Source: an uncultured cyanobacterium (GTDB lineage Bacteria; Cyanobacteriota; Cyanobacteriia; PCC-9006; JAAUQQ01). Taken from it: DNA of 64,000 bases. Shown here piece by piece: positions 1 to 64,000 of the stretch. The DNA lies in contig OY970368.1 of assembly GCA_963718615.1 (NCBI GenBank), positions 1,024,001 to 1,088,000 of the forward strand, written 5' to 3'. The notes beneath the pieces were generated by a model. The model was not told the DNA's origin, did no database searches, and saw only the letters and a program-made list of their open reading frames with translations. How positions within the stretch are numbered: position 1 is the stretch's first letter; the number at the start of each line of letters is the position of its first letter. The position numbers and the translations under genes are program-made.

Positions 1-1129
1 TAGGCAACGTGCTGCGCTCGGACTGCTGGCAGAGATAATCGTGAGCGGCATCTCGATCAAATTCCAAGGGTTGACCCTGGTCCATCAGGACGATATCTCC
101 TAAAACAATCTTCAGGTCCTCTTGATCAAACGCCACCCCAGCACGACCCGCAGCGGCAGCAATACGCCCCCAGTTGGGATCGCGACCAAAAATGGCGGAT
201 TTGAGCAGCGCTGAACCAGCGACGGTCCGGGCAATTTGTCGAGCAGCGGCATCGTCGGCGGTGCCAGAAACCTGGACTTCGATTAAGCAGGTAGCCCCTT
301 CGCCATCGCGGGCGATCGCCTGGGCCAAGTATTGACATACCGCCGTCAGCATTGCTTCGAGCTTCTCGGCTTCAGGACCAGGTTCCGTAATCGCAGGGGT
401 ACGGGATTGACCGTTAGCCAGAGCCATGAGCGAATCATTCGTACTGGTATCGCCATCAACGGTGATTTGATTAAAACTTCGGTCCGCCGCTCGGGTCAGC
501 ATCTCCTGCCAAAGGTGGGGGGAGACCGTGGCATCGCAGGTTACAAACGCCAGCATCGTCGCCATATTGGGATGGATCATCCCCGAACCCTTGGCAATGC
601 CACCAATCCGAACCGGGCGATCGCCAAACATCCCTTCTACAGCGATCGACTTGGTGACGAGATCCGTGGTGGCGATCGCCTGGGCCGCGTCATCGGAACC
701 GTCGTCCGTCAGGGCCTGAACAATTCGATCGATCCCCGTGCGCATGGGCTCCATGGGAATTTGACGCCCAATCACGCCGGTAGAAGCAATCAACACCGCA
801 GAATCCGGAATGCCTAGGGCCTGAGCCACCCGCTGCGCCGACTCTACAGTATTTGCCCATCCTTGGGTGCCGGTGCTAGCGTTGGCCTGCCCCGAATTGC
901 AGAGAATCGCCTGGGCCGCTGCCTTCTGCTTGAGCTGCTGGCGACAAAAATCAACACAGCCCGCACGAACATGGCTGGTGGTGAAGACCCCAGCGGCGAT
1001 CGCCTCCCCCTCCGAAACAATCAACGCCAGATCCGGCAAGCCCGAAGGCTTTAAACCCGCCACGATTCCAGCTGCCTGATATCCCTTAGGAGCGGTGACT
1101 CCCCCTGGAATGCTGTGCCAATCCGCCAT
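1..1129 (-). CDS. argJ: Bifunctional ornithine acetyltransferase/N-acetylglutamate synthase (3' end outside window)
   Basis: Manual minus-strand translation from ATG 1129: MADWHSIPGGVTAPKGYQAAG...ILCNSGQANA...ASTGVIG...IATTDLVTK...GGIAKGSGMIHPNMATML (ArgJ motifs). Absent from the ORF track because it runs off the window edge. Confidence 0.95.
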   Translation of the reverse strand, partial: MADWHSIPGGVTAPKGYQAAGIVAGLKPSGLPDLALIVSEGEAIAAGVFTTSHVRAGCVDFCRQQLKQKAAAQAILCNSGQANASTGTQGWANTVESAQRVAQALGIPDSAVLIASTGVIGRQIPMEPMRTGIDRIVQALTDDGSDDAAQAIATTDLVTKSIAVEGMFGDRPVRIGGIAKGSGMIHPNMATMLAFVTCDATVSPHLWQEMLTRAADRSFNQITVDGDTSTNDSLMALANGQSRTPAITEPGPEAEKLEAMLTAVCQYLAQAIARDGEGATCLIEVQVSGTADDAAARQIARTVAGSALLKSAIFGRDPNWGRIAAAAGRAGVAFDQEDLKIVLGDIVLMDQGQPLEFDRDAAHDYLCQQSERSTLP

Positions 1130-1332
1130 AGCCCCTTTCCAACCCATTTCTGAATGTTCGATATGTTCGATATAGCAGGAAAATCGGTTAAATGGCCTGA
1201 TTTTTCTGTTTGCCGGTTCTTTTGCCGGTTCCATTGTTACAGGTTTCCGGGGCAGATTGAGTACCAGGGAGGGCGGACAAACTTTTTTGCGATCCTTTCC
1301 GGAAGTATCATTAGGCACCAGTATAAGTGAAT

Positions 1333-1382
1333 GGTAGATGCACCCTGACTCAATCAAACCTCGGCCTTCGGTCGAGGTTTTT
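1333..1382 (+). ncRNA. NsiR1-like sRNA copy 1
   Basis: TCCGGA 1298-1303, TATAAG 1322-1327, GGTAGATGCACCCTGACTCA, hairpin AAACCTCGGCC-TTC-GGTCGAGGTTT with T-run. The start site is inferred. Confidence 0.8.
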
Positions 1383-1488
1383 CTTTGTAATTTGGGTATT
1401 GAAGCTATCAGGATGGGGAGGTGCGATCGCCCCAAACAAAAATTCTTTTAGTTTCCGGAAACGTCGTATCAATTCAGTATAAGTGAAT

Positions 1489-1540
1489 GGTAGATGCACC
1501 CTGACTCATTTAATCCCCAGCCTAGGCCGGGGATTTTTTT
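1489..1540 (+). ncRNA. NsiR1-like sRNA copy 2
   Basis: TCCGGA 1454-1459, same 5' core, hairpin AATCCCCAGCC-TA-GGCCGGGGATT with T-run. Confidence 0.8.
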
Positions 1541-1673
1541 ATGGCTTTTAATTTAGAGCAACGGCTCTTTGAATCAGCGCCTTAGACCAACATAGATTAA
1601 CCGTTCAACTGTCCCATAGAAAGAAAAGTTAGCTCAATTCCGGATGTGCCCTAAAGCACTCGTATAAGGGAAT

Positions 1674-1723
1674 GGTAGATGCACCCTGACTCAATTAAAC
1701 CTCGGCCTTCGGTCGAGGTTTTT
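1674..1723 (+). ncRNA. NsiR1-like sRNA copy 3
   Basis: TCCGGA 1639-1644, same 5' core, hairpin identical to copy 1. Confidence 0.8.
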
Positions 1724-1774
1724 CTTTTTTCTGATACTTTCCGGAACCGATCGAATGAGCCAGTATAAGTGAAT

Positions 1775-1832
1775 GGTAGATGCACCCTGACTCATTTAAT
1801 CCCCCGGCCACAAGTGGTTTTGGGGATTTTTT
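1775..1832 (+). ncRNA. NsiR1-like sRNA copy 4
   Basis: TCCGGA 1740-1745, same 5' core, longer hairpin AATCCCCCGGCCAC-AA-GTGGTTTTGGGGATT with T-run. Confidence 0.78.
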
Positions 1833-2031
1833 ATTGGCGCGATCGTAAGAAGTCAAAAAGGACTGGGGAAGGACTTAGGGTCGAGGCTTCAATATCTTTT
1901 TCAAACCTTTTCAGGCATAAATCTACTGGCGACTTGCTCCAGAATAAAATTCCTTGAGGATACCCAAAATCGCGAGCAAACTAACTGCAATTCTCTTCCG
2001 GAGACACCGTATCAATTCAGTATAAGTGAGT

Positions 2032-2083
2032 GGTAGATGCACCCTGACTCATTTAATCCCCGGCCTAGGCTGGGGATTTTTTT
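2032..2083 (+). ncRNA. NsiR1-like sRNA copy 5
   Basis: TCCGGA 1997-2002, same 5' core, hairpin AATCCCCGGCC-TA-GGCTGGGGATT with T-run. Confidence 0.8.
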
Positions 2084-2119
2084 GGGGACTATTCAAACCA
2101 CTAAATGGGTCACACTCGC

Positions 2120-5100
2120 TCAAAAGGGAACATCATCATCTTCGCCTTCAGCCTCTGTCGAACCCTCATCCGGTTCTAGCAGAATTTCCATGGAGGCTGC
2201 GGTGGCGATCGCACTCTCCGAATCCAGGCTTGCCATCCCCGCCACAAAACCATCATCCGTCACAATCTCTCCATTAAAAAACTGCGCCAAACTCTTCGCC
2301 GCCCGCATCAATTCATTCTCATCCCACGTGGGCCGCAGCGGTGCGACTGCCGCTAGCCTTGATTGATCCGATGTCCCATTGAACGTTGCTTCATTGAACG
2401 CCACCGCGTCGAGGGTCGAGCCCTGAACGCCAACTACCGTCTGAACCGCAGCGCGTGAGACCATCGCCTCAGGCTGGACGATCTCTGACTGGACGAGCGA
2501 CGACGCTGGAGGGGGCGTTAATTCCGGGGGCAGAGCCTGGGCGATCGCGGTGGGTTCATGAACCGGACGGGGGGGAGAAGCTGGGACGGGGGGCGCAGGC
2601 GCAGGCCGCGCAGGTGCTGGTTGCGGAGGTGCCAGGTGAGGAGGCGCAGACTGAGAAGACACCGATTGAGAAGACACCGATTGAGAAGGCGCAGTCTGGA
2701 CCATCCCTTCCGTCTCCACCGAAGGAATAACGGGCTCTAATTTAACTTTGATGGGTTGGCTCGCCACACGGGCAAAGGCGGCTTCAATGGCCGGTAGTTT
2801 GCCTTGAATATTGCCCATCCACTGGGCCGTAATCCCTACGATCGCTGCGGTGCCGGTAAATTTGAGCAACTGTCCTTGCTGCCGCATGAGCATTTGGGTG
2901 CTGCGATACTCGACATTGGCGATCGCCCGCTGCCAGATATCCTCTAAATCAAACTCAGACTGCGGCACGGAATGGGGCTGAGCCGCCTGCGGCACGGAAT
3001 AGGGCTGGGCCGCTGGGGGAGGTTCAACCGTGAGGGCAACCGCTGGATGAGACGCAGGTGCAGAAGAGAGGGATGAAGCGACTGGAACGGCAGGGATAGT
3101 TGCCGCCGCTGGCACCACAGATTGCTGCACAACTGTGGGCGGTGGCGGTGGCGCTGGGACAACTACAGGGGTTGCAGGCGTTGAAGAAACGGAAACAGGT
3201 GCCGCTGATGCAGCAAATCCCCCCGTAGATGGAGACACAACCGGTTGAGCTGACTGCATTGCTGAAGGCAAGAGCCCCATTAGGGTGACCTCCAGCCAGA
3301 GTCGAGGCTGTGTCGTATTCTTAATTTGGACTTCGCTACTCCGCAGATGCTGCTGTCCCCGCAGAATCGTCCCGAGGTCGAGGTGCTGGGCAAATTCGAT
3401 GAGCTGCTCCCAAGTGCTGGGTGTAATAGCAACTAGATCATTGCGCGTGGGTGCAGTTTTAGCAATGAGCAGATCTCGATAGAAGCTAGCGAGATTTTGT
3501 AGAACAATGAGGGGTTCACGGCCTCGGTTCATCAGATGACGGGCGCGATCGAGGACGGTTTCGGGATGGTTGGTGGCGATCGCCTCAACCAAACTAAACA
3601 AATCCCGCTCAGGCACAGCACCCACCAAATCCCAAACGGCATCAATGCTGACGGGCGGAGGCAGCAAGCTCAGTTGGTCCAGCAGACTTTCAGCATCCCG
3701 CAGCCCCCCTTGGGCAACCTGGGCAACCAGCGTCAGCGCTTCCGGTTCAATTTGAATGCCTTCGGCGGTCGCAATCATGCCCAAGTGATCCACCATGGAT
3801 TCAAGCGGAATCCGGCGGTAATCAAAACGCTGACAGCGGGAAATGATTGTGGGTAAGACTCGTTGGGGATCGGTAGTCGCCAGCACAAAGACGACGCGAT
3901 CGGGTGGTTCTTCTAGGGTTTTAAGTAGCGCATTGAACGCCGCACTACTGAGCATATGGCAATTATGCACCAAAAGACCATTAGCTACAAAATTGTGGTT
4001 ATCTTCAACCTCGATATCGTAGACCTGCTCGATTGTTGACCTCTCAACAGAAAGGACCTCCTCGAAACTTGTACTCCATTGAGGGAATTGCGTAGATTTG
4101 ATGGTCTCGCAACCATCTTCGTGCTGATTGAGCTCCCAAGGAGATGTAGTAATAGCGTTTTTGTGTGTTGGATCGCAAGTAAGACTTCGCTTTTGCTGTA
4201 TATCCCAAGCCCGAGAGCCAAGCTGCGACCAGCTCTGTTTCGGATTCTGAAAAGCCTTCTGTGTGGAATTGAATAGCGGGGCTACCTGCAGGTGTGATGG
4301 AGAGTGATCCGTCATCCATGTACCACCATGCTCTTCCCTCTGGAGTGATTCTATCCAGCCAATTCGGGGTGATCCGCTTGCATGTCCCCTCTGGCTTAAC
4401 CACACGGTAGATTTCACACAATTGGGGATGACAGGCGGTGCTACAGCACACAGATAGAGTGCCATATCCACGATTTGTGGCCAGCCGTATCTTGGGCCTG
4501 AGGATAGACAGTCGGTTGGCTTTGTGTTCCATCCATGCTTTTTGCTCTGCTCCGTGGGTCCATGCCAACCGTGGGAAACGGCTGTGGGCATTGGGATAGG
4601 AAATAGAGCCGTCGCCAAGTAGGGTGCCGTAAATGAGTCCTTGGATACAGGGAGAGAGATGGCCAGAACGTTCTGTGAAATTGTCCGTTCGTTTATCCCA
4701 AATTCCATGACCTTTTTTATAGGGATGTCTACCCCAATAGGAATTAATGCTCTGAATCCCTTTTCCCTTCTCTTGCAGAAATTTTGGGATTGCAAGTAGT
4801 TCTCCGCATCCACAGGCACAGAACGGTCGTAGTGATTCTGCTTGCCGAAGAATGGCTTGAAGATCGTAGTCCCGTTGGCCGTACTGATTTCCTCGAAATT
4901 GGTGCCCTGCGGAAAATCGACGCTCTCGCCCATCAACACCGAATTGGTAGATAAGCACCCCACATCCACAGGCACAGGGGATAGTATTCTCGTTTTTTCT
5001 TTTACGTCCTTTGCTGCTACCCATCCCTGATCGGTTCTGATGAGATGATTCCCTGTGCACTGAATTGTGCGGTGGGTGGTTTTAATGAAGAGTGTTTGGC

Positions 5101-5638
5101 GCTCACCCTGATCGAGCCAACGCACAACAGGCTTGTACTCCCATTCTTCTGAGGATTCGTTGTAGCTCAGGACTCGTTGACCCTGAAGCTGAGGATCATC
5201 GATCCTCACTAGCCCATCTTGGGTTTGCACCAAGGTATCGCCCGTCAGGCACTCGTCGATGACATAGACCTTAAACCGACACTGCACTGGTGCAAACTGG
5301 GCTTTCTCGATCAGCTCCCGGATATTGTCCACACCGGTATTGCTCGCCGCATCAATTTCAATCACGTCCAGCGCATTGCCCCGCACAATCGAGCGGCAGG
5401 CTTCGCAGGTGCCACAGGGCTGAGGCGTCGGGTGGTCGCCCGCTTGACAGTTGAGCGACTTGGCCAAAATCCGCGCGCTAGAGGTTTTTCCCGTGCCTCG
5501 GGGACCTGTGAACAGATAGGCCGGCGCGATGCGCTCTTGCAGGATAGCGTTCGTTAGCGTCGTTGCGATCGCCTCTTGACCCACCAGGTCCCGAAACGTC
5601 TGCGGTCGATATTTGTGGTGGAGCGGTTCGTAGGCCAT
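2120..5638 (-). CDS. dnaX: DNA polymerase III subunit gamma/tau, intein-containing
   Basis: MAYEPLHHKYRPQTF, Walker A GPRGTGKT, EIDAASNTG, IDE|intein|CHMLSSAAFNALLKTLEEPP, SRC motif, Pro/Ala-rich linker. Likely start ATG 5638 (ORF track extends to 5704). Confidence 0.97.
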   Translation of the reverse strand: MAYEPLHHKYRPQTFRDLVGQEAIATTLTNAILQERIAPAYLFTGPRGTGKTSSARILAKSLNCQAGDHPTPQPCGTCEACRSIVRGNALDVIEIDAASNTGVDNIRELIEKAQFAPVQCRFKVYVIDECLTGDTLVQTQDGLVRIDDPQLQGQRVLSYNESSEEWEYKPVVRWLDQGERQTLFIKTTHRTIQCTGNHLIRTDQGWVAAKDVKEKTRILSPVPVDVGCLSTNSVLMGESVDFPQGTNFEEISTANGTTIFKPFFGKQNHYDRSVPVDAENYLQSQNFCKRREKGFRALIPIGVDIPIKKVMEFGINERTISQNVLAISLPVSKDSFTAPYLATALFPIPMPTAVSHGWHGPTEQSKKHGWNTKPTDCLSSGPRYGWPQIVDMALYLCAVAPPVIPNCVKSTVWLSQRGHASGSPRIGWIESLQREEHGGTWMTDHSPSHLQVAPLFNSTQKAFQNPKQSWSQLGSRAWDIQQKRSLTCDPTHKNAITTSPWELNQHEDGCETIKSTQFPQWSTSFEEVLSVERSTIEQVYDIEVEDNHNFVANGLLVHNCHMLSSAAFNALLKTLEEPPDRVVFVLATTDPQRVLPTIISRCQRFDYRRIPLESMVDHLGMIATAEGIQIEPEALTLVAQVAQGGLRDAESLLDQLSLLPPPVSIDAVWDLVGAVPERDLFSLVEAIATNHPETVLDRARHLMNRGREPLIVLQNLASFYRDLLIAKTAPTRNDLVAITPSTWEQLIEFAQHLDLGTILRGQQHLRSSEVQIKNTTQPRLWLEVTLMGLLPSAMQSAQPVVSPSTGGFAASAAPVSVSSTPATPVVVPAPPPPPTVVQQSVVPAAATIPAVPVASSLSSAPASHPAVALTVEPPPAAQPYSVPQAAQPHSVPQSEFDLEDIWQRAIANVEYRSTQMLMRQQGQLLKFTGTAAIVGITAQWMGNIQGKLPAIEAAFARVASQPIKVKLEPVIPSVETEGMVQTAPSQSVSSQSVSSQSAPPHLAPPQPAPARPAPAPPVPASPPRPVHEPTAIAQALPPELTPPPASSLVQSEIVQPEAMVSRAAVQTVVGVQGSTLDAVAFNEATFNGTSDQSRLAAVAPLRPTWDENELMRAAKSLAQFFNGEIVTDDGFVAGMASLDSESAIATAASMEILLEPDEGSTEAEGEDDDVPF
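3962..5251 (-). mobile_element. DnaX intein, 430 aa
   Basis: Starts CLTGDTLV after VIDE, has block B TIQCTGNHLI, and ends VYDIEVEDNHNFVANGLLVHN followed by Cys+1. 1290 nt. Confidence 0.95.
4044..5024 (-). CDS. LAGLIDADG-type homing endonuclease overprinted in an alternative frame within the intein
   Basis: Uninterrupted ORF (GTG 5060 or ATG 5024) with two CACGCG motifs, LIYGTLLGDGSI and AWWYMDDGSL LAGLIDADG-like motifs, and C-terminal SMEYK. Confidence 0.85.
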   Translation of the reverse strand: MGSSKGRKRKNENTIPCACGCGVLIYQFGVDGRERRFSAGHQFRGNQYGQRDYDLQAILRQAESLRPFCACGCGELLAIPKFLQEKGKGIQSINSYWGRHPYKKGHGIWDKRTDNFTERSGHLSPCIQGLIYGTLLGDGSISYPNAHSRFPRLAWTHGAEQKAWMEHKANRLSILRPKIRLATNRGYGTLSVCCSTACHPQLCEIYRVVKPEGTCKRITPNWLDRITPEGRAWWYMDDGSLSITPAGSPAIQFHTEGFSESETELVAAWLSGLGYTAKAKSYLRSNTQKRYYYISLGAQSARRWLRDHQIYAIPSMEYKFRGGPFC

Positions 5639-5727
5639 GACATCCGAGCATCTTCCTTCATCACTATAAGCAATGGAAGAAAAACTTCGGCAAGCGAGTC
5701 GCAAGCCTTACAAATCCTCAACTTCCA

Positions 5728-5799
5728 TGGGCGATACTGGATTTGAACCAGTGACGTCCTGCTTGTAAGGCAGGCGCTCTACCGCTGAGCTAATCGCCC
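5728..5799 (-). tRNA. trnV: tRNA-Val(TAC)
   Basis: GGGCGATTAGCTCAGCGGTAGAGCGCCTGCCTTACAAGCAGGACGTCACTGGTTCAAATCCAGTATCGCCCA folds as a cloverleaf with anticodon TAC. Confidence 0.97.
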
Positions 5800-5833
5800 G
5801 AAAACTATCGCTGTTCGCAGCGACTGTAGCAGT

Positions 5834-6643
5834 CTAACACAAAAGAGTGAGCAAACAGAGCAATAAAGCCTCCGTCCATTCCACAACCGCACCGTAGGTA
5901 TCTCCGGTATGGCCCCCCAGCTTGCGGTTAAACCAAGAGCCGGTATTGAAGGCGATCGCAAACCCCCCAAACAACATCCCTAGCGCCAACATCCAATGAT
6001 GCAAATACAGTCCCCCCAAAAGTCCACTGAGACCAACTAGAAGCAATAGCCCCGGCCACAGATCACCCGGTTGAAACTCAGCTTTATGAAATGCCCCCTT
6101 GCCTTCGGGTTTGAGATAGGGATAACGAGCGATCGCCAAGACCTGCCCCCACCGCCCCCAGCCTGCCGCCCCCATCAGGGCTGCGGTTCTGGCAATGGGG
6201 TCTAGGGGAAGCGCCATAAGGGCGGAGAACTTCAGCAGTAGGAGGGCGATCGCCGCCATCACCCCAAACGCACCGGCCACACTATCCGCCATCACTGCTA
6301 GTCGTCGCTTAGGATCCATTACCGACAGGCCATCCGCCGTATCCATCGCCCCATCCAAATGCAGCCCCCCTGTAATCGCAATCCACAGCACAACCACCAA
6401 CGCCGTGCGGCAAATCAAAGGCATTTGTAGCTGAGCTAAACCCAAATCTAATAATCCCAACCCCAGGCCCAACCCCACACCAATTAAAGGGGCAAATCGT
6501 GCAATGCGGCGAAAATCAAAGGACTCAACCTGAGGCAAGGGCAGCGCTGTATAAAAGGTCAAACTCGCGAGCAACTGCGAAACCTCCGTCTGAAGCCATC
6601 GACCGAGTCCTTGCCCTTGCTTCAATCGAGGTTGTCCTGACAT
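5834..6643 (-). CDS. cobS: Adenosylcobinamide-GDP ribazoletransferase (cobalamin synthase)
   Basis: [39 protein letters not shown]; multiple TM helices. Start uncertain (6643-6706). Confidence 0.93.
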
Positions 6644-7258
6644 TTCCTGAGTCTCCTTAGCACGGTTACCCCTGGTTTCTCTGACCGTACTTTTACGGAT
6701 TTTCATAAGTACGCAAACTCAAAATCCCGTAAAACACCCCTAACGCACTGCTTAAAAGGCTTCTAGCACAATTTTTGGCAGCACAATCCAACCCTCAGAT
6801 TAAACCTTCTCCGCATTTTAGCGGAACCGACTCACCTTAATCCCGAGCCATAATGAATTCACGACCCCACAAAGACCTTTGTGACCTAAACTTCGCCCTT
6901 TGGCCTATACGGAGGTGCAACCCCTTTTAAGGGTTTATAGTGAGATAGCATTGAGTTTTGTCCTCATGAGGCAATTCTTTATTGTTTCTCTTCCGTGTTA
7001 TCCCTGATTCCGCTTTATCTTTCCCCCAAGATAGTGCGCTCAGGATTCTGCCCCAAAGTATCAAGCCACGGTATCGAGTCCAGGAATTAAGTCCAAGGAT
7101 CGAGCGAAGTGTTTCGACCAAGCCCCCTTTTCATTGGGTTTTGTTGGCGTCGGGGTCTTGAAACTGTCGGGGTCTTGAAACTTAGGTTTCAGGGTTGCTT
7201 CCAGAGCTCTCTCTTTGCTGCACTGTGTTAGTCGCCGTTCGCGCAACTTCTTCGGCCT

Positions 7259-10208
<2,950 letters not shown>

Positions 10209-10375
10209 CTCCCCTCTTTTGCCAGGTTGTCAAGCCGGTTGAATAAACAAGTATTGGGGATGATTGTTAATTTCCTACGAACAATCCTATGGTCGGGGGA
10301 TTGCTTTGTACCCTAGTTACTGATGTAGCATGAAGAACCATCGCCTCTCCACATCAGAGAGTCACATCACCACGT

Positions 10376-11080
10376 ATGACCGGAATTCAGCTTCCTGTTT
10401 TTCGCAATGCGACATTATTAGAGCAAGCACTGACCCATCGCTCTTATATTCACGAACACCCCGGAAGCGGCAAGCACAATGAGCGCCTGGAGTTTTTGGG
10501 GGACGCAGTTTTAAACTTTTTGAGTGGAGAGTATCTTTTTCAACGATACCCGGAGAAACCTGAGGGGGAGTTGACCCCCTTGCGCTCTGCCCTCGTCGAT
10601 GAATTCCAGTTGTCTAAGTTTGCGAGTCAACTGGACCTAGGGGAGCGACTGCGACTGGGGAAAGGCGCACAGCGCCAAGGAGGACGTCAAAATCCCAATC
10701 TCACGAGCTGTGCCTTTGAAGCCGTCATCGGAGCCTATTTTTTAGACCAAGACTCCAAAATGAGCCCCGTCCGTCAATGGATCATTCCCTTCTTTGATAC
10801 GGTTGTGGATGAGATGGCCCTCGTTGCGCCACTGCTCAACACCAAGAGCCTACTGCAAGCGGAAACCCAACGCCGCGTTCAAGAGAATCCAACCTATCGC
10901 ATCGTGGACGAATCCGGTCCTGACCACAACCGTCAGTTTGTGGCCGAGGTCTGGGCAGGTGGCCTATGTCTGGGGCGGGGCCAAGGCAAACGCAAGCAGG
11001 ATGCCGAAAAAGCCGCCGCCAAAGACGCCCTAGAGCGGCTGGGGTTTGATGCCTCGCTGCCTTCGACCGCTCCCCGTTAG
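10376..11080 (+). CDS. rnc: Ribonuclease III
   Basis: [20 protein letters not shown] signature, C-terminal dsRBD (GPDHNRQF...KQDAEKAAA). Confidence 0.95.
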
Positions 11081-11607
11081 GAAACTTGGGAAATCTGGGC
11101 CTGAAACGACTTGAGAAATTCGGTATTCACACCGGATTCTCGGGTCAGGGCAATCTTCCCGGTGCGCGCGATTTCGCGAATGCCAAAGCGTTGCAGAACC
11201 TGGACGATCGCCACCATCTTGCCCGGATCTCCCACGACTTCGATGGTCACCGAATCATCGGAGACGTCGACGATCTTGGCGCGAAAAATTTGTACAAACT
11301 GCAACACTTCCGATCGCGTTTTGCTATCGGCATTGATTTTCAACAACATCAGCTCCCGTTCTACTGCCGGGAGTTCGGTAATGTCATTCACCTTGATCAC
11401 ATTCACCAATTTATAAAGTTGTTTGGTGAGCTGCTCAATGATCTGATCATCCCCTGGGACCACCATGGTGATGCGCGAGACACCGCCCTGTTCCGCAGGT
11501 CCTACAGCTAAGCTTTCGATGTTAAAGCCCCGGCGGGCAAACAGGCCCGCAATGCGAGAGAGAACTCCCGCTTCATCTTCCACCAATACAGAAAGGGTGT
11601 GTTTCAT
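11077..11607 (-). CDS. ilvN: Acetolactate synthase small (regulatory) subunit
   Basis: [39 protein letters not shown] domain, EIARTG. Confidence 0.96.
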
Positions 11608-11652
11608 GGTTGGTGCGATCGCCCCGGTACAAAATTCGTCAGACTCCCTATT

Positions 11653-12705
11653 CTACGGCAAGGCCCCAGGGAGATTGCTAGGATTTTGGGATGAATCTTG
11701 ATGATGAACATCAGCCGACCGCTCACCCAGTTGGTTCAGCCAATCCAGCAAGAGACCATTGACCTGCTCCGGACATTCGTCATGGGGACAATGGCCTGCG
11801 TCTTCCAGTTCAACCCAGCGAATGCGAGGATTGAGCGCCGCCAGCTTAGGAGCCAACAAGGGCGGTACCAGCAGATCCTGTTTTCCCCAGATCAAGAGCA
11901 TCGGTACAGTGAGCTGGGGCAAAACCGATCGCGCCCGGTACGGCGCAGGGACATTGCCCACAAATCGCGTCATGGCCCGCAGCGCCTGTCGAGAACCGCG
12001 ATGGTAAGGGGGAAGACCCAAAATATCCATCAGTTCCGGATCCACGACGGTGGGGTTGCGATAGGCTTTCTTGGCCCAAAACGTCAGAATTTGGCGGCGG
12101 CGAATGGCGATCAGCAGGGGATTAATCACCAGGGGCGAGGTAAAGACATAGCGCAGCGGGCGGGTCAGCGGACTGAGCAGTTGGAAAAACAGACGCCGCA
12201 GCCTTTGGCCACCGAGGGACAGGTCCGGCCCCAGGACGGAGGAATCTGGTAAATTAATCCAGGCCAGCGCCTGAACCATGGCAGGATAGCGAGCGGCGAC
12301 CATCATCGCCGTCACGGAGCCCAGGGAGTTCCCAACGAGGATAGTAGGTTGGTCAATAAAGGTTTGCCAAAAATCATGGACCTGTTCTGCCCAGAAGAGT
12401 GGACTGTAGGGGGCGTGGGCCTTTTCTGAGTTCCCAAACCCCAGGAGATCTAAGGCATAAACGGGGTGGTGTTGGCTTAAGGCTTCTAGGTTATAACGCC
12501 AATGCCCAAGAGCAGCCCCAAATCCGTGGATGAGCAAGATAGGTGGGGCTGCAACTGTGACCTCTCGGGGGCGAAGAAAGGTATACCGAACCCGTCGCCC
12601 ACGCCAGTACCAATCTCGCTGATACCCCAATCGAGGAATCGGTAATTCGGATTGAGGAAAGTGTGAGGAGAAAGTTACGGAGGTCATCACTCTAGTGTGC
12701 CACAA
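11653..12705 (-). CDS. Alpha/beta fold hydrolase
   Basis: LLIHGFGA, DLLGFG, GNSLG nucleophile elbow, AGHCPHDE. Confidence 0.9.
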   Translation of the reverse strand: MWHTRVMTSVTFSSHFPQSELPIPRLGYQRDWYWRGRRVRYTFLRPREVTVAAPPILLIHGFGAALGHWRYNLEALSQHHPVYALDLLGFGNSEKAHAPYSPLFWAEQVHDFWQTFIDQPTILVGNSLGSVTAMMVAARYPAMVQALAWINLPDSSVLGPDLSLGGQRLRRLFFQLLSPLTRPLRYVFTSPLVINPLLIAIRRRQILTFWAKKAYRNPTVVDPELMDILGLPPYHRGSRQALRAMTRFVGNVPAPYRARSVLPQLTVPMLLIWGKQDLLVPPLLAPKLAALNPRIRWVELEDAGHCPHDECPEQVNGLLLDWLNQLGERSADVHHQDSSQNPSNLPGALP

Positions 12706-12714
12706 AGGGAGGAG

Positions 12715-13935
12715 TTAACGATTGGCCAGGAGGCGATCGAGGCGATCGGCATAGCCGGTGAGTTCGACATAGCCTTGGGCCGTGACGGGCTGGGTGTGGA
12801 TCTGACCGCTAAAGGCCACGGCCCCTTCCCAATAGGTTGCTGTGGCGGTGTTGAGCTCCTGGTCTGCCAGTTGGGCCTGTCCTTGCAAATCAAGGCCCCA
12901 TTGGGGGAGGGCGATCGCCCACCGAGCCGGATAAATCGCCCCACTTCTCGGACTTTTCCAGGTTTTTTGCACATCGATCTGCCAGTCTCCAGGGCTGAGC
13001 TGAACCGTCGAGCCATCCGCCTGGATCAACGTCCCGCCGGAGGTGGGCTCCAAGCTGCCGTCTTGATGCCGCAGCCCATAGAGCATGAGCGCCATGCCAT
13101 TGTCCAACTGTAGCGAAAACCAATCCCAGCCCACGGTGCCAGCACTCAGGGCACTGGTGGAATACTCGTGGTCCTTCCAGGTAATTCCGCTCACGGGGTA
13201 GGTTTGGTCACCGACCGTAATTTTCCCGGTGGTGGGCTGCTGGACCATGGAGTAGTAATACGAAGCATTCCCCGATTCGCGCCCCTTCTGGCTGAGGCCG
13301 CGATCGCCCTGTAAAATCGGCGGCAAGGTTTGGCTGACGACCAGATCGATGGCCGTTGCTGCGGACTGAGCCTGGAGGCGGACTTGGTTGGGGGCGATCG
13401 CCTCAGCGGACCAGTCCTCTAGCCACACTTGATAGGGATCTGCTGCGGCACCGGCCAAGCCAACAGCGCCTCGGCTATAGCGCTCGTAGGGATAGAACTG
13501 CTGAGCTTCGATGTCGCTGAGGGTGAAGTGGGCGGAGTAGAGTTGGGGGGTGCGCCAGGGGGAGGGGGATTGGGGGGGTGGGGGGGCGATCGCTGAGCGA
13601 AAGAATGTGAGCTGATAGCCGAAGGGGCGTCCGGTTTCCGTCTTGAGGTTGCCGGTGTAGTACCACCACTCGGTTTGAAAGTCCGCATGGGGACCGAGAT
13701 CCCGAGGAAATTGGATTTGGTTGGGCTGAGTTGCGTGGGTAAAGCGTTGGGTTTGAAGGGAGGGTTGATTCAGCCAGGTGAGCTGTTGGTTTCCGGCCCA
13801 GACTAATGGGGTTCCCCCCAGGCCCCAGGCGAAGAGTGTGAGCAACAGCAGGGCGCAGGAGCGCCGCCACAGCCGACCGAGCAGCGACTCTGATATCAGC
13901 CCAGGTAAACGAAAAAGCAACCGACATAAAACCAC
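12715..13935 (-). CDS. Secreted lipocalin-like/CrtC-AttH family protein
   Basis: FPRDLGPH...EWWYYTGNL, ASYYYS, WKDHEYS, GWDWFSLQL, YWEGAV, GYVELTGY. Confidence 0.85.
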   Translation of the reverse strand: MVLCRLLFRLPGLISESLLGRLWRRSCALLLLTLFAWGLGGTPLVWAGNQQLTWLNQPSLQTQRFTHATQPNQIQFPRDLGPHADFQTEWWYYTGNLKTETGRPFGYQLTFFRSAIAPPPPQSPSPWRTPQLYSAHFTLSDIEAQQFYPYERYSRGAVGLAGAAADPYQVWLEDWSAEAIAPNQVRLQAQSAATAIDLVVSQTLPPILQGDRGLSQKGRESGNASYYYSMVQQPTTGKITVGDQTYPVSGITWKDHEYSTSALSAGTVGWDWFSLQLDNGMALMLYGLRHQDGSLEPTSGGTLIQADGSTVQLSPGDWQIDVQKTWKSPRSGAIYPARWAIALPQWGLDLQGQAQLADQELNTATATYWEGAVAFSGQIHTQPVTAQGYVELTGYADRLDRLLANR

Positions 13936-14330
13936 GGTAACGATCCCCTAGCAGCAGCAACAGCGCATTTCCTTTATTATTTTAGGGAGCTTTACGAAGA
14001 AATGCTGAACGACGACCATGGCTGAGCTACGGACTTTGAGTATCAATAGCCTTATCAAAACTCGTAAATCTCACATTTTTGAACAAGCAGAGCATCGTAA
14101 ATTCTCGATGAATTGAGCCAAATGACTATCGGCATTTAGGGTTGAAACAAGCAACTACTTTAGCTTGAAAAATGAGCCCGAAAAAATCAGATTAATAGGA
14201 TTTCAAGCTTGAATGGGCTCAGGAAATTAAGCTGAAATGCTTTCAAAAAGTTTTTGGCGGATTTGATTCGGGCATGCTGAAGAAAGATAAGTTCATGAAC
14301 CATTGGCCTTGCATTTCTCCTGAGGATTGA

Positions 14331-15275
14331 ATGATGTTGATGACCCAGCAAAAGTATCGCCTTGTCACACGCAGTGACTTTGACGGTTTAGTCTGTGCGG
14401 TTCTCCTTAAAGACCTGGGAATGATCGATGAAATTAAATTCGTTCATCCTAAGGACATGCAGGATGGCAAGGTTGAGATTAGCGATCGCGACATCACCAC
14501 CAACCTGCCCTACGTTCCGGGTGTCCATCTGGCCTTTGATCACCATGCCAGTGAAACAATCCGTAATTTTGGCATTGAAAAAGACCAGTATGTGATTGAC
14601 TCTGAAGCCCCGTCAGCGGCCCGCGTTGTCTATGAGTACTTTGGGGGAGCCGCAGCATTTCCCAATATTTCTAGAGAAATGATGCTCGCCGTAGATAAGG
14701 CTGATGCGGCACAGTTTTCGATTGAGGAAATCCTTAATCCTAATCAGTGGGTATTATTAAACTTCTTGATGGACGCCCGCACTGGTTTAGGCCGATTCAA
14801 GGATTTCCGTATTTCTAACTATCAACTGATGATGGAGTTGATTGACTATTGTAAATCCCACACTATTGATGAGATTCTAGCGCTACCGGATGTTCAAGAA
14901 CGGATAGAGCTCTATTTTGAACAGGATATCAAGTTCAAGCAACAGGTTCTGCGTTGTGCAAAGATCTATAAAAACTTAATTGTCTTAGATCTGCGTCAAG
15001 AAGAACTCATCTATGCCGGGAATCGGTTTATGGTGTATGCGCTTTTCCCCTATTGCAATATTTCAATCCATGTTCTGTGGGGATTACGGCAGCAAAATAC
15101 AGTCTTGGCTGTGGGTAAATCCATTGTTCGGCGCACCTCTCACACCAACATTGGCGATTTGATGCTGGAGTATGGAGGGGGTGGACATGCCAATGCGGGC
15201 ACTTGCCAGATCGAAAATGACCAGGCGGAGACGGTTTTGCAGGCGTTGATTGCCCAAATTAATGCGGAAGGTTAG
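14331..15275 (+). CDS. DHH-family phosphoesterase (exopolyphosphatase/NrnA-like)
   Basis: RSDFDGL, FDHH, GGGGHANAG motifs. Confidence 0.88.
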   Translation: MMLMTQQKYRLVTRSDFDGLVCAVLLKDLGMIDEIKFVHPKDMQDGKVEISDRDITTNLPYVPGVHLAFDHHASETIRNFGIEKDQYVIDSEAPSAARVVYEYFGGAAAFPNISREMMLAVDKADAAQFSIEEILNPNQWVLLNFLMDARTGLGRFKDFRISNYQLMMELIDYCKSHTIDEILALPDVQERIELYFEQDIKFKQQVLRCAKIYKNLIVLDLRQEELIYAGNRFMVYALFPYCNISIHVLWGLRQQNTVLAVGKSIVRRTSHTNIGDLMLEYGGGGHANAGTCQIENDQAETVLQALIAQINAEG

Positions 15276-15338
15276 TCGCGGGTTAGTCGCGGGTTCGCCA
15301 TTGCAGGCTGCAACCCCAAACTGTGATAAAACCTAGGC

Positions 15339-16526
15339 ATGAAATTCCATGCCGTGATCCAAGAGGCGATCGCAACCGCGATCGCAGCCGTTCATCCGGG
15401 TTTAGCGATTCAGCGTTATCTTCGGCGGGATGGCGATGTGCTATGGGTGCAGGACAAATCCTATTTGCTGTCGGAGCTGGATGTTCGCCTAGTTGCCGTG
15501 GGCAAAGGTGCCATCCCCATGGCTGAAGCCCTGGCTGAGCTCGTGGGGGATGTGGTGAGTCAGGCCCTTGTCATTACGAAATCTGATCATATTGGCCAAG
15601 TGCAGTTGCCGTCCCACTGGCAAGTTTTAGAAGCGGCCCACCCGGTGCCCGATAAAAATAGCGTTTTGGCGGGCGATCGCGTCATGCAGTTAATTCGCGA
15701 TTGCACCGAGCGTAGCTTGATCATTGCCGGGATTTCCGGGGGGGCATCCGCCCTACTGGTTGCGCCGGAGCCCCATATTTCCCTCAAAACGCTGCAAACG
15801 ATTAATGAGGCTTTGCTCAAAAGTGGGGTTGATATTCAGGAAATGAATGCGGTTCGCTCACGGCTCGATCAACTCAAGGGCGGTGGATTCGTCCAGCTTG
15901 CTCAGCCGGGACAGGTGCTGGGATTCATTTTATCGGATGTGATCGGTGACGCCATCCCGGTCATTGCCTCCGGATTAACCCACCATCCTAAGGCTCAGAA
16001 TTGGCTGGTGGGCAATAATGCCCAGGCTTGTATGGCGGCAGCTCAAGTCTTTGAACGCGAGGGCTATCAGGTAAAGATTGTGACAACGGACCTAGCGGGA
16101 GAAGCCCAGGCGCGAGGTCGAGACATTGCCCAGCAGATTGTCCAACAGCCAGCGGGGACGGTGCTGATTTATGGGGGTGAAACGACGGTCACGATTCCAC
16201 CAGAGTCCCAGGGACGGGGGGGACGCAATCAAGAGTTGGCTCTAGGGGCAGCGATCGCCCTCGGTCAACAGTCCATCCCGGCAACCCTCGTCACCCTCGC
16301 CACGGATGGAACCGATGGACCCACGGATGCGGCAGGAGCTATAGTTGACACCACAACGATTAGCCAAGCTCTGAATCAGGGCCTCGACCCGCAGTCTGCG
16401 CTGGAACAGCACGATAGCTATCCGTTGCTGGCCCAACTGGGTTGTCTGATCAAAACCCACCCCACGGGTACAAATGTTGCAGACCTTGCGATCGCCATCA
16501 CGCCCCAGGGCAACGAACCGGTCTAA
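15339..16526 (+). CDS. Glycerate kinase type 2 (DUF4147 + MOFRL)
   Basis: VAVGKGA, AAHPVPD, ISGGASAL, SDVIGD, GGETTV, GRGGRNQE, TDGTDG, TGTNVAD. Confidence 0.9.
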   Translation: MKFHAVIQEAIATAIAAVHPGLAIQRYLRRDGDVLWVQDKSYLLSELDVRLVAVGKGAIPMAEALAELVGDVVSQALVITKSDHIGQVQLPSHWQVLEAAHPVPDKNSVLAGDRVMQLIRDCTERSLIIAGISGGASALLVAPEPHISLKTLQTINEALLKSGVDIQEMNAVRSRLDQLKGGGFVQLAQPGQVLGFILSDVIGDAIPVIASGLTHHPKAQNWLVGNNAQACMAAAQVFEREGYQVKIVTTDLAGEAQARGRDIAQQIVQQPAGTVLIYGGETTVTIPPESQGRGGRNQELALGAAIALGQQSIPATLVTLATDGTDGPTDAAGAIVDTTTISQALNQGLDPQSALEQHDSYPLLAQLGCLIKTHPTGTNVADLAIAITPQGNEPV

Positions 16527-16683
16527 ACCGTACCCCCCCAAACGTTAAAAAACGTACCGTTTCGCCACAGTCCTCAGTCCTACGGCCTATAACGGAAGAG
16601 GGAGGGTTGAAGTTCGATTTTGGCGATTTGCCGATGCCGCTTCAGCGTCCGTCGAATCATAAGGAGCCTTAGGAGCCCTGAAA

Positions 16684-18081
16684 ATGGGAATTGCCAGCAT
16701 TAACCCAGCGACCGGGCAGGTGATGCGCGAATTTACACCCTTGAGCGCGACTGCGTTAGAGGAGAAGCTAGAACGCGCTGCCCGAACGTTTCAGACCTAT
16801 CGCCAAACCTCGTTTGCTGAGCGATCGCAATGGCTCAATCAAGCTGCTGATCTCCTGGAGGCCCGTCAACAGGCATTGGCCACCACCATGACCGAGGAAA
16901 TGGGAAAACCGCTGAGGGCAGCGATCGCAGAGGTCGAAAAATGCGCCTGGGTCTGTCGCTTCTATGCCGACCAGGCCGAAACTTTCCTGGCGGATGCCCC
17001 AGCCTCAACCGATGCCAGCCAAAGCTTTGTGCGCTATCTGCCCCTGGGGCCAGTGCTGGCCGTCATGCCCTGGAATTTTCCCTTTTGGCAGGTGTTTCGG
17101 TTTGCCGCTCCGGCGCTGATGGCTGGGAATGTGGGCTTGCTCAAACATGCCTCGAATGTCCCTCAATGCGCCTTGGAGATTGAAGACATTTTTAAGGCAG
17201 CGGGCTATCCGGAGGGCGCGTTTCAGACGCTGCTCATTCCCGGTGATCAAGTCGCCGCTGTCGTTGCAGATGATCGCATTGTCGCAGCAACTTTAACCGG
17301 TAGCGAAGCGGCGGGGGCCAGTCTGGCAGCAGCGGCGGGGAAGGCTTTGAAGCCAACGGTGTTGGAGCTGGGCGGCAGCGATCCCTTTATTGTGACGGCG
17401 AGTGCAGCGTTAGAGGAGGCGATCGCCACTGCCGCCACCGCCCGCTTGCTCAACAATGGTCAATCCTGCATCGCCGCCAAACGCTTTATTTTGCTTGAAC
17501 CGATCGCGGCAGCCTTTACCCAAGGCCTAGTCGAAAAATTCCAAGCCCTGCGCCTGGGTGATCCGATGGAGGCAACCACAGACATCGGCCCCCTAGCCAC
17601 GCCCGAGATTGCAAAGGAGTTGGCGACACAAGTACAAGCCTGTGTTGACCAAGGGGCTGAGGTTTTAGTGGGAGGTCCTGTTGCCCTAGAAAGTCTTGCC
17701 TCGCAGCTTTCACCGGAGTTAGTCACCAACAATTTCTATCCCCCGACGATTTTGCATCAGCTACCACCGGGTTGTCCGGCCTACCAGGAGGAGTTCTTTG
17801 GACCCGTGGCGCTGCTGTTTACGGTGGCGAGCTTGGAGGAGGCGATCGCCCTCGCCAATTCCACCCCCTTTGGTCTCGGAGCCAGCGCCTGGACCCAAGA
17901 CCCCGCCGAACAGGAGCGCTGCATCAATCAACTGGAAGCCGGTGCGGTGTTTATTAATGGCTTGGTCAAATCCGATCCGCGCCTGCCCTTTGGCGGTATT
18001 AAGCGCTCCGGCTATGGTCGGGAACTCGCTGGCGAAGGGATTCGCGCCTTTGTCAATGCCAAAACCGTTTGGGTGAGGTAA
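16684..18081 (+). CDS. gabD: NAD(P)-dependent succinate-semialdehyde dehydrogenase
   Basis: ALDH motifs MPWNFPFWQ, LELGGSD, NNGQSCIA, EEFFGP, PFGGIKRSGYG; adjacent to an OgdA-like gene. Confidence 0.9.
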   Translation: MGIASINPATGQVMREFTPLSATALEEKLERAARTFQTYRQTSFAERSQWLNQAADLLEARQQALATTMTEEMGKPLRAAIAEVEKCAWVCRFYADQAETFLADAPASTDASQSFVRYLPLGPVLAVMPWNFPFWQVFRFAAPALMAGNVGLLKHASNVPQCALEIEDIFKAAGYPEGAFQTLLIPGDQVAAVVADDRIVAATLTGSEAAGASLAAAAGKALKPTVLELGGSDPFIVTASAALEEAIATAATARLLNNGQSCIAAKRFILLEPIAAAFTQGLVEKFQALRLGDPMEATTDIGPLATPEIAKELATQVQACVDQGAEVLVGGPVALESLASQLSPELVTNNFYPPTILHQLPPGCPAYQEEFFGPVALLFTVASLEEAIALANSTPFGLGASAWTQDPAEQERCINQLEAGAVFINGLVKSDPRLPFGGIKRSGYGRELAGEGIRAFVNAKTVWVR

Positions 18082-18120
18082 GGAATTCAGTCGGGAATTC
18101 AGTCAGGAATTCAGTCGGAA
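18082..18120 (+). repeat. 12-bp tandem repeat GGAATTCAGTC(G/A), 3 copies
   Basis: Read directly from the sequence just after the gabD stop. Confidence 0.85.
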
Positions 18121-18152
18121 ATCAAGTCTTTAGGATCAAGGAACTCGGCAAA

Positions 18153-19790
18153 ATGAATACAGCGGAACTGTTGGTGGCCTGTCTGGAGAATGAAGGCGTA
18201 GAGTATATTTTTGGGGTGCCGGGCGAAGAAAATTTGCACGTTCTTGAAGCGCTCAACGGCTCTAGCATTCGGTTCATTACCACCCGCCATGAGCAGGGGG
18301 CGGCATTTATGGCCGATGTCTATGGGCGCTTGACCGGGCGAGCGGGAGTTTGTCTTTCGACCCTAGGACCAGGGGCAACCAATTTGATGACCGGTGTTGC
18401 AGACGCAAATTTGGACGGGGCTCCACTGGTGGCGTTGACCGGGCAGGTGGGCACGGACCGGATGCATATCGAATCCCATCAATATCTCGACTTGGTGGCA
18501 ATGTTTGCTCCGGTAACCCGGTGGAATACGCAAATTGTGCGGCCCAGCAATACGCCGGAAATTGTGCGGAAGGCCTTTAGGCGATCGCAATCCGAAAAAC
18601 CCGGTGCGGTCCATATCGATTTGCCCGAGAACATCGCCGCGATGGAAGCCCTTGGTAAACCCCTCCTCATTGAAACCCCAGAAACCACAGTTGCTCCCGA
18701 GCGTAGCCTCAATGCCGCTGCCCATCTGATTTCCCAAGCGAAACATCCCCTAATTTTGGCGGGCAATGGCGTGATTCGCAGTCAAGCCAGCGCGGCCTTG
18801 ACGGTATTTGCTAACCAGCTCCAGATTCCAGTTGTCAATACATTTATGGGCAAAGGAGCGATTCCCTACGAGCACCCCCTGTCCCTCTGGACCGTTGGGC
18901 TTCAGCAGCGAGATCATATTAACTGCGGGCTCGATCGCGCCGATTTGATTGTAACCGTCGGGTATGACCTGATCGAATATTCCCCCAAACGCTGGAACCC
19001 GGATGGGACTTTACCCATTCTCCACATTGCCGAAGCCCCTGCCGAGGTAGACAGCAGCTACATTCCGAAAGTGGAAATTGTTGGGGATTTATCGGATGCG
19101 CTGGCGGAATTGTTGAAACGGAGCGATCGCCCCAGTCAACCTGACCCCTACACCGCCCAACTGCGCCGAACCCTGGTGGAAGACTACGAGCAATACGCCC
19201 TAGACGACGGCTTCCCGGTCAAGCCCCAGAAAATTATTTATGATCTCCGCACGGTTCTGGGTCCTGAAGATATTGTGCTTTCCGATGTGGGGGCACACAA
19301 AATGTGGATGGCGCGGCATTACCACTGCACAAAACCCAATACCTGTCTGATTTCCAATGGTTTCGCTGCCATGGGGATCGCGATCCCCGGTGCTCTGGCG
19401 GCGAAGCTGGTTTACCCCGATCGCAAAGTGGTTGCGGTCACGGGGGATGGCGGCTTTATGATGAACTGTCAGGAGCTAGAAACAGCGCTGCGGGTGGGAA
19501 CGGCGTTTGTGGTGCTGATTTTCAACGATGGAGGCTATGGCCTGATCGAATGGAAACAGCAAAATCAATTTGGTCACGCATCCCACGTTCATTTTGGTAA
19601 CCCTGACTTTGTCCAATTCGCCCACAGCATGGGCCTGATGGGCTATCGAGTGGAGACCGCCCAGGAACTGTTGCCGACGCTCAAGGAGGCCTTAGCCCAG
19701 TCCGTGCCTGCCATCATCGATTGCCCGGTGGATTACCGCGAGAACCTCAAGTTCAGCCAAAAGGCCAGCCAGTTAATTTGTCAACTCTAG
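18153..19790 (+). CDS. ogdA: ThDP-dependent 2-oxoglutarate decarboxylase (acetolactate synthase-like family)
   Basis: MNTAELLV...FGVPGEEN, RHEQGAAFMA, GDGGFMMN ThDP motif. The pairing with SSADH matches the cyanobacterial TCA-bypass locus. Confidence 0.75.
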   Translation: MNTAELLVACLENEGVEYIFGVPGEENLHVLEALNGSSIRFITTRHEQGAAFMADVYGRLTGRAGVCLSTLGPGATNLMTGVADANLDGAPLVALTGQVGTDRMHIESHQYLDLVAMFAPVTRWNTQIVRPSNTPEIVRKAFRRSQSEKPGAVHIDLPENIAAMEALGKPLLIETPETTVAPERSLNAAAHLISQAKHPLILAGNGVIRSQASAALTVFANQLQIPVVNTFMGKGAIPYEHPLSLWTVGLQQRDHINCGLDRADLIVTVGYDLIEYSPKRWNPDGTLPILHIAEAPAEVDSSYIPKVEIVGDLSDALAELLKRSDRPSQPDPYTAQLRRTLVEDYEQYALDDGFPVKPQKIIYDLRTVLGPEDIVLSDVGAHKMWMARHYHCTKPNTCLISNGFAAMGIAIPGALAAKLVYPDRKVVAVTGDGGFMMNCQELETALRVGTAFVVLIFNDGGYGLIEWKQQNQFGHASHVHFGNPDFVQFAHSMGLMGYRVETAQELLPTLKEALAQSVPAIIDCPVDYRENLKFSQKASQLICQL

Positions 19791-19824
19791 GGATAATGGA
19801 TTGCGGACGTTCCGCCGAACGTCC

Positions 19825-20586
19825 CTAGCGTTTGCGCCGAGCCACGCGCCGCCCTAACCCGGCAATCCCCAAAAGACCCAGCACCGCCGAAGGTTCTGGC
19901 ACTTTGGTCGGACCGTCATCGGGCCGCATATAGGCATACTTAGACGTAGATCCAGGTAAGGGGCTGGCCGCTCCGAGGGTGACATTATCGAAGCCAATGC
20001 GCCGTGCTGCCCCTTCAAAGCTCACCGAGTAAGCAACGCCCTCAAAACTGGTCCCCGCCGGGAGAAACGGACTAAATTGTCCGGTGGGATCAGGAGCCCC
20101 ATTCAGCGGAGTTTTGGGTAAATCAAAGCTGGCGAGCAGATTGCCTGCGCCATCAAGACCGTCATAAATATTCACCTTGCCGGGGAGGGCGATCGCCGAA
20201 TAATACAGCGAAAACCCCTTTTGAAACCCGCTCTCCATATTCATGATGGCAGCGGGACCGGACCGAAAGAACAGCACCGTGTCTGGGGTTGCCTCACCTC
20301 CAAAATTACCCGATTGCCCCCCGTCGTCGGCATCGATCAAGGCTAGGGCGTTTTCACTGAAGGTAATGCCAAAATCGAAACCCGAGTAGCTACCGGAGCC
20401 GCCGGGACCTCCAGCATAAAACTCACCAATGGTTTCAAAATCGGCTAGACCTTCAAAATCTAGAACGAACGGGTTATTCGGAGGAGCGGCGATCGCCAGC
20501 TCGGAACTTGCTGTAATGGCCACAGCTAGGCCAGCACAAGAGCGAACTAAAGAGAGGATCAGGCTTTGTCTATTGGGGGGGCTCAT
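19825..20586 (-). CDS. PEP-CTERM sorting-domain surface protein
   Basis: N-terminal signal peptide and C-terminal VPEPSAVLGLLGIAGLGRRVARRKR. Confidence 0.92.
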   Translation of the reverse strand: MSPPNRQSLILSLVRSCAGLAVAITASSELAIAAPPNNPFVLDFEGLADFETIGEFYAGGPGGSGSYSGFDFGITFSENALALIDADDGGQSGNFGGEATPDTVLFFRSGPAAIMNMESGFQKGFSLYYSAIALPGKVNIYDGLDGAGNLLASFDLPKTPLNGAPDPTGQFSPFLPAGTSFEGVAYSVSFEGAARRIGFDNVTLGAASPLPGSTSKYAYMRPDDGPTKVPEPSAVLGLLGIAGLGRRVARRKR

Positions 20587-21220
20587 CGTGTGGCAAACAA
20601 GAAATGAGAACTCAAGCGCTTGGTAGACATCTCACCTGAAACGGCTTTTTGACACCCCGTCGAAGGAAAATAACCTTCGACGACCCCGTTAAACTACGGA
20701 GAAAATTTGACACAAAGTCCAAAATCAAGGCTAGCCTTTCCCAACGAAGACCTACAATGGCTTTCCCGAATCTTGACAAAACCTTCATCGAAGGCTTTAC
20801 ATTCTGGAAAAATGTTTTATGAGCGTTCCTCGACTCAACTTGTGGGGAAAGCTCATAGAACAATTAAGGTCGCACCCGATTACTCATTTCCCTTCAAAGA
20901 CGATCCATCCGCTTAAAAGTTTCAAAATAGTTTTCTAGGGCTCAAGTAAATTTTGAAAGGGCGATCGCTAACAGCCCCCTTAAACCCTTCAAGAAACCCT
21001 TCAAGAACATCTCTAGAAATGTTCTTAAAATTACATCGCGATCGCCAACCTCATCAGTATTTTCTCAACAATAATCGCGTCAGTTGACCAAGGATAACTT
21101 GAGTCAAAATGCAAGCATCTAAGGGATGACATTGCAACGAGATGTCTATGCCCTAAACATTTTGTAGAAATTCACGTAACATCCTGTAGAAAAACGAAAA
21201 ATTTCATGGTCCTGGCTTTT

Positions 21221-21262
21221 CTTAAACAGGCGATCGCGCTTCCTTAATCTGAAAGTGATAAT
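21221..21262 (+). promoter_or_regulatory. Candidate Pho box (SphR/PhoB) and -10 element
   Basis: CTTAAACA (21221) and CTTAATCT (21243) are 22 nt apart (2 x 11), followed by GATAAT at 21257, upstream of the phosphatase gene. Confidence 0.5.
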
Positions 21263-21301
21263 TTTCACCTCGGCACTGAAAGACTGAGGAGTCTGGGTTA
21301 C

Positions 21302-24300
21302 ATGGCATTCGATACAAACCAACCGGCTCAAATAAGTGGGCTAAATGGCTATACTGTCAACCCGATTGTGACGATTGGTGACACGATCGGCGACTACACC
21401 CCGCCAGGGATTCCTGATGGCGTCGGGGCTTATGAATTGGATGACAATACCGTTCGAATTCTGGTTAACCACGAACTGGGTGCAACCAGTGGTTATGCCT
21501 ATTCCTTGGCTAACGGCACAGAATTAGCCGGGGCGCGGGTTAGCTATTTTGATATTGACAAATCGAGTCGAACTGTAGTAGCAGCGGGTCCAGCCTACGA
21601 CACGATTATCAATCGCCAGGGCGAAGGGGTTGATGAAGCTTCAGATTTAGAATTTGGTGGCATTCAACGCTTGTGCTCGGCCCAATATGTACCCGCCCAT
21701 CAATTTGGTGAGGGCATGGGTCTGGTGGATGGGCTTTTCTTCACGGGCGAAGAAACCGCTGGAGGAACGGAATACGTCGTTGACCCGGCAACCCAAACGC
21801 TCTACGCCGTGCCCTGGATGGGACGAGCGGCTTGGGAAAGCGTCACTGAGCTCAATACAGGATCGAGCGACACCGTGGCACTGCTCGCTGGAGATGACCG
21901 AGCAGGTGCTCCCCTGTTGCTGTACATCGGTGAGAAAAATGCCCAGGGAGATGGCAGTCTGCTCGATCGCAATGGACTTGCCCAAGGCAAGCTCTATGTC
22001 TGGGTTTCAGCCAATGGAGACCTTGATCCCAGTCAGTTTAACGGCACCGGCCAAAACCGCGATGGGCGATTTGTTGAAATTGACTTCTACCGGCCAGACT
22101 TGGCCAGTGCCGATGGCTCGTCGGGGTACGATGCCCAGGGCTTTGCCACCCAAGCCCAGCAGGATGTCCTATCCGCAGCGGTGGGAGCGTTCAAGTTTTC
22201 TCGACCGGAGGATGTTAGCACTAACCCAACCAATGGCACCCAGGCTGCTTTGAACTCGACGGGTCGGGGTCAACTCTTTGGCGGAGCCGATACCTGGGGA
22301 ACGACCTATCGCATTGACGTGGACTTCAGCGACCTGAGCAATATTGGAGCCAACATTGACGTCTTATATGACGCGGATGATGCGGGAGCGGGCCAATTTG
22401 CAGGGCCAGACTACGGCTTACGCAGTGCGGACAACATGGACTGGGCCGATGATGGCTATCTGTATCTGCAAGAGGACCGCTCCACTAGTCCCGAAACCTT
22501 GTTTGGGGAAACCTCGGGGGAGGAGGCTTCAATTTGGCGTTTGGATCCCAGCACGGGCAAACTGACTCGCATTGCCCAGATGAACCGCGATACAGGCGTT
22601 CCGACGGGGCAAACCGATGGGGCGATCGGCGAGATCGGCAACTGGGAATCCTCTGGCATTCTGGATGTTTCGATACTGTTTGATGCGGCACCGGGAAGCT
22701 TGTTGATTGCGACAACCCAGGCCCACAGTTTGGTGGATGGGGCGATCGCCGACCAAGGATTAGTCGAAGGCGGCCAAATCTACTTCCTCTCCGGCCCCGC
22801 CACCCTAGAAGGCTATGCGTCACTGCCCGCAGATACCTTTGCGGAAGGTCCCCCGACGGGCGAAGGCATTTCTGGCAATGGCCGGACCGGTCCCTTTGAA
22901 GGACCTCCGGTGCAGGGCTTTAGTGGTGTGCAGTTTGCCCCCGGTGGTGACGGCAGCAACTACTGGTTCCTTTCGGATAACGGCTTTGGTGCCCAGACCA
23001 ATAGTGCTGACTATCTGCTGCGCCTCTATCAGGCCGATCCCAATTTTGCGGGGTCTGAAAATGGCGATGGTTCCGTTGAGATCCAGGGCTTTGTGCAACT
23101 GAGCGATCCTAATAATCTAGTTCCCTTCGATATTCAGAACGGCGCGACCGCCGAGCGGAATCTGACCGGTGCCGACTTCGACATCGAATCCTTCGTGATT
23201 GATGGCAAAGGCGACATCTGGGTCGGTGAAGAATTTGGCCCCTATGTGCTTCACTTTGACAGCACGGGCAAACTGCTGGAAGCACCCATTCCCACGCCAA
23301 ATCTCGCTAATCTCAACACCCTTAATGGTCAAGCTCCGGTTGTAATTGGTCACCGAGGAGCGAGCGGTAGCCGTCCGGAACATACCTTGGCTTCCTATGA
23401 GTTGGCGATCGAACTGGGTGCCGACTTCATCGAGCCGGACCTCGTGGTGACCAAGGACGGTGTCTTGGTTGCCCGCCACGAAAACGAAATCTCCGGCACG
23501 ACAGATGTGGCAGATCATCCTGAGTTTGCCGATCGCCAAACCACAAAGGTGGTTGATGGTACATCCCTCACAGGCTGGTTCGTCGAAGATTTCACCCTGG
23601 CTGAACTGAAAACGCTACGGGCAAAGGAACGGATTCCCGGCACCCGCCCCGACAATACCCAGTATGACGGTCAGTTTGAGATTCCCACTCTAACGGAAGT
23701 CATTGACCTGGTGAAATCCGTTGAAGCAGCAACCGGCAAGACAATCGGCATCTACCCTGAAACCAAGCATCCTACATTCTTGGCGAAGGAAGGCGCTTAT
23801 CTGGACGGTACACCGATCAATCAGGACACCAGCCAGCTTTTGGTGGATACGCTGATCGCCGAAGGGTTTACCGACCCCAGTCGCATCTTCATCCAGTCCT
23901 TTGAAGTTCAAAACCTGATCGAAATTCAGACCCGTCTGGATGCGGAAGGCTTAGGCGACATTCCCCTGGTGCAGCTCTACGGCGACACCACAACGGCGGC
24001 AGACCCGACCGATCCCTTCTCCTTCCCCTACGACATTCGCTATAACGTCGCCCAGGGCAATGACCTAGTTGCTATCTACGGTCAAGATTTCCTTGATGCG
24101 GCAGAAAATCCGCTGTCAGCTGACACGGTCTACGGCGATTTAGACAATGCCACAATTCTGCAAGTCATTAGTGACCAGTATGCCGAGGGCGCAGGTCCCT
24201 GGAAGAACAACTTCTTGCTGCGGGAATCGATTGATCCCAAAGTCGATGGCAACGGCGATGGCAAGGCCGAAATCGGCTCCCAGCTCACGGGCGAAGTCAC

Positions 24301-27247
24301 CTCCTTTGTGGAGGATGCCCATGCCGCTGGGTTGCAGGTGCATCCGTACACGCTGCGGGCCGAGGAAGGTTTCCTGACGCTGAATGCCGAGGGTACGCCG
24401 CAGACCCTGGCTGATGAGATTGTGCAACTGACCCAAATTGGCGTTGATGGTTTCTTCACGGACTTTCCTGGGATTGGGGATGAAGTGCGCGATCGCCTCG
24501 TCGATGATTTCGTCCGCGCCCCACAAAACCCCACGGTTCAGTCGGGTGAAGCGGTAAGCAACCTAGGTGGGTCCAAAGGTTACGAAGGCATGGCCTTTAG
24601 CCCCGATCGCCAGACGTTGTATCCACTCCTAGAAGGCACGGTGTTCGGCGACCCTGCGGGGTCCCTACGCATCTATGAATTTGATACGACCACGAGCGTC
24701 TTCGAAGCACTGGTCGGTCTTTATCAGATGGATGCACCGGACCATGCGATCGGCGATTTCACCCCGGTTAACGACCATGAATTCCTCATCATTGAACGGG
24801 ACGGCGGCCAGGGAGAGACCGCTGAGTTCAAGAAGATCTTCAAGATTGATATCTCAGCTGTCAACGACAGCGGTTTTGTCAAAAAAGAAGAACTGGTGGA
24901 TCTACTCAACATCAGCGACCCCAGCGATCTCAACGGTGATGGCAGCACAACCTACGCCATGCCCTTTGTCACGATCGAAAACGTCTTGGTCCTGGATGAA
25001 GATACGATTTTGGTTGCCAACGACAACAACTATCCCTTCTCCGTGGGTCGTCCTCCGGCCATCGACAATAACGAGATTGTTCAAATCAAGCTGAACCAGC
25101 CCCTGGATCTGGATCCACGCCTAGGCGTTGCAGGGTTGAACAACGTGGGTACAGCGGGTCAGCCCTTTGACACCAGCGCTCCGGCTCAGATGCAGGGCCT
25201 CAATGGCTACACAGTTGATCCCCTCTTCACCGTGGGTGAAACCTATGGCGGTTTTACTCCCACCGGTATCTTTGATGGTTTAGGAGCCTTTGCCCTCGAC
25301 GATGATACGGTTCGTGTCTACGCCAACAGCGAACTGGGGGCTAGCACAGGTTATGCCTATGAGCTGGCTAGCGGTGCAGCGTTGACTGGCGGTCGGGTGA
25401 GCTACTTCGATATCGATAAGGATAGCCTTGCAATTGTCGATGCGGGCTTGGCCTACGATACGATTATCAACCGGGCCGGTGAGGTCGTGGATGAAGCCTC
25501 TGATCTGGAATTTGAGGGTATCGATCGCCTCTGCTCCGCCCAGTACATCGAAGCATACCAGTTTGGCAATGGCATCGGTCTTGAAGATGCGCTCTTCTTC
25601 ACCGGAGAAGAAACCGATGGCGGCACCGAGTTTGTCCTTGATCCAGATACAAACACTCTCTACGCAGTGCCCTGGATGGGTCGTGCGGCCTGGGAAAGTG
25701 TCACCGAACTCAACACCGGTACCACGGATAAAGTTGCTTTGCTGATTGGTGACGATCGGGGTGGTGCTCCGCTCCTGCTCTACATCGGTGAAAAGCAAGC
25801 GGGGGGTAATCTGCTGGAACGCAATGGTCTGGCGGCGGGTAGGCTCTACGTCTGGGCTGCGGATAGCGGTGAGCTCAGTCCCGAAGAATTTAACGGTACC
25901 GGTGAAGACCGCAATGGGACTTGGAACGCGATCGACTACTATCGCCCCGACTTGGCAGGTAACGGTCAGTACGATGCGCTAGGCTTTGCAACCCAGGAAC
26001 ACCAAGACGCTCTGGCGGAAGCCGCAGGTGCGTTCAAATTTTCCCGTCCTGAGGATGTTGCCACCAATCCCGAGGATGGAACCCAAGCGGTGCTGGCTTC
26101 CACGGGACGCGACAGTCTCTTCCCTTCTGATGCTTGGGGGACCACCTACCTGATCGACACCGAATTTGGGGCGGACGGCACACCTGTTGCGGCCAATGTC
26201 AAGGCCATTTACGACGGTGATGATGCTGGAGCTGGTCAGTTTGCTGGACCCGATTACGGCTTGCGTAGCCCAGATAATCTGGATTGGGCCGACAATGGTT
26301 TGATCTACATCCAGGAAGACCGCTCCATCGATTCCTTTGGCGAGGTTTCCGGCGAAGAAGCCTCGATCTGGACTTTAGATCCGGCCACTGGCAAATTGAC
26401 CCGTGTGGCGCAGATGGATCGTTCGGCAGTGCCTGCGGGCCAGAGCGACCCCAGCCCCACGGATATTGGCAACTGGGAATCCTCCGGCATTATTGATGTC
26501 TCGGGTCTGTTTGACAAAGCACCGGGTAGTCTCTTTCTCTTCGGTACCCAAGCCCACAGCCTGCGCGATGGTGTCATCGCCAGCGAGAATCTGGTTCAGG
26601 GGGGACAGTTATCCTTTCTCGTTGCTCCTACAAGTTCTGATAGTTCTGGTGGTGGCGGGAGTCAGAATCTCATAAAGCCTCTAGTTTTATCGGGAACTGT
26701 GGCTTCAGAGACCCTGTTTGGCGGCGAGGGGAATGACATCCTCTATGGCAACGGAGGGGGCGATCGCCTCATCGGCAATGGGGGAGATGACATCCTCTAC
26801 GGCGAACCCGGTGCAGATACCCTCATCGGTGGTGCAGGCAACGATATCCTCTACGGCAACGGCGGTGAAGACCGACTGATTGGCGATGGCGGCAACGACA
26901 TCCTCTACGGCGAAGCGTCATCAGAAATCATCATCGGGGGTACCGGCAATGACACGATCTATGGCAATGGTGGTGGGGACTACATTGATCCCGGCACTGG
27001 CCTAGATTGGGTGTGGGTCGGCCAAGCGGGTGGAGCCACTGTGGTTCTCCATGAAGGCGAAGGATATGTCACCGTGGTGGGCTTCAAAGCCGGGACGACC
27101 CAGTTTGCCCTGGGTTCCAGTCAGCTTCAACCCAGTGATTTAACCTTTGGCCAAGAGGGCAGCCATGCTCGTATTCTCCATGGTTCTGATTTACTGGCTG
27201 TTGTTGAGTGGACGTCTCCTCAGACCGTGAGCAGTGCTTTTGCATAA
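21302..27247 (+). CDS. Giant multidomain phosphatase: PhoX-like, phytase-like with inserted GDPD, second PhoX-like, RTX repeats
   Basis: Two homologous blocks (RLCSA, GRAAWE, FSRPEDV, WESSGI); phytase-like LSDNGFG, EEFGPY, NDNNYP; GDPD HRGASG/PEHTL/IEPDLV/YPETKHP; GGxGxD nonapeptide repeats. Confidence 0.88.
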   Translation: MAFDTNQPAQISGLNGYTVNPIVTIGDTIGDYTPPGIPDGVGAYELDDNTVRILVNHELGATSGYAYSLANGTELAGARVSYFDIDKSSRTVVAAGPAYDTIINRQGEGVDEASDLEFGGIQRLCSAQYVPAHQFGEGMGLVDGLFFTGEETAGGTEYVVDPATQTLYAVPWMGRAAWESVTELNTGSSDTVALLAGDDRAGAPLLLYIGEKNAQGDGSLLDRNGLAQGKLYVWVSANGDLDPSQFNGTGQNRDGRFVEIDFYRPDLASADGSSGYDAQGFATQAQQDVLSAAVGAFKFSRPEDVSTNPTNGTQAALNSTGRGQLFGGADTWGTTYRIDVDFSDLSNIGANIDVLYDADDAGAGQFAGPDYGLRSADNMDWADDGYLYLQEDRSTSPETLFGETSGEEASIWRLDPSTGKLTRIAQMNRDTGVPTGQTDGAIGEIGNWESSGILDVSILFDAAPGSLLIATTQAHSLVDGAIADQGLVEGGQIYFLSGPATLEGYASLPADTFAEGPPTGEGISGNGRTGPFEGPPVQGFSGVQFAPGGDGSNYWFLSDNGFGAQTNSADYLLRLYQADPNFAGSENGDGSVEIQGFVQLSDPNNLVPFDIQNGATAERNLTGADFDIESFVIDGKGDIWVGEEFGPYVLHFDSTGKLLEAPIPTPNLANLNTLNGQAPVVIGHRGASGSRPEHTLASYELAIELGADFIEPDLVVTKDGVLVARHENEISGTTDVADHPEFADRQTTKVVDGTSLTGWFVEDFTLAELKTLRAKERIPGTRPDNTQYDGQFEIPTLTEVIDLVKSVEAATGKTIGIYPETKHPTFLAKEGAYLDGTPINQDTSQLLVDTLIAEGFTDPSRIFIQSFEVQNLIEIQTRLDAEGLGDIPLVQLYGDTTTAADPTDPFSFPYDIRYNVAQGNDLVAIYGQDFLDAAENPLSADTVYGDLDNATILQVISDQYAEGAGPWKNNFLLRESIDPKVDGNGDGKAEIGSQLTGEVTSFVEDAHAAGLQVHPYTLRAEEGFLTLNAEGTPQTLADEIVQLTQIGVDGFFTDFPGIGDEVRDRLVDDFVRAPQNPTVQSGEAVSNLGGSKGYEGMAFSPDRQTLYPLLEGTVFGDPAGSLRIYEFDTTTSVFEALVGLYQMDAPDHAIGDFTPVNDHEFLIIERDGGQGETAEFKKIFKIDISAVNDSGFVKKEELVDLLNISDPSDLNGDGSTTYAMPFVTIENVLVLDEDTILVANDNNYPFSVGRPPAIDNNEIVQIKLNQPLDLDPRLGVAGLNNVGTAGQPFDTSAPAQMQGLNGYTVDPLFTVGETYGGFTPTGIFDGLGAFALDDDTVRVYANSELGASTGYAYELASGAALTGGRVSYFDIDKDSLAIVDAGLAYDTIINRAGEVVDEASDLEFEGIDRLCSAQYIEAYQFGNGIGLEDALFFTGEETDGGTEFVLDPDTNTLYAVPWMGRAAWESVTELNTGTTDKVALLIGDDRGGAPLLLYIGEKQAGGNLLERNGLAAGRLYVWAADSGELSPEEFNGTGEDRNGTWNAIDYYRPDLAGNGQYDALGFATQEHQDALAEAAGAFKFSRPEDVATNPEDGTQAVLASTGRDSLFPSDAWGTTYLIDTEFGADGTPVAANVKAIYDGDDAGAGQFAGPDYGLRSPDNLDWADNGLIYIQEDRSIDSFGEVSGEEASIWTLDPATGKLTRVAQMDRSAVPAGQSDPSPTDIGNWESSGIIDVSGLFDKAPGSLFLFGTQAHSLRDGVIASENLVQGGQLSFLVAPTSSDSSGGGGSQNLIKPLVLSGTVASETLFGGEGNDILYGNGGGDRLIGNGGDDILYGEPGADTLIGGAGNDILYGNGGEDRLIGDGGNDILYGEASSEIIIGGTGNDTIYGNGGGDYIDPGTGLDWVWVGQAGGATVVLHEGEGYVTVVGFKAGTTQFALGSSQLQPSDLTFGQEGSHARILHGSDLLAVVEWTSPQTVSSAFA

Positions 27248-27290
27248 ATTGCTTTGCATAAATTGCTTTGCATAAATTGCTTTGCATAAA
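27238..27290 (+). repeat. 14-bp tandem repeat TTTGCATAAATTGC, about 4 copies, overlapping the stop codon
   Basis: Read directly from the sequence. Confidence 0.9.
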
Positions 27291-27302
27291 TCGCCTAATC
27301 TC

Positions 27303-27354
27303 GCCCCCAATACGCCTCAATCCTCTTTCGTTGGACAGGTGTTTGGGGGCTTTT
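27303..27354 (+). terminator. Long-stem Rho-independent terminator candidate
   Basis: GCCCCCAA...TTGGGGGC followed by TTTT after the phosphatase gene. Confidence 0.55.
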
Positions 27355-27442
27355 CTATCAGTTTTTAGGTTTAATGCTGCGATCGCCCCATCCCGGTCCC
27401 AAAGCTTGCTATGGTAAACAGCAGAAGAGTTCTAACATTAGG

Positions 27443-28708
27443 ATGCAAATTCCCTTACATCAGCAAACTCTATCCTTGGATCATGCTGCGTTTTCAAAGA
27501 TTTTGAGTAAAACCAGAAACTTACTCGTGATTCAAGATTTGGATGGCGTTTGTATGGAATTAGTCAATGATCCATTAGATCGAATCATCGACCTCAACTA
27601 TCTTCAGGCCACGCAAATATTTGCACAGCACTTTTATGTGCTTACAAACGGTGAACATATTGGAAAACGCGGCGTCAATAGAATTGTCGATCGTCTTTAT
27701 CATAGTATTCAATCCCAGGAGAATCCAGCGCCCAAACCGTCTTATCTCCCAGGCTTAGCGGCTGGCGGCGTGCAATGGCAAGAACGGGATGGAGAGGTAT
27801 GCCATCCAGGGGTTAGTGATGCCGAATTAAATTTTTTAGCAGCCGTTCCCGACCGCATCCGGATGTGGATTCATAAGTTCTTTCGCGATCGCCCCCAGCC
27901 CCCCAACCTCGAACCTGCCATCGAAGCCTCAGTTTTAGACAACATCGCCTCGCCCACCGCCAATCTCAATACGTTCTATCAAATCCTTGAAGGCGATACG
28001 AAAACCTATATCGCCCTACAACAATCCATACAGCAACTGATGAATTCGCTCTTAGCTGATGCCAAGCAGCAAGGTTTAGCGGATTCATTTTTTGTGCATT
28101 ATGCGCCTAATTTGGGCAAAGATGAGCAAGGTCAAGAAGTGCTTTGGTTCAGCCAGTTGGGGGAGTCAGGAACGACTGATTTTCAGTTTATGCTGCGAGG
28201 GGCGATCAAAGAAGCCGGAGTTTTAGCCTTGCTCAATCGCTATTACCGAACTCACTTTGGAACCTATCCCTTGGGAGAATGCTTTAACGTTCGTCAAGCT
28301 CCCCATTCGGTGGAAGTCTTGGCTCAGTTAGCTCAAACTCATTTTGATCCAGCATTGATGCCTTGCATCATTGGCGTGGGTGATACGGTTACGAGCCAAA
28401 CTCAGGTTTTGGAGGAACAAACGGTGATCCGACGAGGGGGGAGCGATCGCAATTTTCTCCAACTTATTCAAACCCTTGGGCAAACCTTTAATACCGAAAA
28501 TCTAGTGGTTTATGTGGATAGCAGCGGCGGAGAACTCAAAAACCGTAAGCCTCTAAAACTCGAAACCCGAAAGGGTTCTCCAGTGGTGATTGAGGGACCG
28601 GGCGATCGCGACGATCCTCTCCAGATTAATGTTGCCTTTCCCGGTGGACATCACGAATATTGTCAGTGCTTTCAAAGGGCCGCAAGCCTCCGTCAGACAG
28701 AGCTCTAA
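27443..28708 (+). CDS. stpA: Glucosylglycerol-phosphate phosphatase (salt tolerance)
   Basis: IQDLDGVCMELV, VLTNGEH, YLPGLAAGGVQWQ, GTTDFQFML, GVGDTVTS, RRGGSDR. Likely start 27443. Confidence 0.9.
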   Translation: MQIPLHQQTLSLDHAAFSKILSKTRNLLVIQDLDGVCMELVNDPLDRIIDLNYLQATQIFAQHFYVLTNGEHIGKRGVNRIVDRLYHSIQSQENPAPKPSYLPGLAAGGVQWQERDGEVCHPGVSDAELNFLAAVPDRIRMWIHKFFRDRPQPPNLEPAIEASVLDNIASPTANLNTFYQILEGDTKTYIALQQSIQQLMNSLLADAKQQGLADSFFVHYAPNLGKDEQGQEVLWFSQLGESGTTDFQFMLRGAIKEAGVLALLNRYYRTHFGTYPLGECFNVRQAPHSVEVLAQLAQTHFDPALMPCIIGVGDTVTSQTQVLEEQTVIRRGGSDRNFLQLIQTLGQTFNTENLVVYVDSSGGELKNRKPLKLETRKGSPVVIEGPGDRDDPLQINVAFPGGHHEYCQCFQRAASLRQTEL

Positions 28709-28719
28709 CCCACAGAGCT

Positions 28720-29571
28720 CTAACCGACTGCAATTTGAGCCGCTTGAAGTTGTTTTAAGAGCTGGAACGTTTCCTGATAGCCTCTTTCTAAACCCTGCTG
28801 CTTAAACCTATCCATGGCTTGTTGTAAATCGGCGATCGCCAAGTCAGGCCGATGGCTTACCCCATAGGCAATTCCTCGATCCCTATAGACTGCCGCCAAA
28901 CAATCTTGCAAGGGCTGTGGGCAATTGATCAAGGACTGGGTGTAGTCGGCGATCGCCGCTTCATAGTTTTCTAGGGCAAACTGGGCAAGACCACGATTGT
29001 AATAGGCTCGGTAATCTTTGGGTTGCTGCCACAAGAGTTGATCATAGTTTGCGATCGCATTGCCATAGTCAGCCAATCGATAATGGGCTAAACCTCGATT
29101 AAGATAGGCTTCTAAATTATTAGGATTAAATTGAAGGGCTTGGGTACAGTCGGCGATCGCTGCAACATAGTCTTCCAGTTGAATATAAGATAAGCAACGA
29201 TTACTATAGGCTGCCGCATTCTCAGAATGATTCTTTAAAAAGAGATCAAATGCATTTTTTGCTTTTATATACTGTTCTCGTTGATAGGCTTGAATACCTA
29301 AATCAAAGGCAGAGAATTCAACATCAAATGAGGTTGGAGTCTCTTTATTTTTAGCAGCAGAGTTAGCAATGGCATCAGATTGTACGATATTGGGCTGTGC
29401 AATCGCATCAAAAACTACCAGACAGTTAAATGAGATCAAATAAAGTGAAAGTGAAAGAAAAACATAGATAAGAATACTTCTGGTTCGCAAATTCATTGTA
29501 GCAATTCCTGTAACGTCAAGCAGTTCTTTTAGAAAAAACTGCCCTAAGATCTTAGAATTGTCAAAAGACAA
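28720..29571 (-). CDS. TPR-repeat protein with N-terminal TM/signal segment
   Basis: Repeated AYxNRG...YxxAIADY TPR units. Start uncertain. Confidence 0.85.
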   Translation of the reverse strand: MSFDNSKILGQFFLKELLDVTGIATMNLRTRSILIYVFLSLSLYLISFNCLVVFDAIAQPNIVQSDAIANSAAKNKETPTSFDVEFSAFDLGIQAYQREQYIKAKNAFDLFLKNHSENAAAYSNRCLSYIQLEDYVAAIADCTQALQFNPNNLEAYLNRGLAHYRLADYGNAIANYDQLLWQQPKDYRAYYNRGLAQFALENYEAAIADYTQSLINCPQPLQDCLAAVYRDRGIAYGVSHRPDLAIADLQQAMDRFKQQGLERGYQETFQLLKQLQAAQIAVG

Positions 29572-29868
29572 GTCGTAAAATTGACTGACTTGTCCACAAA
29601 ACTTAAACTTTCATGGATTTCAGTAAGACCGACATAAGTCTCTAAGCATGAACGAAGTTAATCTTAGAATTATTGTCGAAAAGAACTATCGTCCAATAAT
29701 GTCACTCAGATCATGAATTCCTAAAGGAACACGAATCCAGCTAATAGCTAAGAAAAATACAGTTCCCAAGAGTGGTAACCAATATCAACGACTTGGGTTA
29801 TTTCAATAGGGCATCTGGACATTATAAGAAGGATTTAACAAGTTGCATAGCAGATACTTAACATCAAA

Positions 29869-30378
29869 TTATAGATTTAGACCTCCCTTAACCGTTGCTG
29901 GAGCTGAGAATAGGACATACAAGACACCTGCACCCATTAAAACAACCACTAAGCTAAAAAGCACAACCCAACGGTTATTAGGCTGATAAGTACTATTCTC
30001 AATAGCCTGAAGAACACTAAAATAGTGCCAGGTGGACAGGAGCACAGTGATTAGACCAATCAAAACCAGAGCTAATCCCAACAGCCATCCTTGCCCAGTT
30101 CCCATAACCTGCGGGGAAACAAGATAACGCGATCGAGCAATTAGCACACCAAAACCAATGAGAGCAATGGCTGTCCGCATCCAAGCCAAATAAGTCCGTT
30201 CGTTTGCCAGATGGTCTCGGGTTCGCGACCCTGACTTTGGTAAGTGCTGCGAAGACAACATGGATAGTGAATTTAAATCACTAGGATTAATTGATCCTGA
30301 GCAATCGCTAAGTGATTCTTCAGGCAAAGGTAGAATTAGATCCGAAGGCTGAAAGAATTCATGCATAAAACTATCCAT
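29869..30378 (-). CDS. YidH/DUF202 family membrane protein
   Basis: RDHLANERTYLAWMRTAIALIGFG followed by further TM helices. Confidence 0.9.
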   Translation of the reverse strand: MDSFMHEFFQPSDLILPLPEESLSDCSGSINPSDLNSLSMLSSQHLPKSGSRTRDHLANERTYLAWMRTAIALIGFGVLIARSRYLVSPQVMGTGQGWLLGLALVLIGLITVLLSTWHYFSVLQAIENSTYQPNNRWVVLFSLVVVLMGAGVLYVLFSAPATVKGGLNL

Positions 30379-30734
30379 AAAAAGAGATTGACTAAAAGTT
30401 TCTCTACTCCAGTTCTTCTCAACCTAAAGCCCTTTGAATTAGCTTAACTGTTTTCTTATCCATAATTTTTTGAGCTATTCTCTGTACTATCTTCAGAAGA
30501 AGGGTAAGTAGGTTCACAGGTAAACAACCATTTTAAGACTAGCTGCTCAGACATCAGTTTATTTACTATGCTATTAGCAGCTGTAACATGAACTTCGGGG
30601 GAGGTAGCATATAACGAGAAACTAATCAATATTATTCTAAGAGTCATAAGTTACTGCAAGACTGGAACTAATGATTGACTTGAAAAAGCCAGATTTTCCT
30701 ATCTGACTTTAGATACTCGAAATAAAAAAAGTCG

Positions 30735-31700
30735 TCAAGCTTCTGGATCTCGGCCTACTTCAATAGGTAAATCTGCTTGAGCGGAGTATTCGGTCCAAGA
30801 GCCTTCATAAACACGAACTCTAGGATAGTTCAGTAAGTGCTTGAGAACAACATATTGTAAAGTCGCTTCTCGTCCAGTACTACAGCTTATCACAATATCA
30901 TCTTGAGGTTTAATGCCACGGCGGTTCACCAGAGCCTGAATTTGCTCCAATGGAAGCAGTTGGTGTAGGTTATCTTTGCCCACCGTCAGAGATTGCCAAG
31001 GAATATTCTTCGCACCAGGTATGTGACCATTACGAATGAAGACATCCTCTTCACCAGCAAAGAGAGAAGCAGGACGAGGATCAATCAGAACAAGATTACT
31101 CTTTTGGCTAACATGTTGGCGTATTTGCTGTAAGTCAACCCTTGTGTCCAAATTTTCGTTTACTGTGAAATCACCTAGGCTGTAAGATGGGTATTCTTTT
31201 GTTACTGGCAGTCCAGAAATTTTGTATCCTTTATAGCCACCATCTAAAACTGATACTCGTGAATGCCCACTACGCTCTAATAAATAGGCGATCATTGTTG
31301 CTCCTAAAACGTTTGCATCATCAGAATAAACAACAACATGGCTACCTTTGTTAACACCAGCTTGTTGAAAGAGAGACTGGATCTTCTGCTGGTCCCAATA
31401 TTGAATGGGTAGGCGTCCATTAGGCCCTCGAAACGTATTGTCGGCAATGTGAACGGCATTAGGGATGTGTCCATTAATATAATCAAGGGGGTTAATGCGC
31501 ACATCAAGAATTCTGACATTACGATCGTTGGCATGATTATTCAGCCATTCAGGAGCAACAAAGTCTAATTGAGAAATTTCTCTACTATTGGCAAGTTTTG
31601 GTGCTACAAAACCTGATAAGCCTAGAACAGCTATCAATGTCAGCAGAAATATAGCTAGCTGATTTTTCCGGCGATTAACTTCATAACTTAATACCAGCAT
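30735..31700 (-). CDS. Exported tandem-domain sulfurtransferase (rhodanese, RhdA-like)
   Basis: Signal peptide, GHIPNA, VLDGGY, GHIPGA, catalytic SCSTGRE, VYEGSWTEY. Confidence 0.9.
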   Translation of the reverse strand: MLVLSYEVNRRKNQLAIFLLTLIAVLGLSGFVAPKLANSREISQLDFVAPEWLNNHANDRNVRILDVRINPLDYINGHIPNAVHIADNTFRGPNGRLPIQYWDQQKIQSLFQQAGVNKGSHVVVYSDDANVLGATMIAYLLERSGHSRVSVLDGGYKGYKISGLPVTKEYPSYSLGDFTVNENLDTRVDLQQIRQHVSQKSNLVLIDPRPASLFAGEEDVFIRNGHIPGAKNIPWQSLTVGKDNLHQLLPLEQIQALVNRRGIKPQDDIVISCSTGREATLQYVVLKHLLNYPRVRVYEGSWTEYSAQADLPIEVGRDPEA

Positions 31701-31814
31701 TTCAATCTCCTTTGAATCTGCTTTTTTCAGATTTATTTACGCTCATCTGTATCACCCTTACAGAGCTCCATTCCCTCAGGATATCGATGTCACTTTCATT
31801 TCTAATAGATTATT

Positions 31815-32267
31815 TTAGAGTAGCATCGCTACTTGGTAAGTATCAAGCCAATGCCTATAAAACTGCTTAATGGGAGGATGATCTACAGTAAATCCATGAG
31901 CTTCAACTCGCTTAATAAATTGCTCAGCGGTCAATGACTGTTCGACGGCGATCGCCATCAAAACCAAAGCGATCGCTCGATAGCCTCCTCGGCAGTGAAC
32001 TAGTGCAGGTTTGGGTAGATGTATAAGAGTCTCTAAAGCAACATCAATTCCTTTAGTCTCAGTTACACTGATAGGAGAATGAGCATAGACCATTTTAAGC
32101 GATTCAATTAGTCGAGCTTCATAGAAATGTAATCTCAGTTCACTAGGTAACTGTAAATTCAAAATTGAACAGAAGCCATGAGCAGCAGCCCATTCAATTT
32201 GTCTTACTGAAAGTTCACCACCAATACTATAGTGTGAGTTTACCAAGCGAATACTCTTAGTAAGCAT
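31815..32267 (-). CDS. DUF442/PTP-like sulfur transferase domain protein
   Basis: GFCSILNL, HSPI, PKPALVHCRGGYRA (CX5R-like loop). Confidence 0.75.
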   Translation of the reverse strand: MLTKSIRLVNSHYSIGGELSVRQIEWAAAHGFCSILNLQLPSELRLHFYEARLIESLKMVYAHSPISVTETKGIDVALETLIHLPKPALVHCRGGYRAIALVLMAIAVEQSLTAEQFIKRVEAHGFTVDHPPIKQFYRHWLDTYQVAMLL

Positions 32268-33007
32268 AATTTCTCCTTATTTCTCCTTGGAGTATTAGGA
32301 TATTTAATATCTCTTCGATATTAAATTCGATAGTCTACGCTCTCCAGTTATATTGAGAGCCGCATGACTTAAAAAGTGTTTGAGAAAAGTTTTCCTTTGT
32401 TCATATAACAAGTAGAAGTGGATCCTAAGTAAGCTATAGATTAGCTGCGGAATTAAAGTCAGAACAATGAGATAGCTGCGGCCACAAGACCATTGCTTGT
32501 TCCTCGACCTCGATCGCCATAAGTCGTCCATCAATAGAGATGGAGAGTTCGTAGTGACAATGCTTCGTAAGATACTCATAGAATGATGGCTTTAATTGAC
32601 AAGGACTGAGCATGGGAGAGTTCAACTCTAAAAATGAAGACAGTACAAGTAGATCGTTAAACCCAGGTGATCTGAATCTCCTGGGACGATAACTAATTCC
32701 ATCCTAAGGAATATCAAAAATACTAGGAAACTTGGCGTATTGCAGTCTCTTAAACTCTGTAAATAACAGAGAACTAGTAACGGAATGAATTATGGCATAG
32801 CCATGCTCACCTTGGCAGTACAATCAACTACCTTAAAAATGTTACTTATTGCACATTTTGTGGCGTGAAGAACTTAAGGATTGGAAACAAAGGTAAACAA
32901 CTTACTAGGGTGTGTTTCAGATTACAACTTTTGAGTATCTGAAAATGCTGCAATTCAGGTGAAGCTATAGACATACTGAAAGCTGTCTGTAGCTAATAAA
33001 GACGTTC

Positions 33008-34123
33008 ATGGATTTCCTGAAAGTGTTGCTTCCCTTAAATGAGGCTCGTAAAGTGCAGAATTTTCTCCCTGTTCAAGTACTAAGACAACCCTCTATAGTC
33101 ATTGCCTCTACTGCCTTTTCCATAATTGCAGTATCAGGTCCCGTATTAGCAGGTTCTCAAGATCTAATCTCACAAAATAAAAAGGTTGAGATTACGCTCG
33201 CATCCTATGCTGTTACCAAAGCTGCCTATGACAAAATCATTCCTAAGTTCACAGCTGAGTGGAAAAAGAAAACCGGTCAAGATGTGGTTATTAAAACCAG
33301 TTATGGTGGTTCTGGAAGTCAAACAAGAGCTGTAATTGATGGCTTACAAGCAGATGTTGTCGCTCTGGCTCTAGCTTCAGACCACTCAAAGATCGAAAAA
33401 GCAGGTTTGATTCAGCCAGGTTGGGAAAAGGAAGCTCCCAATAACTCAATAGTAACTAACTCTGTTATTGCATTAGAAACACGAGATGGTAATCCCAAGA
33501 AAATTCAAGGATGGAAAGATTTGGCGAAGCCAGGTGTCACGGTTATTACAGCCAACCCTCAGACTTCAGGTGGGGCAAAATGGAATTTCCTTGGTATTTG
33601 GGGTTCAGTAGCTAGATCAGGGCAAAGCGAGACTCAAGCTCAGAGTTTCGCAACCCAAATTTACAGAAATGTACCAATTCTTCCTAAGGATGCCAGAGAG
33701 GCTAGCGATACATTCTACAAAAAGAAACAGGGCGATGTTTTACTTAACTATGAAAATGAAGTAATTTTAGCTGCAAAAAGGGAGCAAACTAATTCTTCTT
33801 ACATCGTTCCTTCACCAAATATTAAAGTTGAGGGGCCAGTCGCAGTTGTAGACAAGATAGTTGATAAACGTGGAACACGTAAGGTTTCAGAAGCATTTGT
33901 CAATTATTTGTTTACACAAACAGCACAACGTGAGTTTGCATCGTTAGGGTTCCGTCCTGTCAACTCTACTGTATCTAAAGAGTTTGCAAATCGTTTTCCA
34001 AAAGTCTCTAATCTTTTTTCAGTGCGGGATTTAGGAGGATGGAACAATGTTGATAAAAAGTTTTTCAGCGATGGGGGAATCTTCAGTAAGGTTCTAGCAA
34101 GTCGAAAACAAGTTTCTAAGTAA
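33008..34123 (+). CDS. sbpA: Sulfate ABC transporter substrate-binding protein (paralogue 1, no lipobox seen)
   Basis: SYGGSGSQTRAVIDGL, NPQTSGGAKWNFL, GDVLLNYENE. Confidence 0.92.
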   Translation: MDFLKVLLPLNEARKVQNFLPVQVLRQPSIVIASTAFSIIAVSGPVLAGSQDLISQNKKVEITLASYAVTKAAYDKIIPKFTAEWKKKTGQDVVIKTSYGGSGSQTRAVIDGLQADVVALALASDHSKIEKAGLIQPGWEKEAPNNSIVTNSVIALETRDGNPKKIQGWKDLAKPGVTVITANPQTSGGAKWNFLGIWGSVARSGQSETQAQSFATQIYRNVPILPKDAREASDTFYKKKQGDVLLNYENEVILAAKREQTNSSYIVPSPNIKVEGPVAVVDKIVDKRGTRKVSEAFVNYLFTQTAQREFASLGFRPVNSTVSKEFANRFPKVSNLFSVRDLGGWNNVDKKFFSDGGIFSKVLASRKQVSK

Positions 34124-34144
34124 TTATCTAACGACTCCTACCTA

Positions 34145-34249
34145 CGAGAGTATCCTACCAAACTGCTGGATATAATTGACTTATCTGGCCTAATTCCCTT
34201 ATGTTGCTACTACGACGAGGCTATATAAGGTAACAATAGGATACTCTCG
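34145..34249. repeat. 105-bp element bounded by perfect 13-bp inverted repeats
   Basis: CGAGAGTATCCTA (34145-34157) and TAGGATACTCTCG (34237-34249). Confidence 0.6.
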
Positions 34250-34340
34250 CTCTTTAGAAAAGAAATAAAACTTACTAGATCTCAAAGTTATTAATGCAAT
34301 TAAAAAAAGTTAAAACGTATGCAGTGTGAAGAATTAAGGT

Positions 34341-35327
34341 TCACTTAATATTTACAGCCGCACTTTTTGCTCTATAATGAGAGCAAGCTCCTAAAGAATT
34401 CGAAAATATTCCTGTACTAAGATAACGTTCCCCAAAACTAGGCTGTATAAAAACTACTAACTTATCAGCATTTTCGCTTCGCTTTGCAATCTGAATTGCT
34501 GCGTATAGAGCAGCACCGGAAGAGATCCCAGAAAGTATTCCTTCCTCTCGTGCTAGTCTACATGTATAAGTGATTGCTGCCTCACTTCTAACTTGAACTA
34601 CCTCATCAATTAGGTCGATCTTCAAGATATCAGGGATGAATCCAGCACCCAGACCTTGAATTTGGTGAGGGCCTGGCTTTCCACCTGATAAAACCGGGCT
34701 TTCCGCTGGTTCAACCGCAATAATTTGAAATTTCGGTTTTCTGGGTTTTAAAGCCTCTGCAATTCCAGTGATTGTTCCTCCGGTACCAACACCAGCAACC
34801 ACAATATCAACTTGACCATCAGTATCATTCCAGATTTCCTCTGCTGTTGTGTGCCGGTGAACGCTGACATTTGCCTTATTGCTAAACTGCTGTAGCACAA
34901 AAGAATCAGGCAAAGAATTGGCAATTGCCGAAGCTTTAGCGATTGCACCTTTCATTCCTTTAGATCCCTCAGTTAGCTCAATACGAGCCCCATAGGAACG
35001 AATTAGCAATTGATGCTCATAGCTCATCGTATCAGGCATCGTTAGGATTAACTGATACCCCTTTATAGCTGCAACTAGAGCCAAGGCTACTCCTGTATTG
35101 CCTAAAGTCGGCTCTACTAAAACCGTCTTTCCTGGCTCAATTAATCCCGATTTCTCTGCTGCTTCAAGCATACTCATTGCAACCCGATCCTTAACAGACG
35201 AGGATGGATTTAGACCCTCTAGTTTTGCAACAACTCTAGCCCTACAGCCTTCACTTTGAGGTATACGATTCAAATAAACTAAAGGTGTTTTTCCGATTGT
35301 ATTCAAAACATTATACGCAATATTCAT
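34341..35327 (-). CDS. cysK: Cysteine synthase A (O-acetylserine thiol-lyase), atypical substrate loop
   Basis: NPSSSVKDR (PLP Lys), GVGTGGT, HQIQGLGAG, GISSGA, GERYLST; has EPTLGNTG where EPTSGNTG is usual. Confidence 0.88.
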   Translation of the reverse strand: MNIAYNVLNTIGKTPLVYLNRIPQSEGCRARVVAKLEGLNPSSSVKDRVAMSMLEAAEKSGLIEPGKTVLVEPTLGNTGVALALVAAIKGYQLILTMPDTMSYEHQLLIRSYGARIELTEGSKGMKGAIAKASAIANSLPDSFVLQQFSNKANVSVHRHTTAEEIWNDTDGQVDIVVAGVGTGGTITGIAEALKPRKPKFQIIAVEPAESPVLSGGKPGPHQIQGLGAGFIPDILKIDLIDEVVQVRSEAAITYTCRLAREEGILSGISSGAALYAAIQIAKRSENADKLVVFIQPSFGERYLSTGIFSNSLGACSHYRAKSAAVNIK

Positions 35328-35630
35328 GCTGCGATGACTCCTAAAAGCTGAATCTTTGATACATTCTAGTTCGCAAAACTAAGATTTTTGCGTAATAGCG
35401 GCTACCGAGTCTTTGTTTTGTATTCATCAGCGTTTCAGATGAAATCTTTATGAAACAAGAAAAACATACAATCATTCAGTTTAAGGTCGTTAAGCCTTAA
35501 AGTGTACGACTTAGCACATTTACTAGTACATAGTAGTGATTCTATGCTGCTTGTAAAGCCATCATTACAAACAGAGTAAAATCCATGCTCATCTTAATTT
35601 TCTCCTTACGATGAAACATCTACCATTATT

Positions 35631-36647
35631 TTAGATTTGATATTGTAATGGAAAAGCCTTTGCATTCTTAGGTTTAATATAAATCTGAGTTTTAGGCTGT
35701 AGATTTAACTCTCTAAAACGATCGCGACTCAAGTTTGCCACTAAAGTTTGTCCATCTCCTAAAGTTAAGTCTAACTGAATTTCCCAACCAAGATGAGTAA
35801 TTCGATCAACGAGTGCGTCAACATATCCCTCTGCAGGCAGTCGATTAATATCTACATCATGAGGACGTAAAAAAACCTCTCGACTTTCTGTAGTAAAGTT
35901 GTTTCCCTGAAATATAGGTGTATTTAGAGGAAGTATATTAACAGGCCCAATGAAGCTCATAACAAATGGTGTAGCTGGCTGATCATATATTTCCGCAGGG
36001 CTTCCAATTTGTTCAACTCGACCCTGATTCATCACAACAATCTGGTCAGCTACCTCCATTGCTTCCTCCTGATCATGAGTCACAAATACTGTCGTGACAT
36101 GCACCTCATCATGCAAACGACGCAACCAAACTCGAAGGTCCTTGCGAACTTTTGCATCTAACGCTCCAAAGGGTTCGTCTAGCAACAGGACCTTAGGTTC
36201 CACTGCTAAAGCACGAGCAAGCGCAACTCGTTGTCGTTGACCTCCAGACAATTGGGATGGGTAGCGATCGCCCAACCCTGCTAACTGCACCAGGGCCAAA
36301 AGCTCCTCAACTCGATGCCTAATTCGAGCCTTAGGAGATTTACGGATACGCAGGCCAAAGCCAATATTTTCACGGACAGTCATGTGCTTAAACAAGGCGT
36401 AGTGCTGGAAGACAAACCCAATGTTGCGATCTTGCACACTTTGGTGAGTGGCATCCGCCCCCGGCAAGAAAATTCTTCCCTCATCCGGCTCTTCTAATCC
36501 CGCAATTACCCGCAGCAGTGTTGACTTTCCGGAACCTGAAGGCCCCAACAAGGCGACCAAAGAGCCCGTATCAACTTGAACATTCACCCGATCTAAAGCA
36601 GAAAAGCTTCCAAAGCGCTTGGAGACTTGCTCAACAAAGATTCCCAT
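35631..36647 (-). CDS. cysA: Sulfate ABC transporter ATP-binding protein
   Basis: [40 protein letters not shown]. Confidence 0.95.
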
Positions 36648-36659
36648 AGTACAAAAACA

Positions 36660-36690
36660 CTCTTTTAATCTACGGTTTGTCGGTCGATTT
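36660..36690 (-). promoter_or_regulatory. Candidate sulfur-regulon box upstream of cysA
   Basis: Minus strand AAATCGACCGACAAACCGTAGATTAAAAGAG resembles the plus-strand box at 36924. Confidence 0.5.
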
Positions 36691-36814
36691 ATCGTACTTT
36701 ACATGAACAGAGAGCTGTCCTCACAGAAGTTTCCAGCACCTTGGCTGCTACCTAAAAACCCTAAAGCTCTACCTGGAATAGCTTTGGACAGCTTTTGGAA
36801 AACAGTTCAGACTT

Positions 36815-36868
36815 GATTTAAATCATAATTGAATTACAAATGAAATGCAATTCAATTATGATTAAATC
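36815..36868. repeat. Near-perfect AT-rich inverted repeat in the cysA/sbpA divergent region
   Basis: GATTTAAATCATAATTGAATTACA-7 nt-TGCAATTCAATTATGATTAAATC. Confidence 0.8.
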
Positions 36869-36923
36869 TAAGGGTTGATCTCAAAAAGCCTTGGTGCTAG
36901 TATCGGATGACCAAAACATCACT

Positions 36924-36953
36924 ATTCCGATCAACTTACCGTAGATTAAAGAG
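36924..36953 (+). promoter_or_regulatory. Candidate sulfur-regulon box upstream of sbpA-cysTW
   Basis: ATTCCGATCAACTTACCGTAGATTAAAGAG shares ACCGTAGATTAAA with the cysA box. Confidence 0.5.
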
Positions 36954-37023
36954 AGATAGGCTCATGATTAAATGCCCGAACAGCTTTCAGAGCAAGTATT
37001 TTGACTCTACGCTCCTTCAGAAA

Positions 37024-38118
37024 ATGCAAAAATTTCACCTTTTCGGCATACCTCGTCGTCGCTTCTTGGCACTTCTGCTCACTTCGACTTTGGTTAGTGG
37101 CAGTATCACCGCTTGTGCGACCAACTCCGAGTTGCAGGAGTCTAGCGCTAGGGCAGTAGCAAATACCTCGGGAGCAAGTAAGCCTGACGTAGAATTAACG
37201 TTGGTCTCTTTTGCAGTGACTAAAGCAGCTCATGATGCGATCATTCCGAAATTTGTTGACAAATGGCAGCAAGAACATCAGCAAACAGTCAAGTTTAACC
37301 AAAGCTATGGTGGCTCTGGTTCCCAGACTCGGGCTGTTATTGATGGTTTAGAGGCAGATATTGTTCATCTCGCAATTGGTTCAGACGTTCAAAAAATTTC
37401 AGAGGCTGGGCTCATTGAAACGGGTTGGGACCAGGAATTTCCAGCTAATAGTGTAGTTTCCCGCTCCGTTGCAGCTTTAGTAACCCGTGAGGGTAATCCC
37501 AAAAATATCAATAGCTGGCAAGATTTAGCGAAGCCAGATATTAAATTCATCACGGCTGACCCCAAAACGTCAGGGGTGGCTCGTTGGAATTTCCTTGCCC
37601 TTTGGAATGCAGGGCTAAAATCAGGGGGCGATGAATCTGCTGCTCAGGCTTTTGTGACACAAGCTTATCGAAATGTTCCCATTCTGACTAAAAATGCGAG
37701 AGAAGCAACGGATGTTTTCCTCAAGCAAGGGCAGGGTGATGCCCTGATTAACTATGAAAATGAGGTTCTTCTAGCGATTCAGAGTGGAGAGAATCCTTCT
37801 TATATCATTCCAGAACCAAACATTTCTATTGATAATCCTATTGCGATTGTTGATAAGAACGTTGACAAGCATGGAAACCGGGAAGTTGCGGAAGCTTTTG
37901 TACAGTTTCTGTTTTCCCCAGAAGCTCAGGCCGAATTTGCTAATTTTGGGTTTCGGCCTGCGGATGAGGCTGTTTTAAGTGCCAACAAAGAGCGAGAACA
38001 AAAATATCCTAAGGTTAATCAGCTTGCCCAAAGTCAAGATTTTGGTGATTGGAATGCAATTGAAAATAAATTCTTTCAAGACGGTGCTATTTTTGATCAA
38101 ATTCAGCAGTCAAAGTAA
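37024..38118 (+). CDS. sbpA: Sulfate ABC transporter substrate-binding lipoprotein (paralogue 2)
   Basis: Lipobox ITAC, SYGGSGSQTRAVIDGLEAD, DPKTSGVARWNFL. Start set at 37024 from signal-peptide length (ORF track begins 36907). Confidence 0.92.
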   Translation: MQKFHLFGIPRRRFLALLLTSTLVSGSITACATNSELQESSARAVANTSGASKPDVELTLVSFAVTKAAHDAIIPKFVDKWQQEHQQTVKFNQSYGGSGSQTRAVIDGLEADIVHLAIGSDVQKISEAGLIETGWDQEFPANSVVSRSVAALVTREGNPKNINSWQDLAKPDIKFITADPKTSGVARWNFLALWNAGLKSGGDESAAQAFVTQAYRNVPILTKNAREATDVFLKQGQGDALINYENEVLLAIQSGENPSYIIPEPNISIDNPIAIVDKNVDKHGNREVAEAFVQFLFSPEAQAEFANFGFRPADEAVLSANKEREQKYPKVNQLAQSQDFGDWNAIENKFFQDGAIFDQIQQSK

Positions 38119-38127
38119 CCTAACCTA

Positions 38128-38988
38128 ATGACAACTCAAATTACACCACGTCTTGCATGGCATTTTCTGGTAGCAAAAGGGGCCAAGGTGCCAGCACTGT
38201 CCGTGAATTGGGGAGTAATGATAAGCTACTTGTTTATCATGCTTTTATTACCCATTCTCTGTCTGATTAACCGAGCGGCAATCGTTCCGTTTCCAGAGTT
38301 CTGGCGGATTGCAACCGCACCAGTGGCAATCAAAACCTATGAAGTTACTTTTGTAACAGCTCTTTTCACAGCTCTGATTAATGGCCTATTTGGAACTCTG
38401 ATTGCCTGGGTTTTAGTTCGTTATTCTTTCCCCCTCAAACGCTGGATCGAAGCATCTATCGATTTACCCTTTGCTTTACCCACGGCGGTGGCAGGACTAA
38501 CCTTGGCAACGGTCTATAGTGACCAAGGCTGGATTGGCGCTTGGTTTTCACCCTTTGGGATTCAGATTTCCTTTTCCCGGTTAGGCGTTGCGATCGCCAT
38601 GCTCTACATTTCGCTTCCCTTTGTAGTACGAACAGTACAGCCTGTTTTGATGGAAATTGAAAAAGAAATCGAAGAAGCAGCTTGGAGTTTGGGAGCATCA
38701 TCTCAGCAAACGTTTCTTCAGGTGATTCTCCCTCCCATTATGCCCGCCATTTTAACAGGCATTGCACTGGGGTTCTCCCGCGCAGTTGGTGAGTATGGTT
38801 CAGTAGTAATTATTTCTTCCAATACCCCTTTCAAAGATTTGATTGCTCCTGTATTGATCTTTCAACGTCTTGAACAATATGACTATGGGGGAGCAACTGT
38901 CATTGGATTTGTTCTGATGTTAATTTCCTTAGCAGTTCTCCTGTTGATTAATCTGTTGCAAGCCTGGAGTAGACGCTATGCCGAGTAA
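38128..38988 (+). CDS. cysT: Sulfate ABC transporter permease CysT
   Basis: DLPFALPTAVAGL, PFVVRTVQP, EEAAWSLGAS, SRAVGEYGSV. Confidence 0.95.
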   Translation: MTTQITPRLAWHFLVAKGAKVPALSVNWGVMISYLFIMLLLPILCLINRAAIVPFPEFWRIATAPVAIKTYEVTFVTALFTALINGLFGTLIAWVLVRYSFPLKRWIEASIDLPFALPTAVAGLTLATVYSDQGWIGAWFSPFGIQISFSRLGVAIAMLYISLPFVVRTVQPVLMEIEKEIEEAAWSLGASSQQTFLQVILPPIMPAILTGIALGFSRAVGEYGSVVIISSNTPFKDLIAPVLIFQRLEQYDYGGATVIGFVLMLISLAVLLLINLLQAWSRRYAE

Positions 38989-39841
38989 AAATACATTTAG
39001 AAGAGCTCAGACTTTTCTCCAGCATTATCGACAGCATTTGGTGACCACAATCCTGATCAGCCTTTCTCTGTTTTATATTGCTTTAGTTCTTTATATTCCG
39101 ACTGCAAATGTTTTTGCCCGAGCTTTTCAAAAGGGTTTAGGTCCTTTAATTTCTAATCTCAATAGTCCTGACTTTTTGCATGCCGCTAAACTTACTGTAA
39201 TCCTTGCACTTATTGCTGTTCCCCTAAATACAGTTTTTGGTCTTTGTACTGCTTTGGCGATCGCCCGCAGACAGTTTCCAGGGCGAACCTTGCTACTCAG
39301 TATTATCGATCTCCCCTTTTCAATTTCTCCTGTAGTTGTGGGCCTAATGTTAGTTTTACTTTATGGTCGTTTAGGGTGGTTTGGCCCCTGGCTAGAGGCC
39401 AATAATTTCAAGGTCCTCTTTGCCTTTCCGTCTATGCTCCTCGCTACCATTATTGTCTCAATGCCTTTCGTTGCTCGTGAAGTGTTGCCAGTACTAGAGG
39501 AAACAGGAGAGGAAGAAGAGGAGGCCGCTAAACTTTTGGGAGCAAATAGCTGGCAAACCTTTTGGTATATAACGCTCCCCAATATTCGTTGGGGTCTTTT
39601 ATATGGCGTTATTTTGACTAATGCAAGAGCAATGGGGGAATTTGGTGCCGTTGCTGTCGTCTCTGGAAATATTACGGGGAAAACTCAAAGTTTGCCATTA
39701 TTTGTAGAAGAATCCTATGTCCAATATGCCACTGAATCAGCCTACTCAGCAGCCGTAATTTTGGTGTTACTTGCATTAGTAACTTTGGTGCTTAAGAGCT
39801 TTATGGAACGTAAGGTTAATGCTCGTCATCGAGCGCTATAA
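38978..39841 (+). CDS. cysW: Sulfate ABC transporter permease CysW
   Basis: DLPFSISPVVVG, PFVAREV, LPNIRWGLLYG, ARAMGEFGAV. Confidence 0.95.
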   Translation: MPSKNTFRRAQTFLQHYRQHLVTTILISLSLFYIALVLYIPTANVFARAFQKGLGPLISNLNSPDFLHAAKLTVILALIAVPLNTVFGLCTALAIARRQFPGRTLLLSIIDLPFSISPVVVGLMLVLLYGRLGWFGPWLEANNFKVLFAFPSMLLATIIVSMPFVAREVLPVLEETGEEEEEAAKLLGANSWQTFWYITLPNIRWGLLYGVILTNARAMGEFGAVAVVSGNITGKTQSLPLFVEESYVQYATESAYSAAVILVLLALVTLVLKSFMERKVNARHRAL

Positions 39842-39885
39842 ATGATTGCTTGTCTGGAGAATGAAAAGGATCATTTTAAGGTTAA

Positions 39886-40473
39886 ATGAATCATCGAATA
39901 CTTTGCCAAACTGGAACAAGCAGGAAGTTCAGAAAACGCGATCGCCTCCCCTTAGATTCAAGATATTTTTGGGATATAGAAAGTGGCTTCGTGCGTACTT
40001 TGACATGGTTAGAAGATGGCACTGTCATTAATCTTGGTCTTTGGGGAGTAGGGCATAAAGTCGGACAAGCTTTATCCAATATTCGTCCTCTTGAGATTGA
40101 GTGTCTCAGTCCTGTTTTGGCGAAGGTGATTCTGCTTGAAGATTTTCAAGCAGATTTGCAAATGGAGCGCCAAGTACTGCTCGACCATTTGCAACTCACT
40201 GAGGAACTTGCTTTGATTCGTAGCTATCCCTCAGTAGAGTCTCGACTTCTTCATTTTCTGATGTGGTTAGCAAAAAGATATGGCTATGTCGAGAGTGAAG
40301 GGCAAGCATTAGATTTTTTTCTCAGTCATCAAGACATTGCTGAATATCTTAGTACGACCCGAGTCACAGTTACTAAACTCATGTCCCGTCTAGAAGAACA
40401 CAAGGTTATTCAGCGCTTACCGATGAAAAAGATTGTGATTCAGCCTGAATCTGGCTGGTATTACCAAATTTAG
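39886..40473 (+). CDS. cysR: Crp/Fnr-family regulator (CysR-like)
   Basis: C-terminal Crp HTH LSHQDIAEYLSTTRVTVTKLM; located in the cys cluster. Confidence 0.75.
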   Translation: MNHRILCQTGTSRKFRKRDRLPLDSRYFWDIESGFVRTLTWLEDGTVINLGLWGVGHKVGQALSNIRPLEIECLSPVLAKVILLEDFQADLQMERQVLLDHLQLTEELALIRSYPSVESRLLHFLMWLAKRYGYVESEGQALDFFLSHQDIAEYLSTTRVTVTKLMSRLEEHKVIQRLPMKKIVIQPESGWYYQI

Positions 40474-40519
40474 ATCCCCTTAAACTCAATTCGTCAATTC
40501 TTGAAAAAGCCCTCAAATC

Positions 40520-40786
40520 ATGCGACATCCTATTCATTTAGAAGTTCCTCAAAAATTCCACCAAGAGCCTGTTCTCTCTCGGTTAGTTTCCGATTATCAA
40601 TTGGTTGTGAATATTCGGGCCGCAGTTCTCGGGAAAAATGGTATTGGTGGCGGCTGGTTTGATTTAGAACTAGAAGGAGAAGCCGATCGCATTGAGGCTG
40701 CACTCCAGTTCCTTCAAGATCTTGGACTAACGCTTTGGGATCAAAATCACCCTGCATCAGATTGGCAACTGTCAGACGATTCTTGA
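40520..40786 (+). CDS. NIL-domain protein
   Basis: EPVLSRLVSDYQLVVNIRAA...GWFDLELEG...IEAALQFL. Confidence 0.85.
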   Translation: MRHPIHLEVPQKFHQEPVLSRLVSDYQLVVNIRAAVLGKNGIGGGWFDLELEGEADRIEAALQFLQDLGLTLWDQNHPASDWQLSDDS

Positions 40787-40799
40787 TAGGCATTTTGCA

Positions 40800-40871
40800 T
40801 GGGTGGCCTGGGATTCGAACCCAGAACCAGCGGATTAAGAGTCCGATGCGCTACCGTTGCGCTAGCCACCC
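40800..40871 (-). tRNA. trnK: tRNA-Lys(CTT)
   Basis: GGGTGGCTAGCGCAACGGTAGCGCATCGGACTCTTAATCCGCTGGTTCTGGGTTCGAATCCCAGGCCACCCA; anticodon CTT. Confidence 0.96.
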
Positions 40872-41092
40872 GTGGGTAAAACTATTATATTCCTAATTAT
40901 TTTAGTCCGCTGAGGTAAAAATCGCTCCTGGAGAAGTTGTACGAATCAGACCAAGTCGAGTATCTTGAGACTAAGCTTCTGACCTGTGAAGCAGCGGCTT
41001 ATACACATGATTTAGCCCTAACCCAGCGCTATACTCGGACCAGATCGAATCCCGCAACGGCTTCGCACTTGGTGTTGCTTTTTAATCCTCCT

Positions 41093-42688
41093 ATGAGTTG
41101 CCTCTCCTCCCCCGATCGCCCCTTTCAAGCCCTTCAGGCCCAGTTGCGCGATCGCTGGCAGGACCTAGAGCTAGACCCCTCCCATGACTGCGATATCGTC
41201 ATCATCCCGTCCCTGAGTGTTGACCAACGGGAACTGGAAAAAATCGATGGGGCACTTCACTATGAAGAACGATTGCTATTCTCGTTAATTCGGCTGCGCA
41301 ACCCCCGCACCCGCCTCATTTATCTCACCTCCCAGCCCCTGCCCCCCATTGTTATTGACTATTACCTTCAGCTGCTACCCGGTATTCCCTTTTCCCATGC
41401 TCGCAATCGCCTGCTCCTGCTTTCTACCTATGACAGTTCGCCCCGTCCCCTCACCCAAAAAATCCTAGAACGACCTCGGTTAATTCAGCGCCTGCGCCAA
41501 GCGCTGCGGCCCCAACGGGCATTTATGGTCTGCTTCAATGTCAGCAAGCTGGAAGAGCAGCTCTCAGTGCAATTAGGCATTCCACTGTTTGGGGCACCGC
41601 CGACGCTGCTGACCTGGGGAACGAAACAGGGCAGTCGACAGATTTTTGCAGAATGCGCCGTGCCCCATCCCGATGGCAGCGAATTGGTGTATAGCGCAAC
41701 CGAGCTGGCCGACCGAGCTGCCGCACTCTGGGAGCGACAGGCGGCGTTAAAGCGAATCGTCATCAAGCTCAATGAAGGGTTTTCCGGGGAAGGCAATGCG
41801 CTGCTAGATCTGCGTCCCCTGGCAGAAGTGGCTCCCGGTCGCGGTACCCCTGCCGAGCGACGATTGGTCCTCCAAAACCAGTTTGAGCATCTCAGCTTTC
41901 AAGCGGCGGCTGAAACTTGGGCCTCCTTTGGCTCGCGGGTGCCGGAATTAGGGGCGATCGCCGAAGCCTTTATCGAAGGAGAGGTGAAGCGATCGCCCAG
42001 CGTCCAAGGCTCCATTAGCCCCACGGGACAGGTGGAAATTCTCTCAACCCACGATCAAATTTTAGGCGGTCCCGATGGTCAAATTTATTTGGGCTGCGAA
42101 TTTCCAGCGGACGAACGCTATCGGCTTCAACTGCAAGACTATGGCCGCCGCATCGGCGAATGTTTAGCCGCGAAGGGGGCAATGGAGCGGTTTGGGGTGG
42201 ATTTTGTTGTGGTCCAACAACCGGATGGCCAATGGGATTGTCAGGCGATCGAAATCAATTTGCGGAAGGGTGGCACAACCCATCCCTTTATGACGCTGCA
42301 ATATTTAACCAATGGATCCTATAACGAAAAGGATGGCTTGTTTTATAGCCAACCCGGTAGCCCTAAATATTACAAAGCCACGGATAATTTACAGGCCAAG
42401 CACTATCGAGGCTTGCTGCCCAGCGATCTCATGGATATTGTGGCGGAGTATCAGCTACATTTTGATAGCGGGACCAAAACCGGAACGGTGTTTCATCTCA
42501 TGGGCTGTCTCTCGGAATTTGGCAAACTGGGATTAACCTGCGTGGGCGATTCTCCTCACCATGCCCTGGAGATTTACGATCGCGTCAAGGCCGTATTGGA
42601 CGAAGCCTGTCAGGCTGAGGCGATCGCCCTACCCACGGGCTGGACCATGCTGCCCATGGGATGGACAGGCTACCCAACGACGGATTGA
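41093..42688 (+). CDS. Peptide ligase PGM1-related ATP-grasp protein
   Basis: HYEERLLF, WGTKQGSR, KLNEGFSGEGNA, STHDQILGG, EINLRKGGTTHP. Likely start 41093. Confidence 0.8.
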   Translation: MSCLSSPDRPFQALQAQLRDRWQDLELDPSHDCDIVIIPSLSVDQRELEKIDGALHYEERLLFSLIRLRNPRTRLIYLTSQPLPPIVIDYYLQLLPGIPFSHARNRLLLLSTYDSSPRPLTQKILERPRLIQRLRQALRPQRAFMVCFNVSKLEEQLSVQLGIPLFGAPPTLLTWGTKQGSRQIFAECAVPHPDGSELVYSATELADRAAALWERQAALKRIVIKLNEGFSGEGNALLDLRPLAEVAPGRGTPAERRLVLQNQFEHLSFQAAAETWASFGSRVPELGAIAEAFIEGEVKRSPSVQGSISPTGQVEILSTHDQILGGPDGQIYLGCEFPADERYRLQLQDYGRRIGECLAAKGAMERFGVDFVVVQQPDGQWDCQAIEINLRKGGTTHPFMTLQYLTNGSYNEKDGLFYSQPGSPKYYKATDNLQAKHYRGLLPSDLMDIVAEYQLHFDSGTKTGTVFHLMGCLSEFGKLGLTCVGDSPHHALEIYDRVKAVLDEACQAEAIALPTGWTMLPMGWTGYPTTD

Positions 42689-42876
42689 GCGTCAAACCGA
42701 GATGTCCAAGACAGGTTGAGATAGATTGAGACAGGTTGAAACCGCGTTGAAACCGCGTCAAGGGGACCGTTCACCGGGCGCGATCGCCCCCGGTCTCCCC
42801 TAGTCATTTGCAGTCAGCATTCGCTTCAATCATCCCGTGTCCCTGTTGAACCACTGCCAGCCATTTCCAGGTCAAT

Positions 42877-43056
42877 ATGGTGGAACTATCCGATCGCGCC
42901 ATTCTGATTTGTGTGCTTCTGGGTATGGGAATCGGTTTGCTCCGAGACCGACCCCGGAAAAAGAAGAAACCCCCGGACCCCACACCGGGTCAAAAAGCAG
43001 CGAAGGTCATGGAACAATATATCGATGTCATGATGGCGGAAATTAAGGGGAAATAG
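42877..43056 (+). CDS. Small membrane protein, 59 aa (not in ORF track)
   Basis: MVELSDRAILICVLLGMGIGLLRDRPRKKKKPPDPTPGQKAAKVMEQYIDVMMAEIKGK: hydrophobic helix followed by a basic cluster. Confidence 0.6.
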   Translation: MVELSDRAILICVLLGMGIGLLRDRPRKKKKPPDPTPGQKAAKVMEQYIDVMMAEIKGK

Positions 43057-43117
43057 TGACGTTCTACCCCTCAAACAGAGGCAGAAAAACAGCGGAAATA
43101 CAGCAGAAACACAGCAG

Positions 43118-46100
43118 CTACCAGGGATTGCCCACCAGCGTAAACGCCGCCCAAAAATAGGGATGGGAAAGGTCGCGATCGCCAATATCTTCCGCCACCC
43201 GTTCCGTCAAGGGAATCGATTTCTGCTCACTTTGTAAATCGTTTTGTAAAATGCCTTGGCTGATCGTGACCTGTTGATGGAGCATGGCGATCTGGGCCTG
43301 ACGCAGGGCTTCTGCCTTCACCGGCACCTTGCGCAACTGTTCATAAAACTGGGTGATCAAAGCTAAGGTTCCGGCATCGCTCACATACCACAAACTGCCC
43401 AAGGCTGATTTGACCCCCGACTCGATGGCCAAACCCGCAAAGCCCAATTCAGCATTTTTATCCCCCAGGGCCGTTCGACAGGCACTTAACACCAGCAGTT
43501 CTACCGGTGGATTGCCAAGGCCCAAATTGCGCAACTGATTCACCTGGAGTTTTTGATCCCACAATTGGATATAGGATTGATCCACTTTTCCAGCTCGAAA
43601 CTCGCCATGGGTCGCCAAATGCACAATGCCATAGGGTTGTTGCTGCCGCGCTTGGGTCAAGTTTTTCAGCGTAAACTGATCATTGAGAAAAGACTTGCCT
43701 TGCCACAATCTTTGGGTCAACACGGACAGCTCAGTTTCCACTGCGGGTAAGTCAGATTTTGCATCAAATTCCGATGCCCCCATGGCCAAAATCTCTGATT
43801 TACGAACATCCACATAGCGCGTATCCGCCAGACTCAAGCTGGGCATGAGGCCCAGGCTATAGCGCTCCACGAGGAACTGGTTGCCATCATGGAGAGCTGC
43901 CATGGGGAGCGATCGCAATCCCGCATCCAAGATAAAGCTAAGGTTATCAATCTCCCGAATTTGGAGTTCACCCTCAATGGGCTCAATCAGCAGTTTATAT
44001 AATGCCTGAGCTGGTTTTAGATAGCTTTTGCTCCAAAGCTTGCGGGGATCTGTCACTTCTCGACGGAAGCGATCGGCCAATTGGATCACGTCTTTACGCA
44101 TCACTGACAAGCGTTTTCGTACGGCTGCACCATCGGGCATGACCACCAGTAGTTCTAGCTCATCGGTCTCATTTTCGCTCAAATTTACCGTATCCGTAGC
44201 CCCTTGAAAATATTGTTCCAAGGCATCTGAAAAATGCGCTTCTCGCTGGGCAAAATCTGGTGACTGGCGCATTGTCGCAGGCACAAATTGAATATAAACC
44301 AACGCCGGTTTAACGCCAGCCGCAGCCTCCACACGATTGAGAATTGTTGCTGCTTCAGCCACTGTTTCAATCCGTCGCTCATAGCCTTCAAAGGGTCTAG
44401 CATAGGCAACTGAGTTGGTGCTGTTTTCCCCTGTCTCGCTGCCCTGGGTTTCATGCTCAACAGCAGCATTCGAACTCAGGGCATCCAGTAAATCCATGGG
44501 GATTTTCAACACAGAATCCGGTGAATTGAGAGGAAGCTCGGGCTCTGGAGAAGGCTCAGGACCTGGAGGAGGCTCGGGTCTGGGAGAAGGCTCGGGTTTG
44601 GGAGTCGGCTCAGGCTCTGGAGAAGGTTCGGGCTTGGGAGTTGGCTCGGGTTTGGGAGTAGGATCTATAGGCCCAGGTTCTCCCACTTCAGGGTTAACGG
44701 TCAAGCGGTAGGCGATCGCCTCCGAACTCGACACCCCATCCGTTGCCACGATCGAAAAGGCATTGATTGGCCCATTGCTCACCGCTGTGGGCTGATAGGT
44801 TAAAGGCGTTCCCGGTTGCCAGATATCACCATTTTTGAGCAAGCGATCGCCTTGACGCAACTCTCCGCCAGCAATGCCTTGAATTTGCAATCGCAACTGA
44901 TCCTGATTGACATCCGTAAACAGCGTGTCCGGGGTGGGCAGGGTAATGATTAGCGTATCCGCGACGGTGATGTCGTTGGCCTCTAGGCCCTGCACCAATG
45001 CCTGGGGCGGTGTATTGTCTGACAGAATGGCGATCGCCCCCGGCAATCCCGGCGTCACCCCTCCTTCGGGCAAAACCGAAAACCGTCCCCCAGTCAGTTG
45101 GTTCTCGACCTGATCGGCTGTGCCTGCTCGAATAGCGCCTCGGGTGCCGTTAGGGCTCGCTTGGCCTACGGTTAAGGGCGTATTGGTGGCCCCGCCGCTG
45201 TGACGCAGAGACACTTGACCACCGGTGACGGAGCCGACGGTAGGAGAATCCTCAAGATTCAAAACCTCTCCCAGAACGACATTACTCTCCGTGGCCGCCA
45301 TGCGCAAAACGGACGCCTGGGCATTGAGGGTGGTATTGGGCGGATTGTTCATCTCCGTGTCCGGATCAACGGCGGGTAACAGACCCTGCCCCTGGATCGT
45401 GCCTCCCGAGACTACGGTGACATCTCCGGCTTTTGCCGTTGCAACGGATTGCCCGTCGCTACTGGAGTCTAAGGCTCGGGCGGAGGTGTCGAGGGTGGAA
45501 AATTCGACGGTTTGATTTAACTCAGGGGCTGTAATCCCAACGGTTCCAGCAATGGCCGTCAGACTCCCGGCCCCCACAGCAAAGGTTGTCGCATTGATGT
45601 CTCCGGATTGAACGCGATCGCCCGTTAGCTGAACATTACCAGCCTGAGCCTGCACCGAGCCATTGCCCACCCCACTCCGGGCTGTGGTGCGAATGGACTC
45701 GACGGTGATGCCCCCATTCTCGTTGGCGGCTCCAGCGGTTGGATTAGAGGACAGCGTGACATTGCCCGCCGTCACCTGGGAGGTTTTGCCCGCAGACCCC
45801 AAAACCGACGTCGTTAGGGTCTTAGCGCTAATGTCTGAGCCTGCGGTGGTCAACTGCACATCGCCACCCGTTAGAGACACGGTTTCAAAGGCGATCGCCG
45901 AGTTGGCTGAGGCGTCTATCGTTTGAGCCCCGATGGGGCTGTTGCTTCCGGTTGTCGTTAACTGAATGGGTCCGGCCTGGGCCGTAATCCGATTCCCCCC
46001 TCGGTTGTTCACCCTACTGGACAGATCGCCCACATTCAAATCCCCCGATGTCGTTAGCTGAATCGCCCCTCCCGCTGCTTCCACCGTTGCAAAGATAGCT

Positions 46101-47485
46101 GAGCTAGAGGTCTCTGTGGTTGCAGAAGCATCCAGCTTGCCGCTGGTGAACTGCCCCTGGGTCACTTCCGCCTCAATCCGGCCAGCGATCGCCCGACTCA
46201 CATCTCCCCCCTGGATCTTGGCTGTGGTCTCGACATTGCCCACTTGCACCGAGGGTCCGGCAGCGCTGATCTGAAGATTACCGCCCTGGGCAATCACTGT
46301 GGCTCCGGCAGCTCGGTTGGACGTGGCGATCGCCCCCATTTGAATGCCATCGGTTTCGATGGTCCCCCGCACACTGCCAGCCTCTAGCACAATATCGCCC
46401 GCCTGGGCTTGGGTCGTGGCAGCCTGGGGGGAATTGGCGGGTAGGGCATCTGTGGCCCGAGCGGAGGTTGTGAGGGATCCGAGGGCGATCGCCCCCGCCT
46501 GGGTTTTGACCGAAATTGTCCCCCCCCTAACCGGTTCTGCCTGGGCCACAGGATTTGAGGCCACAGGATTTGAGGCCACAGCGGTAGAAATCGTCCCCGA
46601 CAGGCGAATATCACCAGCCTGAGCCGTGCTATCCTCATTCGCCGCCGCCGCAGGCAATCCTTGTCCCGTCAACAGTTCTGGCAGGGACAAGACCGACAAA
46701 GCATTCGTCGTAAAGGTGGGGTCCAGCTCCAGCGCGAGAATTTGTCCCGATTGACCCAGGCGTAGCCGCTGCGCACCCGAGGCTGTGGTCACGGTCTGGA
46801 GCGTAATATTGCCCCCAGGGGCTGTGAGTTGGCCATTGCCCCCAATGGCACCAGCCGCCAGCGTCAGGTTTTGCTCGGGATTGAGCGTCAAATCGCCAAA
46901 GAGGCCGATCGCCCCAGGGTTAGTCGCCGTTGTAAACAAAAAGCCTGTTGGATCTCCATTCAGGCGGTCATAACTATTTTCTCCAGTCGCAAAAAACCAG
47001 GTTTCTTCCCCAGGATTACCAAAGCCAATGCCATTGGCTGTGGTCGCCGCAAAGGCTCCTGGCAAATCTAGCTGGGCCGTTGGGCCAAAGACGATTCCCG
47101 CCGGATTCATCAGCAAGAGATTGGCATTACTGCCAGTAATCTTCAGCGTGCCATTGATCAAAGAAGCTTCGCCACCCGTGATGCGACCCAGGACATTTTG
47201 CACATTCGGGGTAGTCAGAAACTGGGCCGCTTGTCCTGCATCCAAGCCAAATTTTGAAAAACTGTGAAATAAGTTACCCCCATCCGTTGATGGGGTTCCC
47301 CCGGTAATGTTAATGACAGGGCCATTGCCTTCGACTTGGGTTCCAGCACCGTTGGGCGTAATGGTTTGGGCACCATTGGCAGGAACCGGCTGGGCGATCG
47401 CCCCTTGCATTCCCAATCCGGAAACGAAGAGTGCACAAGTGGCATGGGCAGTGAAGCGATAGCATCCTTGCATAGCGAGGTCCAA
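43118..47485 (-). CDS. Filamentous haemagglutinin-type TpsA exoprotein with C-terminal CHAT protease domain
   Basis: TPS domain NLFHSF...LMNPAGIVFG, beta-helix repeats, PEP/PKP linker, CHAT HLATHG and VLSACRTA, HPYFWAAF. Confidence 0.92.
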   Translation of the reverse strand: MDLAMQGCYRFTAHATCALFVSGLGMQGAIAQPVPANGAQTITPNGAGTQVEGNGPVINITGGTPSTDGGNLFHSFSKFGLDAGQAAQFLTTPNVQNVLGRITGGEASLINGTLKITGSNANLLLMNPAGIVFGPTAQLDLPGAFAATTANGIGFGNPGEETWFFATGENSYDRLNGDPTGFLFTTATNPGAIGLFGDLTLNPEQNLTLAAGAIGGNGQLTAPGGNITLQTVTTASGAQRLRLGQSGQILALELDPTFTTNALSVLSLPELLTGQGLPAAAANEDSTAQAGDIRLSGTISTAVASNPVASNPVAQAEPVRGGTISVKTQAGAIALGSLTTSARATDALPANSPQAATTQAQAGDIVLEAGSVRGTIETDGIQMGAIATSNRAAGATVIAQGGNLQISAAGPSVQVGNVETTAKIQGGDVSRAIAGRIEAEVTQGQFTSGKLDASATTETSSSAIFATVEAAGGAIQLTTSGDLNVGDLSSRVNNRGGNRITAQAGPIQLTTTGSNSPIGAQTIDASANSAIAFETVSLTGGDVQLTTAGSDISAKTLTTSVLGSAGKTSQVTAGNVTLSSNPTAGAANENGGITVESIRTTARSGVGNGSVQAQAGNVQLTGDRVQSGDINATTFAVGAGSLTAIAGTVGITAPELNQTVEFSTLDTSARALDSSSDGQSVATAKAGDVTVVSGGTIQGQGLLPAVDPDTEMNNPPNTTLNAQASVLRMAATESNVVLGEVLNLEDSPTVGSVTGGQVSLRHSGGATNTPLTVGQASPNGTRGAIRAGTADQVENQLTGGRFSVLPEGGVTPGLPGAIAILSDNTPPQALVQGLEANDITVADTLIITLPTPDTLFTDVNQDQLRLQIQGIAGGELRQGDRLLKNGDIWQPGTPLTYQPTAVSNGPINAFSIVATDGVSSSEAIAYRLTVNPEVGEPGPIDPTPKPEPTPKPEPSPEPEPTPKPEPSPRPEPPPGPEPSPEPELPLNSPDSVLKIPMDLLDALSSNAAVEHETQGSETGENSTNSVAYARPFEGYERRIETVAEAATILNRVEAAAGVKPALVYIQFVPATMRQSPDFAQREAHFSDALEQYFQGATDTVNLSENETDELELLVVMPDGAAVRKRLSVMRKDVIQLADRFRREVTDPRKLWSKSYLKPAQALYKLLIEPIEGELQIREIDNLSFILDAGLRSLPMAALHDGNQFLVERYSLGLMPSLSLADTRYVDVRKSEILAMGASEFDAKSDLPAVETELSVLTQRLWQGKSFLNDQFTLKNLTQARQQQPYGIVHLATHGEFRAGKVDQSYIQLWDQKLQVNQLRNLGLGNPPVELLVLSACRTALGDKNAELGFAGLAIESGVKSALGSLWYVSDAGTLALITQFYEQLRKVPVKAEALRQAQIAMLHQQVTISQGILQNDLQSEQKSIPLTERVAEDIGDRDLSHPYFWAAFTLVGNPW

Positions 47486-47676
47486 GCGAAAGAGTCTCCA
47501 GCAATCATTTCGATTTTCATACGAGAGCCTGTAATCTCCGGAATTGCACGGATAATCTTTGTCTTAAATTCACGATTTCACGAGTTTTACACAAACGAGA
47601 GATAAATTCATTCGGATCGCCCAATCCCCAGCGCGAAGTATCCAAGGATGCATCATTCTATGGATACCTTCGGCCT

Positions 47677-49485
47677 ATGATGGCTGCCCCTCCTCCAGAT
47701 CTCGCGCAGCTGCCGGCGACCCCACCGTCGCCAGCCAACGTTGTTTTTGCATCGCAGCCCCAGGTTTCTCCCATCGCCGAAGCAGCAGCCCAGGGGATTC
47801 AGCCTCCCCTCTCCCTTGAGCCGGAGCGCTTTCAGCCTGAAACCGAGCAGCCTGAAACGGAGCAGGCGATCGCCCAGCAGTTCCCGGTTCCAGAGGCCAT
47901 TCCTCCCACTTCAGAATTGCCCCAGGAATCGCCCGAGAGCAGCAGGCCAGAATTTTCAGAATCCGTTCCAGAATCGCCACCACAATCATCGCCTTCAGAG
48001 GCATCGGTCACGCTCAAAACCATTCAGGTAAACGGCAGCCAGATTTTCAGCCCTGGGGAATTTGACGCTTGGATGGCTCCCTTTCTCAATAAACCATTGG
48101 CCCCAACGGACCTGCGGGCGATCGCCGATACCATCACCCAGCATTACCTCAACCAGGGATACATCACCTCCCGTGCCTTGGATCCTGTGGTGAGTGGCGA
48201 TCGCGCCACGGTACAGATTGTCGAAGGGGCGATCGAGCAGATTGAAATTACGGGCACGGAACGGGTCAGCCAAGACTACATTCGTCGCCGCATCGAACTG
48301 GCGGCCCAACAACCCCTCAATACTAACCGCCTGGAAGAACAGCTCAAGCTGTTGCGCAATGACCCGCTGTTTGAGGAGCTGAGTGCCAGTTTGCGAGCGG
48401 GGGATGGTTTGGGGCAGAGTGTCTTGGCCGTGACGGTAAAGGAGGCCCAGTCGTTTACGGCGGAGGCCAGTGTGGATAACTATTCTCCGCCCAGTGTGGG
48501 TTCAGAACGGTTTGGTACACAACTTCAGTATCGTAACCTCACGGGCAACGGGGATGTTTTGAGTGGGGGATATACGCGATCGCGCACCGGGGGCTCCCAG
48601 CAGGTCAATCTCTCCTACAGCACACCGGTCAATCCTCGGGAGGGAACGCTAAGCCTGTCGGCGGATTGGACCCGGACCAAAATCACCCAGGATGAATTTG
48701 AATCGCTCAATATTACCGGCAACTCCCAGCGCTACAGTCTGCAATATCGCCAGCCGCTGCTCCGCAGTCTTCGCCAGGAGTTGGCGCTCTCCGCTGGGTT
48801 CACGTTTCAGGATGGTCAGACCTTTTTAGATGGTACACCAACTCCTTTTGGGGCCGGTCCCGATGCCGATGGGATCAGCCGCACAGCGGTGATTAATTTT
48901 GGCCAGGACTATGTAAAGCGGGATCCGTCGGGGGCCTGGGCGTTGCGATCGCAATTCAACCTCGGCACGGGTCTCTTCGATGCCACGAACAACGCCGAAC
49001 CCATGCCCGATGGTCAATTTCTCAGTTGGCTGGGTCAGGTGCAGCGGGTGCAGCGGCTCGGTGACAACCATTTGGTCATTGCCCAGGGGAGCCTGCAACT
49101 GAGCTCTGATGCGCTGTTGGCCTCCCAGCAGTTTAGTTTGGGTGGGGGTCAGTCCCTGCGGGGCTATCGGCAAAATGTGCGGTCTGGGGACAATGGCTTC
49201 CGGGTTTCCGTTGAGGATCGCATAACGCTGCAGCGGGATGCGGGGGGCGCTTCGACGGTGCAACTGGCTCCCTTTGCGGAGGTGGGTAAGGTTTGGAATG
49301 ATGTGGATAATCCCAGCGGCAGCGGGACGGCGCTCTTGGCGAGTGCGGGGGTGGGGGTGATCTGGAAACCAACGCCTGCGTCGACGATTCGGGTGGATTA
49401 TGGGGTGCCGTTGGTGAGTTTGGGCGATCGCGGCAACAATCTACAGGATCAAGGGGTGCATTTCAGCGCCAGCTACCGGTTTTGA
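47677..49485 (+). CDS. ShlB/FhaC/HecB (TpsB) outer-membrane transporter
   Basis: POTRA YLNQGYITSRA, LGGGQSLRGY, terminal Phe (SYRF). Confidence 0.93.
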   Translation: MMAAPPPDLAQLPATPPSPANVVFASQPQVSPIAEAAAQGIQPPLSLEPERFQPETEQPETEQAIAQQFPVPEAIPPTSELPQESPESSRPEFSESVPESPPQSSPSEASVTLKTIQVNGSQIFSPGEFDAWMAPFLNKPLAPTDLRAIADTITQHYLNQGYITSRALDPVVSGDRATVQIVEGAIEQIEITGTERVSQDYIRRRIELAAQQPLNTNRLEEQLKLLRNDPLFEELSASLRAGDGLGQSVLAVTVKEAQSFTAEASVDNYSPPSVGSERFGTQLQYRNLTGNGDVLSGGYTRSRTGGSQQVNLSYSTPVNPREGTLSLSADWTRTKITQDEFESLNITGNSQRYSLQYRQPLLRSLRQELALSAGFTFQDGQTFLDGTPTPFGAGPDADGISRTAVINFGQDYVKRDPSGAWALRSQFNLGTGLFDATNNAEPMPDGQFLSWLGQVQRVQRLGDNHLVIAQGSLQLSSDALLASQQFSLGGGQSLRGYRQNVRSGDNGFRVSVEDRITLQRDAGGASTVQLAPFAEVGKVWNDVDNPSGSGTALLASAGVGVIWKPTPASTIRVDYGVPLVSLGDRGNNLQDQGVHFSASYRF

Positions 49486-49566
49486 ATTTCCCTGTTTTTG
49501 ATTTGAATTCCCACGGCGATCGCTTTGCCGGTAGGCTATAAAGGATCTGATTCTCCCTCTTTTTCC

Positions 49567-49851
49567 ATGAGCAATCAACCCCAAACCGGTGCAGAAGCCG
49601 TTGACGCCGCCATTGCCCAGGGCATCGATCTGGATGGTTCCCCGATTCCCGCCGAAAAGCTAGATCTCTACAACCAGGTGATGGGACTAGAGGGCGATCG
49701 CCAGCGTAGCGGGGTGTCGAATAGTATGCGATCGCGCATCGTCCGCATTGGCGCGAAGCATATTCCCCAGGATGAGCTCAACCAAAAGCTAATTGATGCA
49801 GGTTTTGCGGGCTTAAAGGACAAAGAAATCGCGTTTTATTACGGCAAATAA
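49567..49851 (+). CDS. DUF4090 family protein
   Basis: GAEAVDAAIAQGIDLDGSPIP...RQRSGVSNSMRSRIVRIGAKH...LKDKEIAFYY. Confidence 0.8.
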   Translation: MSNQPQTGAEAVDAAIAQGIDLDGSPIPAEKLDLYNQVMGLEGDRQRSGVSNSMRSRIVRIGAKHIPQDELNQKLIDAGFAGLKDKEIAFYYGK

Positions 49852-49868
49852 GCCGCGAGTCCTGAGCC

Positions 49869-50531
49869 ATGGCCAGTGATGCAATCCTGTGTGTGGATGA
49901 AGTCAGTCTCAAAACGGGGATTGCGGTGTTGTGCGATCGCGACCCCGATCTCGCCCGCCTGGTCGAGCGGCACGGCCATCCCCCCCTCTGGAGCCGCCCT
50001 CCGGGATTTGCAACGCTGGTCCACATTATTCTAGAGCAGCAGGTTTCCATGGCTTCGGCCCAGGCGACGTTTGAGCGACTGCGGGGGGCGATCGCCCTGA
50101 CGCCGGAGGCATTTTTGACCCTGGAGGATGAGTCGCTGCGGGGGATGGGATTTAGTCGGCAAAAGACGGCCTATGTGCGAAATTTGGCGGAGGCGATTCG
50201 GAGCGATCGCCTAGATCTTGATGGGTTGGTGACACAACCCGATGATAGGGTGCGGGAAACGCTGTGTCAGCTGAAGGGGATTGGCCCCTGGACGGCTGAG
50301 ATCTATTTGATGATGGCGCTGGATCGGGCGGATGCTTGGCCCTTGGGGGATTTGGCGGTGCAGTTGTCGGTGCAGCGAATTAAGGGATTAGAGCAGAGGC
50401 CAGACCGGGAGATGTTGATGGCGATCGCTGAGCCTTGGCGGCCTTGGCGCAGTGTGGCGGCGCGGTTGCTGTGGCAAGCTTATTTGGCAAAAGAAACGTC
50501 AAGCAAGCTCGGAGTTAGCGCTTCACGTTGA
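49869..50531 (+). CDS. alkA: DNA-3-methyladenine glycosylase II (HhH-GPD)
   Basis: ILEQQVS, LKGIGPWTAE HhH, WPLGDL, WRPWRSVAA. Confidence 0.88.
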   Translation: MASDAILCVDEVSLKTGIAVLCDRDPDLARLVERHGHPPLWSRPPGFATLVHIILEQQVSMASAQATFERLRGAIALTPEAFLTLEDESLRGMGFSRQKTAYVRNLAEAIRSDRLDLDGLVTQPDDRVRETLCQLKGIGPWTAEIYLMMALDRADAWPLGDLAVQLSVQRIKGLEQRPDREMLMAIAEPWRPWRSVAARLLWQAYLAKETSSKLGVSASR

Positions 50532-50648
50532 GAACCAAGTTGGATTGAGTCGCAGGTTTTTCCGCAGTTACGGTTGCGACTGGATGATTTGATGCGATGA
50601 TTCTCAAATTCTAGAGGCGAATCTGGCGGGTTTGGGAGCGTATCGCAG

Positions 50649-51843
50649 TTGAGACAAACAATTTTTTTGATGGCACTGCTCTATTCGGTGCAGGCTTGCA
50701 GTAGCAATCCGGGGCTGGCGATGTTGCCGATCGCCGAGTTTCTCAAAGCAGATTTGGGATTGACTGCGGCCCAGGTGATGGGATTTCGGGCGATCGCCTT
50801 CCTCCCCTGGTTCCTCAAGCCGCTGTTTGGATTTGTCGCCGATAGCTTTCTATTTTGGGGATTCCGGTTTAAGGGGTATTTGGTGGCTTGCTATGCCGGG
50901 GCGATTTTTGTGTTTTTGGGTCTGAGTCGGGTGGGGGACTATTCCTATGGGGGTCTGTTAGGGGGGATTGTAGCGGTGTCGGGGGCGATCGCCTTCTCCG
51001 ATGTGGTTGCCGATAAGCTGATGATCACCCAGGGAAAGGCTACCGGAACGACGGCTCGGTTGCAGGGCGCACAGTGGGTGGGTCTGGGCCTGAGCGGTGC
51101 GGCGATCTTGCTTTTGGGGGGTTGGTTGGCGGATCGGGTATCGTTGTCGGTGGTGTTTGGCTTGAGTGCTATCGGGCCTGTCTTGGGAATTTGGGGCGTT
51201 TTGCAGTTGCTGAAAGAACCGCGTCAACAGGCGAGTGCGGTGCTGGGGGATGTGCGGACGACGATGCGCAGTCTCTGGAAAACGATCAGGCAGCGTCATT
51301 TCCTGCTGGTGATGCTTTTGATTGTATTGCTGGGTTTTTGTCCGATTCCGCCAACCTATTTTTATCAGCGGGATGCATTGCAGTTTAGCAATACGTTGAT
51401 TGGTCAACTCAATGCGGTAAGTTTGCTGGGAACAGGGCTGGGAGCGTTGCTGTTTGGGCGATTGTCAAGTTGGCTTTCCCGTGGCAATTTGGTTTATGGA
51501 GTGGTGGGTTTTAGTGCTATTGCAACTGTGAGTTTGGGCCTGATGCAGGGGGTGGGGAGCGCGATCGCCATTTCTCTCTTCACGGGGGCCAGCACCATTT
51601 GGGCGACGTTGCTGATGTTTGAACTGGTCATTAAAACCTGTCCAGAAGGGGGCGGAGGGAACGGTTTATGCGGTGGCTGTGGCGCTGTCGAATTTGGCGG
51701 CTTCGTTGGGTTTGGTGTTGGGGGCTTGGTTGTACGATGGGGGGCTGAGTTTTGCCAATTTGGCATTGCTGGCAGCAGGAGCAATGGTAGTTTGCTCGGG
51801 GGTAGGGCCGTCTTTGAAGAAAAGCTTGTCGAGATTGCCTTAA
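50649..51843 (+). pseudogene. BT1-family (folate/biopterin-like) MFS transporter with apparent +1 frameshift
   Basis: LPWFLKPLFGFVADS, AFSDVVAD. The family-like continuation AEGTVYAVAVALSNLA lies in another frame after the G5 run at 51648-51652. Confidence 0.7.
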
Positions 51844-51853
51844 AATTCTGCTC

Positions 51854-52984
51854 ATGATTGACCATGATCGTCTCTTCAAAGAACTTCTGACCACCTTTTT
51901 CCTCGACTTTATCGAGCTGTTTTTTCCTGACATTCTCATGTACCTTGAGCCTGATAGCCTCGACTTTCTTGATAAAGAGCTCTTCACCGATGTCACAGCG
52001 GGAGAACGTTATGAGACCGATCTTCTGGTTCAAGCCCGGTTTAGGGAGCAACCCGCTTGCTTCCTGATCCATGTTGAAAACCAGGCTAACCCTCAGAATA
52101 ACTTCGGAAAACGTATGTTCCGCTACTTTGCACGCCTCTATGAAAAATATGATACTCCTATCTATCCCATCGTCATTTTCTCCTACGATAAACCACGTAA
52201 ACGTGCCCCTAAACAATTTCGTGTTGAATTTCCGGGATTCACGGTTAATACGTTTAACTACCGTGTGCTGCAACTCAACCAACTCAACTGGCGTGATTTT
52301 CTCGATCGCCCCAATCCGATCGCCAGCGCGCTTATGACTAAAATGCATATTGAGCCCCAAGACCGACCCAAGGTCAAAGCCCAATGTCTACGCCTCTTGG
52401 TGACACTCAGATTGGATCCAGCCAGAATGCACTTGATCTCTGGATTCATCGATACCTACCTACGCCTGAACAGCCGAGAGAAGCGCCAGTTTCAAGCAGA
52501 GCTTGGTAACATTGAACCAGAAGCACAGGAGGCAGCCATGCAAATTGTCACCAGTTGGATGGAAGAAGGCATCGAGCAGGGGCTTCAGCAGGGGCTTCAA
52601 CAGGGGCTTCAGCAGGGGCTTCAACGAGAGGCGGGTCTTGTTGTGAAATTTCTGGAGCGGCAGTTAGGGCCATTGCCTGAGGCGCTGAAACAGGAGGTTT
52701 ATCGGCTGGATGCAAAAGCGCTGGATGCCCTAGAGGATGCCTGTTTTGAGATGAAATCTAGTGCTGAGTTGGCAACCTGGCTGATGATATTTCCTTCGCC
52801 TCGACAGCGTCGTGTAGTGGTCGTTCGTTTATTGCAAGAGTTTTTGGGGGAGCCGCTTTCTGCTGAAAGCCAGGAGCAGCTAGGCGGTCTCAAAAAGAGG
52901 CAGTTACAACGGTTAGGTTCAGAATTTTTGACCTTTGGGTCTGTGGCAGATTTGGAGCGTTGGTTGGCGGCGCAGGCTGGCTAA
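51854..52984 (+). CDS. Rpn/YhgA-like PD-(D/E)xK nuclease with EQGLQQG repeats and two DUF4351-like C-terminal domains
   Basis: DHDRLFKELL, TDLLV...LIHVENQ, RMFRYFARL, MQIVTSWMEEGIEQGLQQGLQQGLQQG. Confidence 0.88.
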   Translation: MIDHDRLFKELLTTFFLDFIELFFPDILMYLEPDSLDFLDKELFTDVTAGERYETDLLVQARFREQPACFLIHVENQANPQNNFGKRMFRYFARLYEKYDTPIYPIVIFSYDKPRKRAPKQFRVEFPGFTVNTFNYRVLQLNQLNWRDFLDRPNPIASALMTKMHIEPQDRPKVKAQCLRLLVTLRLDPARMHLISGFIDTYLRLNSREKRQFQAELGNIEPEAQEAAMQIVTSWMEEGIEQGLQQGLQQGLQQGLQREAGLVVKFLERQLGPLPEALKQEVYRLDAKALDALEDACFEMKSSAELATWLMIFPSPRQRRVVVVRLLQEFLGEPLSAESQEQLGGLKKRQLQRLGSEFLTFGSVADLERWLAAQAG

Positions 52985-54435
52985 GCTTTAGCTTTTTTTA
53001 GGGCTGAAAGGCGCAGTTTGCTCCCCACAGTTTCGAGAAAGACTCTCAGCATCAGTTGACCATTGGCATCTCTCCAGGGTTGCCAAATGAGGAACATTTT
53101 GAGGGCGGTCCAAAGCCCTAGAAAGGGATGGCCGTTGTGCCAGTGGGCGTTGGCGATCGCTCCCATAGCAAGCGCCTCGACCTGCCGGTAGCCAAATTCT
53201 CGACTAGTCTGCTGGGCTTCTTGGGCATAGTCTAAAGCCTCTTGATATCGATGTATTTTTCCTAAACATCCACTCAAGGCTACTTTTTCATGGGCAATAA
53301 TTCGCAAATCACCAACAGATTGTGCATAAGCAAGTGCCTGCTCAAGATAACTGAGTGCTGCTTCCGCCTGATCGAGATGAAAGCAGTACAGAATGCCGAT
53401 GCTATTAAAAATGCTTCCAAGAAATATTCGATTGTCAGAGTTTTGCGCCAGTTTCAAACTTTTCTCAAAACAAGTTAGTGCTTTTTTATGCTGACCCAAC
53501 ATCAGGTAACAAGACCCAAGATTGTGAAATATTTCTTCTAGTTGCTCACTGTTCTCAAGGTTTCTACTAATTTTCTCTTCTATTTTAAGATATTTTATAG
53601 CAAGCTGATATTTTCCCCATGTGGAGTAGAGATTACCTAACTCATTTAAAATATGGCTATTTAGGCTCGATGATCGATCGATCTTGCTGAGTATTAATGC
53701 TTGCTTTAGGTAGGTCTCAGCTTGTTTATATTTTAAATTGATAACGTCTAGTCTGGCAAGGCCACAAAGTGATTGAATCTGTAAATTGACGTTATGGATA
53801 CAACTAGCAGCTTGCAGTTGCGTCTGATAAAAATCATTGGAGATCCTGTAGCTTCCCTGAGTTCTATATGCATTAGCTAAGCACCCAAAAGCTCTGACAA
53901 TAAGAGACTGGTCTTGTAAGATATTTTCTTTTTTGAGGAGTTCTTTGCCATAGAAAATTGCCTGTTTAATCTCTCCAATCGCTCGGTAGGAAACCGCTAG
54001 ACCACACAAACAAATACCACTTACCTCTACGGAAAGCTTGTTCAGTAAACGACTGTAGAGGTCAATGGAGATTTGATAATAGCCCCAAAGAGATAATTGC
54101 TCATGAAGAAGTTGCTGTTGTGGGGCGACAGGGATCTGTAAAATTTGCCAAGCGACTTCCCAGGCTTCCACCTCGCAGCAATGGTGAAAGGCTTCTAAAT
54201 ATCCCCGCACTTGCTCAAGCCCCGTCGCATCTACCCTTGGGCGATAGTCCACCAACCAAGATTCAGCCGCAGCGTAATGAGCCAGTTGCCAATGAGAGAC
54301 TTGTTGAGATAGGGGATAGAGCTTTTCTAAGGCTAGGGCAATTGTTTCCGAGAGTTCTCCTGGAGAATTTAGATTTAGCTGACATATCTCCGCATCTAAA
54401 TCCGCAATAAGCACATTCTGACTTTGATCCTTCAT
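52981..54435 (-). CDS. TPR-repeat protein (NB-ARC-associated type), copy 2
   Basis: N-terminal EQVRGYLEAFHH block followed by multiple TPRs. Confidence 0.88.
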   Translation of the reverse strand: MKDQSQNVLIADLDAEICQLNLNSPGELSETIALALEKLYPLSQQVSHWQLAHYAAAESWLVDYRPRVDATGLEQVRGYLEAFHHCCEVEAWEVAWQILQIPVAPQQQLLHEQLSLWGYYQISIDLYSRLLNKLSVEVSGICLCGLAVSYRAIGEIKQAIFYGKELLKKENILQDQSLIVRAFGCLANAYRTQGSYRISNDFYQTQLQAASCIHNVNLQIQSLCGLARLDVINLKYKQAETYLKQALILSKIDRSSSLNSHILNELGNLYSTWGKYQLAIKYLKIEEKISRNLENSEQLEEIFHNLGSCYLMLGQHKKALTCFEKSLKLAQNSDNRIFLGSIFNSIGILYCFHLDQAEAALSYLEQALAYAQSVGDLRIIAHEKVALSGCLGKIHRYQEALDYAQEAQQTSREFGYRQVEALAMGAIANAHWHNGHPFLGLWTALKMFLIWQPWRDANGQLMLRVFLETVGSKLRLSALKKAKA

Positions 54436-54456
54436 ATTTCAGCTCTTTTTGTTAAT

Positions 54457-55896
54457 TTATGTGCGTGATTTATAGAGGAAGGCAAAGATAGTTTCTAAAG
54501 TTTTCTTCAGCATAAAGCGGCCATCTGCACTGGCCCAAGGGGGCTGTATCCAAAATGCCATGAGGATTGTCAGGATGCCTTTAATATGATGTCCATAACA
54601 CCAGTAGGCATTGGCCAGACCTGCTGTAGCAAACGATTCCATCGGTCGGTGATTGATAGATCTAAAAATATGGATTGATTGTCTAAGGTTTGAAAATACC
54701 ATCTTTTGGTCTGGATGCCTGAGTCTTGCATAGCAATAAGATAGATTATTTAAGTCGCTGGCTTGACTTATAATATCACCCAGTTTTATCGATAATTGCA
54801 GCAAATCTTGAAAGAGAATGATAGCTTTTTTATACTGACCAGAGCGCGCATAAACAGAGGCTATATTTCCTCGATTTATATATTCTCCCAACAGATCGTT
54901 ACGACTTTTGCTAATCAAAAGTGCTGTTTCTAAATATCTTAATCCAGCTTGAAAATTGTCAGAGTTTACAAGATTTCCCCCTAGATTACTAATCGCTACC
55001 CATTCTTGATGAATGATCTTAGACTGCCGAGCAATTGCAAGTTGTTCTAGTAAATATTTTTCTGCTAGTTCGGTCTTACCTAAGCGCATATAGGAAGAGC
55101 CTAAAAGTCCTAAAATCTCCGTTTTTAGTCTTAAATTAGATAGCTGTAGACTATGATCATAACTTCTTTTGATCCAACTCAATGACTCTTTGAAGTGACC
55201 CCAATCTCCCATGAGACATGCAAGATCAAGCTCAGCTTTTGTAATTTGGTCTAAATTTTCTGACGCTGTAGCCAGCTCCAGCCGACGTAAAAATAGCTTC
55301 CTCGCTTGCTTGTAGTCAGCACCTTGATTTTTGCAATGTCCTAACCCGCTCAGTGTATCTCCATACAGATCAGCATATTTTTGAGATCTGATCAGCTCAT
55401 TATTCAGAATGTGATTATAGTGATTATCCGCCGTTTTAAAGTCACCAAATTTTCGTAAGCAGTCACCAATTTTGAGATGTAGCAAGAGCTGATAGTTAGT
55501 ACTCATATGTTCAAGCAGCTTCAGACCTATTTCTTTTAATTCATTAAAATACCCTTTGCTATAGAGGCGATCGCAAACACTCTGCCGCTCCTCCTCAAAC
55601 TGAATGGGCGTCATAAACAATTGCTCGGCTCTTGGCCAATCTTCCAGTTCAACTAAATGATGAATCGCCTCTAAATATCCCCGTACCTGCTCAAGTCCAG
55701 TCGCATCAGCCCTCGGGCGATAATCCAGCAACCAAGACTCCACCGCCGCATAGTGGGCCAACTGCCAATGGGATAATCGCTGCGGTTGGGCATAGAGGGT
55801 TTCTAGATCTAGACCTGCAACCGCCGAAAGACCACCCGGTTCGTCTAGATTTAAGTCAAAAGCAGTAGCAATTAAATCCTGTTCCAGCAGTTCCAT
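54457..55896 (-). CDS. TPR-repeat protein (NB-ARC-associated type), copy 1
   Basis: EQVRGYLEAIHH block followed by TPRs; GAGGG precedes ATG 55896. Confidence 0.88.
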   Translation of the reverse strand: MELLEQDLIATAFDLNLDEPGGLSAVAGLDLETLYAQPQRLSHWQLAHYAAVESWLLDYRPRADATGLEQVRGYLEAIHHLVELEDWPRAEQLFMTPIQFEEERQSVCDRLYSKGYFNELKEIGLKLLEHMSTNYQLLLHLKIGDCLRKFGDFKTADNHYNHILNNELIRSQKYADLYGDTLSGLGHCKNQGADYKQARKLFLRRLELATASENLDQITKAELDLACLMGDWGHFKESLSWIKRSYDHSLQLSNLRLKTEILGLLGSSYMRLGKTELAEKYLLEQLAIARQSKIIHQEWVAISNLGGNLVNSDNFQAGLRYLETALLISKSRNDLLGEYINRGNIASVYARSGQYKKAIILFQDLLQLSIKLGDIISQASDLNNLSYCYARLRHPDQKMVFSNLRQSIHIFRSINHRPMESFATAGLANAYWCYGHHIKGILTILMAFWIQPPWASADGRFMLKKTLETIFAFLYKSRT

Positions 55897-55963
55897 CACC
55901 CTCACCCTTTTCCCGATACCTGACCTTGCTGCCAAGCGGTTCACCCCCTGGCAAAACCTCAGT

Positions 55964-57430
55964 CTACTCCCGCGAAATCTCACTCTCTATTCGCTTCAAA
56001 TGCTCCCGCGCCACACTCCGCACCAAATTATGCAACTTCAAAACCCGACGGTCCAACGCAAAGGGTTCCTCCTGATATTCCACCAAATAGCGCTGCACCA
56101 GCAGTTCCAAAGCCTGGGCTGTTTGCCCCATTGACCATCCTAGCCGTTGCACCGACCGTGCCCAAAAACGCGGCGGCACCGGACGATTAAACACCGATCC
56201 ATGGCACAACAAAATGTAAGCACCTTGCCCATGACTCGCCAATCGCTTCAGCGTCAGTTCAATGCGATCCTTGACTCGCTGCCGTAAGGATTTGCTGTAG
56301 CGATGCAGCTTGTGCTCCCGCCCTGGTTGTTCGATGCCTTCCCGCTGGGCCGTTTTCTCAATTTCAATAATCTCTTTGCCATACTTCTCCCAATAGGCCA
56401 AGACATTGCCTGAAAATGGTTCCGCTAAAATCTCACAGGCAATAAGCTGAAGCGCCAGGGGATGACCTTCATAGGCCGTTCCAATCCGCTCTAAATGGGG
56501 TCGTCCTAGAGATTCAGGCTGAACACTAATGCCCCGTAGATGAAACAGTCGCAATTGTTGCAGACGGCTGAGGCCGGTGATGGTTTGGCAGTGGTAGCGA
56601 TCGCAGGAGGGGCGATCGCGAAAACAACCGGGCAGATCCTGAGAACTAATAATCAAACGCGGCGCAAAGGCCGGGACTTCCAAACAACGCTTGAAAAACG
56701 CCTCCCAGCCCGAGTCGATAAATTCATTCCAGCCTAGCGCTTCGTTTCCTCTCAGGCAATATTCAAAGGAGTGGAGTTGGATAATGACCGGGCGATCGAC
56801 CAATGCTGCCATGAATCGATTCAGCAGTTTTTCGGCCTCCTGAAGTTCCGAATTCGGAAAGTCTATTTGCCAAGATCGGAAACAATAGGTGACGAATTGG
56901 ACAAATTCTAATCCCTCATCGGGATCGATCCGCAAAATTAATCCTTCCGGCCATCCTGCTTCGCTCAATTGGTCACCCAGATAGAGGCTAATGGCAGTTT
57001 TACCAATGCCAGTGAGGCCCGTTAGTAAGAGCAAGCGGCAGTTGAGTTGGAGATCGGCGAGGAGGCGATCGGTCACCTCTCCCCTCTCGACCCAGTTTTC
57101 TTGGGCCTGCTGAAACTCGGCCTGCTGCTCTTGCAAGGCTTTGGAGCTGTCGATCTCAATCACCTCATGCCAATTGAGATTGAGCACTTCGCAGGTTGCT
57201 CGGACGAGCGTCTCAGAAACGGGCTTCATGGCCAAAAACCGTTGCCAAGTCGCAGGGGAAAAGGCATAGAGCAGATCCCCCTCGGCATTCACCTGGGGCC
57301 ATTGCAGGTGCGGCTCTAGGAGATTACTGATTTCTGTTAGGAGCACGGTGCTAGAACGGGTAAGTTCTCGGTTTTTTATGGCTTGGAGAATGAGGGCTTG
57401 GCCGGTTTTCGAGAGTTTTAATCGTCCCAT
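55964..57430 (-). CDS. STAND/NB-ARC-type ATPase with N-terminal HTH-like domain and no fused sensor repeats
   Basis: SPATWQRFL...CEVLNLNW N-domain, Walker A GLTGIGKT, GHPLAL (GxP), winged helix ending LHNLVRSVA. Confidence 0.82.
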   Translation of the reverse strand: MGRLKLSKTGQALILQAIKNRELTRSSTVLLTEISNLLEPHLQWPQVNAEGDLLYAFSPATWQRFLAMKPVSETLVRATCEVLNLNWHEVIEIDSSKALQEQQAEFQQAQENWVERGEVTDRLLADLQLNCRLLLLTGLTGIGKTAISLYLGDQLSEAGWPEGLILRIDPDEGLEFVQFVTYCFRSWQIDFPNSELQEAEKLLNRFMAALVDRPVIIQLHSFEYCLRGNEALGWNEFIDSGWEAFFKRCLEVPAFAPRLIISSQDLPGCFRDRPSCDRYHCQTITGLSRLQQLRLFHLRGISVQPESLGRPHLERIGTAYEGHPLALQLIACEILAEPFSGNVLAYWEKYGKEIIEIEKTAQREGIEQPGREHKLHRYSKSLRQRVKDRIELTLKRLASHGQGAYILLCHGSVFNRPVPPRFWARSVQRLGWSMGQTAQALELLVQRYLVEYQEEPFALDRRVLKLHNLVRSVAREHLKRIESEISRE

Positions 57431-57869
57431 ATCACACAGATGGCAATCAAGTCAATCGTCATTTTTGAGTTTATGAACAGGGGGCGGGCTGGAGAAATTC
57501 CAAAATCTGAGATTGGCGGGTCTCAGGAGTTGTCCTGTAAATTAATTCGCATAAGGTTCAGAAGTTTTGTGAGATCTTCATCATAAGCAAAGAGTGAACA
57601 TTAATTTGCTTTTGAAGTCTTTCAAATCTCTGAATTTGGCTCAAGAGCTCCCCCTCTTGTGGTCTATTTTTCAGTAACTTAATTTTTTAATTGTTAGCCC
57701 CCAGCAATTAACTGACCTAATATAGCCTGCCAGGGCGTAAAAGCTCAGAGATTAGAGGTTAAAAACATCTCTCAAAGATTTGTACTTGAGTTTAACTTGC
57801 AAAGGACTTGATTCTTCTTCGATGGCTGCGATCATAATCTACAGTTTCTAACTAACACGATTTAAGTTC

Positions 57870-58160
57870 ATGAAGAACAAGAAGTTAGTGATGCTATCGA
57901 CGGCTTTTATTTGCTCAACACTTCTCAGTGTTGCTAAACCAGCCTCTGCTTGGTCTGGCTGGAAAAATGTGTATTTAGGTCGCGCAGCTATTGCTGACAA
58001 TAGCAATTATTGGAGGGCAAAAAGCAGACAACCTTTGCCTACTCCACCTTGGGATCGAAATGATTTGTGCAGATGGAAATATGGAAGAGGAGATGCTAAG
58101 GGTAGTCAAGTATTACTCTTGAGTTGGGATACAAATTTCTACTATAGTTATTGGAGTTGA
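57870..58160 (+). CDS. Small secreted Trp/Tyr-rich protein
   Basis: Signal peptide MKNKKLV...KPASA followed by a 69-aa mature region. Confidence 0.75.
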   Translation: MKNKKLVMLSTAFICSTLLSVAKPASAWSGWKNVYLGRAAIADNSNYWRAKSRQPLPTPPWDRNDLCRWKYGRGDAKGSQVLLLSWDTNFYYSYWS

Positions 58161-58302
58161 TGTTAATCTGTGTTCTGATGATTTTCAACATTAATTTAAA
58201 GAAGTAAAAGTATTAGTACCTTCCAGCACAAAGCATAAGGTCTAGAAAAGAGCTCTCCCTATCTTATGATTCCTTTCTGCAAAAAAACTGTTTTTGACAT
58301 AA

Positions 58303-58707
58303 ATGCCACCTCATAGAAAAGATACATCTTCAGGTTTTACAGTTCTTGAGCTTCTTGTCACCTTAGTGATACTAGGGCTTTTGAGTGCTACCTCTATACC
58401 TTTCCTTGCAGGACAAATAGAAAAGGCCAGGAAGGTTGAAGCTATAAATTTCATGAAAAGCTACATGGATAGACAAAAATCCTTTTATTACGAAAACCGA
58501 ACTTTTGCTAGCAATTTGACAGAACTTTCTCTTCCTAGAGAAGGGAGATACTATTATTTCGGTTCGAAAAACTACTCATTTCCAGAAATTAAAGATAGCG
58601 TTTTTTCTTGCATCACAGTGGTTCCAAAATTAATGAATCATGACTCTCTTGGTGGCTGTGTATCAAGTCGAGAACAACTTTATTATAAAACTCGAAGCAC
58701 TGTTTAG
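58303..58707 (+). CDS. Type IV pilin-like protein
   Basis: Prepilin cleavage motif G|FTVLELLVTLVILGLL; two C-terminal Cys. Confidence 0.88.
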   Translation: MPPHRKDTSSGFTVLELLVTLVILGLLSATSIPFLAGQIEKARKVEAINFMKSYMDRQKSFYYENRTFASNLTELSLPREGRYYYFGSKNYSFPEIKDSVFSCITVVPKLMNHDSLGGCVSSREQLYYKTRSTV

Positions 58708-58845
58708 CTATGCATTAATTAGAAAATCTGAGGTAAACTCATTTTCTTGAATATGATACTTTACAGTTAGGCTACTAGAGTTCAGTAAATTCATTTTTGT
58801 GAACTCAGGTGAATTTATCACTCTTTCTTATCTTCTTTTAACTAT

Positions 58846-58926
58846 AGGATCTCTTGCATGGATAATTTCTTAGAGGCTGAAACCCTATTGAATCTGTTGA
58901 ATTTCATGATTTATCCAAGAGATCTA
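58846..58926 (+). repeat. 81-bp MITE-like element, copy A
   Basis: GATCTCTTG...CAAGAGATC termini; 65/81 identical by manual alignment to the reverse complement of 59551-59631. Confidence 0.8.
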
Positions 58927-58965
58927 TCGAATCTGTTCGTCAACCAAGTTAAGAATACTACTTTT

Positions 58966-59520
58966 ATGAAGATCAAATCATCTCTTTTTCTGCTTTTAGC
59001 TCTTACTCCTGTACTGTTCAAGATCCAGCCGTCATCTGCGCAATCTCAGCGTTCTTCTAATACAGCATCATTAGCAGAGATGTCATGCAAAAATATCGGT
59101 GGTAAATTTAGAGTTAAAAATGAAGATATTGTGATAGGGCGTCGTGTTTATACAGGAATCTTGGAGGTAAGCGACTCCGGAGATCCATATACATGGAATC
59201 AGGCAATTGCGATTACTTGCGCTCTAGCCTCTAATGGTTCTCAGCCCAGATTTAGAACTCTTAACTTAGCCTTCGGCATTGCAGATGACCATCCCTATTC
59301 CGTAGGAAAGACAGAAATTAGAATGAAGTTATTTCGAGATGGAGGTTTTTATGAGTCCGTCAATATTAGGCAAGGAGATTCAATCAGGGCTGCCATTAAT
59401 GTAGAAAACATAAGAAGCTTTTCCTTTGAACTAGAGTGTCTTAATGGACGCCCAGCACTAGGAGGGGGTGAAGGGTACTGCCCACCAGTATGGTTTACAG
59501 AAGATCTGCTGACAGAGTAA
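58966..59520 (+). CDS. Secreted hypothetical protein (beta-sandwich, NPCBM/NEW2-like character)
   Basis: Signal peptide MKIKSS...PSSA, FRTLNLAFGIADD, four Cys. Domain call is tentative. Confidence 0.65.
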   Translation: MKIKSSLFLLLALTPVLFKIQPSSAQSQRSSNTASLAEMSCKNIGGKFRVKNEDIVIGRRVYTGILEVSDSGDPYTWNQAIAITCALASNGSQPRFRTLNLAFGIADDHPYSVGKTEIRMKLFRDGGFYESVNIRQGDSIRAAINVENIRSFSFELECLNGRPALGGGEGYCPPVWFTEDLLTE

Positions 59521-59550
59521 AACTTGGTAATTCCACTAGATTTAGTGCAT

Positions 59551-59631
59551 TAGATCTCTTGCATAAATCATGAAAATCAACGGATTTTACAGGGCTTCAT
59601 CCTTCAAAAAGGTATCCGTGCAAGAGATCTA
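59551..59631 (-). repeat. 81-bp MITE-like element, copy B
   Basis: Perfect 13-bp terminal inverted repeats TAGATCTCTTGCA/TGCAAGAGATCTA. Confidence 0.8.
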
Positions 59632-59732
59632 TTTATTCAACGTGAAGTCACACAGAATAAGCATGTCGAACTCTTGTTATATCTCTCTTTCTACAAGAGC
59701 TTTATGCTGAAAATTTTCTAACCTTGAAAGAT

Positions 59733-60446
59733 ATGAACAGAAGGAAGCTTATTAGAATTGGCACATTAGGATCAATCTCTTGTGCAACAGGAATTAATCT
59801 CTATAATCCTCAATCTGTGCAAGCTTTTGGACCACTATTTTCATTGTTTCTAAGAGTAGGACTCTCTTATGCGATTGAAAATGCCACTCACTTAGGTTTA
59901 CAGGGGATGTTAGGTATTTACTATAAAGAAATGCGGAGAAGAGTACAGGAATGGTATGATCGACGCCTAGATGCCCAGTTAGCTCAGCGAGCATTAATTG
60001 AGCAAGATTTTACTGATATCAGGGCAGTAGGAATTCCTAATACATCTTATAAGCATATTTTGATCGGAACCAAACAAGAAGCCTCAGGCTATTACAGTCC
60101 AGCTATAGTTTTGCCACGACTAACAGGACAAGGTAATGACCTAGTAGCTTTTTCAGGGCCAGCAGCAATCGGAATCAGTTATGCAGCTAATTATCTCAGC
60201 AAAACTACTCATATGTCCCTGAAGCAGATTCAATCAGCATTGCTTCCAACTCGACGTCATCTCGATGAATGGCATTCTTGGGAGCAAGATTTTGCGCCTA
60301 TTAGTTATGAGACAGCTACATCCTCAAATGGTGTAACGATTCAATATCGTAGGTCTGGAAAGCACCTGAATGGAAGTGCGGAAATTTTGGTCGGTATCGA
60401 TGTTGGGCACAGACTTAGTTTTTCCGTTGAAGTTCAGTTCGGCTAA
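59733..60446 (+). CDS. Hypothetical protein with Tat-like signal
   Basis: MNRRKLIRIG...SVQA|F twin-arginine-like leader; AT-rich ORF. Confidence 0.7.
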   Translation: MNRRKLIRIGTLGSISCATGINLYNPQSVQAFGPLFSLFLRVGLSYAIENATHLGLQGMLGIYYKEMRRRVQEWYDRRLDAQLAQRALIEQDFTDIRAVGIPNTSYKHILIGTKQEASGYYSPAIVLPRLTGQGNDLVAFSGPAAIGISYAANYLSKTTHMSLKQIQSALLPTRRHLDEWHSWEQDFAPISYETATSSNGVTIQYRRSGKHLNGSAEILVGIDVGHRLSFSVEVQFG

Positions 60447-60885
60447 TCTAGCTTAGGAATTAGTCATCAGAGATGAGAATACTGGACAGTGGGAAGTTTT
60501 ACAGTTGCTAGAGCATTAGATAAGAGAAAGGGGGTAGTGCATTTATGTAAAGGATAAAGAGAAATAGGGTAAACCTACTATCGAAAGAAGGATAAAGGAA
60601 AACAAAGCGTAGCTGCTGTAGTCGGTAAGGATAGAAGACAACCCGGCATAGCTGTTGTAGCAGAAAGGAAAAGATGACCCTAGAACTCACTTGCCCGACC
60701 TGTGGCTCCCACGACATTTCCAAGAATGGAATAACGCGCCGAGGTAAACAGAACTACAAATGCCGAGACTGCAACCGACAGTTTGTCGAATACCCCCAGT
60801 GGAAGCCGAAAGACAAAGACACCCAGAGTTTGGTAGACCTGCTGTTGCTAGAGAAAATGCCCCTGGCAGGGATTGCTAGAGCAAT

Positions 60886-61897
60886 AGACCTGTAGGGAAA
60901 TAAGAGATAATAGTCGGTAGTTGCACGCTGCTCTAGCCATGCTGAACTTAGACCGAATTCTCCGGGATGACCGCCTGTTGCGGGCAATGACAGGACTCAA
61001 TCGCCAAGCATTTGAGAAACTTCTGCCCAGTTTTAGAGAGGCGTATCAGCAGAGTCAGGTGAAACCTGGGGTAGAGCGAAAACGCGCTCCCGGAGGGGGA
61101 CGAAAAGCGACCCTACGAACAAACCGTGACAAGTTGTTTTACATTTTGTTGTACTGCAAATGCTATCCCACCTTCGACTTACTGAGTGTGTTGTTTGACT
61201 TTGACCGTTCCTGTGCATGGGATTGGGTACATGGTCTGCTCCCAGTTTTGGAACAGGCTTTAGGGCTCAAGCAGGTGCTACCGGAGCGCAAGGTACGGAG
61301 CATAGAGGAATTTCTAGAACGCTTTCCAGAGGTGAAAGAAGTGATTTTCGATGGGACGGAGCGACCCGTGCAGCGTCCTCAAGACTCGAGCAAACAAAAA
61401 GAACATTACTCAGGCAAAAAGAAACGGCATACCCGTAAGCACATCACAGGCAGTACGCGAAAAAAGCGAGTGATCCTCCTGACGAAGGCGAGACCTGGAA
61501 AAATTCATGACAAACGACAGTTGGACGAAGAAGACTTGGTGGGCAACATTCCCGATGAAGTTGCTATAGAAGGAGACTTAGGATTTCAAGGATTACAGAA
61601 TGAGTTTGAGAACGTTCATTTGCCGCACAAGAAACCCAAGGGCAAGGAATTAAGCGAACAACAGAAGCAGGAAAACCGAGAGTTCAGTCGGCAACGAGTC
61701 GTGTGTGAACATGCCCATGCAGGCATCAAGCGTTATCGTTCGGTCACAGATGTTTATCGCAATCGTGTGCCTGATTTTGATGACCGCTTAATGCTTAATG
61801 CTGCGGGTTTATGGAACTGGTATTTGGATGCAGCATAAATTGGGCAGAAACATTGGCAAACCTTGTCCTAAAGCGAGTTTTATTGCCCAACAACTCT
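60886..61897 (+). mobile_element. IS5-family (ISL2/IS702-like) element inserted in IS1
   Basis: Imperfect TIRs AGACCTGTAGGGAAATAA/AGAGTTGTTGGGCAATAA; AAT target duplication (60883-85 and 61898-900). Removing it restores the IS1 frame. Confidence 0.88.
60939..61838 (+). CDS. DDE transposase (HTH + DDE_Tnp_4 type)
   Basis: IFDGTERPVQRP, YSGKKKRHT, EGDLGFQG, RVVCEHAHAGIKRY. Confidence 0.92.
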   Translation: MLNLDRILRDDRLLRAMTGLNRQAFEKLLPSFREAYQQSQVKPGVERKRAPGGGRKATLRTNRDKLFYILLYCKCYPTFDLLSVLFDFDRSCAWDWVHGLLPVLEQALGLKQVLPERKVRSIEEFLERFPEVKEVIFDGTERPVQRPQDSSKQKEHYSGKKKRHTRKHITGSTRKKRVILLTKARPGKIHDKRQLDEEDLVGNIPDEVAIEGDLGFQGLQNEFENVHLPHKKPKGKELSEQQKQENREFSRQRVVCEHAHAGIKRYRSVTDVYRNRVPDFDDRLMLNAAGLWNWYLDAA

Positions 61898-62306
61898 AAT
61901 AGGTGTTTCAAGCAGTTGGCTGCAAGATTACGTCAATGCATACTATGAAGCGGTGCCTCAAGAGGTAGAAGTACTGCCCAAAGCGAAAGGGAAGCTGAGA
62001 GTGCAGATGGATGAGCTGTGGTCATTTGTAGACCATAAGGGCAACAAGCAATGGGTCTGGCTCGCGCTGGATGCCGACACCCGAGAGGTGATTGGTTGTC
62101 ACATCGGCGATCCTTCGGAGCTTGGCGAAGCCAATCGTTCCCGAGAATCAGCCAGGGCGTTGTGGGCATCATTACCGTCGGTGTATCGGCAATGTGCCAC
62201 GGTCTATACCGATTTTGGGGAAGCTTACGAGACCGTTATTCCAGCAAAGCGTCATCGTGCGGTCGGCAAAGAGTGTGGTTTGACCAGCTACATAGAAAGG
62301 TTCAAT

Positions 62307-62461
62307 CCGCCCAGCGATTTCATGAGCTTTGAGCTGACGCCACTCAGTTTCAATCAGATTCATCTCGGAGCAATAAGGAGACAGAAAGAAGACAATCAGC
62401 CCCTTCTCCTGCCATTCTGGCCACCGCTTTCGAACGGCCTTACTTTTGTAAGATGAACCAT
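62307..62461 (-). pseudogene. IS630-family transposase, distal fragment
   Basis: Minus strand GSSYKSKAVRKRWPEWQEKGLIVFFLSPYCSEMNLIETEWRQLK, truncated at the junction with IS1. Confidence 0.82.
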
Positions 62462-62523
62462 TGAAGTGAACCCCTTCCTTTGGACAGAAAGATCTGGCCT
62501 AAGCGAGAGTTATTTTACTTTTA

Positions 62524-63393
62524 TCACACTTCTGCATTCTGTTGCCCGCGCATCCACTTTTCTTCAAATTCAGCCGGTGTCAAATAGCTCAATGACGAGT
62601 GGATTCTTTTCTTCATATACACTTCCTCTAGAAACTCTTCTATTCGCTCATAGACCTCACTAAAGTTTCGGTATTCTGATAGGTCTACTTCTTCTTCTTT
62701 GATCGTCCTCATTAATCTTTCCGCATATCCATTCTCCCAGGCTTTCCCGACTGCTGCCATACTAATCTTAACGTTGTGTTCTTCCAACATTTTTACATAG
62801 TCATTCGCTGCATATTGCACCCCTTGATCTGAATGATGTATCTCGGGAATTGCTTTCATCAATCCCTTCTCCAGTGCTGTTATCGTCAAGCTCTTCTCCA
62901 TTGTCTTATCCAGGTGCCATCCTCGTATACTGCGGGTGAATACATCCATCACCACTGCCAGATAGACAAACTCCTCCTTCAAGCGGATATAGGTGATGTC
63001 CGCCACCCACACCTGCTCAGGACGCATTACCAACAGCCCTTTCTCCAGATTTGGATAACGCCGATAGCCATGCACACTGTTCGTCGTTCGCTTCCGCCTC
63101 ACCCGCTTTTGAGCTAGTAGACCTAACTGCCTCATCAGACGACTCACTCGCTTATGGTTGACACTCCATCCTTCTCGCTGAAGTTGTTTCGTTATCCGTC
63201 TGTAACCGTAAGTCGGATATCTTCCTGCAACTTCGATAATCGCTACTCTGAGCTTTTCGTCTTCATCTTCTTTCTCTGAATTCGGCTTGTAGTAATATCG
63301 GCTTCGACTGTATCCAATCACATCGCAAATAATTTGAATGGGATAGTCTTCCTTAAGCTCCTCTATCATTTTCCGTTTCCGCTCAGGTTCCAC
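62524..63393 (-). CDS. IS3 transposase OrfB (integrase core)
   Basis: YGYRRI, WVADITYI, HHSDQGVQY, ENGYAERLMRTIKEE. Confidence 0.93.
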   Translation of the reverse strand: MEPERKRKMIEELKEDYPIQIICDVIGYSRSRYYYKPNSEKEDEDEKLRVAIIEVAGRYPTYGYRRITKQLQREGWSVNHKRVSRLMRQLGLLAQKRVRRKRTTNSVHGYRRYPNLEKGLLVMRPEQVWVADITYIRLKEEFVYLAVVMDVFTRSIRGWHLDKTMEKSLTITALEKGLMKAIPEIHHSDQGVQYAANDYVKMLEEHNVKISMAAVGKAWENGYAERLMRTIKEEEVDLSEYRNFSEVYERIEEFLEEVYMKKRIHSSLSYLTPAEFEEKWMRGQQNAEV

Positions 63394-63668
63394 ACATCCG
63401 AAGCTTTTTTTGACACTTCCAGCTCCATTGTCAATCGACCTATCATTCTTTCTAATTCGCTTATTCTCTCTGAGGCTTCGTCATTTGATTCTTTCCCTTC
63501 AAATGCTCGATGGGCCTGCTTGAGAAATTCATTCTTCCACCGGCATAGCACTGATAGATGGACCTTATGAGCTCGACTTGCCTCCGTCGGCGACCGCTGG
63601 CCGCTGACCATTTCCAGTACCACCTTGGCCTTGAACTCGCTGCTGTAATTTCTCTGTCTTTTTGCCAT
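63366..63668 (-). CDS. IS3 transposase OrfA
   Basis: RNYSSEFKAKVVLE HTH. Slippery A7G (T-run 63405-63411) lies before the -1 frame OrfB. Confidence 0.92.
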   Translation of the reverse strand: MAKRQRNYSSEFKAKVVLEMVSGQRSPTEASRAHKVHLSVLCRWKNEFLKQAHRAFEGKESNDEASERISELERMIGRLTMELEVSKKASDVWNLSGNGK

Positions 63669-63736
63669 GACCCTTTTGCCTCCTGGACTTTAGCTTACTC
63701 TCTCTCGCTTCTGTTCAGGTTTTGGGGGTCACTTCA

Positions 63737-64000
63737 CATTGTCTTGAACCACGACAGTGAATCGTCCAGTCTCAGCCAAGGTCACTTCCGCTTTCTGGAC
63801 CACCGATTCCATGAATTTGAGATACCGCTGTTCATTGAAACTCCCGACAGCTAAGGCATAATCAAAGCTCTGACCCGGTTCAGATAGGCCGATGATGCTC
63901 AATCGCCTGCCTCGTCGGTCGGTCTGCTCTTGATACTTCTGTTGGCCTACTCGGATGTAGCTGTAGCTCACCGGGCTCCACAGGCAAAATCCAGATTCAT
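63737..64000 (-). pseudogene. IS630-family transposase, proximal fragment (continues beyond window)
   Basis: ESGFCLWSPVSYSY...RRLSIIG...VVVQDN, split by the IS3 at the DN|G motif. Confidence 0.82.

Follow-up and report, generated by a model that had tools for sequence, protein, structure and literature searches.

Between argJ and dnaX, a 64,000-nucleotide stretch of cyanobacterial DNA (hereafter the window) probably carries an array of five separately transcribed sRNA genes of the NsiR1 family. The host is a filamentous-type cyanobacterium that encodes HetR and nitrogenase and very probably makes no heterocysts; judging from sequence features, we put this reading at a probability of about 80%. 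In earlier work NsiR1 is portrayed as specific to heterocysts and restricted to organisms that form them (PMC6596454, PMC4030482).

Five sRNA units between argJ and dnaX

A scan of the window found the 20-mer GGTAGATGCACCCTGACTCA five times on the + strand with no mismatch (at 1333, 1489, 1674, 1775 and 2032), and the same 20-mer was absent from 100 dinucleotide-preserving shuffles of the window. Exactly 35 nt 5' of each copy a TCCGGA begins, at the five positions given in the original prediction (5/5 confirmed; Table 1), and a GTATAAG follows at a constant position in every unit. The 16 nt between the boxes vary, apart from CGTATCAATTC, which units 2 and 5 have in common; outside that pair, motifs and spacing are conserved and the intervening sequence is not, as had been proposed. 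ViennaRNA folded a 3' hairpin followed by a T run in all five units (whole-RNA energy −14.7 to −18.7 kcal/mol), which agrees with the individual terminators originally claimed; a simple terminator scan flagged units 1, 3 and 5 (3/5). The RNAs are predicted to be 54 to 61 nt long and to start at the T or G preceding GUAGAUGC. A 5' box, UGGUAGAUGCACCCUGA, is identical in the five units and is separated from the terminator by a linker of 8 to 10 nt that comes in two versions, one in copies 1 and 3 (subtype A) and the other in copies 2, 4 and 5 (subtype B).

A reading of the units as small ORFs was rejected: the ATG within the box opens frames that differ in length from copy to copy, with no fitting ribosome-binding site. 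The 109-aa ORF at 2037-2366 is read-through from the box ATG of copy 5 into the antisense of dnaX. A blastn search of PLSDB with unit 5 returned one chance match only, to a Vibrio plasmid (E = 3). As for public metagenome or metatranscriptome contigs from soil, wastewater and wetland, three of six runs share 0.07 to 0.12 of the stretch; four short contigs map at its edges and none spans an sRNA, so these data are uninformative on transcription.

Table 1. Features of the argJ-dnaX region, in window coordinates
Feature	Position	Strand	Evidence or remark
argJ	2..1129	-	Pfam ArgJ PF01960, E 1.8e-130; cut by window start; transcribed away from array
Unit 1 -35 TCCGGA (DIF1 motif)	1298..1303	+	-35 to -30 relative to G1333
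Unit 1 putative -10 AGTA, sigma-HetZ type	1320..1323	+	-13 to -10; overlaps TATAAG
NsiR1 copy 1, subtype A linker CAAUCAAA	1332..1385	+	RF02399, 43.8 bits; terminator stem 1356-1380
Unit 2 -35 TCCGGA	1454..1459	+	Motif
Unit 2 putative -10 AGTA	1476..1479	+	Motif
NsiR1 copy 2, subtype B linker CAUUUAAU	1488..1541	+	Rfam 51.3 bits; fold
Unit 3 -35 TCCGGA	1639..1644	+	Motif
Unit 3 putative -10 CGTA	1661..1664	+	Motif; C at -13 partly tolerated (PMC13342950)
NsiR1 copy 3, subtype A	1673..1726	+	Rfam 45.0 bits; terminator stem 1697-1721
Unit 4 -35 TCCGGA	1740..1745	+	Motif; 14 nt past copy 3 end
Unit 4 putative -10 AGTA	1762..1765	+	Motif
NsiR1 copy 4, subtype B	1774..1834	+	Rfam 48.4 bits; fold; terminator longer and imperfect
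Unit 5 -35 TCCGGA	1997..2002	+	Motif
Unit 5 putative -10 AGTA	2019..2022	+	Motif
NsiR1 copy 5, subtype B	2031..2084	+	Rfam 56.1 bits; terminator stem 2055-2078
dnaX, intein-containing	2120..5704	-	Pfam DNA_pol3_delta2, DNA_pol3_gamma3, Intein_splicing; 3' end faces array end

Promoters of the DIF1 type

All five promoters read TCCGGA-N16-(A/C)GTA-N8-T, with AGTA in four units and CGTA in one. The original prediction had taken TATAAG as a -10-like box; GTATAAG is indeed fixed in 5/5 units, but on sequence grounds the functional -10 is more likely the overlapping AGTA or CGTA at -13 to -10. This architecture matches the sigma-HetZ (DIF1) promoters of hetR, patS, patX, patU, sigC and the hep genes, in which a spacer of 16-17 nt separates TCCGGA at -35 to -30 from a TGnA-type element at -13 to -10 (PMC7377430; PMC13342950). 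The latter gives the consensus as TCCGGA-N16-17-TGNA-N7-9-T and reports that T-13 can give way to A and, in part, to C. The array promoters carry A or C at -13, as against T in a consensus for a sigma factor characterised in another organism; given the reported tolerance, 5/5 fit the pattern, and their assignment to the DIF1 type stands. Dataset S2 of the same source comprises 546 sigma-HetZ promoters and may list those of nsiR1.

Among 88 distinct copies, some 60 of which come from the window's own family and are thus not independent, 44 have a perfect -35 hexamer, 42 have one that deviates at a single base and 2 have a poorer one; nG(T/A)A occupies -13 to -10 in 85. The 16-nt box is unchanged in all 88, copies that had been picked by that same box.

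Membership of the NsiR1 family

Scored with the Rfam covariance model RF02399, the five units all exceed its gathering score of 39 bits (Table 1), and the NsiR1 identity put forward in the original prediction passed this check. Each unit has the box followed by a Rho-independent terminator, about 60 nt in total, and its own TCCGGA promoter near -35; in an alignment of 24 sequences, 7 of the 8 pairs in the terminator stem have changed on both sides. The position upstream of hetF that features in the Nostocales description is not found here. That description also has NsiR1 induced on nitrogen step-down, in dependence on HetR and NtcA, and only in cells that are differentiating. Pfam matches uphold argJ and dnaX as the flanking genes.

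The closest known counterpart is NsiR1 of Nostoc (Anabaena) sp. PCC 7120, with 12 tandem copies upstream of hetF (PMC9045159 and PMC4030482). Both arrays specify an RNA of ~55-60 nt with the same 5' box and a terminator, both consist of tandem copies with their own TCCGGA (-35) promoters and with linkers that differ among siblings, and both are directed away from the adjoining gene. They differ in copy number (five plus two solo genes here, twelve there), in neighbours (argJ and dnaX versus hetF), in linker (CUCA(A/U)U... versus UAUAAAU) and in host, the present one being of another order and very probably without heterocysts. The two solo genes bring the total in the window's genome to seven, at three loci (argJ/dnaX, lgt-cobM and downstream of a tamB-like gene) that are all syntenic in family relatives, with orthologs spread over three of the family's genera. 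A box-like remnant at C1:742.7 kb, devoid of a terminator, looks like a decayed copy.

HetR and HetZ circuit genes in the genome

An inventory of hetR, hetF, patX and nif genes, suggested as a check in the original prediction, found hetR, hetF and nif genes and a patX-like ORF. HetR scores 523.2 bits on NF009718 (cut-off 489), and directly upstream of its gene lies a 46-aa PatX-like ORF ending in a C-terminal RGSGRK, with a TCCTGA 66 nt before the ORF. HetZ scores 625.2 bits (cut-off 550) on the NCBIfam model NF037963; both HetZ and its activator HetR are therefore encoded, as in the known sigma-HetZ promoter systems. NF037967, another NCBIfam family considered for locating hetZ, proved unrelated, and a search with a HetR-site motif did not locate the gene. 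The genome further encodes a HetZ-related protein 2, a HetP-family gene, a nifD/nifK/nifEN cluster and a HetF ortholog (C1:3077973-3080390; in its N-terminal 411 aa it is 56% identical to a HetF that reaches 1452 bits on NF045509). The NsiR1 copy nearest to hetF, at C1:3319963, is ~240 kb away, in accordance with the claim that hetF does not adjoin the array.

A comparable gene set occurs in Leptolyngbya sp. BL0902, a non-heterocystous strain with hetZ-patU and a patX-hetR pair under a predicted DIF1 promoter (PMC11298460). The PatX-like ORF before hetR, with its upstream TCCTGA, is a likeness between the two organisms, whereas the DIF1 promoter serves a protein-coding gene there and an sRNA here; NsiR is absent from the text of that paper.

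NsiR1 and HetR across the class

The survey spanned 36 families of the class and took in 151 genomes with a completeness of 90% or more. NsiR1 was found in 83 and HetR_C in 82 of them; both were present in 81, neither in 67, NsiR1 only in two and HetR only in one. The genomes with NsiR1 only (G014 and G018) also yielded no HetR in a protein-query search, and the one with HetR only (G058) lacks NsiR1 yet has three box-sharing sRNA genes of a second class, described below. NsiR1 genes with the same promoter type are spread through the class and follow HetR in 20 families or more, lineages that lack nifD among them. NsiR1 does not track nitrogenase: among 41 relatives, nifD was over the cut-off in 12 of 28 NsiR1-positive and 4 of 13 NsiR1-negative genomes. 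The idea of the array as an oddity of one genome fails against these counts; the family is widespread, the array is typical of it, and its genome is ordinary in having it. An "ancestral or repurposed" circuit had been suggested for the array. The first term fits better, and the second less so, with NsiR1 in more than half of the genomes sampled and nearly always in the company of HetR.

The second sRNA class, which is not in Rfam, has its 5' box in common with NsiR1 but a different kind of promoter, a HetR-site-like palindrome (GGGG-N5-CCCC) that precedes a sigma-70-like -10 by ~30 nt. PMC6316151 names an "NsiR2", which may be this class. In the window's genome, 14 nt of the box recur in two further promoter classes. 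We give somewhat less than an even chance to a broader reading, in which RNAs with the box (U)AGAUGCACCCUGA would be an ancestral HetR-HetZ output in essentially all HetR-bearing cyanobacteria, mostly heterocyst-less, arranged in two promoter tiers: a low-copy class under the HetR-site-like palindrome, often sited immediately before argJ, and a multi-copy sigma-HetZ/DIF1 class, NsiR1.

Linkage to argJ

The first base of the copy 1 box, G1333, lies 204 nt from the argJ start codon, and the first TCCGGA 169 nt from it. A divergent NsiR1 copy or array is found at most 1.5 kb from argJ at 7/7 argJ loci of the window's family, and in five relatives' loci arrays adjoin the 3' end of dnaX. A mainly cis-acting array, directed at argJ, is conceivable though unlikely: copy 1, possibly with others, would run antisense to a long 5' leader of argJ or have a regulatory region in common with it, and arginine synthesis would then be coupled to the HetR/HetZ state. 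Besides the constancy of the linkage within the family, such a role would reproduce the geometry at Nostoc hetF, where the array lies upstream in the opposite direction and NsiR1.1 runs antisense to the leader of hetF (PMC9045159 and bioRxiv 10.1101/2020.09.09.290692). In other families, sRNA genes of the HetR-box class lie co-directionally 130-280 nt upstream of argJ at 4 of 23 argJ loci (G016, G029, G031 and G033), and they also occur upstream of argJ in G143 and G153; this recurring linkage hints at a tie between the circuit and arginine metabolism. However, none of those 23 loci has a DIF1-type copy, the 169 nt before the first TCCGGA leave room for a separate argJ promoter, the majority of copies, in the window's genome and elsewhere, are located away from argJ, and a conserved box-complementary site was not found in the argJ mRNAs of 29 genomes.

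Predicted targets and mode of action

By analogy with Nostoc, active HetR would turn on hetZ, and sigma-HetZ would then fire all five array promoters, seven genome-wide, producing a burst of sibling sRNAs whose box and linker would base-pair with mRNAs and reduce how much these are translated. What the analysis shows is the layout of the units, their place in the NsiR1 family, the trans factors that the genome encodes and the co-occurrence with HetR across the class; when and in which cells the genes are expressed, their reliance on HetR and HetZ, and what they target are inferred.

Our target scan was crude, scoring duplex energy only, with neither an accessibility term nor comparative scoring. 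By this measure, complementarity to the leaders of hetF, patX, hetR, a hetR paralog and the HetP-family gene was not above background: the duplexes came to -12 to -21 kcal/mol, where background sites average -17.9 and have their 5th percentile at -22.3. This lack of detectable pairing with the local hetF and hetP-like leaders is a further difference from PCC 7120, and the targets of Nostoc NsiR1 are not evidently conserved in the window's genome. A genome-wide seed-and-duplex scan returned self-antisense matches and then a few sites at -29 to -37 kcal/mol. C1:348.7 kb and 3653.8 kb were rejected as targets, being themselves box-sharing sRNA genes on the opposite strand. One candidate site falls in the 5' leader of a glycosyltransferase-like gene (C1:2343116-2343174).

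Somewhat less probable than a cis effect on argJ is that the box serves mainly to bind or titrate a protein, for instance the OB-fold RNA-binding PatR, rather than as an antisense seed, so that copy number would amount to sponge capacity. The box-selected copies with their invariant 16 nt, the 14 nt shared by two more promoter classes and the conserved complementary site that neither the duplex-energy scans nor the argJ mRNAs yielded would all suit such a role, as would the enrichment of NsiR1 in Nostoc PatR CLIP-seq and the wide conservation of PatR beyond heterocyst-formers, which PMC11797042 describes. Against it, reporter assays and footprinting have shown base pairing to be the way in which NsiR1 of Nostoc represses alr3234 and hetF (PMC9045159), and the scan that yielded no targets relied on duplex energy.

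Probable absence of heterocysts in the host

That the host is a heterocyst-former after all, and its array a textbook NsiR1 array shifted from hetF, we regard as quite improbable. The genome does encode HetR, HetZ, HetF, PatX-like and HetP-family proteins and a nif cluster, but all these het genes have also been reported in non-heterocystous filamentous cyanobacteria (PMC11298460, PMC7377430). All 26 contigs with a family-specific 20-mer are titled Synechococcales or Pseudanabaenaceae MAGs, and nifD was over the cut-off in none of the seven other family genomes (completeness 62-93%). The G+C content of the host is 52.3%, versus 38.8% at the Nostocaceae-like (f32) locus with the classical arrangement of array and hetF; the f32 genomes belong to a different order, because no genome outside the window's family is labelled nearer than "same class". 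Record titles of relatives, G+C, nif pattern and synteny together indicate that the host very probably forms no heterocysts, as the original prediction had supposed.

That the copies might be relics in decay, or a selfish repeat that now does nothing, is scarcely tenable, although the terminator-less remnant could be cited for it. Spacers and loops have diverged, yet the promoter boxes with their spacing, the 5' box and the pairing within the terminator have been preserved; the loci have orthologs in several genera; of the 82 HetR-positive genomes sampled, 81 have NsiR1; and the array sequence has no visible terminal inverted repeats or target duplications.

Significance

For the window's own array the outcome is modest: it is a further NsiR1 member, not a different kind. 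Its novelty is reduced because DIF1 patX promoters (PMC11298460) and an NsiR1-like RNA of Limnospira (PMC8400943) have already been published for non-heterocystous hosts. The latter, RNA162, is a 57-nt sRNA annotated as "NsiR1-like" in Limnospira indica PCC 8005, whose expression changes under radiation; like the genes of the window, it is an NsiR1-family RNA in a hetR-bearing, non-heterocystous filamentous cyanobacterium, but the accessible part of that report describes a single annotated gene, with no array, promoter analysis or phylogenetic survey.

The class-wide co-occurrence of NsiR1 with HetR is of more interest. The role of HetR, PatX and HetZ in filaments that never make heterocysts has been called "a mystery" (PMC11298460). 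Complete NsiR1 genes with intact sigma-HetZ promoters that track HetR would represent a conserved downstream output of this circuit, and the 70-nt promoter could report when and in which cells it fires in non-heterocystous species. If the two-tier ancestral reading is true, a "heterocyst-specific" sRNA would be older than heterocysts, and its promoters would be ready-made reporters of a HetR-controlled, patterned or stress-induced cell state in non-heterocystous filaments.

Results

Five units between argJ and dnaX carry the 20-mer GGTAGATGCACCCTGACTCA (see the table), which found no match in 100 shuffles. TCCGGA begins exactly 35 nt upstream of this core in all five, and the position of GTATAAG is equally fixed. 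The 16-nt spacer separating the promoter boxes varies among units, the exception being CGTATCAATTC, common to units 2 and 5. A hairpin and a T run end every copy; ViennaRNA folded the 3' hairpin in 5/5, and a simple terminator scan flagged 3/5. The units, motifs, spacing, terminators and flanking genes of the original prediction were thus accurately described. Linker and terminator occur in two versions (copies 1 and 3 versus copies 2, 4, and 5), resembling the "sibling" RNAs NsiR1.1 and NsiR1.4 of Nostoc described in PMC9045159.

The NsiR1 covariance model (Rfam RF02399) scored the five units at 43.8 to 56.1 bits, all above the curated cutoff of 39, and the name first given to them is correct. 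Seven NsiR1 genes exceed this cutoff in the complete 6.10-Mb genome, namely, the array of five and two solo copies. When 24 copies, drawn from the window's genome and from others, were aligned, the 5' box was invariant and both sides of the terminator stem changed at 7/8 pairs, which argues for an RNA gene rather than a DNA repeat.

A 2026 study (PMC13342950) shows that HetZ is an ECF-type sigma factor; the DIF1 promoters it recognizes follow the consensus TCCGGA-N16-17-TGNA-N7-9-T(start), with A tolerated in place of T-13 and G or C tolerated in part. The promoters of units 1, 2, 4, and 5 read TCCGGA-N16-AGTA-N8-T, and unit 3 has CGTA instead of AGTA. Given this fit, the TATAAG -10-like box noted earlier overlaps the more likely -10 element (AGTA/CGTA), and the RNA is expected to start with the T or G that precedes GUAGAUGC. 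Among 88 distinct copies with the exact 16-nt box, taken from this genome and other extracted sequences and not independent because they were chosen via the box and about 60 come from one family, the -35 hexamer was exact in 44, had one mismatch in 42 (TCCTGA, TCCGGG, TCCGGT, etc.), and was worse in 2, with nG(T/A)A at -13 to -10 in 85. Judged by these elements, the promoters of the five units belong to the sigma-HetZ/DIF1 class.

Features of the array and of related loci (plain numbers, window positions; C1, positions in the window's own genome)
Feature	Position or locus	Strand	Remarks
argJ	2-1129	minus	flanks array
NsiR1 copies 1-5 (20-mer starts)	1333, 1489, 1674, 1775, 2032	plus	tandem array
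dnaX, with intein	2120-5704	minus	flanks array
CHAT-domain match	~43127-44017	minus	inside window
NsiR1 solo copy	C1:705150-705201		TCCGG(A/C) at array-like distance
NsiR1 solo copy	C1:3319963-3320018		TCCGG(A/C) at array-like distance
Second-class sRNA	C1:348762-348820	minus	box GUAGAUGCACCCUGAUGAUCGGGGGAGUC... and terminator; outside window; loci L111, L123
Third paralog	C1:3653792	minus	UAGAUGCACCCUGAGUUGA and terminator; locus L112
Box-like remnant	C1:742687-742745	minus (box)	GAAUGAAUGGUAGAUGC-CCCUG
HetR paralog	C1:368811	plus	locus L009
HetR-box sRNA upstream of argJ	L080, L087, L092, L099		G016/G029/G031/G033 set
HetR-box sRNA upstream of argJ	L143, L146		gatB-argJ set

The genome encodes HetR (NF009718, 523 bits; cutoff, 489) and a paralog at 466 bits, just under that cutoff. 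The palindrome TGAGGGGGGTCATCCCCCTCA, with perfect arms, lies 306 nt upstream of the longest ORF start of the paralog, with a divergent 172-residue ORF on its other side; this placement suggests that HetR may control its own paralog. Directly upstream of hetR, an ORF of 46 residues, hydrophobic at its start and ending in ...HRGSGRK, is preceded at 66 nt by TCCTGA; under the criteria cited in PMC11298460 it is PatX-like. HetZ (NF037963, 625 bits; cutoff, 550) is followed by a codirectional 376-residue ORF of no known family, possibly PatU. HetZ-related protein 2 (577 bits; cutoff, 400), a third HetZ-like gene just below its cutoff, one HetP-family gene, a HetF ortholog, and a nifD/K/EN cluster are also encoded. 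The genome thus has all the parts that the Nostoc model needs for DIF1 firing. It also holds 50 CHAT-domain (caspase-like) matches in 6.1 Mb, many in open frames of 800 to 1900 residues.

Matches to the family-specific 20-mer were confined to 26 contigs from seven MAGs, every one labeled Synechococcales or Pseudanabaenaceae, and among the 41 relatives no genome outside the family was labeled nearer than the same class. G110, a genome with 38.8% G+C at the locus read, has a bona fide hetF (NF045509, 1452 bits) divergent from its NsiR1 array in the classical Nostocales arrangement, whereas in the window's genome the G+C content is 52.3% and 240 kb separate hetF from the closest NsiR1 copy, in keeping with the array having been noted to lack a hetF neighbor. 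nifD over the cutoff was detected in 0/7 other family genomes (completeness, 62 to 93%). From the labels of the relatives, G+C content, hetF distance, and nifD pattern we infer a nonheterocystous diazotroph, as the host had first been taken to be nonheterocystous.

NsiR1 over the cutoff was found in 28 of the 41 relatives (27 families) and HetR_C in 25, every one of which carries NsiR1. Even sampling gave 151 genomes (36 families, completeness of 90% or more), of which 83 had NsiR1 and 82 had HetR_C, i.e., both in 81, neither in 67, NsiR1 only in 2 (G014 and G018), and HetR only in 1 (G058), counts to which no statistic is attached because related genomes are not independent. Each gene is all-or-none per family in nearly every family, and the NsiR1 family is coextensive with HetR. 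In G014 and G018 (93% and 99% complete), where NsiR1 genes exceed the cutoff, neither the Pfam Hood domain nor a HetR protein query matched; hetR may be missing from these assemblies, or else the sRNAs persist in its absence. The presence of NsiR1 does not follow that of nitrogenase, since 16 of the 28 NsiR1-positive relatives, spread over eight families, have no nifD over the cutoff. Nitrogenase-free genomes cannot use heterocysts for their purpose; therefore, NsiR1 is widespread outside heterocyst-formers.

G058, HetR positive and apparently without NsiR1, carries three genes (loci L107 and L109) with the box xGUAGAUGCACCCUGAUGAUCG... and a terminator. TCCGGA is absent upstream; the genes are preceded by a palindrome, GGGG-N5-CCCC, and a sigma-70-like -10 about 20 nt on. 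This palindrome resembles the HetR-recognition site, whose core is GGG-N5-CCC (PMC7377430). The resulting second, HetR-box class is present in the window's genome and in 20/41 relatives, and G018 has it as well. A composite pattern of palindrome, 26 to 33 nt, and box occurred in 74/151 genomes (73/82 HetR positive versus 1/69 HetR negative), and its reversed control in 0/151. The recognition site also has a longer consensus. An RNA named NsiR2 appears in PMC6316151, and the class may or may not equal this "NsiR2" of Mitschke 2011.

The third paralog has an ordinary TTGCCA-N17-CATAAT promoter, and the 14-nt box TAGATGCACCCTGA occurs nine times in the window's genome under three promoter types. 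The second class and the third paralog score 26 to 29 bits with the NsiR1 model (third paralog, 28), under the cutoff, and matched no other Rfam family. A box-like remnant without a clear promoter or terminator lies across the 5' leader of an opposite-strand ORF of 487 residues; it may represent an NsiR1 copy in decay or, alternatively, a strong antisense target site (predicted -36 kcal/mol).

Each of the genome's three NsiR1 loci has orthologs within the family. Six loci from relatives share the lgt-cobM solo copy, two share the copy that follows a tamB-like gene, and a divergent copy or array lies at most 1.5 kb from argJ in 7/7 family argJ loci versus 0/23 loci of other families. Relatives' arrays also adjoin the dnaX 3' end. 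The window's DnaX ORF (1194 residues) has its intein (Intein_splicing, PT-HINT, and Hint matches at about residues 151 to 581) inside the AAA+ domain and a STICHEL-like DnaA_N-like domain close to the C terminus. The HetR-box class is codirectional with argJ, 130 to 280 nt upstream, in 4 of the 23 nonfamily argJ loci, with four tandem copies in G033, and the order gatB-sRNA-argJ occurs in G143 and G153. Upstream of argJ, several unrelated families thus have a codirectional HetR-box sRNA, often in the order gatB-sRNA-argJ, and the window's family has a DIF1 array in the opposite orientation.

Discussion

The array adds a member to a known family, namely, NsiR1 with sigma-HetZ promoters, from a host that is very probably not a heterocyst-former. 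Its unusual appearance in the original prediction reflects a gap in the literature rather than a peculiarity of this genome, as NsiR1 is present in over half of the even sample. PMC6596454 and PMC4030482 call NsiR1 heterocyst specific and report it from heterocyst-formers; in the literature accessible, the sole exception found is the "NsiR1-like" RNA162 of Limnospira (PMC8400943). DIF1 promoters before patX in HetR-bearing nonheterocystous species have already been published (PMC11298460, PMC7761841).

Beyond the observed anatomy, family membership, sequence-based promoter class, encoded HetR, HetZ, and PatX-like peptide, and co-occurrence with HetR, the mechanism would follow Nostoc by analogy: HetR would activate hetZ, sigma-HetZ would fire the seven DIF1-type promoters of the genome, and the sRNAs would repress mRNAs through pairing. 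Pairing with the leaders of hetF, patX, hetR, the hetR paralog, and the HetP-family gene was no better than with random genomic windows, and the genome-wide search identified no target, its best sites mostly turning out to be further box-sharing sRNA genes. The invariant box may act by protein binding; PatR binds NsiR1 in Nostoc (PMC11797042).

The array is oriented to argJ as the Nostoc array is to hetF, to whose leader NsiR1.1 is antisense, so an antisense effect on argJ is possible. No conserved pairing site was found in argJ mRNAs, and the 169-nt spacer could house argJ's own promoter. Box-sharing sRNAs and argJ are recurrently linked.

The interest of these findings rests mostly on the phylogenetic co-occurrence of NsiR1 with HetR and on the second promoter class. 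Both results make a role of the HetR circuit in nonheterocystous cyanobacteria directly testable.

Follow-up and report, generated by a model that had tools for sequence, protein, structure and literature searches.

The Ssp DnaX intein was reportedly described by Liu and Hu in 1997. For a cyanobacterial dnaX intein with an out-of-frame nuclease, Phillips et al. (bioRxiv 10.64898/2026.09.14.751524) cite Gorbalenya 1998 ("Non-canonical inteins"), and for splicing of the Synechocystis DnaX intein they cite Liu 1997. In the accessible text of that September 2026 preprint, Phillips, DeSimone and Gogarten present the architecture also found here, with the nuclease ORF in the +2 frame, overlay an AlphaFold3 model of the nuclease on 6X1J and report a frame-dependent omega. 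Fractured genes, as set out in the accessible text of Dassa et al. 2009 (PMC2677866), combine a split intein and a nuclease that is free-standing and has its own start between the intein halves, the 3′ end of the nuclease gene overlapping the C-intein coding region; these nucleases are GIY-YIG and Vsr-like, and "LAGLIDADG" and "DnaX" have 0 occurrences in that text. Actinobacteriophage non-canonical inteins and the ShiLan insertion, in the available portions of two further reports (bioRxiv 10.1101/2025.01.02.630785; PMC11855218), likewise carry nucleases outside the intein/host frame that annotation pipelines miss, but in other host genes and with Endo VII-like, HNH, antisense LAGLIDADG or Vsr nucleases. 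In the former, the available text calls the Synechocystis dnaX nuclease antisense, whereas the nuclease ORF lies on the same strand as dnaX in every genome examined here. Finally, canonical LAGLIDADG inteins such as PI-SceI (1vde) and PI-PfuI (1dq3) have a Hint splicing domain whose halves are separated, at the usual point, by a LAGLIDADG nuclease, the nuclease being an in-frame intein domain.

We analyzed a dnaX locus within 64,000 nt of an uncultured cyanobacterial genome ("the window"), and consider it very likely (probability about 0.88) that it holds an intein of the known cyanobacterial dnaX type, in whose centre the +2 frame carries an overprinted I-SceI-type LAGLIDADG nuclease. This out-of-frame architecture is already published, and the window adds one more copy: relative to the available descriptions of the cyanobacterial dnaX intein, it has the same host gene, VIDE/CHM insertion site, 430-codon length and same-strand +2 ORF, as well as I-WcaI/I-SceI as nearest structures, frame-dependent selection and a disordered host-frame centre, i.e., it differs in no way in kind and comes from another species. 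The first-pass annotation, which had likened the locus to the 430-aa Synechocystis DnaX intein, thus named the right type. As in the fractured genes described in the available text of Dassa et al. 2009, the nuclease in the window has an ORF to itself between the halves, with its own ATG and stop, but the host frame is stop-free, so that DnaX is one precursor and splicing would occur in cis. Unlike PI-SceI and PI-PfuI, the nuclease would be a separate polypeptide with N-terminal Cys-rich modules.

The host gene and its splicing domains

The host-frame features, all on the minus strand, are as follows.

2120–5638, minus: dnaX, encoding the intein-containing precursor of DNA polymerase III tau/gamma (ORF and translation)
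5252–5638, minus: N-extein, with the Walker B motif V-I-D-E at its end (translation; intein-less alleles)
3962–5251, minus: intein, 430 codons, Cys1 to His-Asn (sequence, profile matches, alignment)
4964–5251, minus: predicted N-terminal splicing domain, intein codons 1–96 (intein_Nterm, model confidence, host-frame third-position wobble)
4088–4963, minus: host-frame linker, intein codons 97–388 (pN/pS, position-2 wobble, low model confidence)
3962–4087, minus: predicted C-terminal splicing domain, intein codons 389–430, His-Asn then Cys+1 (intein_Cterm, model confidence, pN/pS)
2120–3961, minus: C-extein, first residues C-H-M-L-S (translation)

In the ORF list, dnaX spans 2120–5704 on the minus strand (1194 aa; DnaX with its insert). 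The frame is open up to TTG 5704, and the conserved N-terminus begins at ATG 5638, the equivalent of the Met at which homologous DnaX proteins start. The 1194 codons run uninterrupted across the insert, i.e., the host gene is not broken in two ORFs. The insertion point lies directly after the Walker B D-E; the intein (1290 nt) begins with TGC 5251–5249, ends with AAT 3964–3962 and is followed by the +1 Cys codon 3961–3959, so that the intein boundaries proposed in the first-pass annotation were exact to the base. Its N-terminal block carries Cys1 and matches TIGR01445 (intein_Nterm; 33.4 bits, cut-off 24.5; residues 1–73), and its C-terminal block has V-H-N before C-H-M and matches TIGR01443 (intein_Cterm; 38.3 bits, cut-off 15.6; residues 410–430). 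In Pfam, Intein_splicing was matched at E 9.5e-16, along with PT-HINT. Across Pfam and NCBIfam, no models other than those of splicing domains matched the host-frame intein, and these did so at its two ends, in agreement with the earlier observation that its centre has no recognisable endonuclease motifs. In the structure model, residues 1–96 and 389–430 form beta strands (pLDDT 83–92, with 79–91 in the C-terminal part), while residues 97–388 have a pLDDT of ~28 and no secondary structure. From the profiles and the predicted strands, the two ends are best read as a Hint-fold splicing domain, with which the intein would cut itself out of DnaX post-translationally; that the essential host gene is intact also points to splicing.

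The nested nuclease frame

On the same strand as dnaX, the ORF list holds a second frame at 4044–5060 (338 aa; first possible start GTG 5060). The first-pass annotation had described it as open for over 320 codons, with two CACGCG motifs, two LAGLIDADG-like motifs and a terminal YK motif: the frame comprises 326 codons from ATG 5024 to the stop ending at 4044, and all five motifs are in its translation.

4044–5024, minus: nested putative homing-endonuclease ORF of 326 codons in the +2 frame, closed by TGA 4046–4044
4967–5026, minus: 5′ junction, both frames constrained, intein codons 76–95 (low entropy at three codon positions)
4959–4976, minus: first C-x-C-G-C-G module, residues 17–22; partner His41 at 4904–4902 (46 homologues)
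4803–4820, minus: second C-x-C-G-C-G module, residues 69–74; partner His106 at 4709–4707 (46 homologues)
4605–4631, minus: first LAGLIDADG motif, residues 132–140, Asp138 (46 homologues; Pfam match)
4305–4328, minus: second LAGLIDADG motif, residues 233–240, Asp237/Asp238 (46 homologues)
4065–4079, minus: conserved C-terminal tail M-x-Y-K-F, here M-E-Y-K-F (alignment of homologues)

The lack of a LAGLIDADG HMM hit had been named earlier as a refutation; the ORF matched LAGLIDADG_2 (PF03161; E 9.9e-19, 68.3 bits, cut-off 25) over 162 of the 168 profile positions. Across 46 homologues, C21 of the first module is invariant and C17, C19 and H41 are kept in at least 90%; C71, C73 and H106 of the second are invariant, with C69 in at least 90%. 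Invariant residues also include G133, L136, G137 and D138 in the first LAGLIDADG motif (..LLGDGS..) and W234, D237, D238 and G239 in the second (..YMDDGS..); by analogy with the LAGLIDADG family, D138 and D237/D238 would be catalytic. The tail overlaps the beginning of the C-terminal splicing domain. Overall, the window copy has the consensus residue at 56 of the 56 columns that are conserved in at least 90% of homologues.

The nuclease model (pLDDT 87.9) found its best PDB match in I-WcaI (6x1j_A; E 2.2e-11, TM 0.72), with I-SceI (1r7m_A) at TM 0.76; these TM scores are normalised to the target, over ~218 columns at 19–21% identity. The model thus points to a monomeric double-LAGLIDADG core (double alpha-beta-beta-alpha-beta-beta-alpha fold), preceded by two small C-x-C-x-C...H modules. 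WhiA chains, PI-SceI and PI-PfuI were also among the fold matches. While sharing family and fold with I-SceI and I-WcaI, the window nuclease is ~120 residues longer N-terminally and has the two C-x-C-G-C-G...H modules, and this extra segment matched no PDB chain in the fold comparison. The best database protein is 67% identical, with none above that in the collection searched, and the matches in other genomes share 55–61% protein identity with the window copy. The earlier remark that gene callers usually miss the ORF holds for the window's copy, which is absent from the collection, but not for several cyanobacteria in which NCBI has "hypothetical protein" entries.

Distribution and selection on the two frames

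The nuclease query matched 31 of 401 sampled cyanobacterial genomes and returned 30 loci. Eleven (the window and 10 other genomes) carry inteins of 430 codons in which the +2 frame runs without a stop for 325–354 codons, seven have partly deleted inteins (161–339 codons), nine have mini-inteins (136–144 codons) and the remaining three are unrelated LAGLIDADG genes. One of the 11 genomes (L010) has an intein starting with the residues of the Synechocystis intein. A 454-codon variant has 371 open codons in this frame, so that all 12 of 12 full-size dnaX inteins examined keep it open (325–371 codons). This openness exceeds chance, as the +1 frame holds 18 stops within the 430-codon intein of the window and 18–35 in the ten others.

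Given a gap-free alignment of the eleven 430-codon inteins (55 pairs, which are not independent), pN/pS in the central region (~300 codons) came to 0.37 for the +2 frame, against 1.01 for the host frame and 1.32 for the +1 frame; elsewhere it was 0.27 for the N-splicing domain, 0.09 for the C-splicing domain and 0.16–0.18 for the exteins. The codon position that varies most is host position 3 up to ~codon 86 and again from ~codon 391, and host position 2 in between. These substitution patterns indicate purifying selection on the putative nuclease, i.e., non-neutral evolution in the frame-specific comparison proposed earlier. Because the host-frame centre combines a pN/pS of 1.01 with predicted disorder, its ~290 residues are an unconstrained and probably disordered linker required only to stay stop-free, not as a second functional protein. 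The earlier claim of ~1 kb of double coding is accordingly borne out for translation, predicted in the case of the nested frame, and not for function: in the alignment, both frames are constrained together over only ~20 codons at the 5′ junction and over fewer still at the 3′ one.

That the host-frame centre might itself be a functional domain, making ~1 kb truly dual-function, would fit its translation within each DnaX precursor and its constant length (430 codons, gap-free, in 11/11 genomes). We nevertheless find this highly improbable: the length is constant because the nuclease is constrained, the centre shows no host-frame codon periodicity on top of its pN/pS, its mean identity (43%) is about that of the untranslated +1 frame (42%), its residues are modelled without structure, and many genomes have mini-inteins that lack it. 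Conversely, the nested ORF could be a decaying relic, open only since a recent insertion and under no selection, as many dnaX intein loci (16 of 27) hold deleted or mini forms, and in the closest relative (G403), which retains the intein, 702 nt of the ORF are gone. Yet the ORF stays open in every full-size form despite the protein divergence given above, and neither its pN/pS nor the intact set of conserved residues in the window copy fits decay, leaving this account with a next to negligible probability.

Start codon, homing and origin

The first-pass annotation offered GTG 5060 or ATG 5024 as the nuclease start. ATG 5024 is kept in 12/12 full-size inteins, whereas GTG 5060 is not conserved; since a stop separates the GTG-5060 position from the ATG in 6 of the 11 other genomes, down to 2–3 codons before it, the alignment favours ATG 5024 as the conserved start. 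This ATG is formed across the host-frame Gly-Trp codons GGA-TGG, within the 5′ junction. The GGA codon occurs in 12/12 full forms, 9/9 mini-inteins and 7/8 partly deleted forms, i.e., also in forms without the full ORF, so that the start codon cannot be named as the reason for its conservation, with the mini-inteins a biased control, having been found via similarity in that very stretch. Several genomes have an AGGA-like stretch 10 nt upstream of the ATG, which reads AGAA in the window, and no sigma-70-like promoter was found in 3800–5900. The nuclease would arise by internal initiation at ATG 5024, with either the dnaX mRNA or an internal transcript as template.

If ribosomes instead underwent programmed frameshifting (−1/+2) around intein codon 76, the nuclease would be made fused to the DnaX N-extein and N-intein. 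dnaX is a classic frameshifting gene in E. coli, the +2 frame is equivalent to a −1 shift, and in the window this frame has no stop over the 20 codons that lie upstream of the ATG. However, the same stops before the ATG in other genomes interrupt such a path from the 0 frame, no slippery heptamer (X-XXY-YYZ) is conserved near the ATG, and homologous nucleases at split loci are separate ORFs, so that we give frameshifting very little credence. Domestication of the nuclease for a host function (e.g., a DNA-binding or regulatory role like that of WhiA), with retention by host-level selection, is very unlikely as well. WhiA does appear among its fold matches, and nucleotide identity between G000 and G403 (0.69–0.75 in the intein, 0.76–0.81 in the exteins) shows the two about equally diverged, as expected for long vertical descent. 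Against this, the distribution is sporadic, with few of the sampled genomes matched and no intein in 4 of the 5 same-family genomes with a dnaX junction found; the ORF was deleted repeatedly, contrary to a needed host function; and both putative catalytic Asp residues are invariant.

On the main reading, the nuclease would cut intein-less dnaX alleles at VIDE/CHM, repair then copying the element in. Among intein-less alleles read, the VIDE/CHMLS site is conserved in 20 of 23, and three have Val at +1. The element would persist because loss of the nuclease gives rise first to mini-inteins and later to empty alleles. Full, mini-intein and empty dnaX states are all present among relatives. The first-pass annotation had inferred ongoing selection or recent homing: selection is supported, while recent homing is not in this lineage, the nearest intein-bearing relative being equally divergent in intein and exteins.

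Two patterns appear to be new; in the main text of Phillips et al. 2026, a word search for a codon-level overprinting cost, a relation to split genes or a stop-codon count returned nothing. On codon counts, overprinting cuts NTG codons in the nuclease by half (4.1% vs 9.0%) and excludes Met followed by I, M, T, N or K (0/40 vs 12/77). In addition, homologous dnaX-like genes of uncultured genomes show just the fractured layout of Dassa et al.: 13 metagenome loci have the host gene split in two ORFs, and the same nuclease family is free-standing between the intein halves. Placing a nuclease gene inside an intein introduces ~7–21 stops in the host register, so that an essential gene would survive only if the halves trans-splice. 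It is conceivable, though short of probable, that the overprinted dnaX intein and the fractured dnaX-like genes represent a single mobile element in two states, namely an I-SceI-type nuclease gene that carries C-x-C-G-C-G modules and is free-standing between intein halves. The cyanobacterial form would then derive from a split intermediate by purging all host-frame stops, at the price of the halved NTG codons and missing Met pairs.

Taken together, the element offers a clean natural case of overprinting, with all amino-acid constraint in one frame and stop avoidance alone in the other, and what this costs the constrained gene is open to counting. For annotation, a 326-codon gene within dnaX is missing from the protein collection searched, and the locus would be a convenient system for internal translation initiation in cyanobacteria. 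The splicing halves appear to tolerate a linker of ~290 residues of arbitrary sequence. The split homologous loci suggest an experimentally testable route between contiguous and split inteins; if the two-state view is true, these forms would interconvert by stop-codon gain or loss alone.

The dnaX intein and its nested nuclease

The reading frames and junctions of the intein-bearing dnaX gene in the window are as follows.

5704..2120, minus strand: dnaX ORF with its insert, 1194 codons
5638, minus strand: ATG at the conserved DnaX N-terminus, start of the conserved protein
5251-5249, minus strand: TGC (Cys), first intein codon, directly after Walker B V-I-D-E
3964-3962, minus strand: AAT of the His-Asn that ends the intein, 430 codons on from the Cys and followed by C-H-M-L-S
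5060..4044, minus strand: nested ORF, 338 codons from GTG, in the +2 frame of the same strand

In the host (dnaX) frame, matches to intein models were confined to the two termini: Pfam Intein_splicing (E 9.5e-16), with NCBIfam intein_Nterm covering residues 1-73 and intein_Cterm covering residues 410-430. The nested ORF, present in a single copy in its own genome, matched Pfam LAGLIDADG_2 (E 9.9e-19). The first-pass annotation had described a DnaX intein whose LAGLIDADG-like endonuclease is overprinted in another frame; its coordinates, frames and motifs all proved correct by ORF listing and sequence reading, and the profile match bears out the nuclease family. Overall, the observation was confirmed and its interpretation supported. 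The C-terminal half of DnaX (2120-3300, minus strand) is long, has a high content of Pro, Ala and Ser and contains short peptides repeated in tandem (e.g., S-V-S-S-Q twice), and the predicted spliced protein has ~742 residues. The ORF directly upstream of dnaX (5834-6706, minus strand) has 290 codons and a hydrophobic, membrane-like product.

This architecture is already known, as that annotation had stated. The same layout, with a LAGLIDADG nuclease in the +2 frame of the cyanobacterial dnaX intein, is reported by Phillips, DeSimone and Gogarten (bioRxiv 10.64898/2026.09.14.751524, September 2026), so that the finding in the window correctly recognises an arrangement already in print. The accessible part of that preprint presents an AlphaFold3 model overlaid on 6X1J, reports that the in-frame centre is disordered, that omega depends on the frame in 123 sequences and that the distribution is sporadic, and credits Gorbalenya 1998 with the first proposal and Liu 1997 with the intein. 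A 2025 preprint (bioRxiv 10.1101/2025.01.02.630785) calls the Synechocystis nuclease antisense in the portion available; in contrast, nuclease and intein shared a strand in every genome examined here. The locus name “sll1360” did not occur in the literature searched.

In all 12 full-size forms, an ATG spans the host Gly-Trp codons GGA-TGG (5024 in the window). Since +2-frame stops separate the position of GTG 5060 from this ATG in 6 of 11 other genomes, the nearest only 2–3 codons upstream, we placed the start at ATG 5024, for a protein of 326 residues. Alignment of 46 sequences revealed two C-x-C-G-C-G...H modules, with C21, C71, C73 and H106 invariant and C17, C19, C69 and H41 in ≥90% of sequences, followed by the two LAGLIDADG motifs, in which the acidic residues (D138, D237 and D238) are likewise invariant. 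The window’s copy carries the consensus at 56/56 columns with ≥90% conservation. Its structure model (pLDDT 87.9) was nearest to I-WcaI (6x1j, E 2.2e-11) and I-SceI (1r7m, TM 0.76 on target). The N-terminal modules drew no named match in Pfam or Atlas searches: Pfam gave only DUF6527 for the window’s protein (E 0.39), a family that a split-locus homologue matched at E 1.6e-5 (25.1 bits vs a cut-off of 23.6), and residues 1-120 yielded no lead in the Atlas search (best score 0.77). Given the invariant Cys and His residues, the modules are putatively metal binding, and possibly DNA binding.

Selection, translation and the cost of overprinting

The 11 full-size inteins align gap-free over all 1290 nt, and Nei-Gojobori pN/pS for host codons 76-398 (55 non-independent pairs) was 1.01 for the host frame, against 0.37 for the +2 and 1.32 for the +1 frame, as compared to 0.27 and 0.09 in the N- and C-splicing parts and 0.16-0.18 in the flanking exteins. 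This supports the earlier suggestion of selection on the nested frame. Column entropy peaked at host codon position 3 until about codon 75, stayed low at each of the three positions over codons 76-85, shifted its maximum to host position 2, i.e., the nuclease third position, over about codons 86-390, and then returned to position 3. Modelled with AlphaFold2 from the 11-sequence alignment, the host-frame intein had pLDDT 83-92 for residues 1-96 and 389-430, and about 28, without secondary structure, for residues 97-388. Taken together, the host-frame ratio near 1, the entropy shift and the unstructured model indicate that the host-frame centre, although translated, behaves as a stop-free linker. 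The first-pass annotation had considered about 1 kb to be double-coding: both frames of the centre are probably read, but amino acid constraint in both is confined to the junctions, where true dual constraint covers only ~20 codons on the 5′ side and a smaller number on the 3′ side.

For the nested ORF, internal initiation at ATG 5024 is the best-supported inference from the sequences at hand. Production of the nuclease by frameshifting is unlikely, because +2 stops lie upstream of the ATG and no slippery site is conserved. No sigma-70-like promoter was found in 3800-5900 (1.7 expected). An AGGA-like stretch precedes the ATG in some genomes and is not conserved in the window, and we discarded the GGA Gly codon as support for this start, since it is equally kept in nuclease-less forms (9/9 mini and 7/8 partial forms). 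No consensus RNA structure was detected from -75 to +45 around the ATG in 12 sequences (RNAalifold, -0.08); when the 12 were folded singly, the ATG was paired in about nine, mostly with upstream Asn-His codons, a pairing that lacks covariation support and from which we conclude nothing. Just upstream of the nested start, a terminator-like hairpin with a T-run lies antisense to dnaX (5058-5074, plus strand), a count of one such hairpin vs 1.9 expected by chance. An antisense RNA to dnaX has been verified in Synechocystis (Georg et al. 2009, PMC2758717).

As an addition to the published picture, we determined the codon-level cost of overprinting by comparing 12 overprinted nucleases with nine free-standing homologues.

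Codon usage of overprinted (3975 codons) and free-standing (3512 codons; stop-to-stop ORFs) nucleases
Stops in host register: overprinted 0; free-standing 108 (7-21 per ORF)
NTG codons: overprinted 163 (4.1%); free-standing 317 (9.0%)
Internal Met: overprinted 40; free-standing 77
Met followed by I, M, T, N or K: overprinted 0; free-standing 12

Distribution and history among cyanobacteria

When 401 cyanobacterial genomes were searched with the nested protein, 31 matched and 30 loci were returned: 11 dnaX inteins of exactly 430 codons (window included), seven shortened inteins (161-339 codons), nine mini-inteins (136-144 codons; a lower bound, because these matched only through the first ~40 query residues) and three other LAGLIDADG genes. 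The +2 frame was open for 325-354 codons in all 11 full-size inteins, while their +1 frame contained 18-35 stops. A 454-codon variant among the relatives (L033, genome G418) likewise kept the +2 frame open, for 371 codons. Its overprinted nuclease has 355 residues and a different N-terminal region, and the database relatives P0031, P0034 and P0037 have 3-4 C-x-C-G-C-G modules; the number of modules thus ranges between 2 and 4.

Among seven other genomes of the window’s own family, four have an intein-less dnaX reading VIDE/CHMLS, two (completeness 93% and 79%) gave weak matches only with no dnaX junction identified, and one, G403, has a 196-codon intein (L032) separated from the window’s by a single 702-nt in-frame deletion. 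Recent homing, which had been offered as a reason for the two intact frames, is not supported for this lineage, given the similar divergence of the two genomes in intein (nucleotide identity 0.69-0.75) and exteins (0.76-0.81). The sequences fit shared descent followed by nuclease loss in G403, rather than recent homing into the window’s genome. In G403, the closest relative with an intein, the deletion joins the nuclease tail directly onto the first Cys module, whose leading Cys is replaced by Tyr. What is left of the +2 ORF runs for 93 codons without a stop. Among the 23 intein-less alleles of relatives that were read, three (L044, L046 and L057) have Val for Cys at +1 (D-E/V-H-M), which, if the site were invaded, could not act as a splicing nucleophile.

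Split dnaX-like loci with a free-standing nuclease

The second addition of the present analysis is a set of split-locus homologues. A protein search and metagenome scan recovered dnaX-like genes whose intein is homologous and occupies the same D-E/C site, on contigs of up to 528 kb. Among 28 loci with that N-extein or intein type, 13 metagenome loci (L145-L148, L150, L153, L154, L157, L159, L160, L162, L163 and L166) are split, and a nuclease of the same family is encoded by its own ORF between the two halves; the frame combination differs from locus to locus. Their order is N-extein plus N-intein, free-standing nuclease (2-4 C-x-C-G-C-G modules), and C-intein plus C-extein; the C-terminal half has its own Met start (M-A-R-L..), and its intein ends H-N/C or H-N/S. 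The remainder comprised two split loci without nuclease (L149:4986-6886 and L152:4905-7087, both intein halves present), six contiguous mini-inteins, four loci cut by contig ends and three of the cyanobacterial overprinted type. In L149 and L152, the C-terminal ORF, which likewise begins M-A-R-L.., is in a different frame from the first ORF and overlaps its end. The N-terminal ORF of L166:3435-5534 reaches 700 codons because of a second intein in the P-loop (..G-S-G-K/C.. to ..H-N/T-T-L..).

The 13 loci show, with a LAGLIDADG nuclease, the “fractured gene” layout that Dassa et al. 2009 (PMC2677866) defined with GIY-YIG and Vsr-like nucleases; neither LAGLIDADG nor DnaX occurs in their text, the main text of Phillips et al. 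2026 is silent on split or free-standing forms, and the literature searched contained no description of a fractured or split DnaX with a LAGLIDADG nuclease. At one split locus, six of nine neighbours had no Pfam family and the remainder included Toprim-like, NusG-like and sigma-70 region 4 proteins, a gene content that would be compatible with a very large phage. Viral contigs searched with P0073 and P0068 (database proteins) gave distant nuclease relatives only (23-36% identity), and genome contigs searched with query A1 gave 14 loci matched only in the nuclease core.

In a quick tree, in which long outgroup branches make the root unreliable, one branch (SH-aLRT 98) parted 13 overprinted from nine split-locus nucleases. 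Several proteins are fusion-like. P0073 and P0075, known as proteins only, span N-extein through nuclease, and the related loci L145-L148 have two ORFs in one frame with one stop between them. P0068 (569 aa, also known as a protein only) runs in one ORF from the nuclease Met through the C-intein (..H-N/C) to a clamp-loader C-extein; its 3′ junction is in frame and its 5′ part must be separate. P0054 and P0062, on contigs of 2.3-2.6 kb, switch from host to nuclease frame mid-intein, and these apparent in-frame fusions may be broken alleles or assembly errors. Overprinted and split dnaX inteins may be interconvertible states of one element.

Follow-up and report, generated by a model that had tools for sequence, protein, structure and literature searches.

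A split NB-ARC-type ATPase with separately encoded TPR subunits in an uncultured cyanobacterium: a candidate STAND switch with its sensor in trans

In the canonical STAND (NLR) architecture the sensor resides in the same chain as the nucleotide switch, whereas in the locus described here the TPRs lie in separate ORFs. The locus belongs to a 64,000-nt stretch of DNA from an uncultured cyanobacterium (GCA_963718615.1 OY970368.1:1024001-1088000; hereafter the window, meaning the whole stretch analysed) and raises the question of whether an NLR-like gene has been broken, whether its sensors are exchangeable cassettes, or whether switch and sensor are made as distinct proteins by design. We put the probability that the locus is a two-part STAND (NLR-like) switch with the sensor supplied in trans at about 0.6, and such a switch would probably serve conflict surveillance with a transcriptional output.

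Gene layout and the ATPase

As originally predicted, the locus is a run of three co-oriented minus-strand ORFs, an ATPase followed by two TPR genes, and all features given below lie on that strand. The STAND ATPase (55964..57430, 488 aa) combines an N-terminal HTH-like domain with an NBD-HD1-winged helix module of the NB-ARC type, and it is followed by the first TPR sensor subunit, TPR_A (54457..55896, 479 aa from an ATG at 55896), and the second, TPR_B (52981..54435, a 484 aa ORF forming a TPR solenoid). The longest TPR_A ORF extends to a GTG start at 55983 (54457-55983, 508 aa), but the ATG appears the more likely start because the spacer differs by a 1-nt indel from the orthologue and from contigs of three runs, which puts the GTG extension out of frame. 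The spacer itself, 67 nt from the ATPase stop codon to the probable ATG (55897..55963), is approximately 90-94% identical to the orthologous locus, has no match in Rfam and has an ordinary RNA fold (z = -0.59). It is part of the best-conserved DNA relative to the orthologue (55680..56040), which runs from the 3' end of the ATPase gene across the spacer to about codon 70 of TPR_A at a nucleotide identity of 0.88-0.94, compared with 0.55-0.84 in the rest of the locus. This near-constancy of the putative docking junction in DNA, the non-coding spacer included, may point to an additional role in regulation or recombination.

The ATPase chain ends just past the winged helix, as had been claimed: the stop falls 21 residues after His467, and the final helix of the AF2 model (pLDDT 88) comprises residues 468-487. 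The top PDB matches of this model in Foldseek are Apaf-1 (1z6t, E = 5e-11), NRC2 (8rfh, 9e-11), MalT, the NRC1 NB-ARC domain (8bv0, 6e-9, TMt 0.70) and CED-4, with 6mfv also among the matches, and the modelled fold is NB-ARC (NBD-HD1-WHD). Membership of the NB-ARC family is transitive, since 43 of 59 aligned relatives match Pfam NB-ARC (PF00931) at E <= 0.001 and the window protein does not match it at E <= 0.01; its one Pfam match is AAA_16, at a sub-threshold 20.4 bits versus a cut-off of 32.6.

Most of the expected motifs are present. The Walker A P-loop GLTGIGKT (residues 138-145; 56996..57019) is intact, with G138, G141, G143, K144 and T145 invariant in the 59-sequence alignment. The same alignment shows G322-H323-P324 as invariant and L325 as conserved in at least 90% of sequences within EGHPLAL, the GLPL-type motif of HD1, and it shows His467 (56030..56032) as invariant and N468, L469 and R471 as conserved in at least 90% within LHNLVR, the MHD-like motif of the winged helix. 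The exception is Walker B position 220 (56771..56773), which is His in the window (LHSFE) where the family has Asp (hhhhDSLE): the residue is Asp in 54, His in 4 and Gln in 1 of the 59 sequences, the His carriers being the window, its orthologue L050, P0002 and P0004. The acidic residue at this position is lacking from the window ATPase, which retains the invariant Glu223; the aspartate would have been lost in the window's lineage. The substitution suggests that the switch of the window's orthologue group binds nucleotide but hydrolyses it weakly or in an altered way, and a switch deprived of this aspartate may work differently or not cycle.

The N-terminal domain (residues ~1-95; 57146..57430) is helical, with model helices at 8-20, 28-38, 59-66 and 73-82 (pLDDT >90), and is homologous to Xre-type HTH-like N-termini; it aligns with the family consensus and carries an insertion. 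The HTH label was the weakest part of the original prediction. What stands is the alignment to relatives, 3 of 59 of which match HTH_3 in the homologous N-terminus, whereas the window ATPase matches no HTH domain in Pfam.

The TPR genes and the origin of their cores

Both downstream genes encode TPR proteins (TPR_12, E = 1e-18 and 4e-27), and the two are 31% identical over 470 residues (E = 2e-58). The TPR_B model is an all-helical solenoid spanning residues 25-483 (AF2 pLDDT 87, pTM 0.82), whose closest matches by fold in the PDB are generic TPR domains, those of LGN and Rap among them. The N-terminal block reported for both proteins (SHWQLAHYAA..ESWL.DYRP...LEQVRGYLEA.HH...WGY; 55483..55830 in TPR_A, with its counterpart at 54007..54354 in TPR_B) is 88% identical at the protein level over its most similar 40 residues, and the likeness extends to DNA, with 96 of 120 nt identical (~54180-54299 versus 55656-55775). 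This is the top diagonal of all; the runner-up (66/120) corresponds to the C-terminal block, against a median of 40 for the per-diagonal maxima. The C-terminal block (LANAYW...PPW..DG...L..LET; 54460..54684 in TPR_A and 52984..53208 in TPR_B) is similar in the two proteins but more weakly so, at 35-45% amino-acid identity versus 12-35% in the cores, and is limited to a subset of the family (window TPR_A and TPR_B, L050, L053, L063/64 and L069/70). The cores are divergent and AT-rich, as noted originally, with a GC content of 0.33-0.40 versus 0.50-0.57 in the ATPase and a GC3 of 0.22-0.40 versus 0.57; both TPR genes fall in the lowest 6-7.5% by GC3 of the 2336 genome ORFs of at least 300 aa.

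The original prediction explained this pattern by recombination, with the conserved ends as anchors and the TPR cores swapped between them as cassettes. Conserved ends enclosing diverged cores of low GC3 are what such a model would lead one to expect, and it gains from a relative's contig in one run, where only the four end blocks match at >=80% and both cores are of the 'same length, diverged', as well as from the ATPase/TPR_A junction being the best-conserved DNA relative to the orthologue. The orthologous locus (L050) argues against it. There, the ATPase (71% identical to that of the window), TPR_A, TPR_B and an MFS gene follow in the same colinear order; TPR_A is 66% identical to its orthologue over its full length and 50-68% through the core, TPR_B is 54-59% identical, and the two TPR genes are colinear with those of the window throughout. 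TPR_A and TPR_B also align colinearly with each other, with 9 gaps only, and orthologues are closer than paralogs. The N-terminal blocks of A and B form one clade as sisters (support 99/99), which points to an old tandem duplication in place that has been kept in the relative. Recent gene conversion is not indicated, because the identical-codon fraction between A and B within the block (0.46-0.53) is not above that in the rest of the genes. Nor is the AT-richness a mark of imported cassettes, since in 20 of 22 ATPase-TPR pairs, drawn from genomes of diverse GC content, the TPR gene has the lower GC3; low GC3 is also seen in further large TPR proteins encoded by the window's genome. We therefore regard cassette exchange as very improbable and the claim of core exchange as not upheld.

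Conservation of the split and docking of the sensors

A recent stop codon or frameshift in a normally single-chain gene would also leave an ATPase and a TPR protein side by side, and fused NB-ARC-TPR relatives (29-35% identical) do exist. Against such a lesion, a block-bearing TPR ORF directly follows the ATPase in 19 of 20 re-fetched cyanobacterial loci, across several families, the exception being an ATPase at its contig end. A tblastn search places a block match just downstream of the ATPase in 26/29 loci, and at least 13 of 20 ATPase-TPR pairs overlap or lie <=11 nt apart by longest-ORF coordinates. A profile search with the block returned 570 cluster representatives at E <= 1e-3, and of the best 150 of these, 138 have a block that begins inside the first 80 residues, while 6 proteins of 776-980 aa have it internally (start 428-588). 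It is near the N-terminus in all 23 checked split TPR ORFs from other loci and in both window TPRs, and the split proteins have their own N-terminal leader of ~25-55 residues ahead of the block. The frame relation of the ATPase and TPR genes varies among relatives, so a shared recoding trick is excluded. These counts of split loci and N-terminal blocks refute the recent-lesion reading, whose probability we consider negligible; the split is an old, conserved family design and not a broken gene, in keeping with the original prediction.

The position of the split is informative about how the parts may fit together. In the fused relatives P0097, P0108, P0111, P0117 and P0120 the block occupies residues ~361-560 and in 5/5 stands directly after the winged helix (QHNLIR), so that the split gene boundary falls exactly at the NOD/sensor junction, and one would expect the ATPase to be contacted through the N-terminal block. 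For the docking itself, a complex prediction for the whole ATPase and TPR_B, the one pairing covered, gave 'weak support' with a score of 0.59 (runs 0.61, 0.59 and 0.59; best of three controls 0.01), at least 58% of contacts agreeing and a partner pLDDT of at least 79. In calibration, 58 of 80 solved complexes attained the mark, as did 2 of 110 mismatched pairs, and these counts hold only approximately because the prediction used our own alignments; at scores <=0.60 the mark was passed by 7 of the 80 solved complexes, as well as by both passing mismatches. The prediction yielded a score but no interface, and since solved single-chain NB-ARC-TPR structures exist, the docking pass may reflect likeness to these.

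The proposal that one ATPase serves several TPR proteins is borne out as a recurrent gene arrangement, with arrays of one to five TPR genes per ATPase. Two block-bearing TPR genes follow one ATPase in the window, its orthologue and L066, three do so in L060, and five follow a PNP-type ATPase on the Leptolyngbya boryana plasmid AP018204.1. TPR_A and TPR_B would most likely be alternative sensors for one switch, though they may instead work jointly or as a sensor paired with a regulator. Whether the family amounts to a natural 'sensor-in-trans' NLR platform, with one NB-ARC switch accepting several interchangeable TPR sensors via a common docking block, is a bolder proposition that we rate as rather doubtful; if it is true, a cell widens its detection range by duplicating the sensor gene alone.

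Proposed mechanism, role and relation to known systems

In the mechanism that we propose for the trans-sensor switch, the first gene would supply an output domain (the HTH-like N-terminus) and a nucleotide switch (NBD-HD1-winged helix, NB-ARC type), and the second and third genes one TPR solenoid each. The first ~100 structured residues of each solenoid correspond to the post-winged-helix segment of the single-chain NB-ARC-TPR relatives; this block would pack on the winged helix and NBD of the ATPase, so that two chains together re-form the usual autoinhibited receptor. Binding of a ligand to the variable TPR core would then release the latch, and the released ATPase would oligomerise and bring its N-terminal domains together. 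The output here would be altered DNA binding or transcription, whereas in paralogous systems PNP, TIR/SEFIR, metallophosphatase or Death-like modules would be fired. What we infer in this scheme is that the subunits dock, that the cores sense a ligand, that the output domain binds DNA and that the system acts in conflict or immunity.

With its HTH-like output and an operon that contains no effector gene, the locus fits a plain regulator as well as it fits an immune system. The same split switch could be a transcription regulator of the MalT or AfsR kind with a housekeeping or developmental function, its TPR subunits sensing an endogenous metabolite or protein with no part in conflict with phages or invaders, and we hold this to be unlikely, though a serious contender. 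Relatives carry HTH_3, HTH_31 and GerE, the locus is kept in place beside an MFS gene in a relative, and AfsR is reported as an example of a DNA-binding NB-ARC-TPR protein that is purely a regulator (10.64898/2026.09.02.748808). The suggested immune function also drew no PADLOC system call for the window locus: none of the PADLOC-DB v2 families matched the window ATPase, the window TPRs matched only generic 'TPR' profiles (PDLC01169/01171), C3a156 and, weakly, PDC-M71B, no profile matched the NB-ARC module of nine relatives, and in relatives the effector parts alone matched (bSEFIR, PDC-M60C, PDC-S60). On the other side, the closest ATPase homologues have swapped N-termini (PNP_UDP_1, SEFIR/TIR, Metallophos, bDLD3, CbiA-like, HTH_3, GerE), and replacement of the HTH in this way, by PNP, TIR/SEFIR, metallophosphatase or Death-like domains, is what a conflict system would be expected to show. 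The distribution is patchy (ATPase matches at E <= 1e-10 in 50/401 genomes and 32/155 genera of the phylum, and in 1/7 genomes of the same family, of 62-93% completeness), relatives occur on 9 cyanobacterial plasmid records, a paralogous locus in the same genome adjoins an AbiTii gene, the sensor gene has been cut repeatedly by IS elements, and the low GC3 of both TPR genes likewise fits a plain regulator poorly. The neighbourhoods of 20 loci are not uniformly defensive; among their 71 neighbour ORFs, counted without a control and with kin included, are 7 Uma2, 4 NurA, 4 CyanoTRADDas_TM and 3 PbeA-like.

The closest known relatives of the trans-sensor switch are the single-chain AP-ATPase/NB-ARC-TPR proteins of cyanobacteria and actinobacteria, the five fused proteins above among them. 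They have the same NBD-HD1-winged helix, with the P-loop, GHPLAL (GLPL-type) and MHD-like His also found in the window ATPase, and the same post-winged-helix block followed by TPR repeats, behind HTH-like or effector N-termini. They differ in that the window chain ends after the winged helix, with the block and TPRs forming a separate protein with a leader, in that the split family has a variable number of TPR genes per ATPase, and in that His replaces the Walker B Asp in the window's orthologue group; the fused forms end in 'ELGIPL..EC.EL', from which the C-terminal block of this group differs.

Avs and bacterial NACHT defence proteins have an effector-NOD-sensor logic, and their N-terminal effectors are swapped within a family. 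They share this logic and swapping with the window family; they are single chains, whereas the window family is split, no PADLOC profile matched the window ATPase, and the family is not known to confer a defence phenotype. PDLC01169 ('TPR repeats containing protein') strongly matches the block and first repeats of the family (TPR_B 138.8 bits; L060 TPR 263 bits; the fused P0111 at residues 452-663), but it names no system, and no partner ATPase profile was matched. AfsR and MalT, like the window locus, unite a DNA-binding domain, a NOD and a TPR-like sensor; the best fold matches of the window ATPase include the MalT structure 8bob, and AfsR is reported to have an MHD-type latch (10.64898/2026.09.02.748808). 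Each of the two is one chain, has a SARP or LuxR DNA-binding domain and controls a known regulon, whereas the window system is split and its proteins have no sequence-level family match to either. The conflict systems of Kaur, Burroughs, Iyer and Aravind (PMC7159879, PMC8195603) share a domain vocabulary with the window family (bDLD3, EAD8, TIR, PNPase, calcineurin-like phosphoesterase and AP-ATPase with TPR). One AP-ATPase described there has TIR and is encoded separately from a vWA protein bearing the TPRs, so that NTPase and TPR on different chains are not without precedent; the window locus lacks a vWA-MoxR partner. The original prediction did not recognise such a modular system as described, and we found no description of the split in print; the novelty of the locus would lie in a sensor encoded apart from an ATPase switch of the known NLR type.

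The switch and its separately encoded putative sensors

The locus consists of three co-oriented open reading frames (ORFs) on the minus strand, namely an NB-ARC-type STAND ATPase (55964-57430, 488 aa), TPR_A (54457-55983, 508 aa from a GTG, with a probable ATG at 55896) and TPR_B (52981-54435, 484 aa). The three-gene run was found as the original prediction described it, including the end of the ATPase right after its winged helix; the C-terminal end lies 21 residues past His467, and the last helix of the structure model covers residues 468-487. Both TPR proteins carry TPR_12 and other TPR families (Pfam), and a PADLOC profile named just 'TPR' (PDLC01169) matches both over a conserved N-terminal segment (the block) and the first repeats of the divergent TPR interior (the core). 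No PADLOC profile matches the ATPase, for which Pfam returns a sub-threshold AAA_16 match alone and a sequence search against PDB chains recovers only ArsA, at the P-loop level (E = 0.16). NCBIfam likewise gives no meaningful match to the ATPase and yields TPR matches alone, far below threshold. Promoter and terminator scans remained at shuffle level (9 found vs 8.1 expected and 9 found vs 6.5 expected, respectively).

The AF2 model of the ATPase (pLDDT 88, from a 59-row alignment) has its best PDB fold matches in Apaf-1, plant NRC2, MalT, the NRC1 NB-ARC domain (TMt 0.70), CED-4 and the archaeal STAND-TPR protein 6mfv, and Pfam NB-ARC is matched by 43/59 aligned relatives. No residue varies across the 59 rows in the P-loop GLTGIGKT or at His467 of the MHD-like motif LHNLVR, and the GLPL-type motif EGHPLAL is kept (G322, H323 and P324 invariant, L325 in at least 90%). 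The defining Walker B aspartate of the class is missing from the window ATPase. Residue 220 (56771-56773) is Asp in 54/59 sequences, Gln in one and His in four, the last being the window ATPase, the ATPase of the orthologous locus (L050) and the proteins P0002 and P0004, which are its three closest relatives; no other member has His220. The replacement alters the catalytic core of the switch and is conserved in this group. The N-terminal 95 residues form a confident helical domain in the AF2 model and align with the family N-terminus, in which HTH_3 is called by Pfam in only 3/59 members; an 'HTH' label is plausible for this domain.

A near-length protein search revealed numerous ATPases, about 465-520 aa in length, that terminate where the window ATPase does, and in the longer homologues the surplus length is N-terminal. 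Swapped N-termini identified by Pfam include PNP_UDP_1, SEFIR/TIR, Metallophos, bDLD3, CbiA-like P-loop, HTH_3 and GerE domains, with EAD8 on one C-terminus. ATPase matches (E <= 1e-10) occur in 50/401 genomes and 32/155 genera of a phylum sample, and in only 1/7 genomes of the window's own family, whose completeness is 62-93%. Using tblastn with the TPR N-terminal block, a match was located just downstream of the ATPase in 26/29 loci. When 20 loci were fetched again with longer flanks, a TPR ORF starting with the block came after the ATPase in 19, while the 20th runs into a contig end, which excludes a recent lesion, the competing explanation of the split that the original prediction had itself named. 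By longest-ORF coordinates, the ATPase and TPR genes overlap or lie no more than 11 nt apart in at least 13/20 pairs. Five single-chain NB-ARC-TPR relatives exist (P0097, P0108, P0111, P0117 and P0120; 732-802 aa, 29-35% identical to the ATPase), and in all five the block directly follows QHNLIR(S/A/D)(V/I)(A/S)YD(L/W)L, that is, the winged helix, so that the gene boundary of the split forms falls exactly at the junction of nucleotide switch and sensor arm. A block profile matched 570 out of 1.84 billion cluster representatives (E <= 1e-3); in the top 150 of these 570, a ranking that favours split forms because the profile was built from them, the block begins within 80 residues of the N-terminus in 138, at 110-196 in six (three of these with two stretches) and at 428-588 in another six, proteins of 776-980 aa. 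Both the split and the conserved block are confirmed, and this design is kept in the family.

A recoding fusion, in which frameshifting or read-through joins the ATPase to TPR_A, was considered and rejected: the two genes are out of frame with each other, by an amount that is not the same in the window as in its relatives owing to a 1-nt indel in the spacer. Some variation on the common layout was also observed. From alignment, the TPR subunits at two homologous loci (L065, 4687-6549; L067, 4637-6475) end in a hydrophobic C-terminus of membrane-spanning appearance, and that at a third (L061, 2695-4797) has an extra C-terminal domain replacing the usual ending. One genome carries two complete ATPase and TPR pairs in tandem (L056, 1207-10271), with highly repetitive TPR proteins as long as 985 and 782 aa.

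Duplicated TPR genes and AT-rich cores

TPR_A and TPR_B share 31% identity across 470 residues, and their alignment needs only 9 gaps. In sliding windows, amino-acid identity reaches 88% in the N-terminal block, 35-45% in the C-terminal part and 12-35% in the cores; at the DNA level the N-terminal blocks form the best of all diagonals (96/120 nt identical) and the C-terminal blocks the second best (66/120), the median of per-diagonal maxima being 40. The similar ends and the divergent, AT-richer cores reported originally are thus confirmed, with core GC of 0.33-0.40 vs 0.50-0.57 in the ATPase.

A genome-contig scan found one locus, L050 (JAAUQQ010000169.1), in which the ATPase (71% identical to the window's), TPR_A (66%), TPR_B (54-59%, read in several frames of a low-coverage assembly) and the same MFS gene (64%) stand in the same order, colinear with the window throughout the alignment, and hence the duplication is older than the split of the two genomes. 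A metagenome-contig scan with the TPR_A N-terminus gave 483 pattern stretches with no relative among them, and the sequencing-run contigs compared with the locus, read over their covered parts only, represent a near-identical strain and diverged relatives. In a tree of 21 blocks, both window blocks and the L050 A block form one clade (99/99), within which the two A copies are sisters (100/99). Identical codons among conserved residues of TPR_A and TPR_B amount to 0.46-0.53 in the block and 0.14-0.80 elsewhere (small counts), which shows no sign of recent gene conversion between the two genes, and this possibility was rejected. Between the window and L050, the TPR_A cores share 50-68% identity. 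The colinear locus, the block tree, codon identity and TPR_A core identity do not fit cassette exchange.

The composition of the cores has a wider distribution. Their GC3 is 0.22-0.40 vs 0.57 in the ATPase, in a genome with a GC of 0.523 and a median ORF GC3 of 0.60, and both TPR genes fall in the lowest 6-7.5% by GC3 of the 2336 genome ORFs of at least 300 aa. In 20 of 22 ATPase-TPR pairs, which include kin and are not independent loci, the TPR gene has the lower GC3 of the two, over a range of locus GC from 0.32 to 0.52. Low GC3 is not peculiar to the window locus, and its family-wide occurrence joins the points above in speaking against the originally proposed exchange of TPR cores by recombination, a part of the prediction that is not supported. 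Three other large TPR proteins of the same genome also have a lower GC3 in the TPR stretch than in the preceding part (0.37 vs 0.77, 0.56 vs 0.79 and 0.40 vs 0.54; ORF starts of such proteins are, for example, C1:1962266, 1983453 and 3119537), and AT-rich TPR arrays may be a general feature of this genome.

Two TPR genes per ATPase are present in the window, L050 and a further homologous locus (L066), and three TPR ORFs follow the ATPase at L060, two of them with two blocks each. Leptolyngbya boryana plasmid AP018204.1 (L073, 936-11871) has five consecutive annotated TPR genes, all five starting with the block, preceded by a 965-aa PNP-type NB-ARC protein whose N-terminus begins like that of the PNP-type relative P0016. 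Within arrays, identity is 0.41-0.62 in the block vs 0.31-0.48 in the rest, the sharpest contrast being that of the window (0.55 vs 0.24). Several TPR genes per ATPase are a recurring layout, with arrays of two, three and five observed. As gene organization, these arrays support the central picture of the original prediction, an architecture of one switch with several sensor subunits, which may act as alternatives.

The best-conserved DNA of the locus relative to L050 lies at 55680-56040 (0.88-0.94 nt identity, 0.55-0.84 elsewhere) and runs from the ATPase 3' end across a non-coding spacer of 67 nt into TPR_A, for about the first 70 of its codons. Between the TPR_A genes of the window and L050, identical codons among conserved residues make up 0.83-0.86 in the first 80 codons vs 0.30-0.71 in the rest. 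A structured RNA in the spacer is unsupported, with no Rfam match at E <= 1 within 50000-60000 and a fold that is not unusual (z = -0.59). The cause of this conservation could be either a nucleotide-level constraint or a recombination tract. On the other side of the sensors, between TPR_B and the MFS gene, a plus-strand gene (51854-52984) with DUF4351 and a weak YhgA-like transposase match has an end that shares 4 nt with the TPR_B stop; the gene has no counterpart at the orthologous position in L050. Upstream of the ATPase and divergent from it, the stretch 57500-62456 is AT-rich (GC 0.31-0.43 up to 59900), has no synteny to the orthologous locus and contains small ORFs, including a pilin-like one (N_methyl), after which come DDE_Tnp_4 and IS1-type transposase genes.

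Proposed docking of switch and sensor

Modelled alone, TPR_B forms a single uninterrupted helical solenoid (residues 25-483) behind a disordered 25-residue leader, and it resembles generic TPR domains in a fold search. The docking check proposed originally was carried out for the whole ATPase and whole TPR_B, with a separate alignment for each, and gave a complex score of 0.59 (runs 0.61, 0.59 and 0.59) vs 0.01 for the best of 3 controls, with the verdict 'weak support'; the runs share at least 58% of contacts, and partner pLDDT is at least 79. The mark for this score is reached by 58/80 solved complexes and 2/110 mismatched pairs, and at scores of 0.60 or less by only 7 of the 80 plus both passing mismatches, counts that apply only roughly as our own alignments were used. 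The pass may reflect likeness, because single-chain NB-ARC-TPR structures have been solved. Homology provides the stronger argument for docking, as the block covalently adjoins the winged helix in the fused relatives. On these comparisons and models, the anatomical case for a sensor acting in trans is well grounded, and the support for a physical complex is weak.

Function and relation to known systems

We rate conflict surveillance with a transcriptional output above an ordinary regulator, but not by much. The swapping of N-terminal domains among close ATPase homologues, the patchy distribution and the occurrence of relatives on 9 plasmid records favour an immune or conflict role, as does the AbiTii gene that immediately precedes this genome's paralogous ATPase on its upstream side. 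Neighbouring ORFs point the same way, with Uma2 in 7/71, NurA in 4, CyanoTRADDas_TM in 4 and PbeA-like helicases in 3, in a count without a control set that covers 71 of 77 ORFs and omits three IS/TPR pieces of the paralogous locus, the L050 MFS gene and two duplicates at L064. However, the operon is without an effector and its output domain is HTH-like, as would suit an ordinary regulator; the originally suggested PADLOC check returned no system call for the locus, and tblastn gave no match in phage records (E <= 1e-10).

The paralogous locus (L013, C1:1905000-1918000) holds, at 2561-10183, a second copy of the system, 32% identical, in the order AbiTii, ATPase (467 aa), a 103-aa block-only ORF, two identical DDE_5 transposase genes and a 338-aa TPR remainder. 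The transposase copies form a 100% direct repeat with 1902 nt spacing; the sensor gene is cut by tandem IS copies. A Tolypothrix plasmid (L071, NZ_CP063787.1, 4890-9074) shows an ATPase, a 149-aa block-only ORF, an IS701 transposase and a TPR remainder, and this same kind of IS damage arose independently at the two loci. Many of the short block proteins among the profile matches may be fragments, and some could be such IS truncations.

The usual picture of an NLR/STAND receptor is one polypeptide whose sensor keeps the nucleotide switch closed from inside the same molecule. If the contact between switch and sensor is made between two proteins, this widespread family would offer a simple setting in which to study how autoinhibition and activation work in trans. 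A sensor in trans would also be a case of a recognition range growing by sensor-gene duplication alone, and a natural template for re-targeting NLR-type switches. Surveys that take a fused repeat domain as the mark of a bacterial NLR would overlook such a split family.

No NB-ARC ATPase with a separate conserved TPR sensor gene was found in the full-text literature searched, though supplements may list such neighbourhoods, and the term 'split NLR' occurs in none of the papers listed by one of the searches. Since a PADLOC profile already matches the block, the TPR protein must have been recorded before; the output names no system. The sources compared were two papers by Kaur and colleagues (PMC7159879, PMC8195603), a cyanobacterial sigma-factor paper (PMC11119718) and a preprint on bacterial NLR-associated amyloid motifs (10.1101/2020.01.06.895854), and the passages compared from these four contain no description of the NB-ARC/separate-TPR split. 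A passage by Kaur et al. describes an AP-ATPase-TIR protein and a vWA-TPR protein as products of separate genes, a partial precedent for the split.
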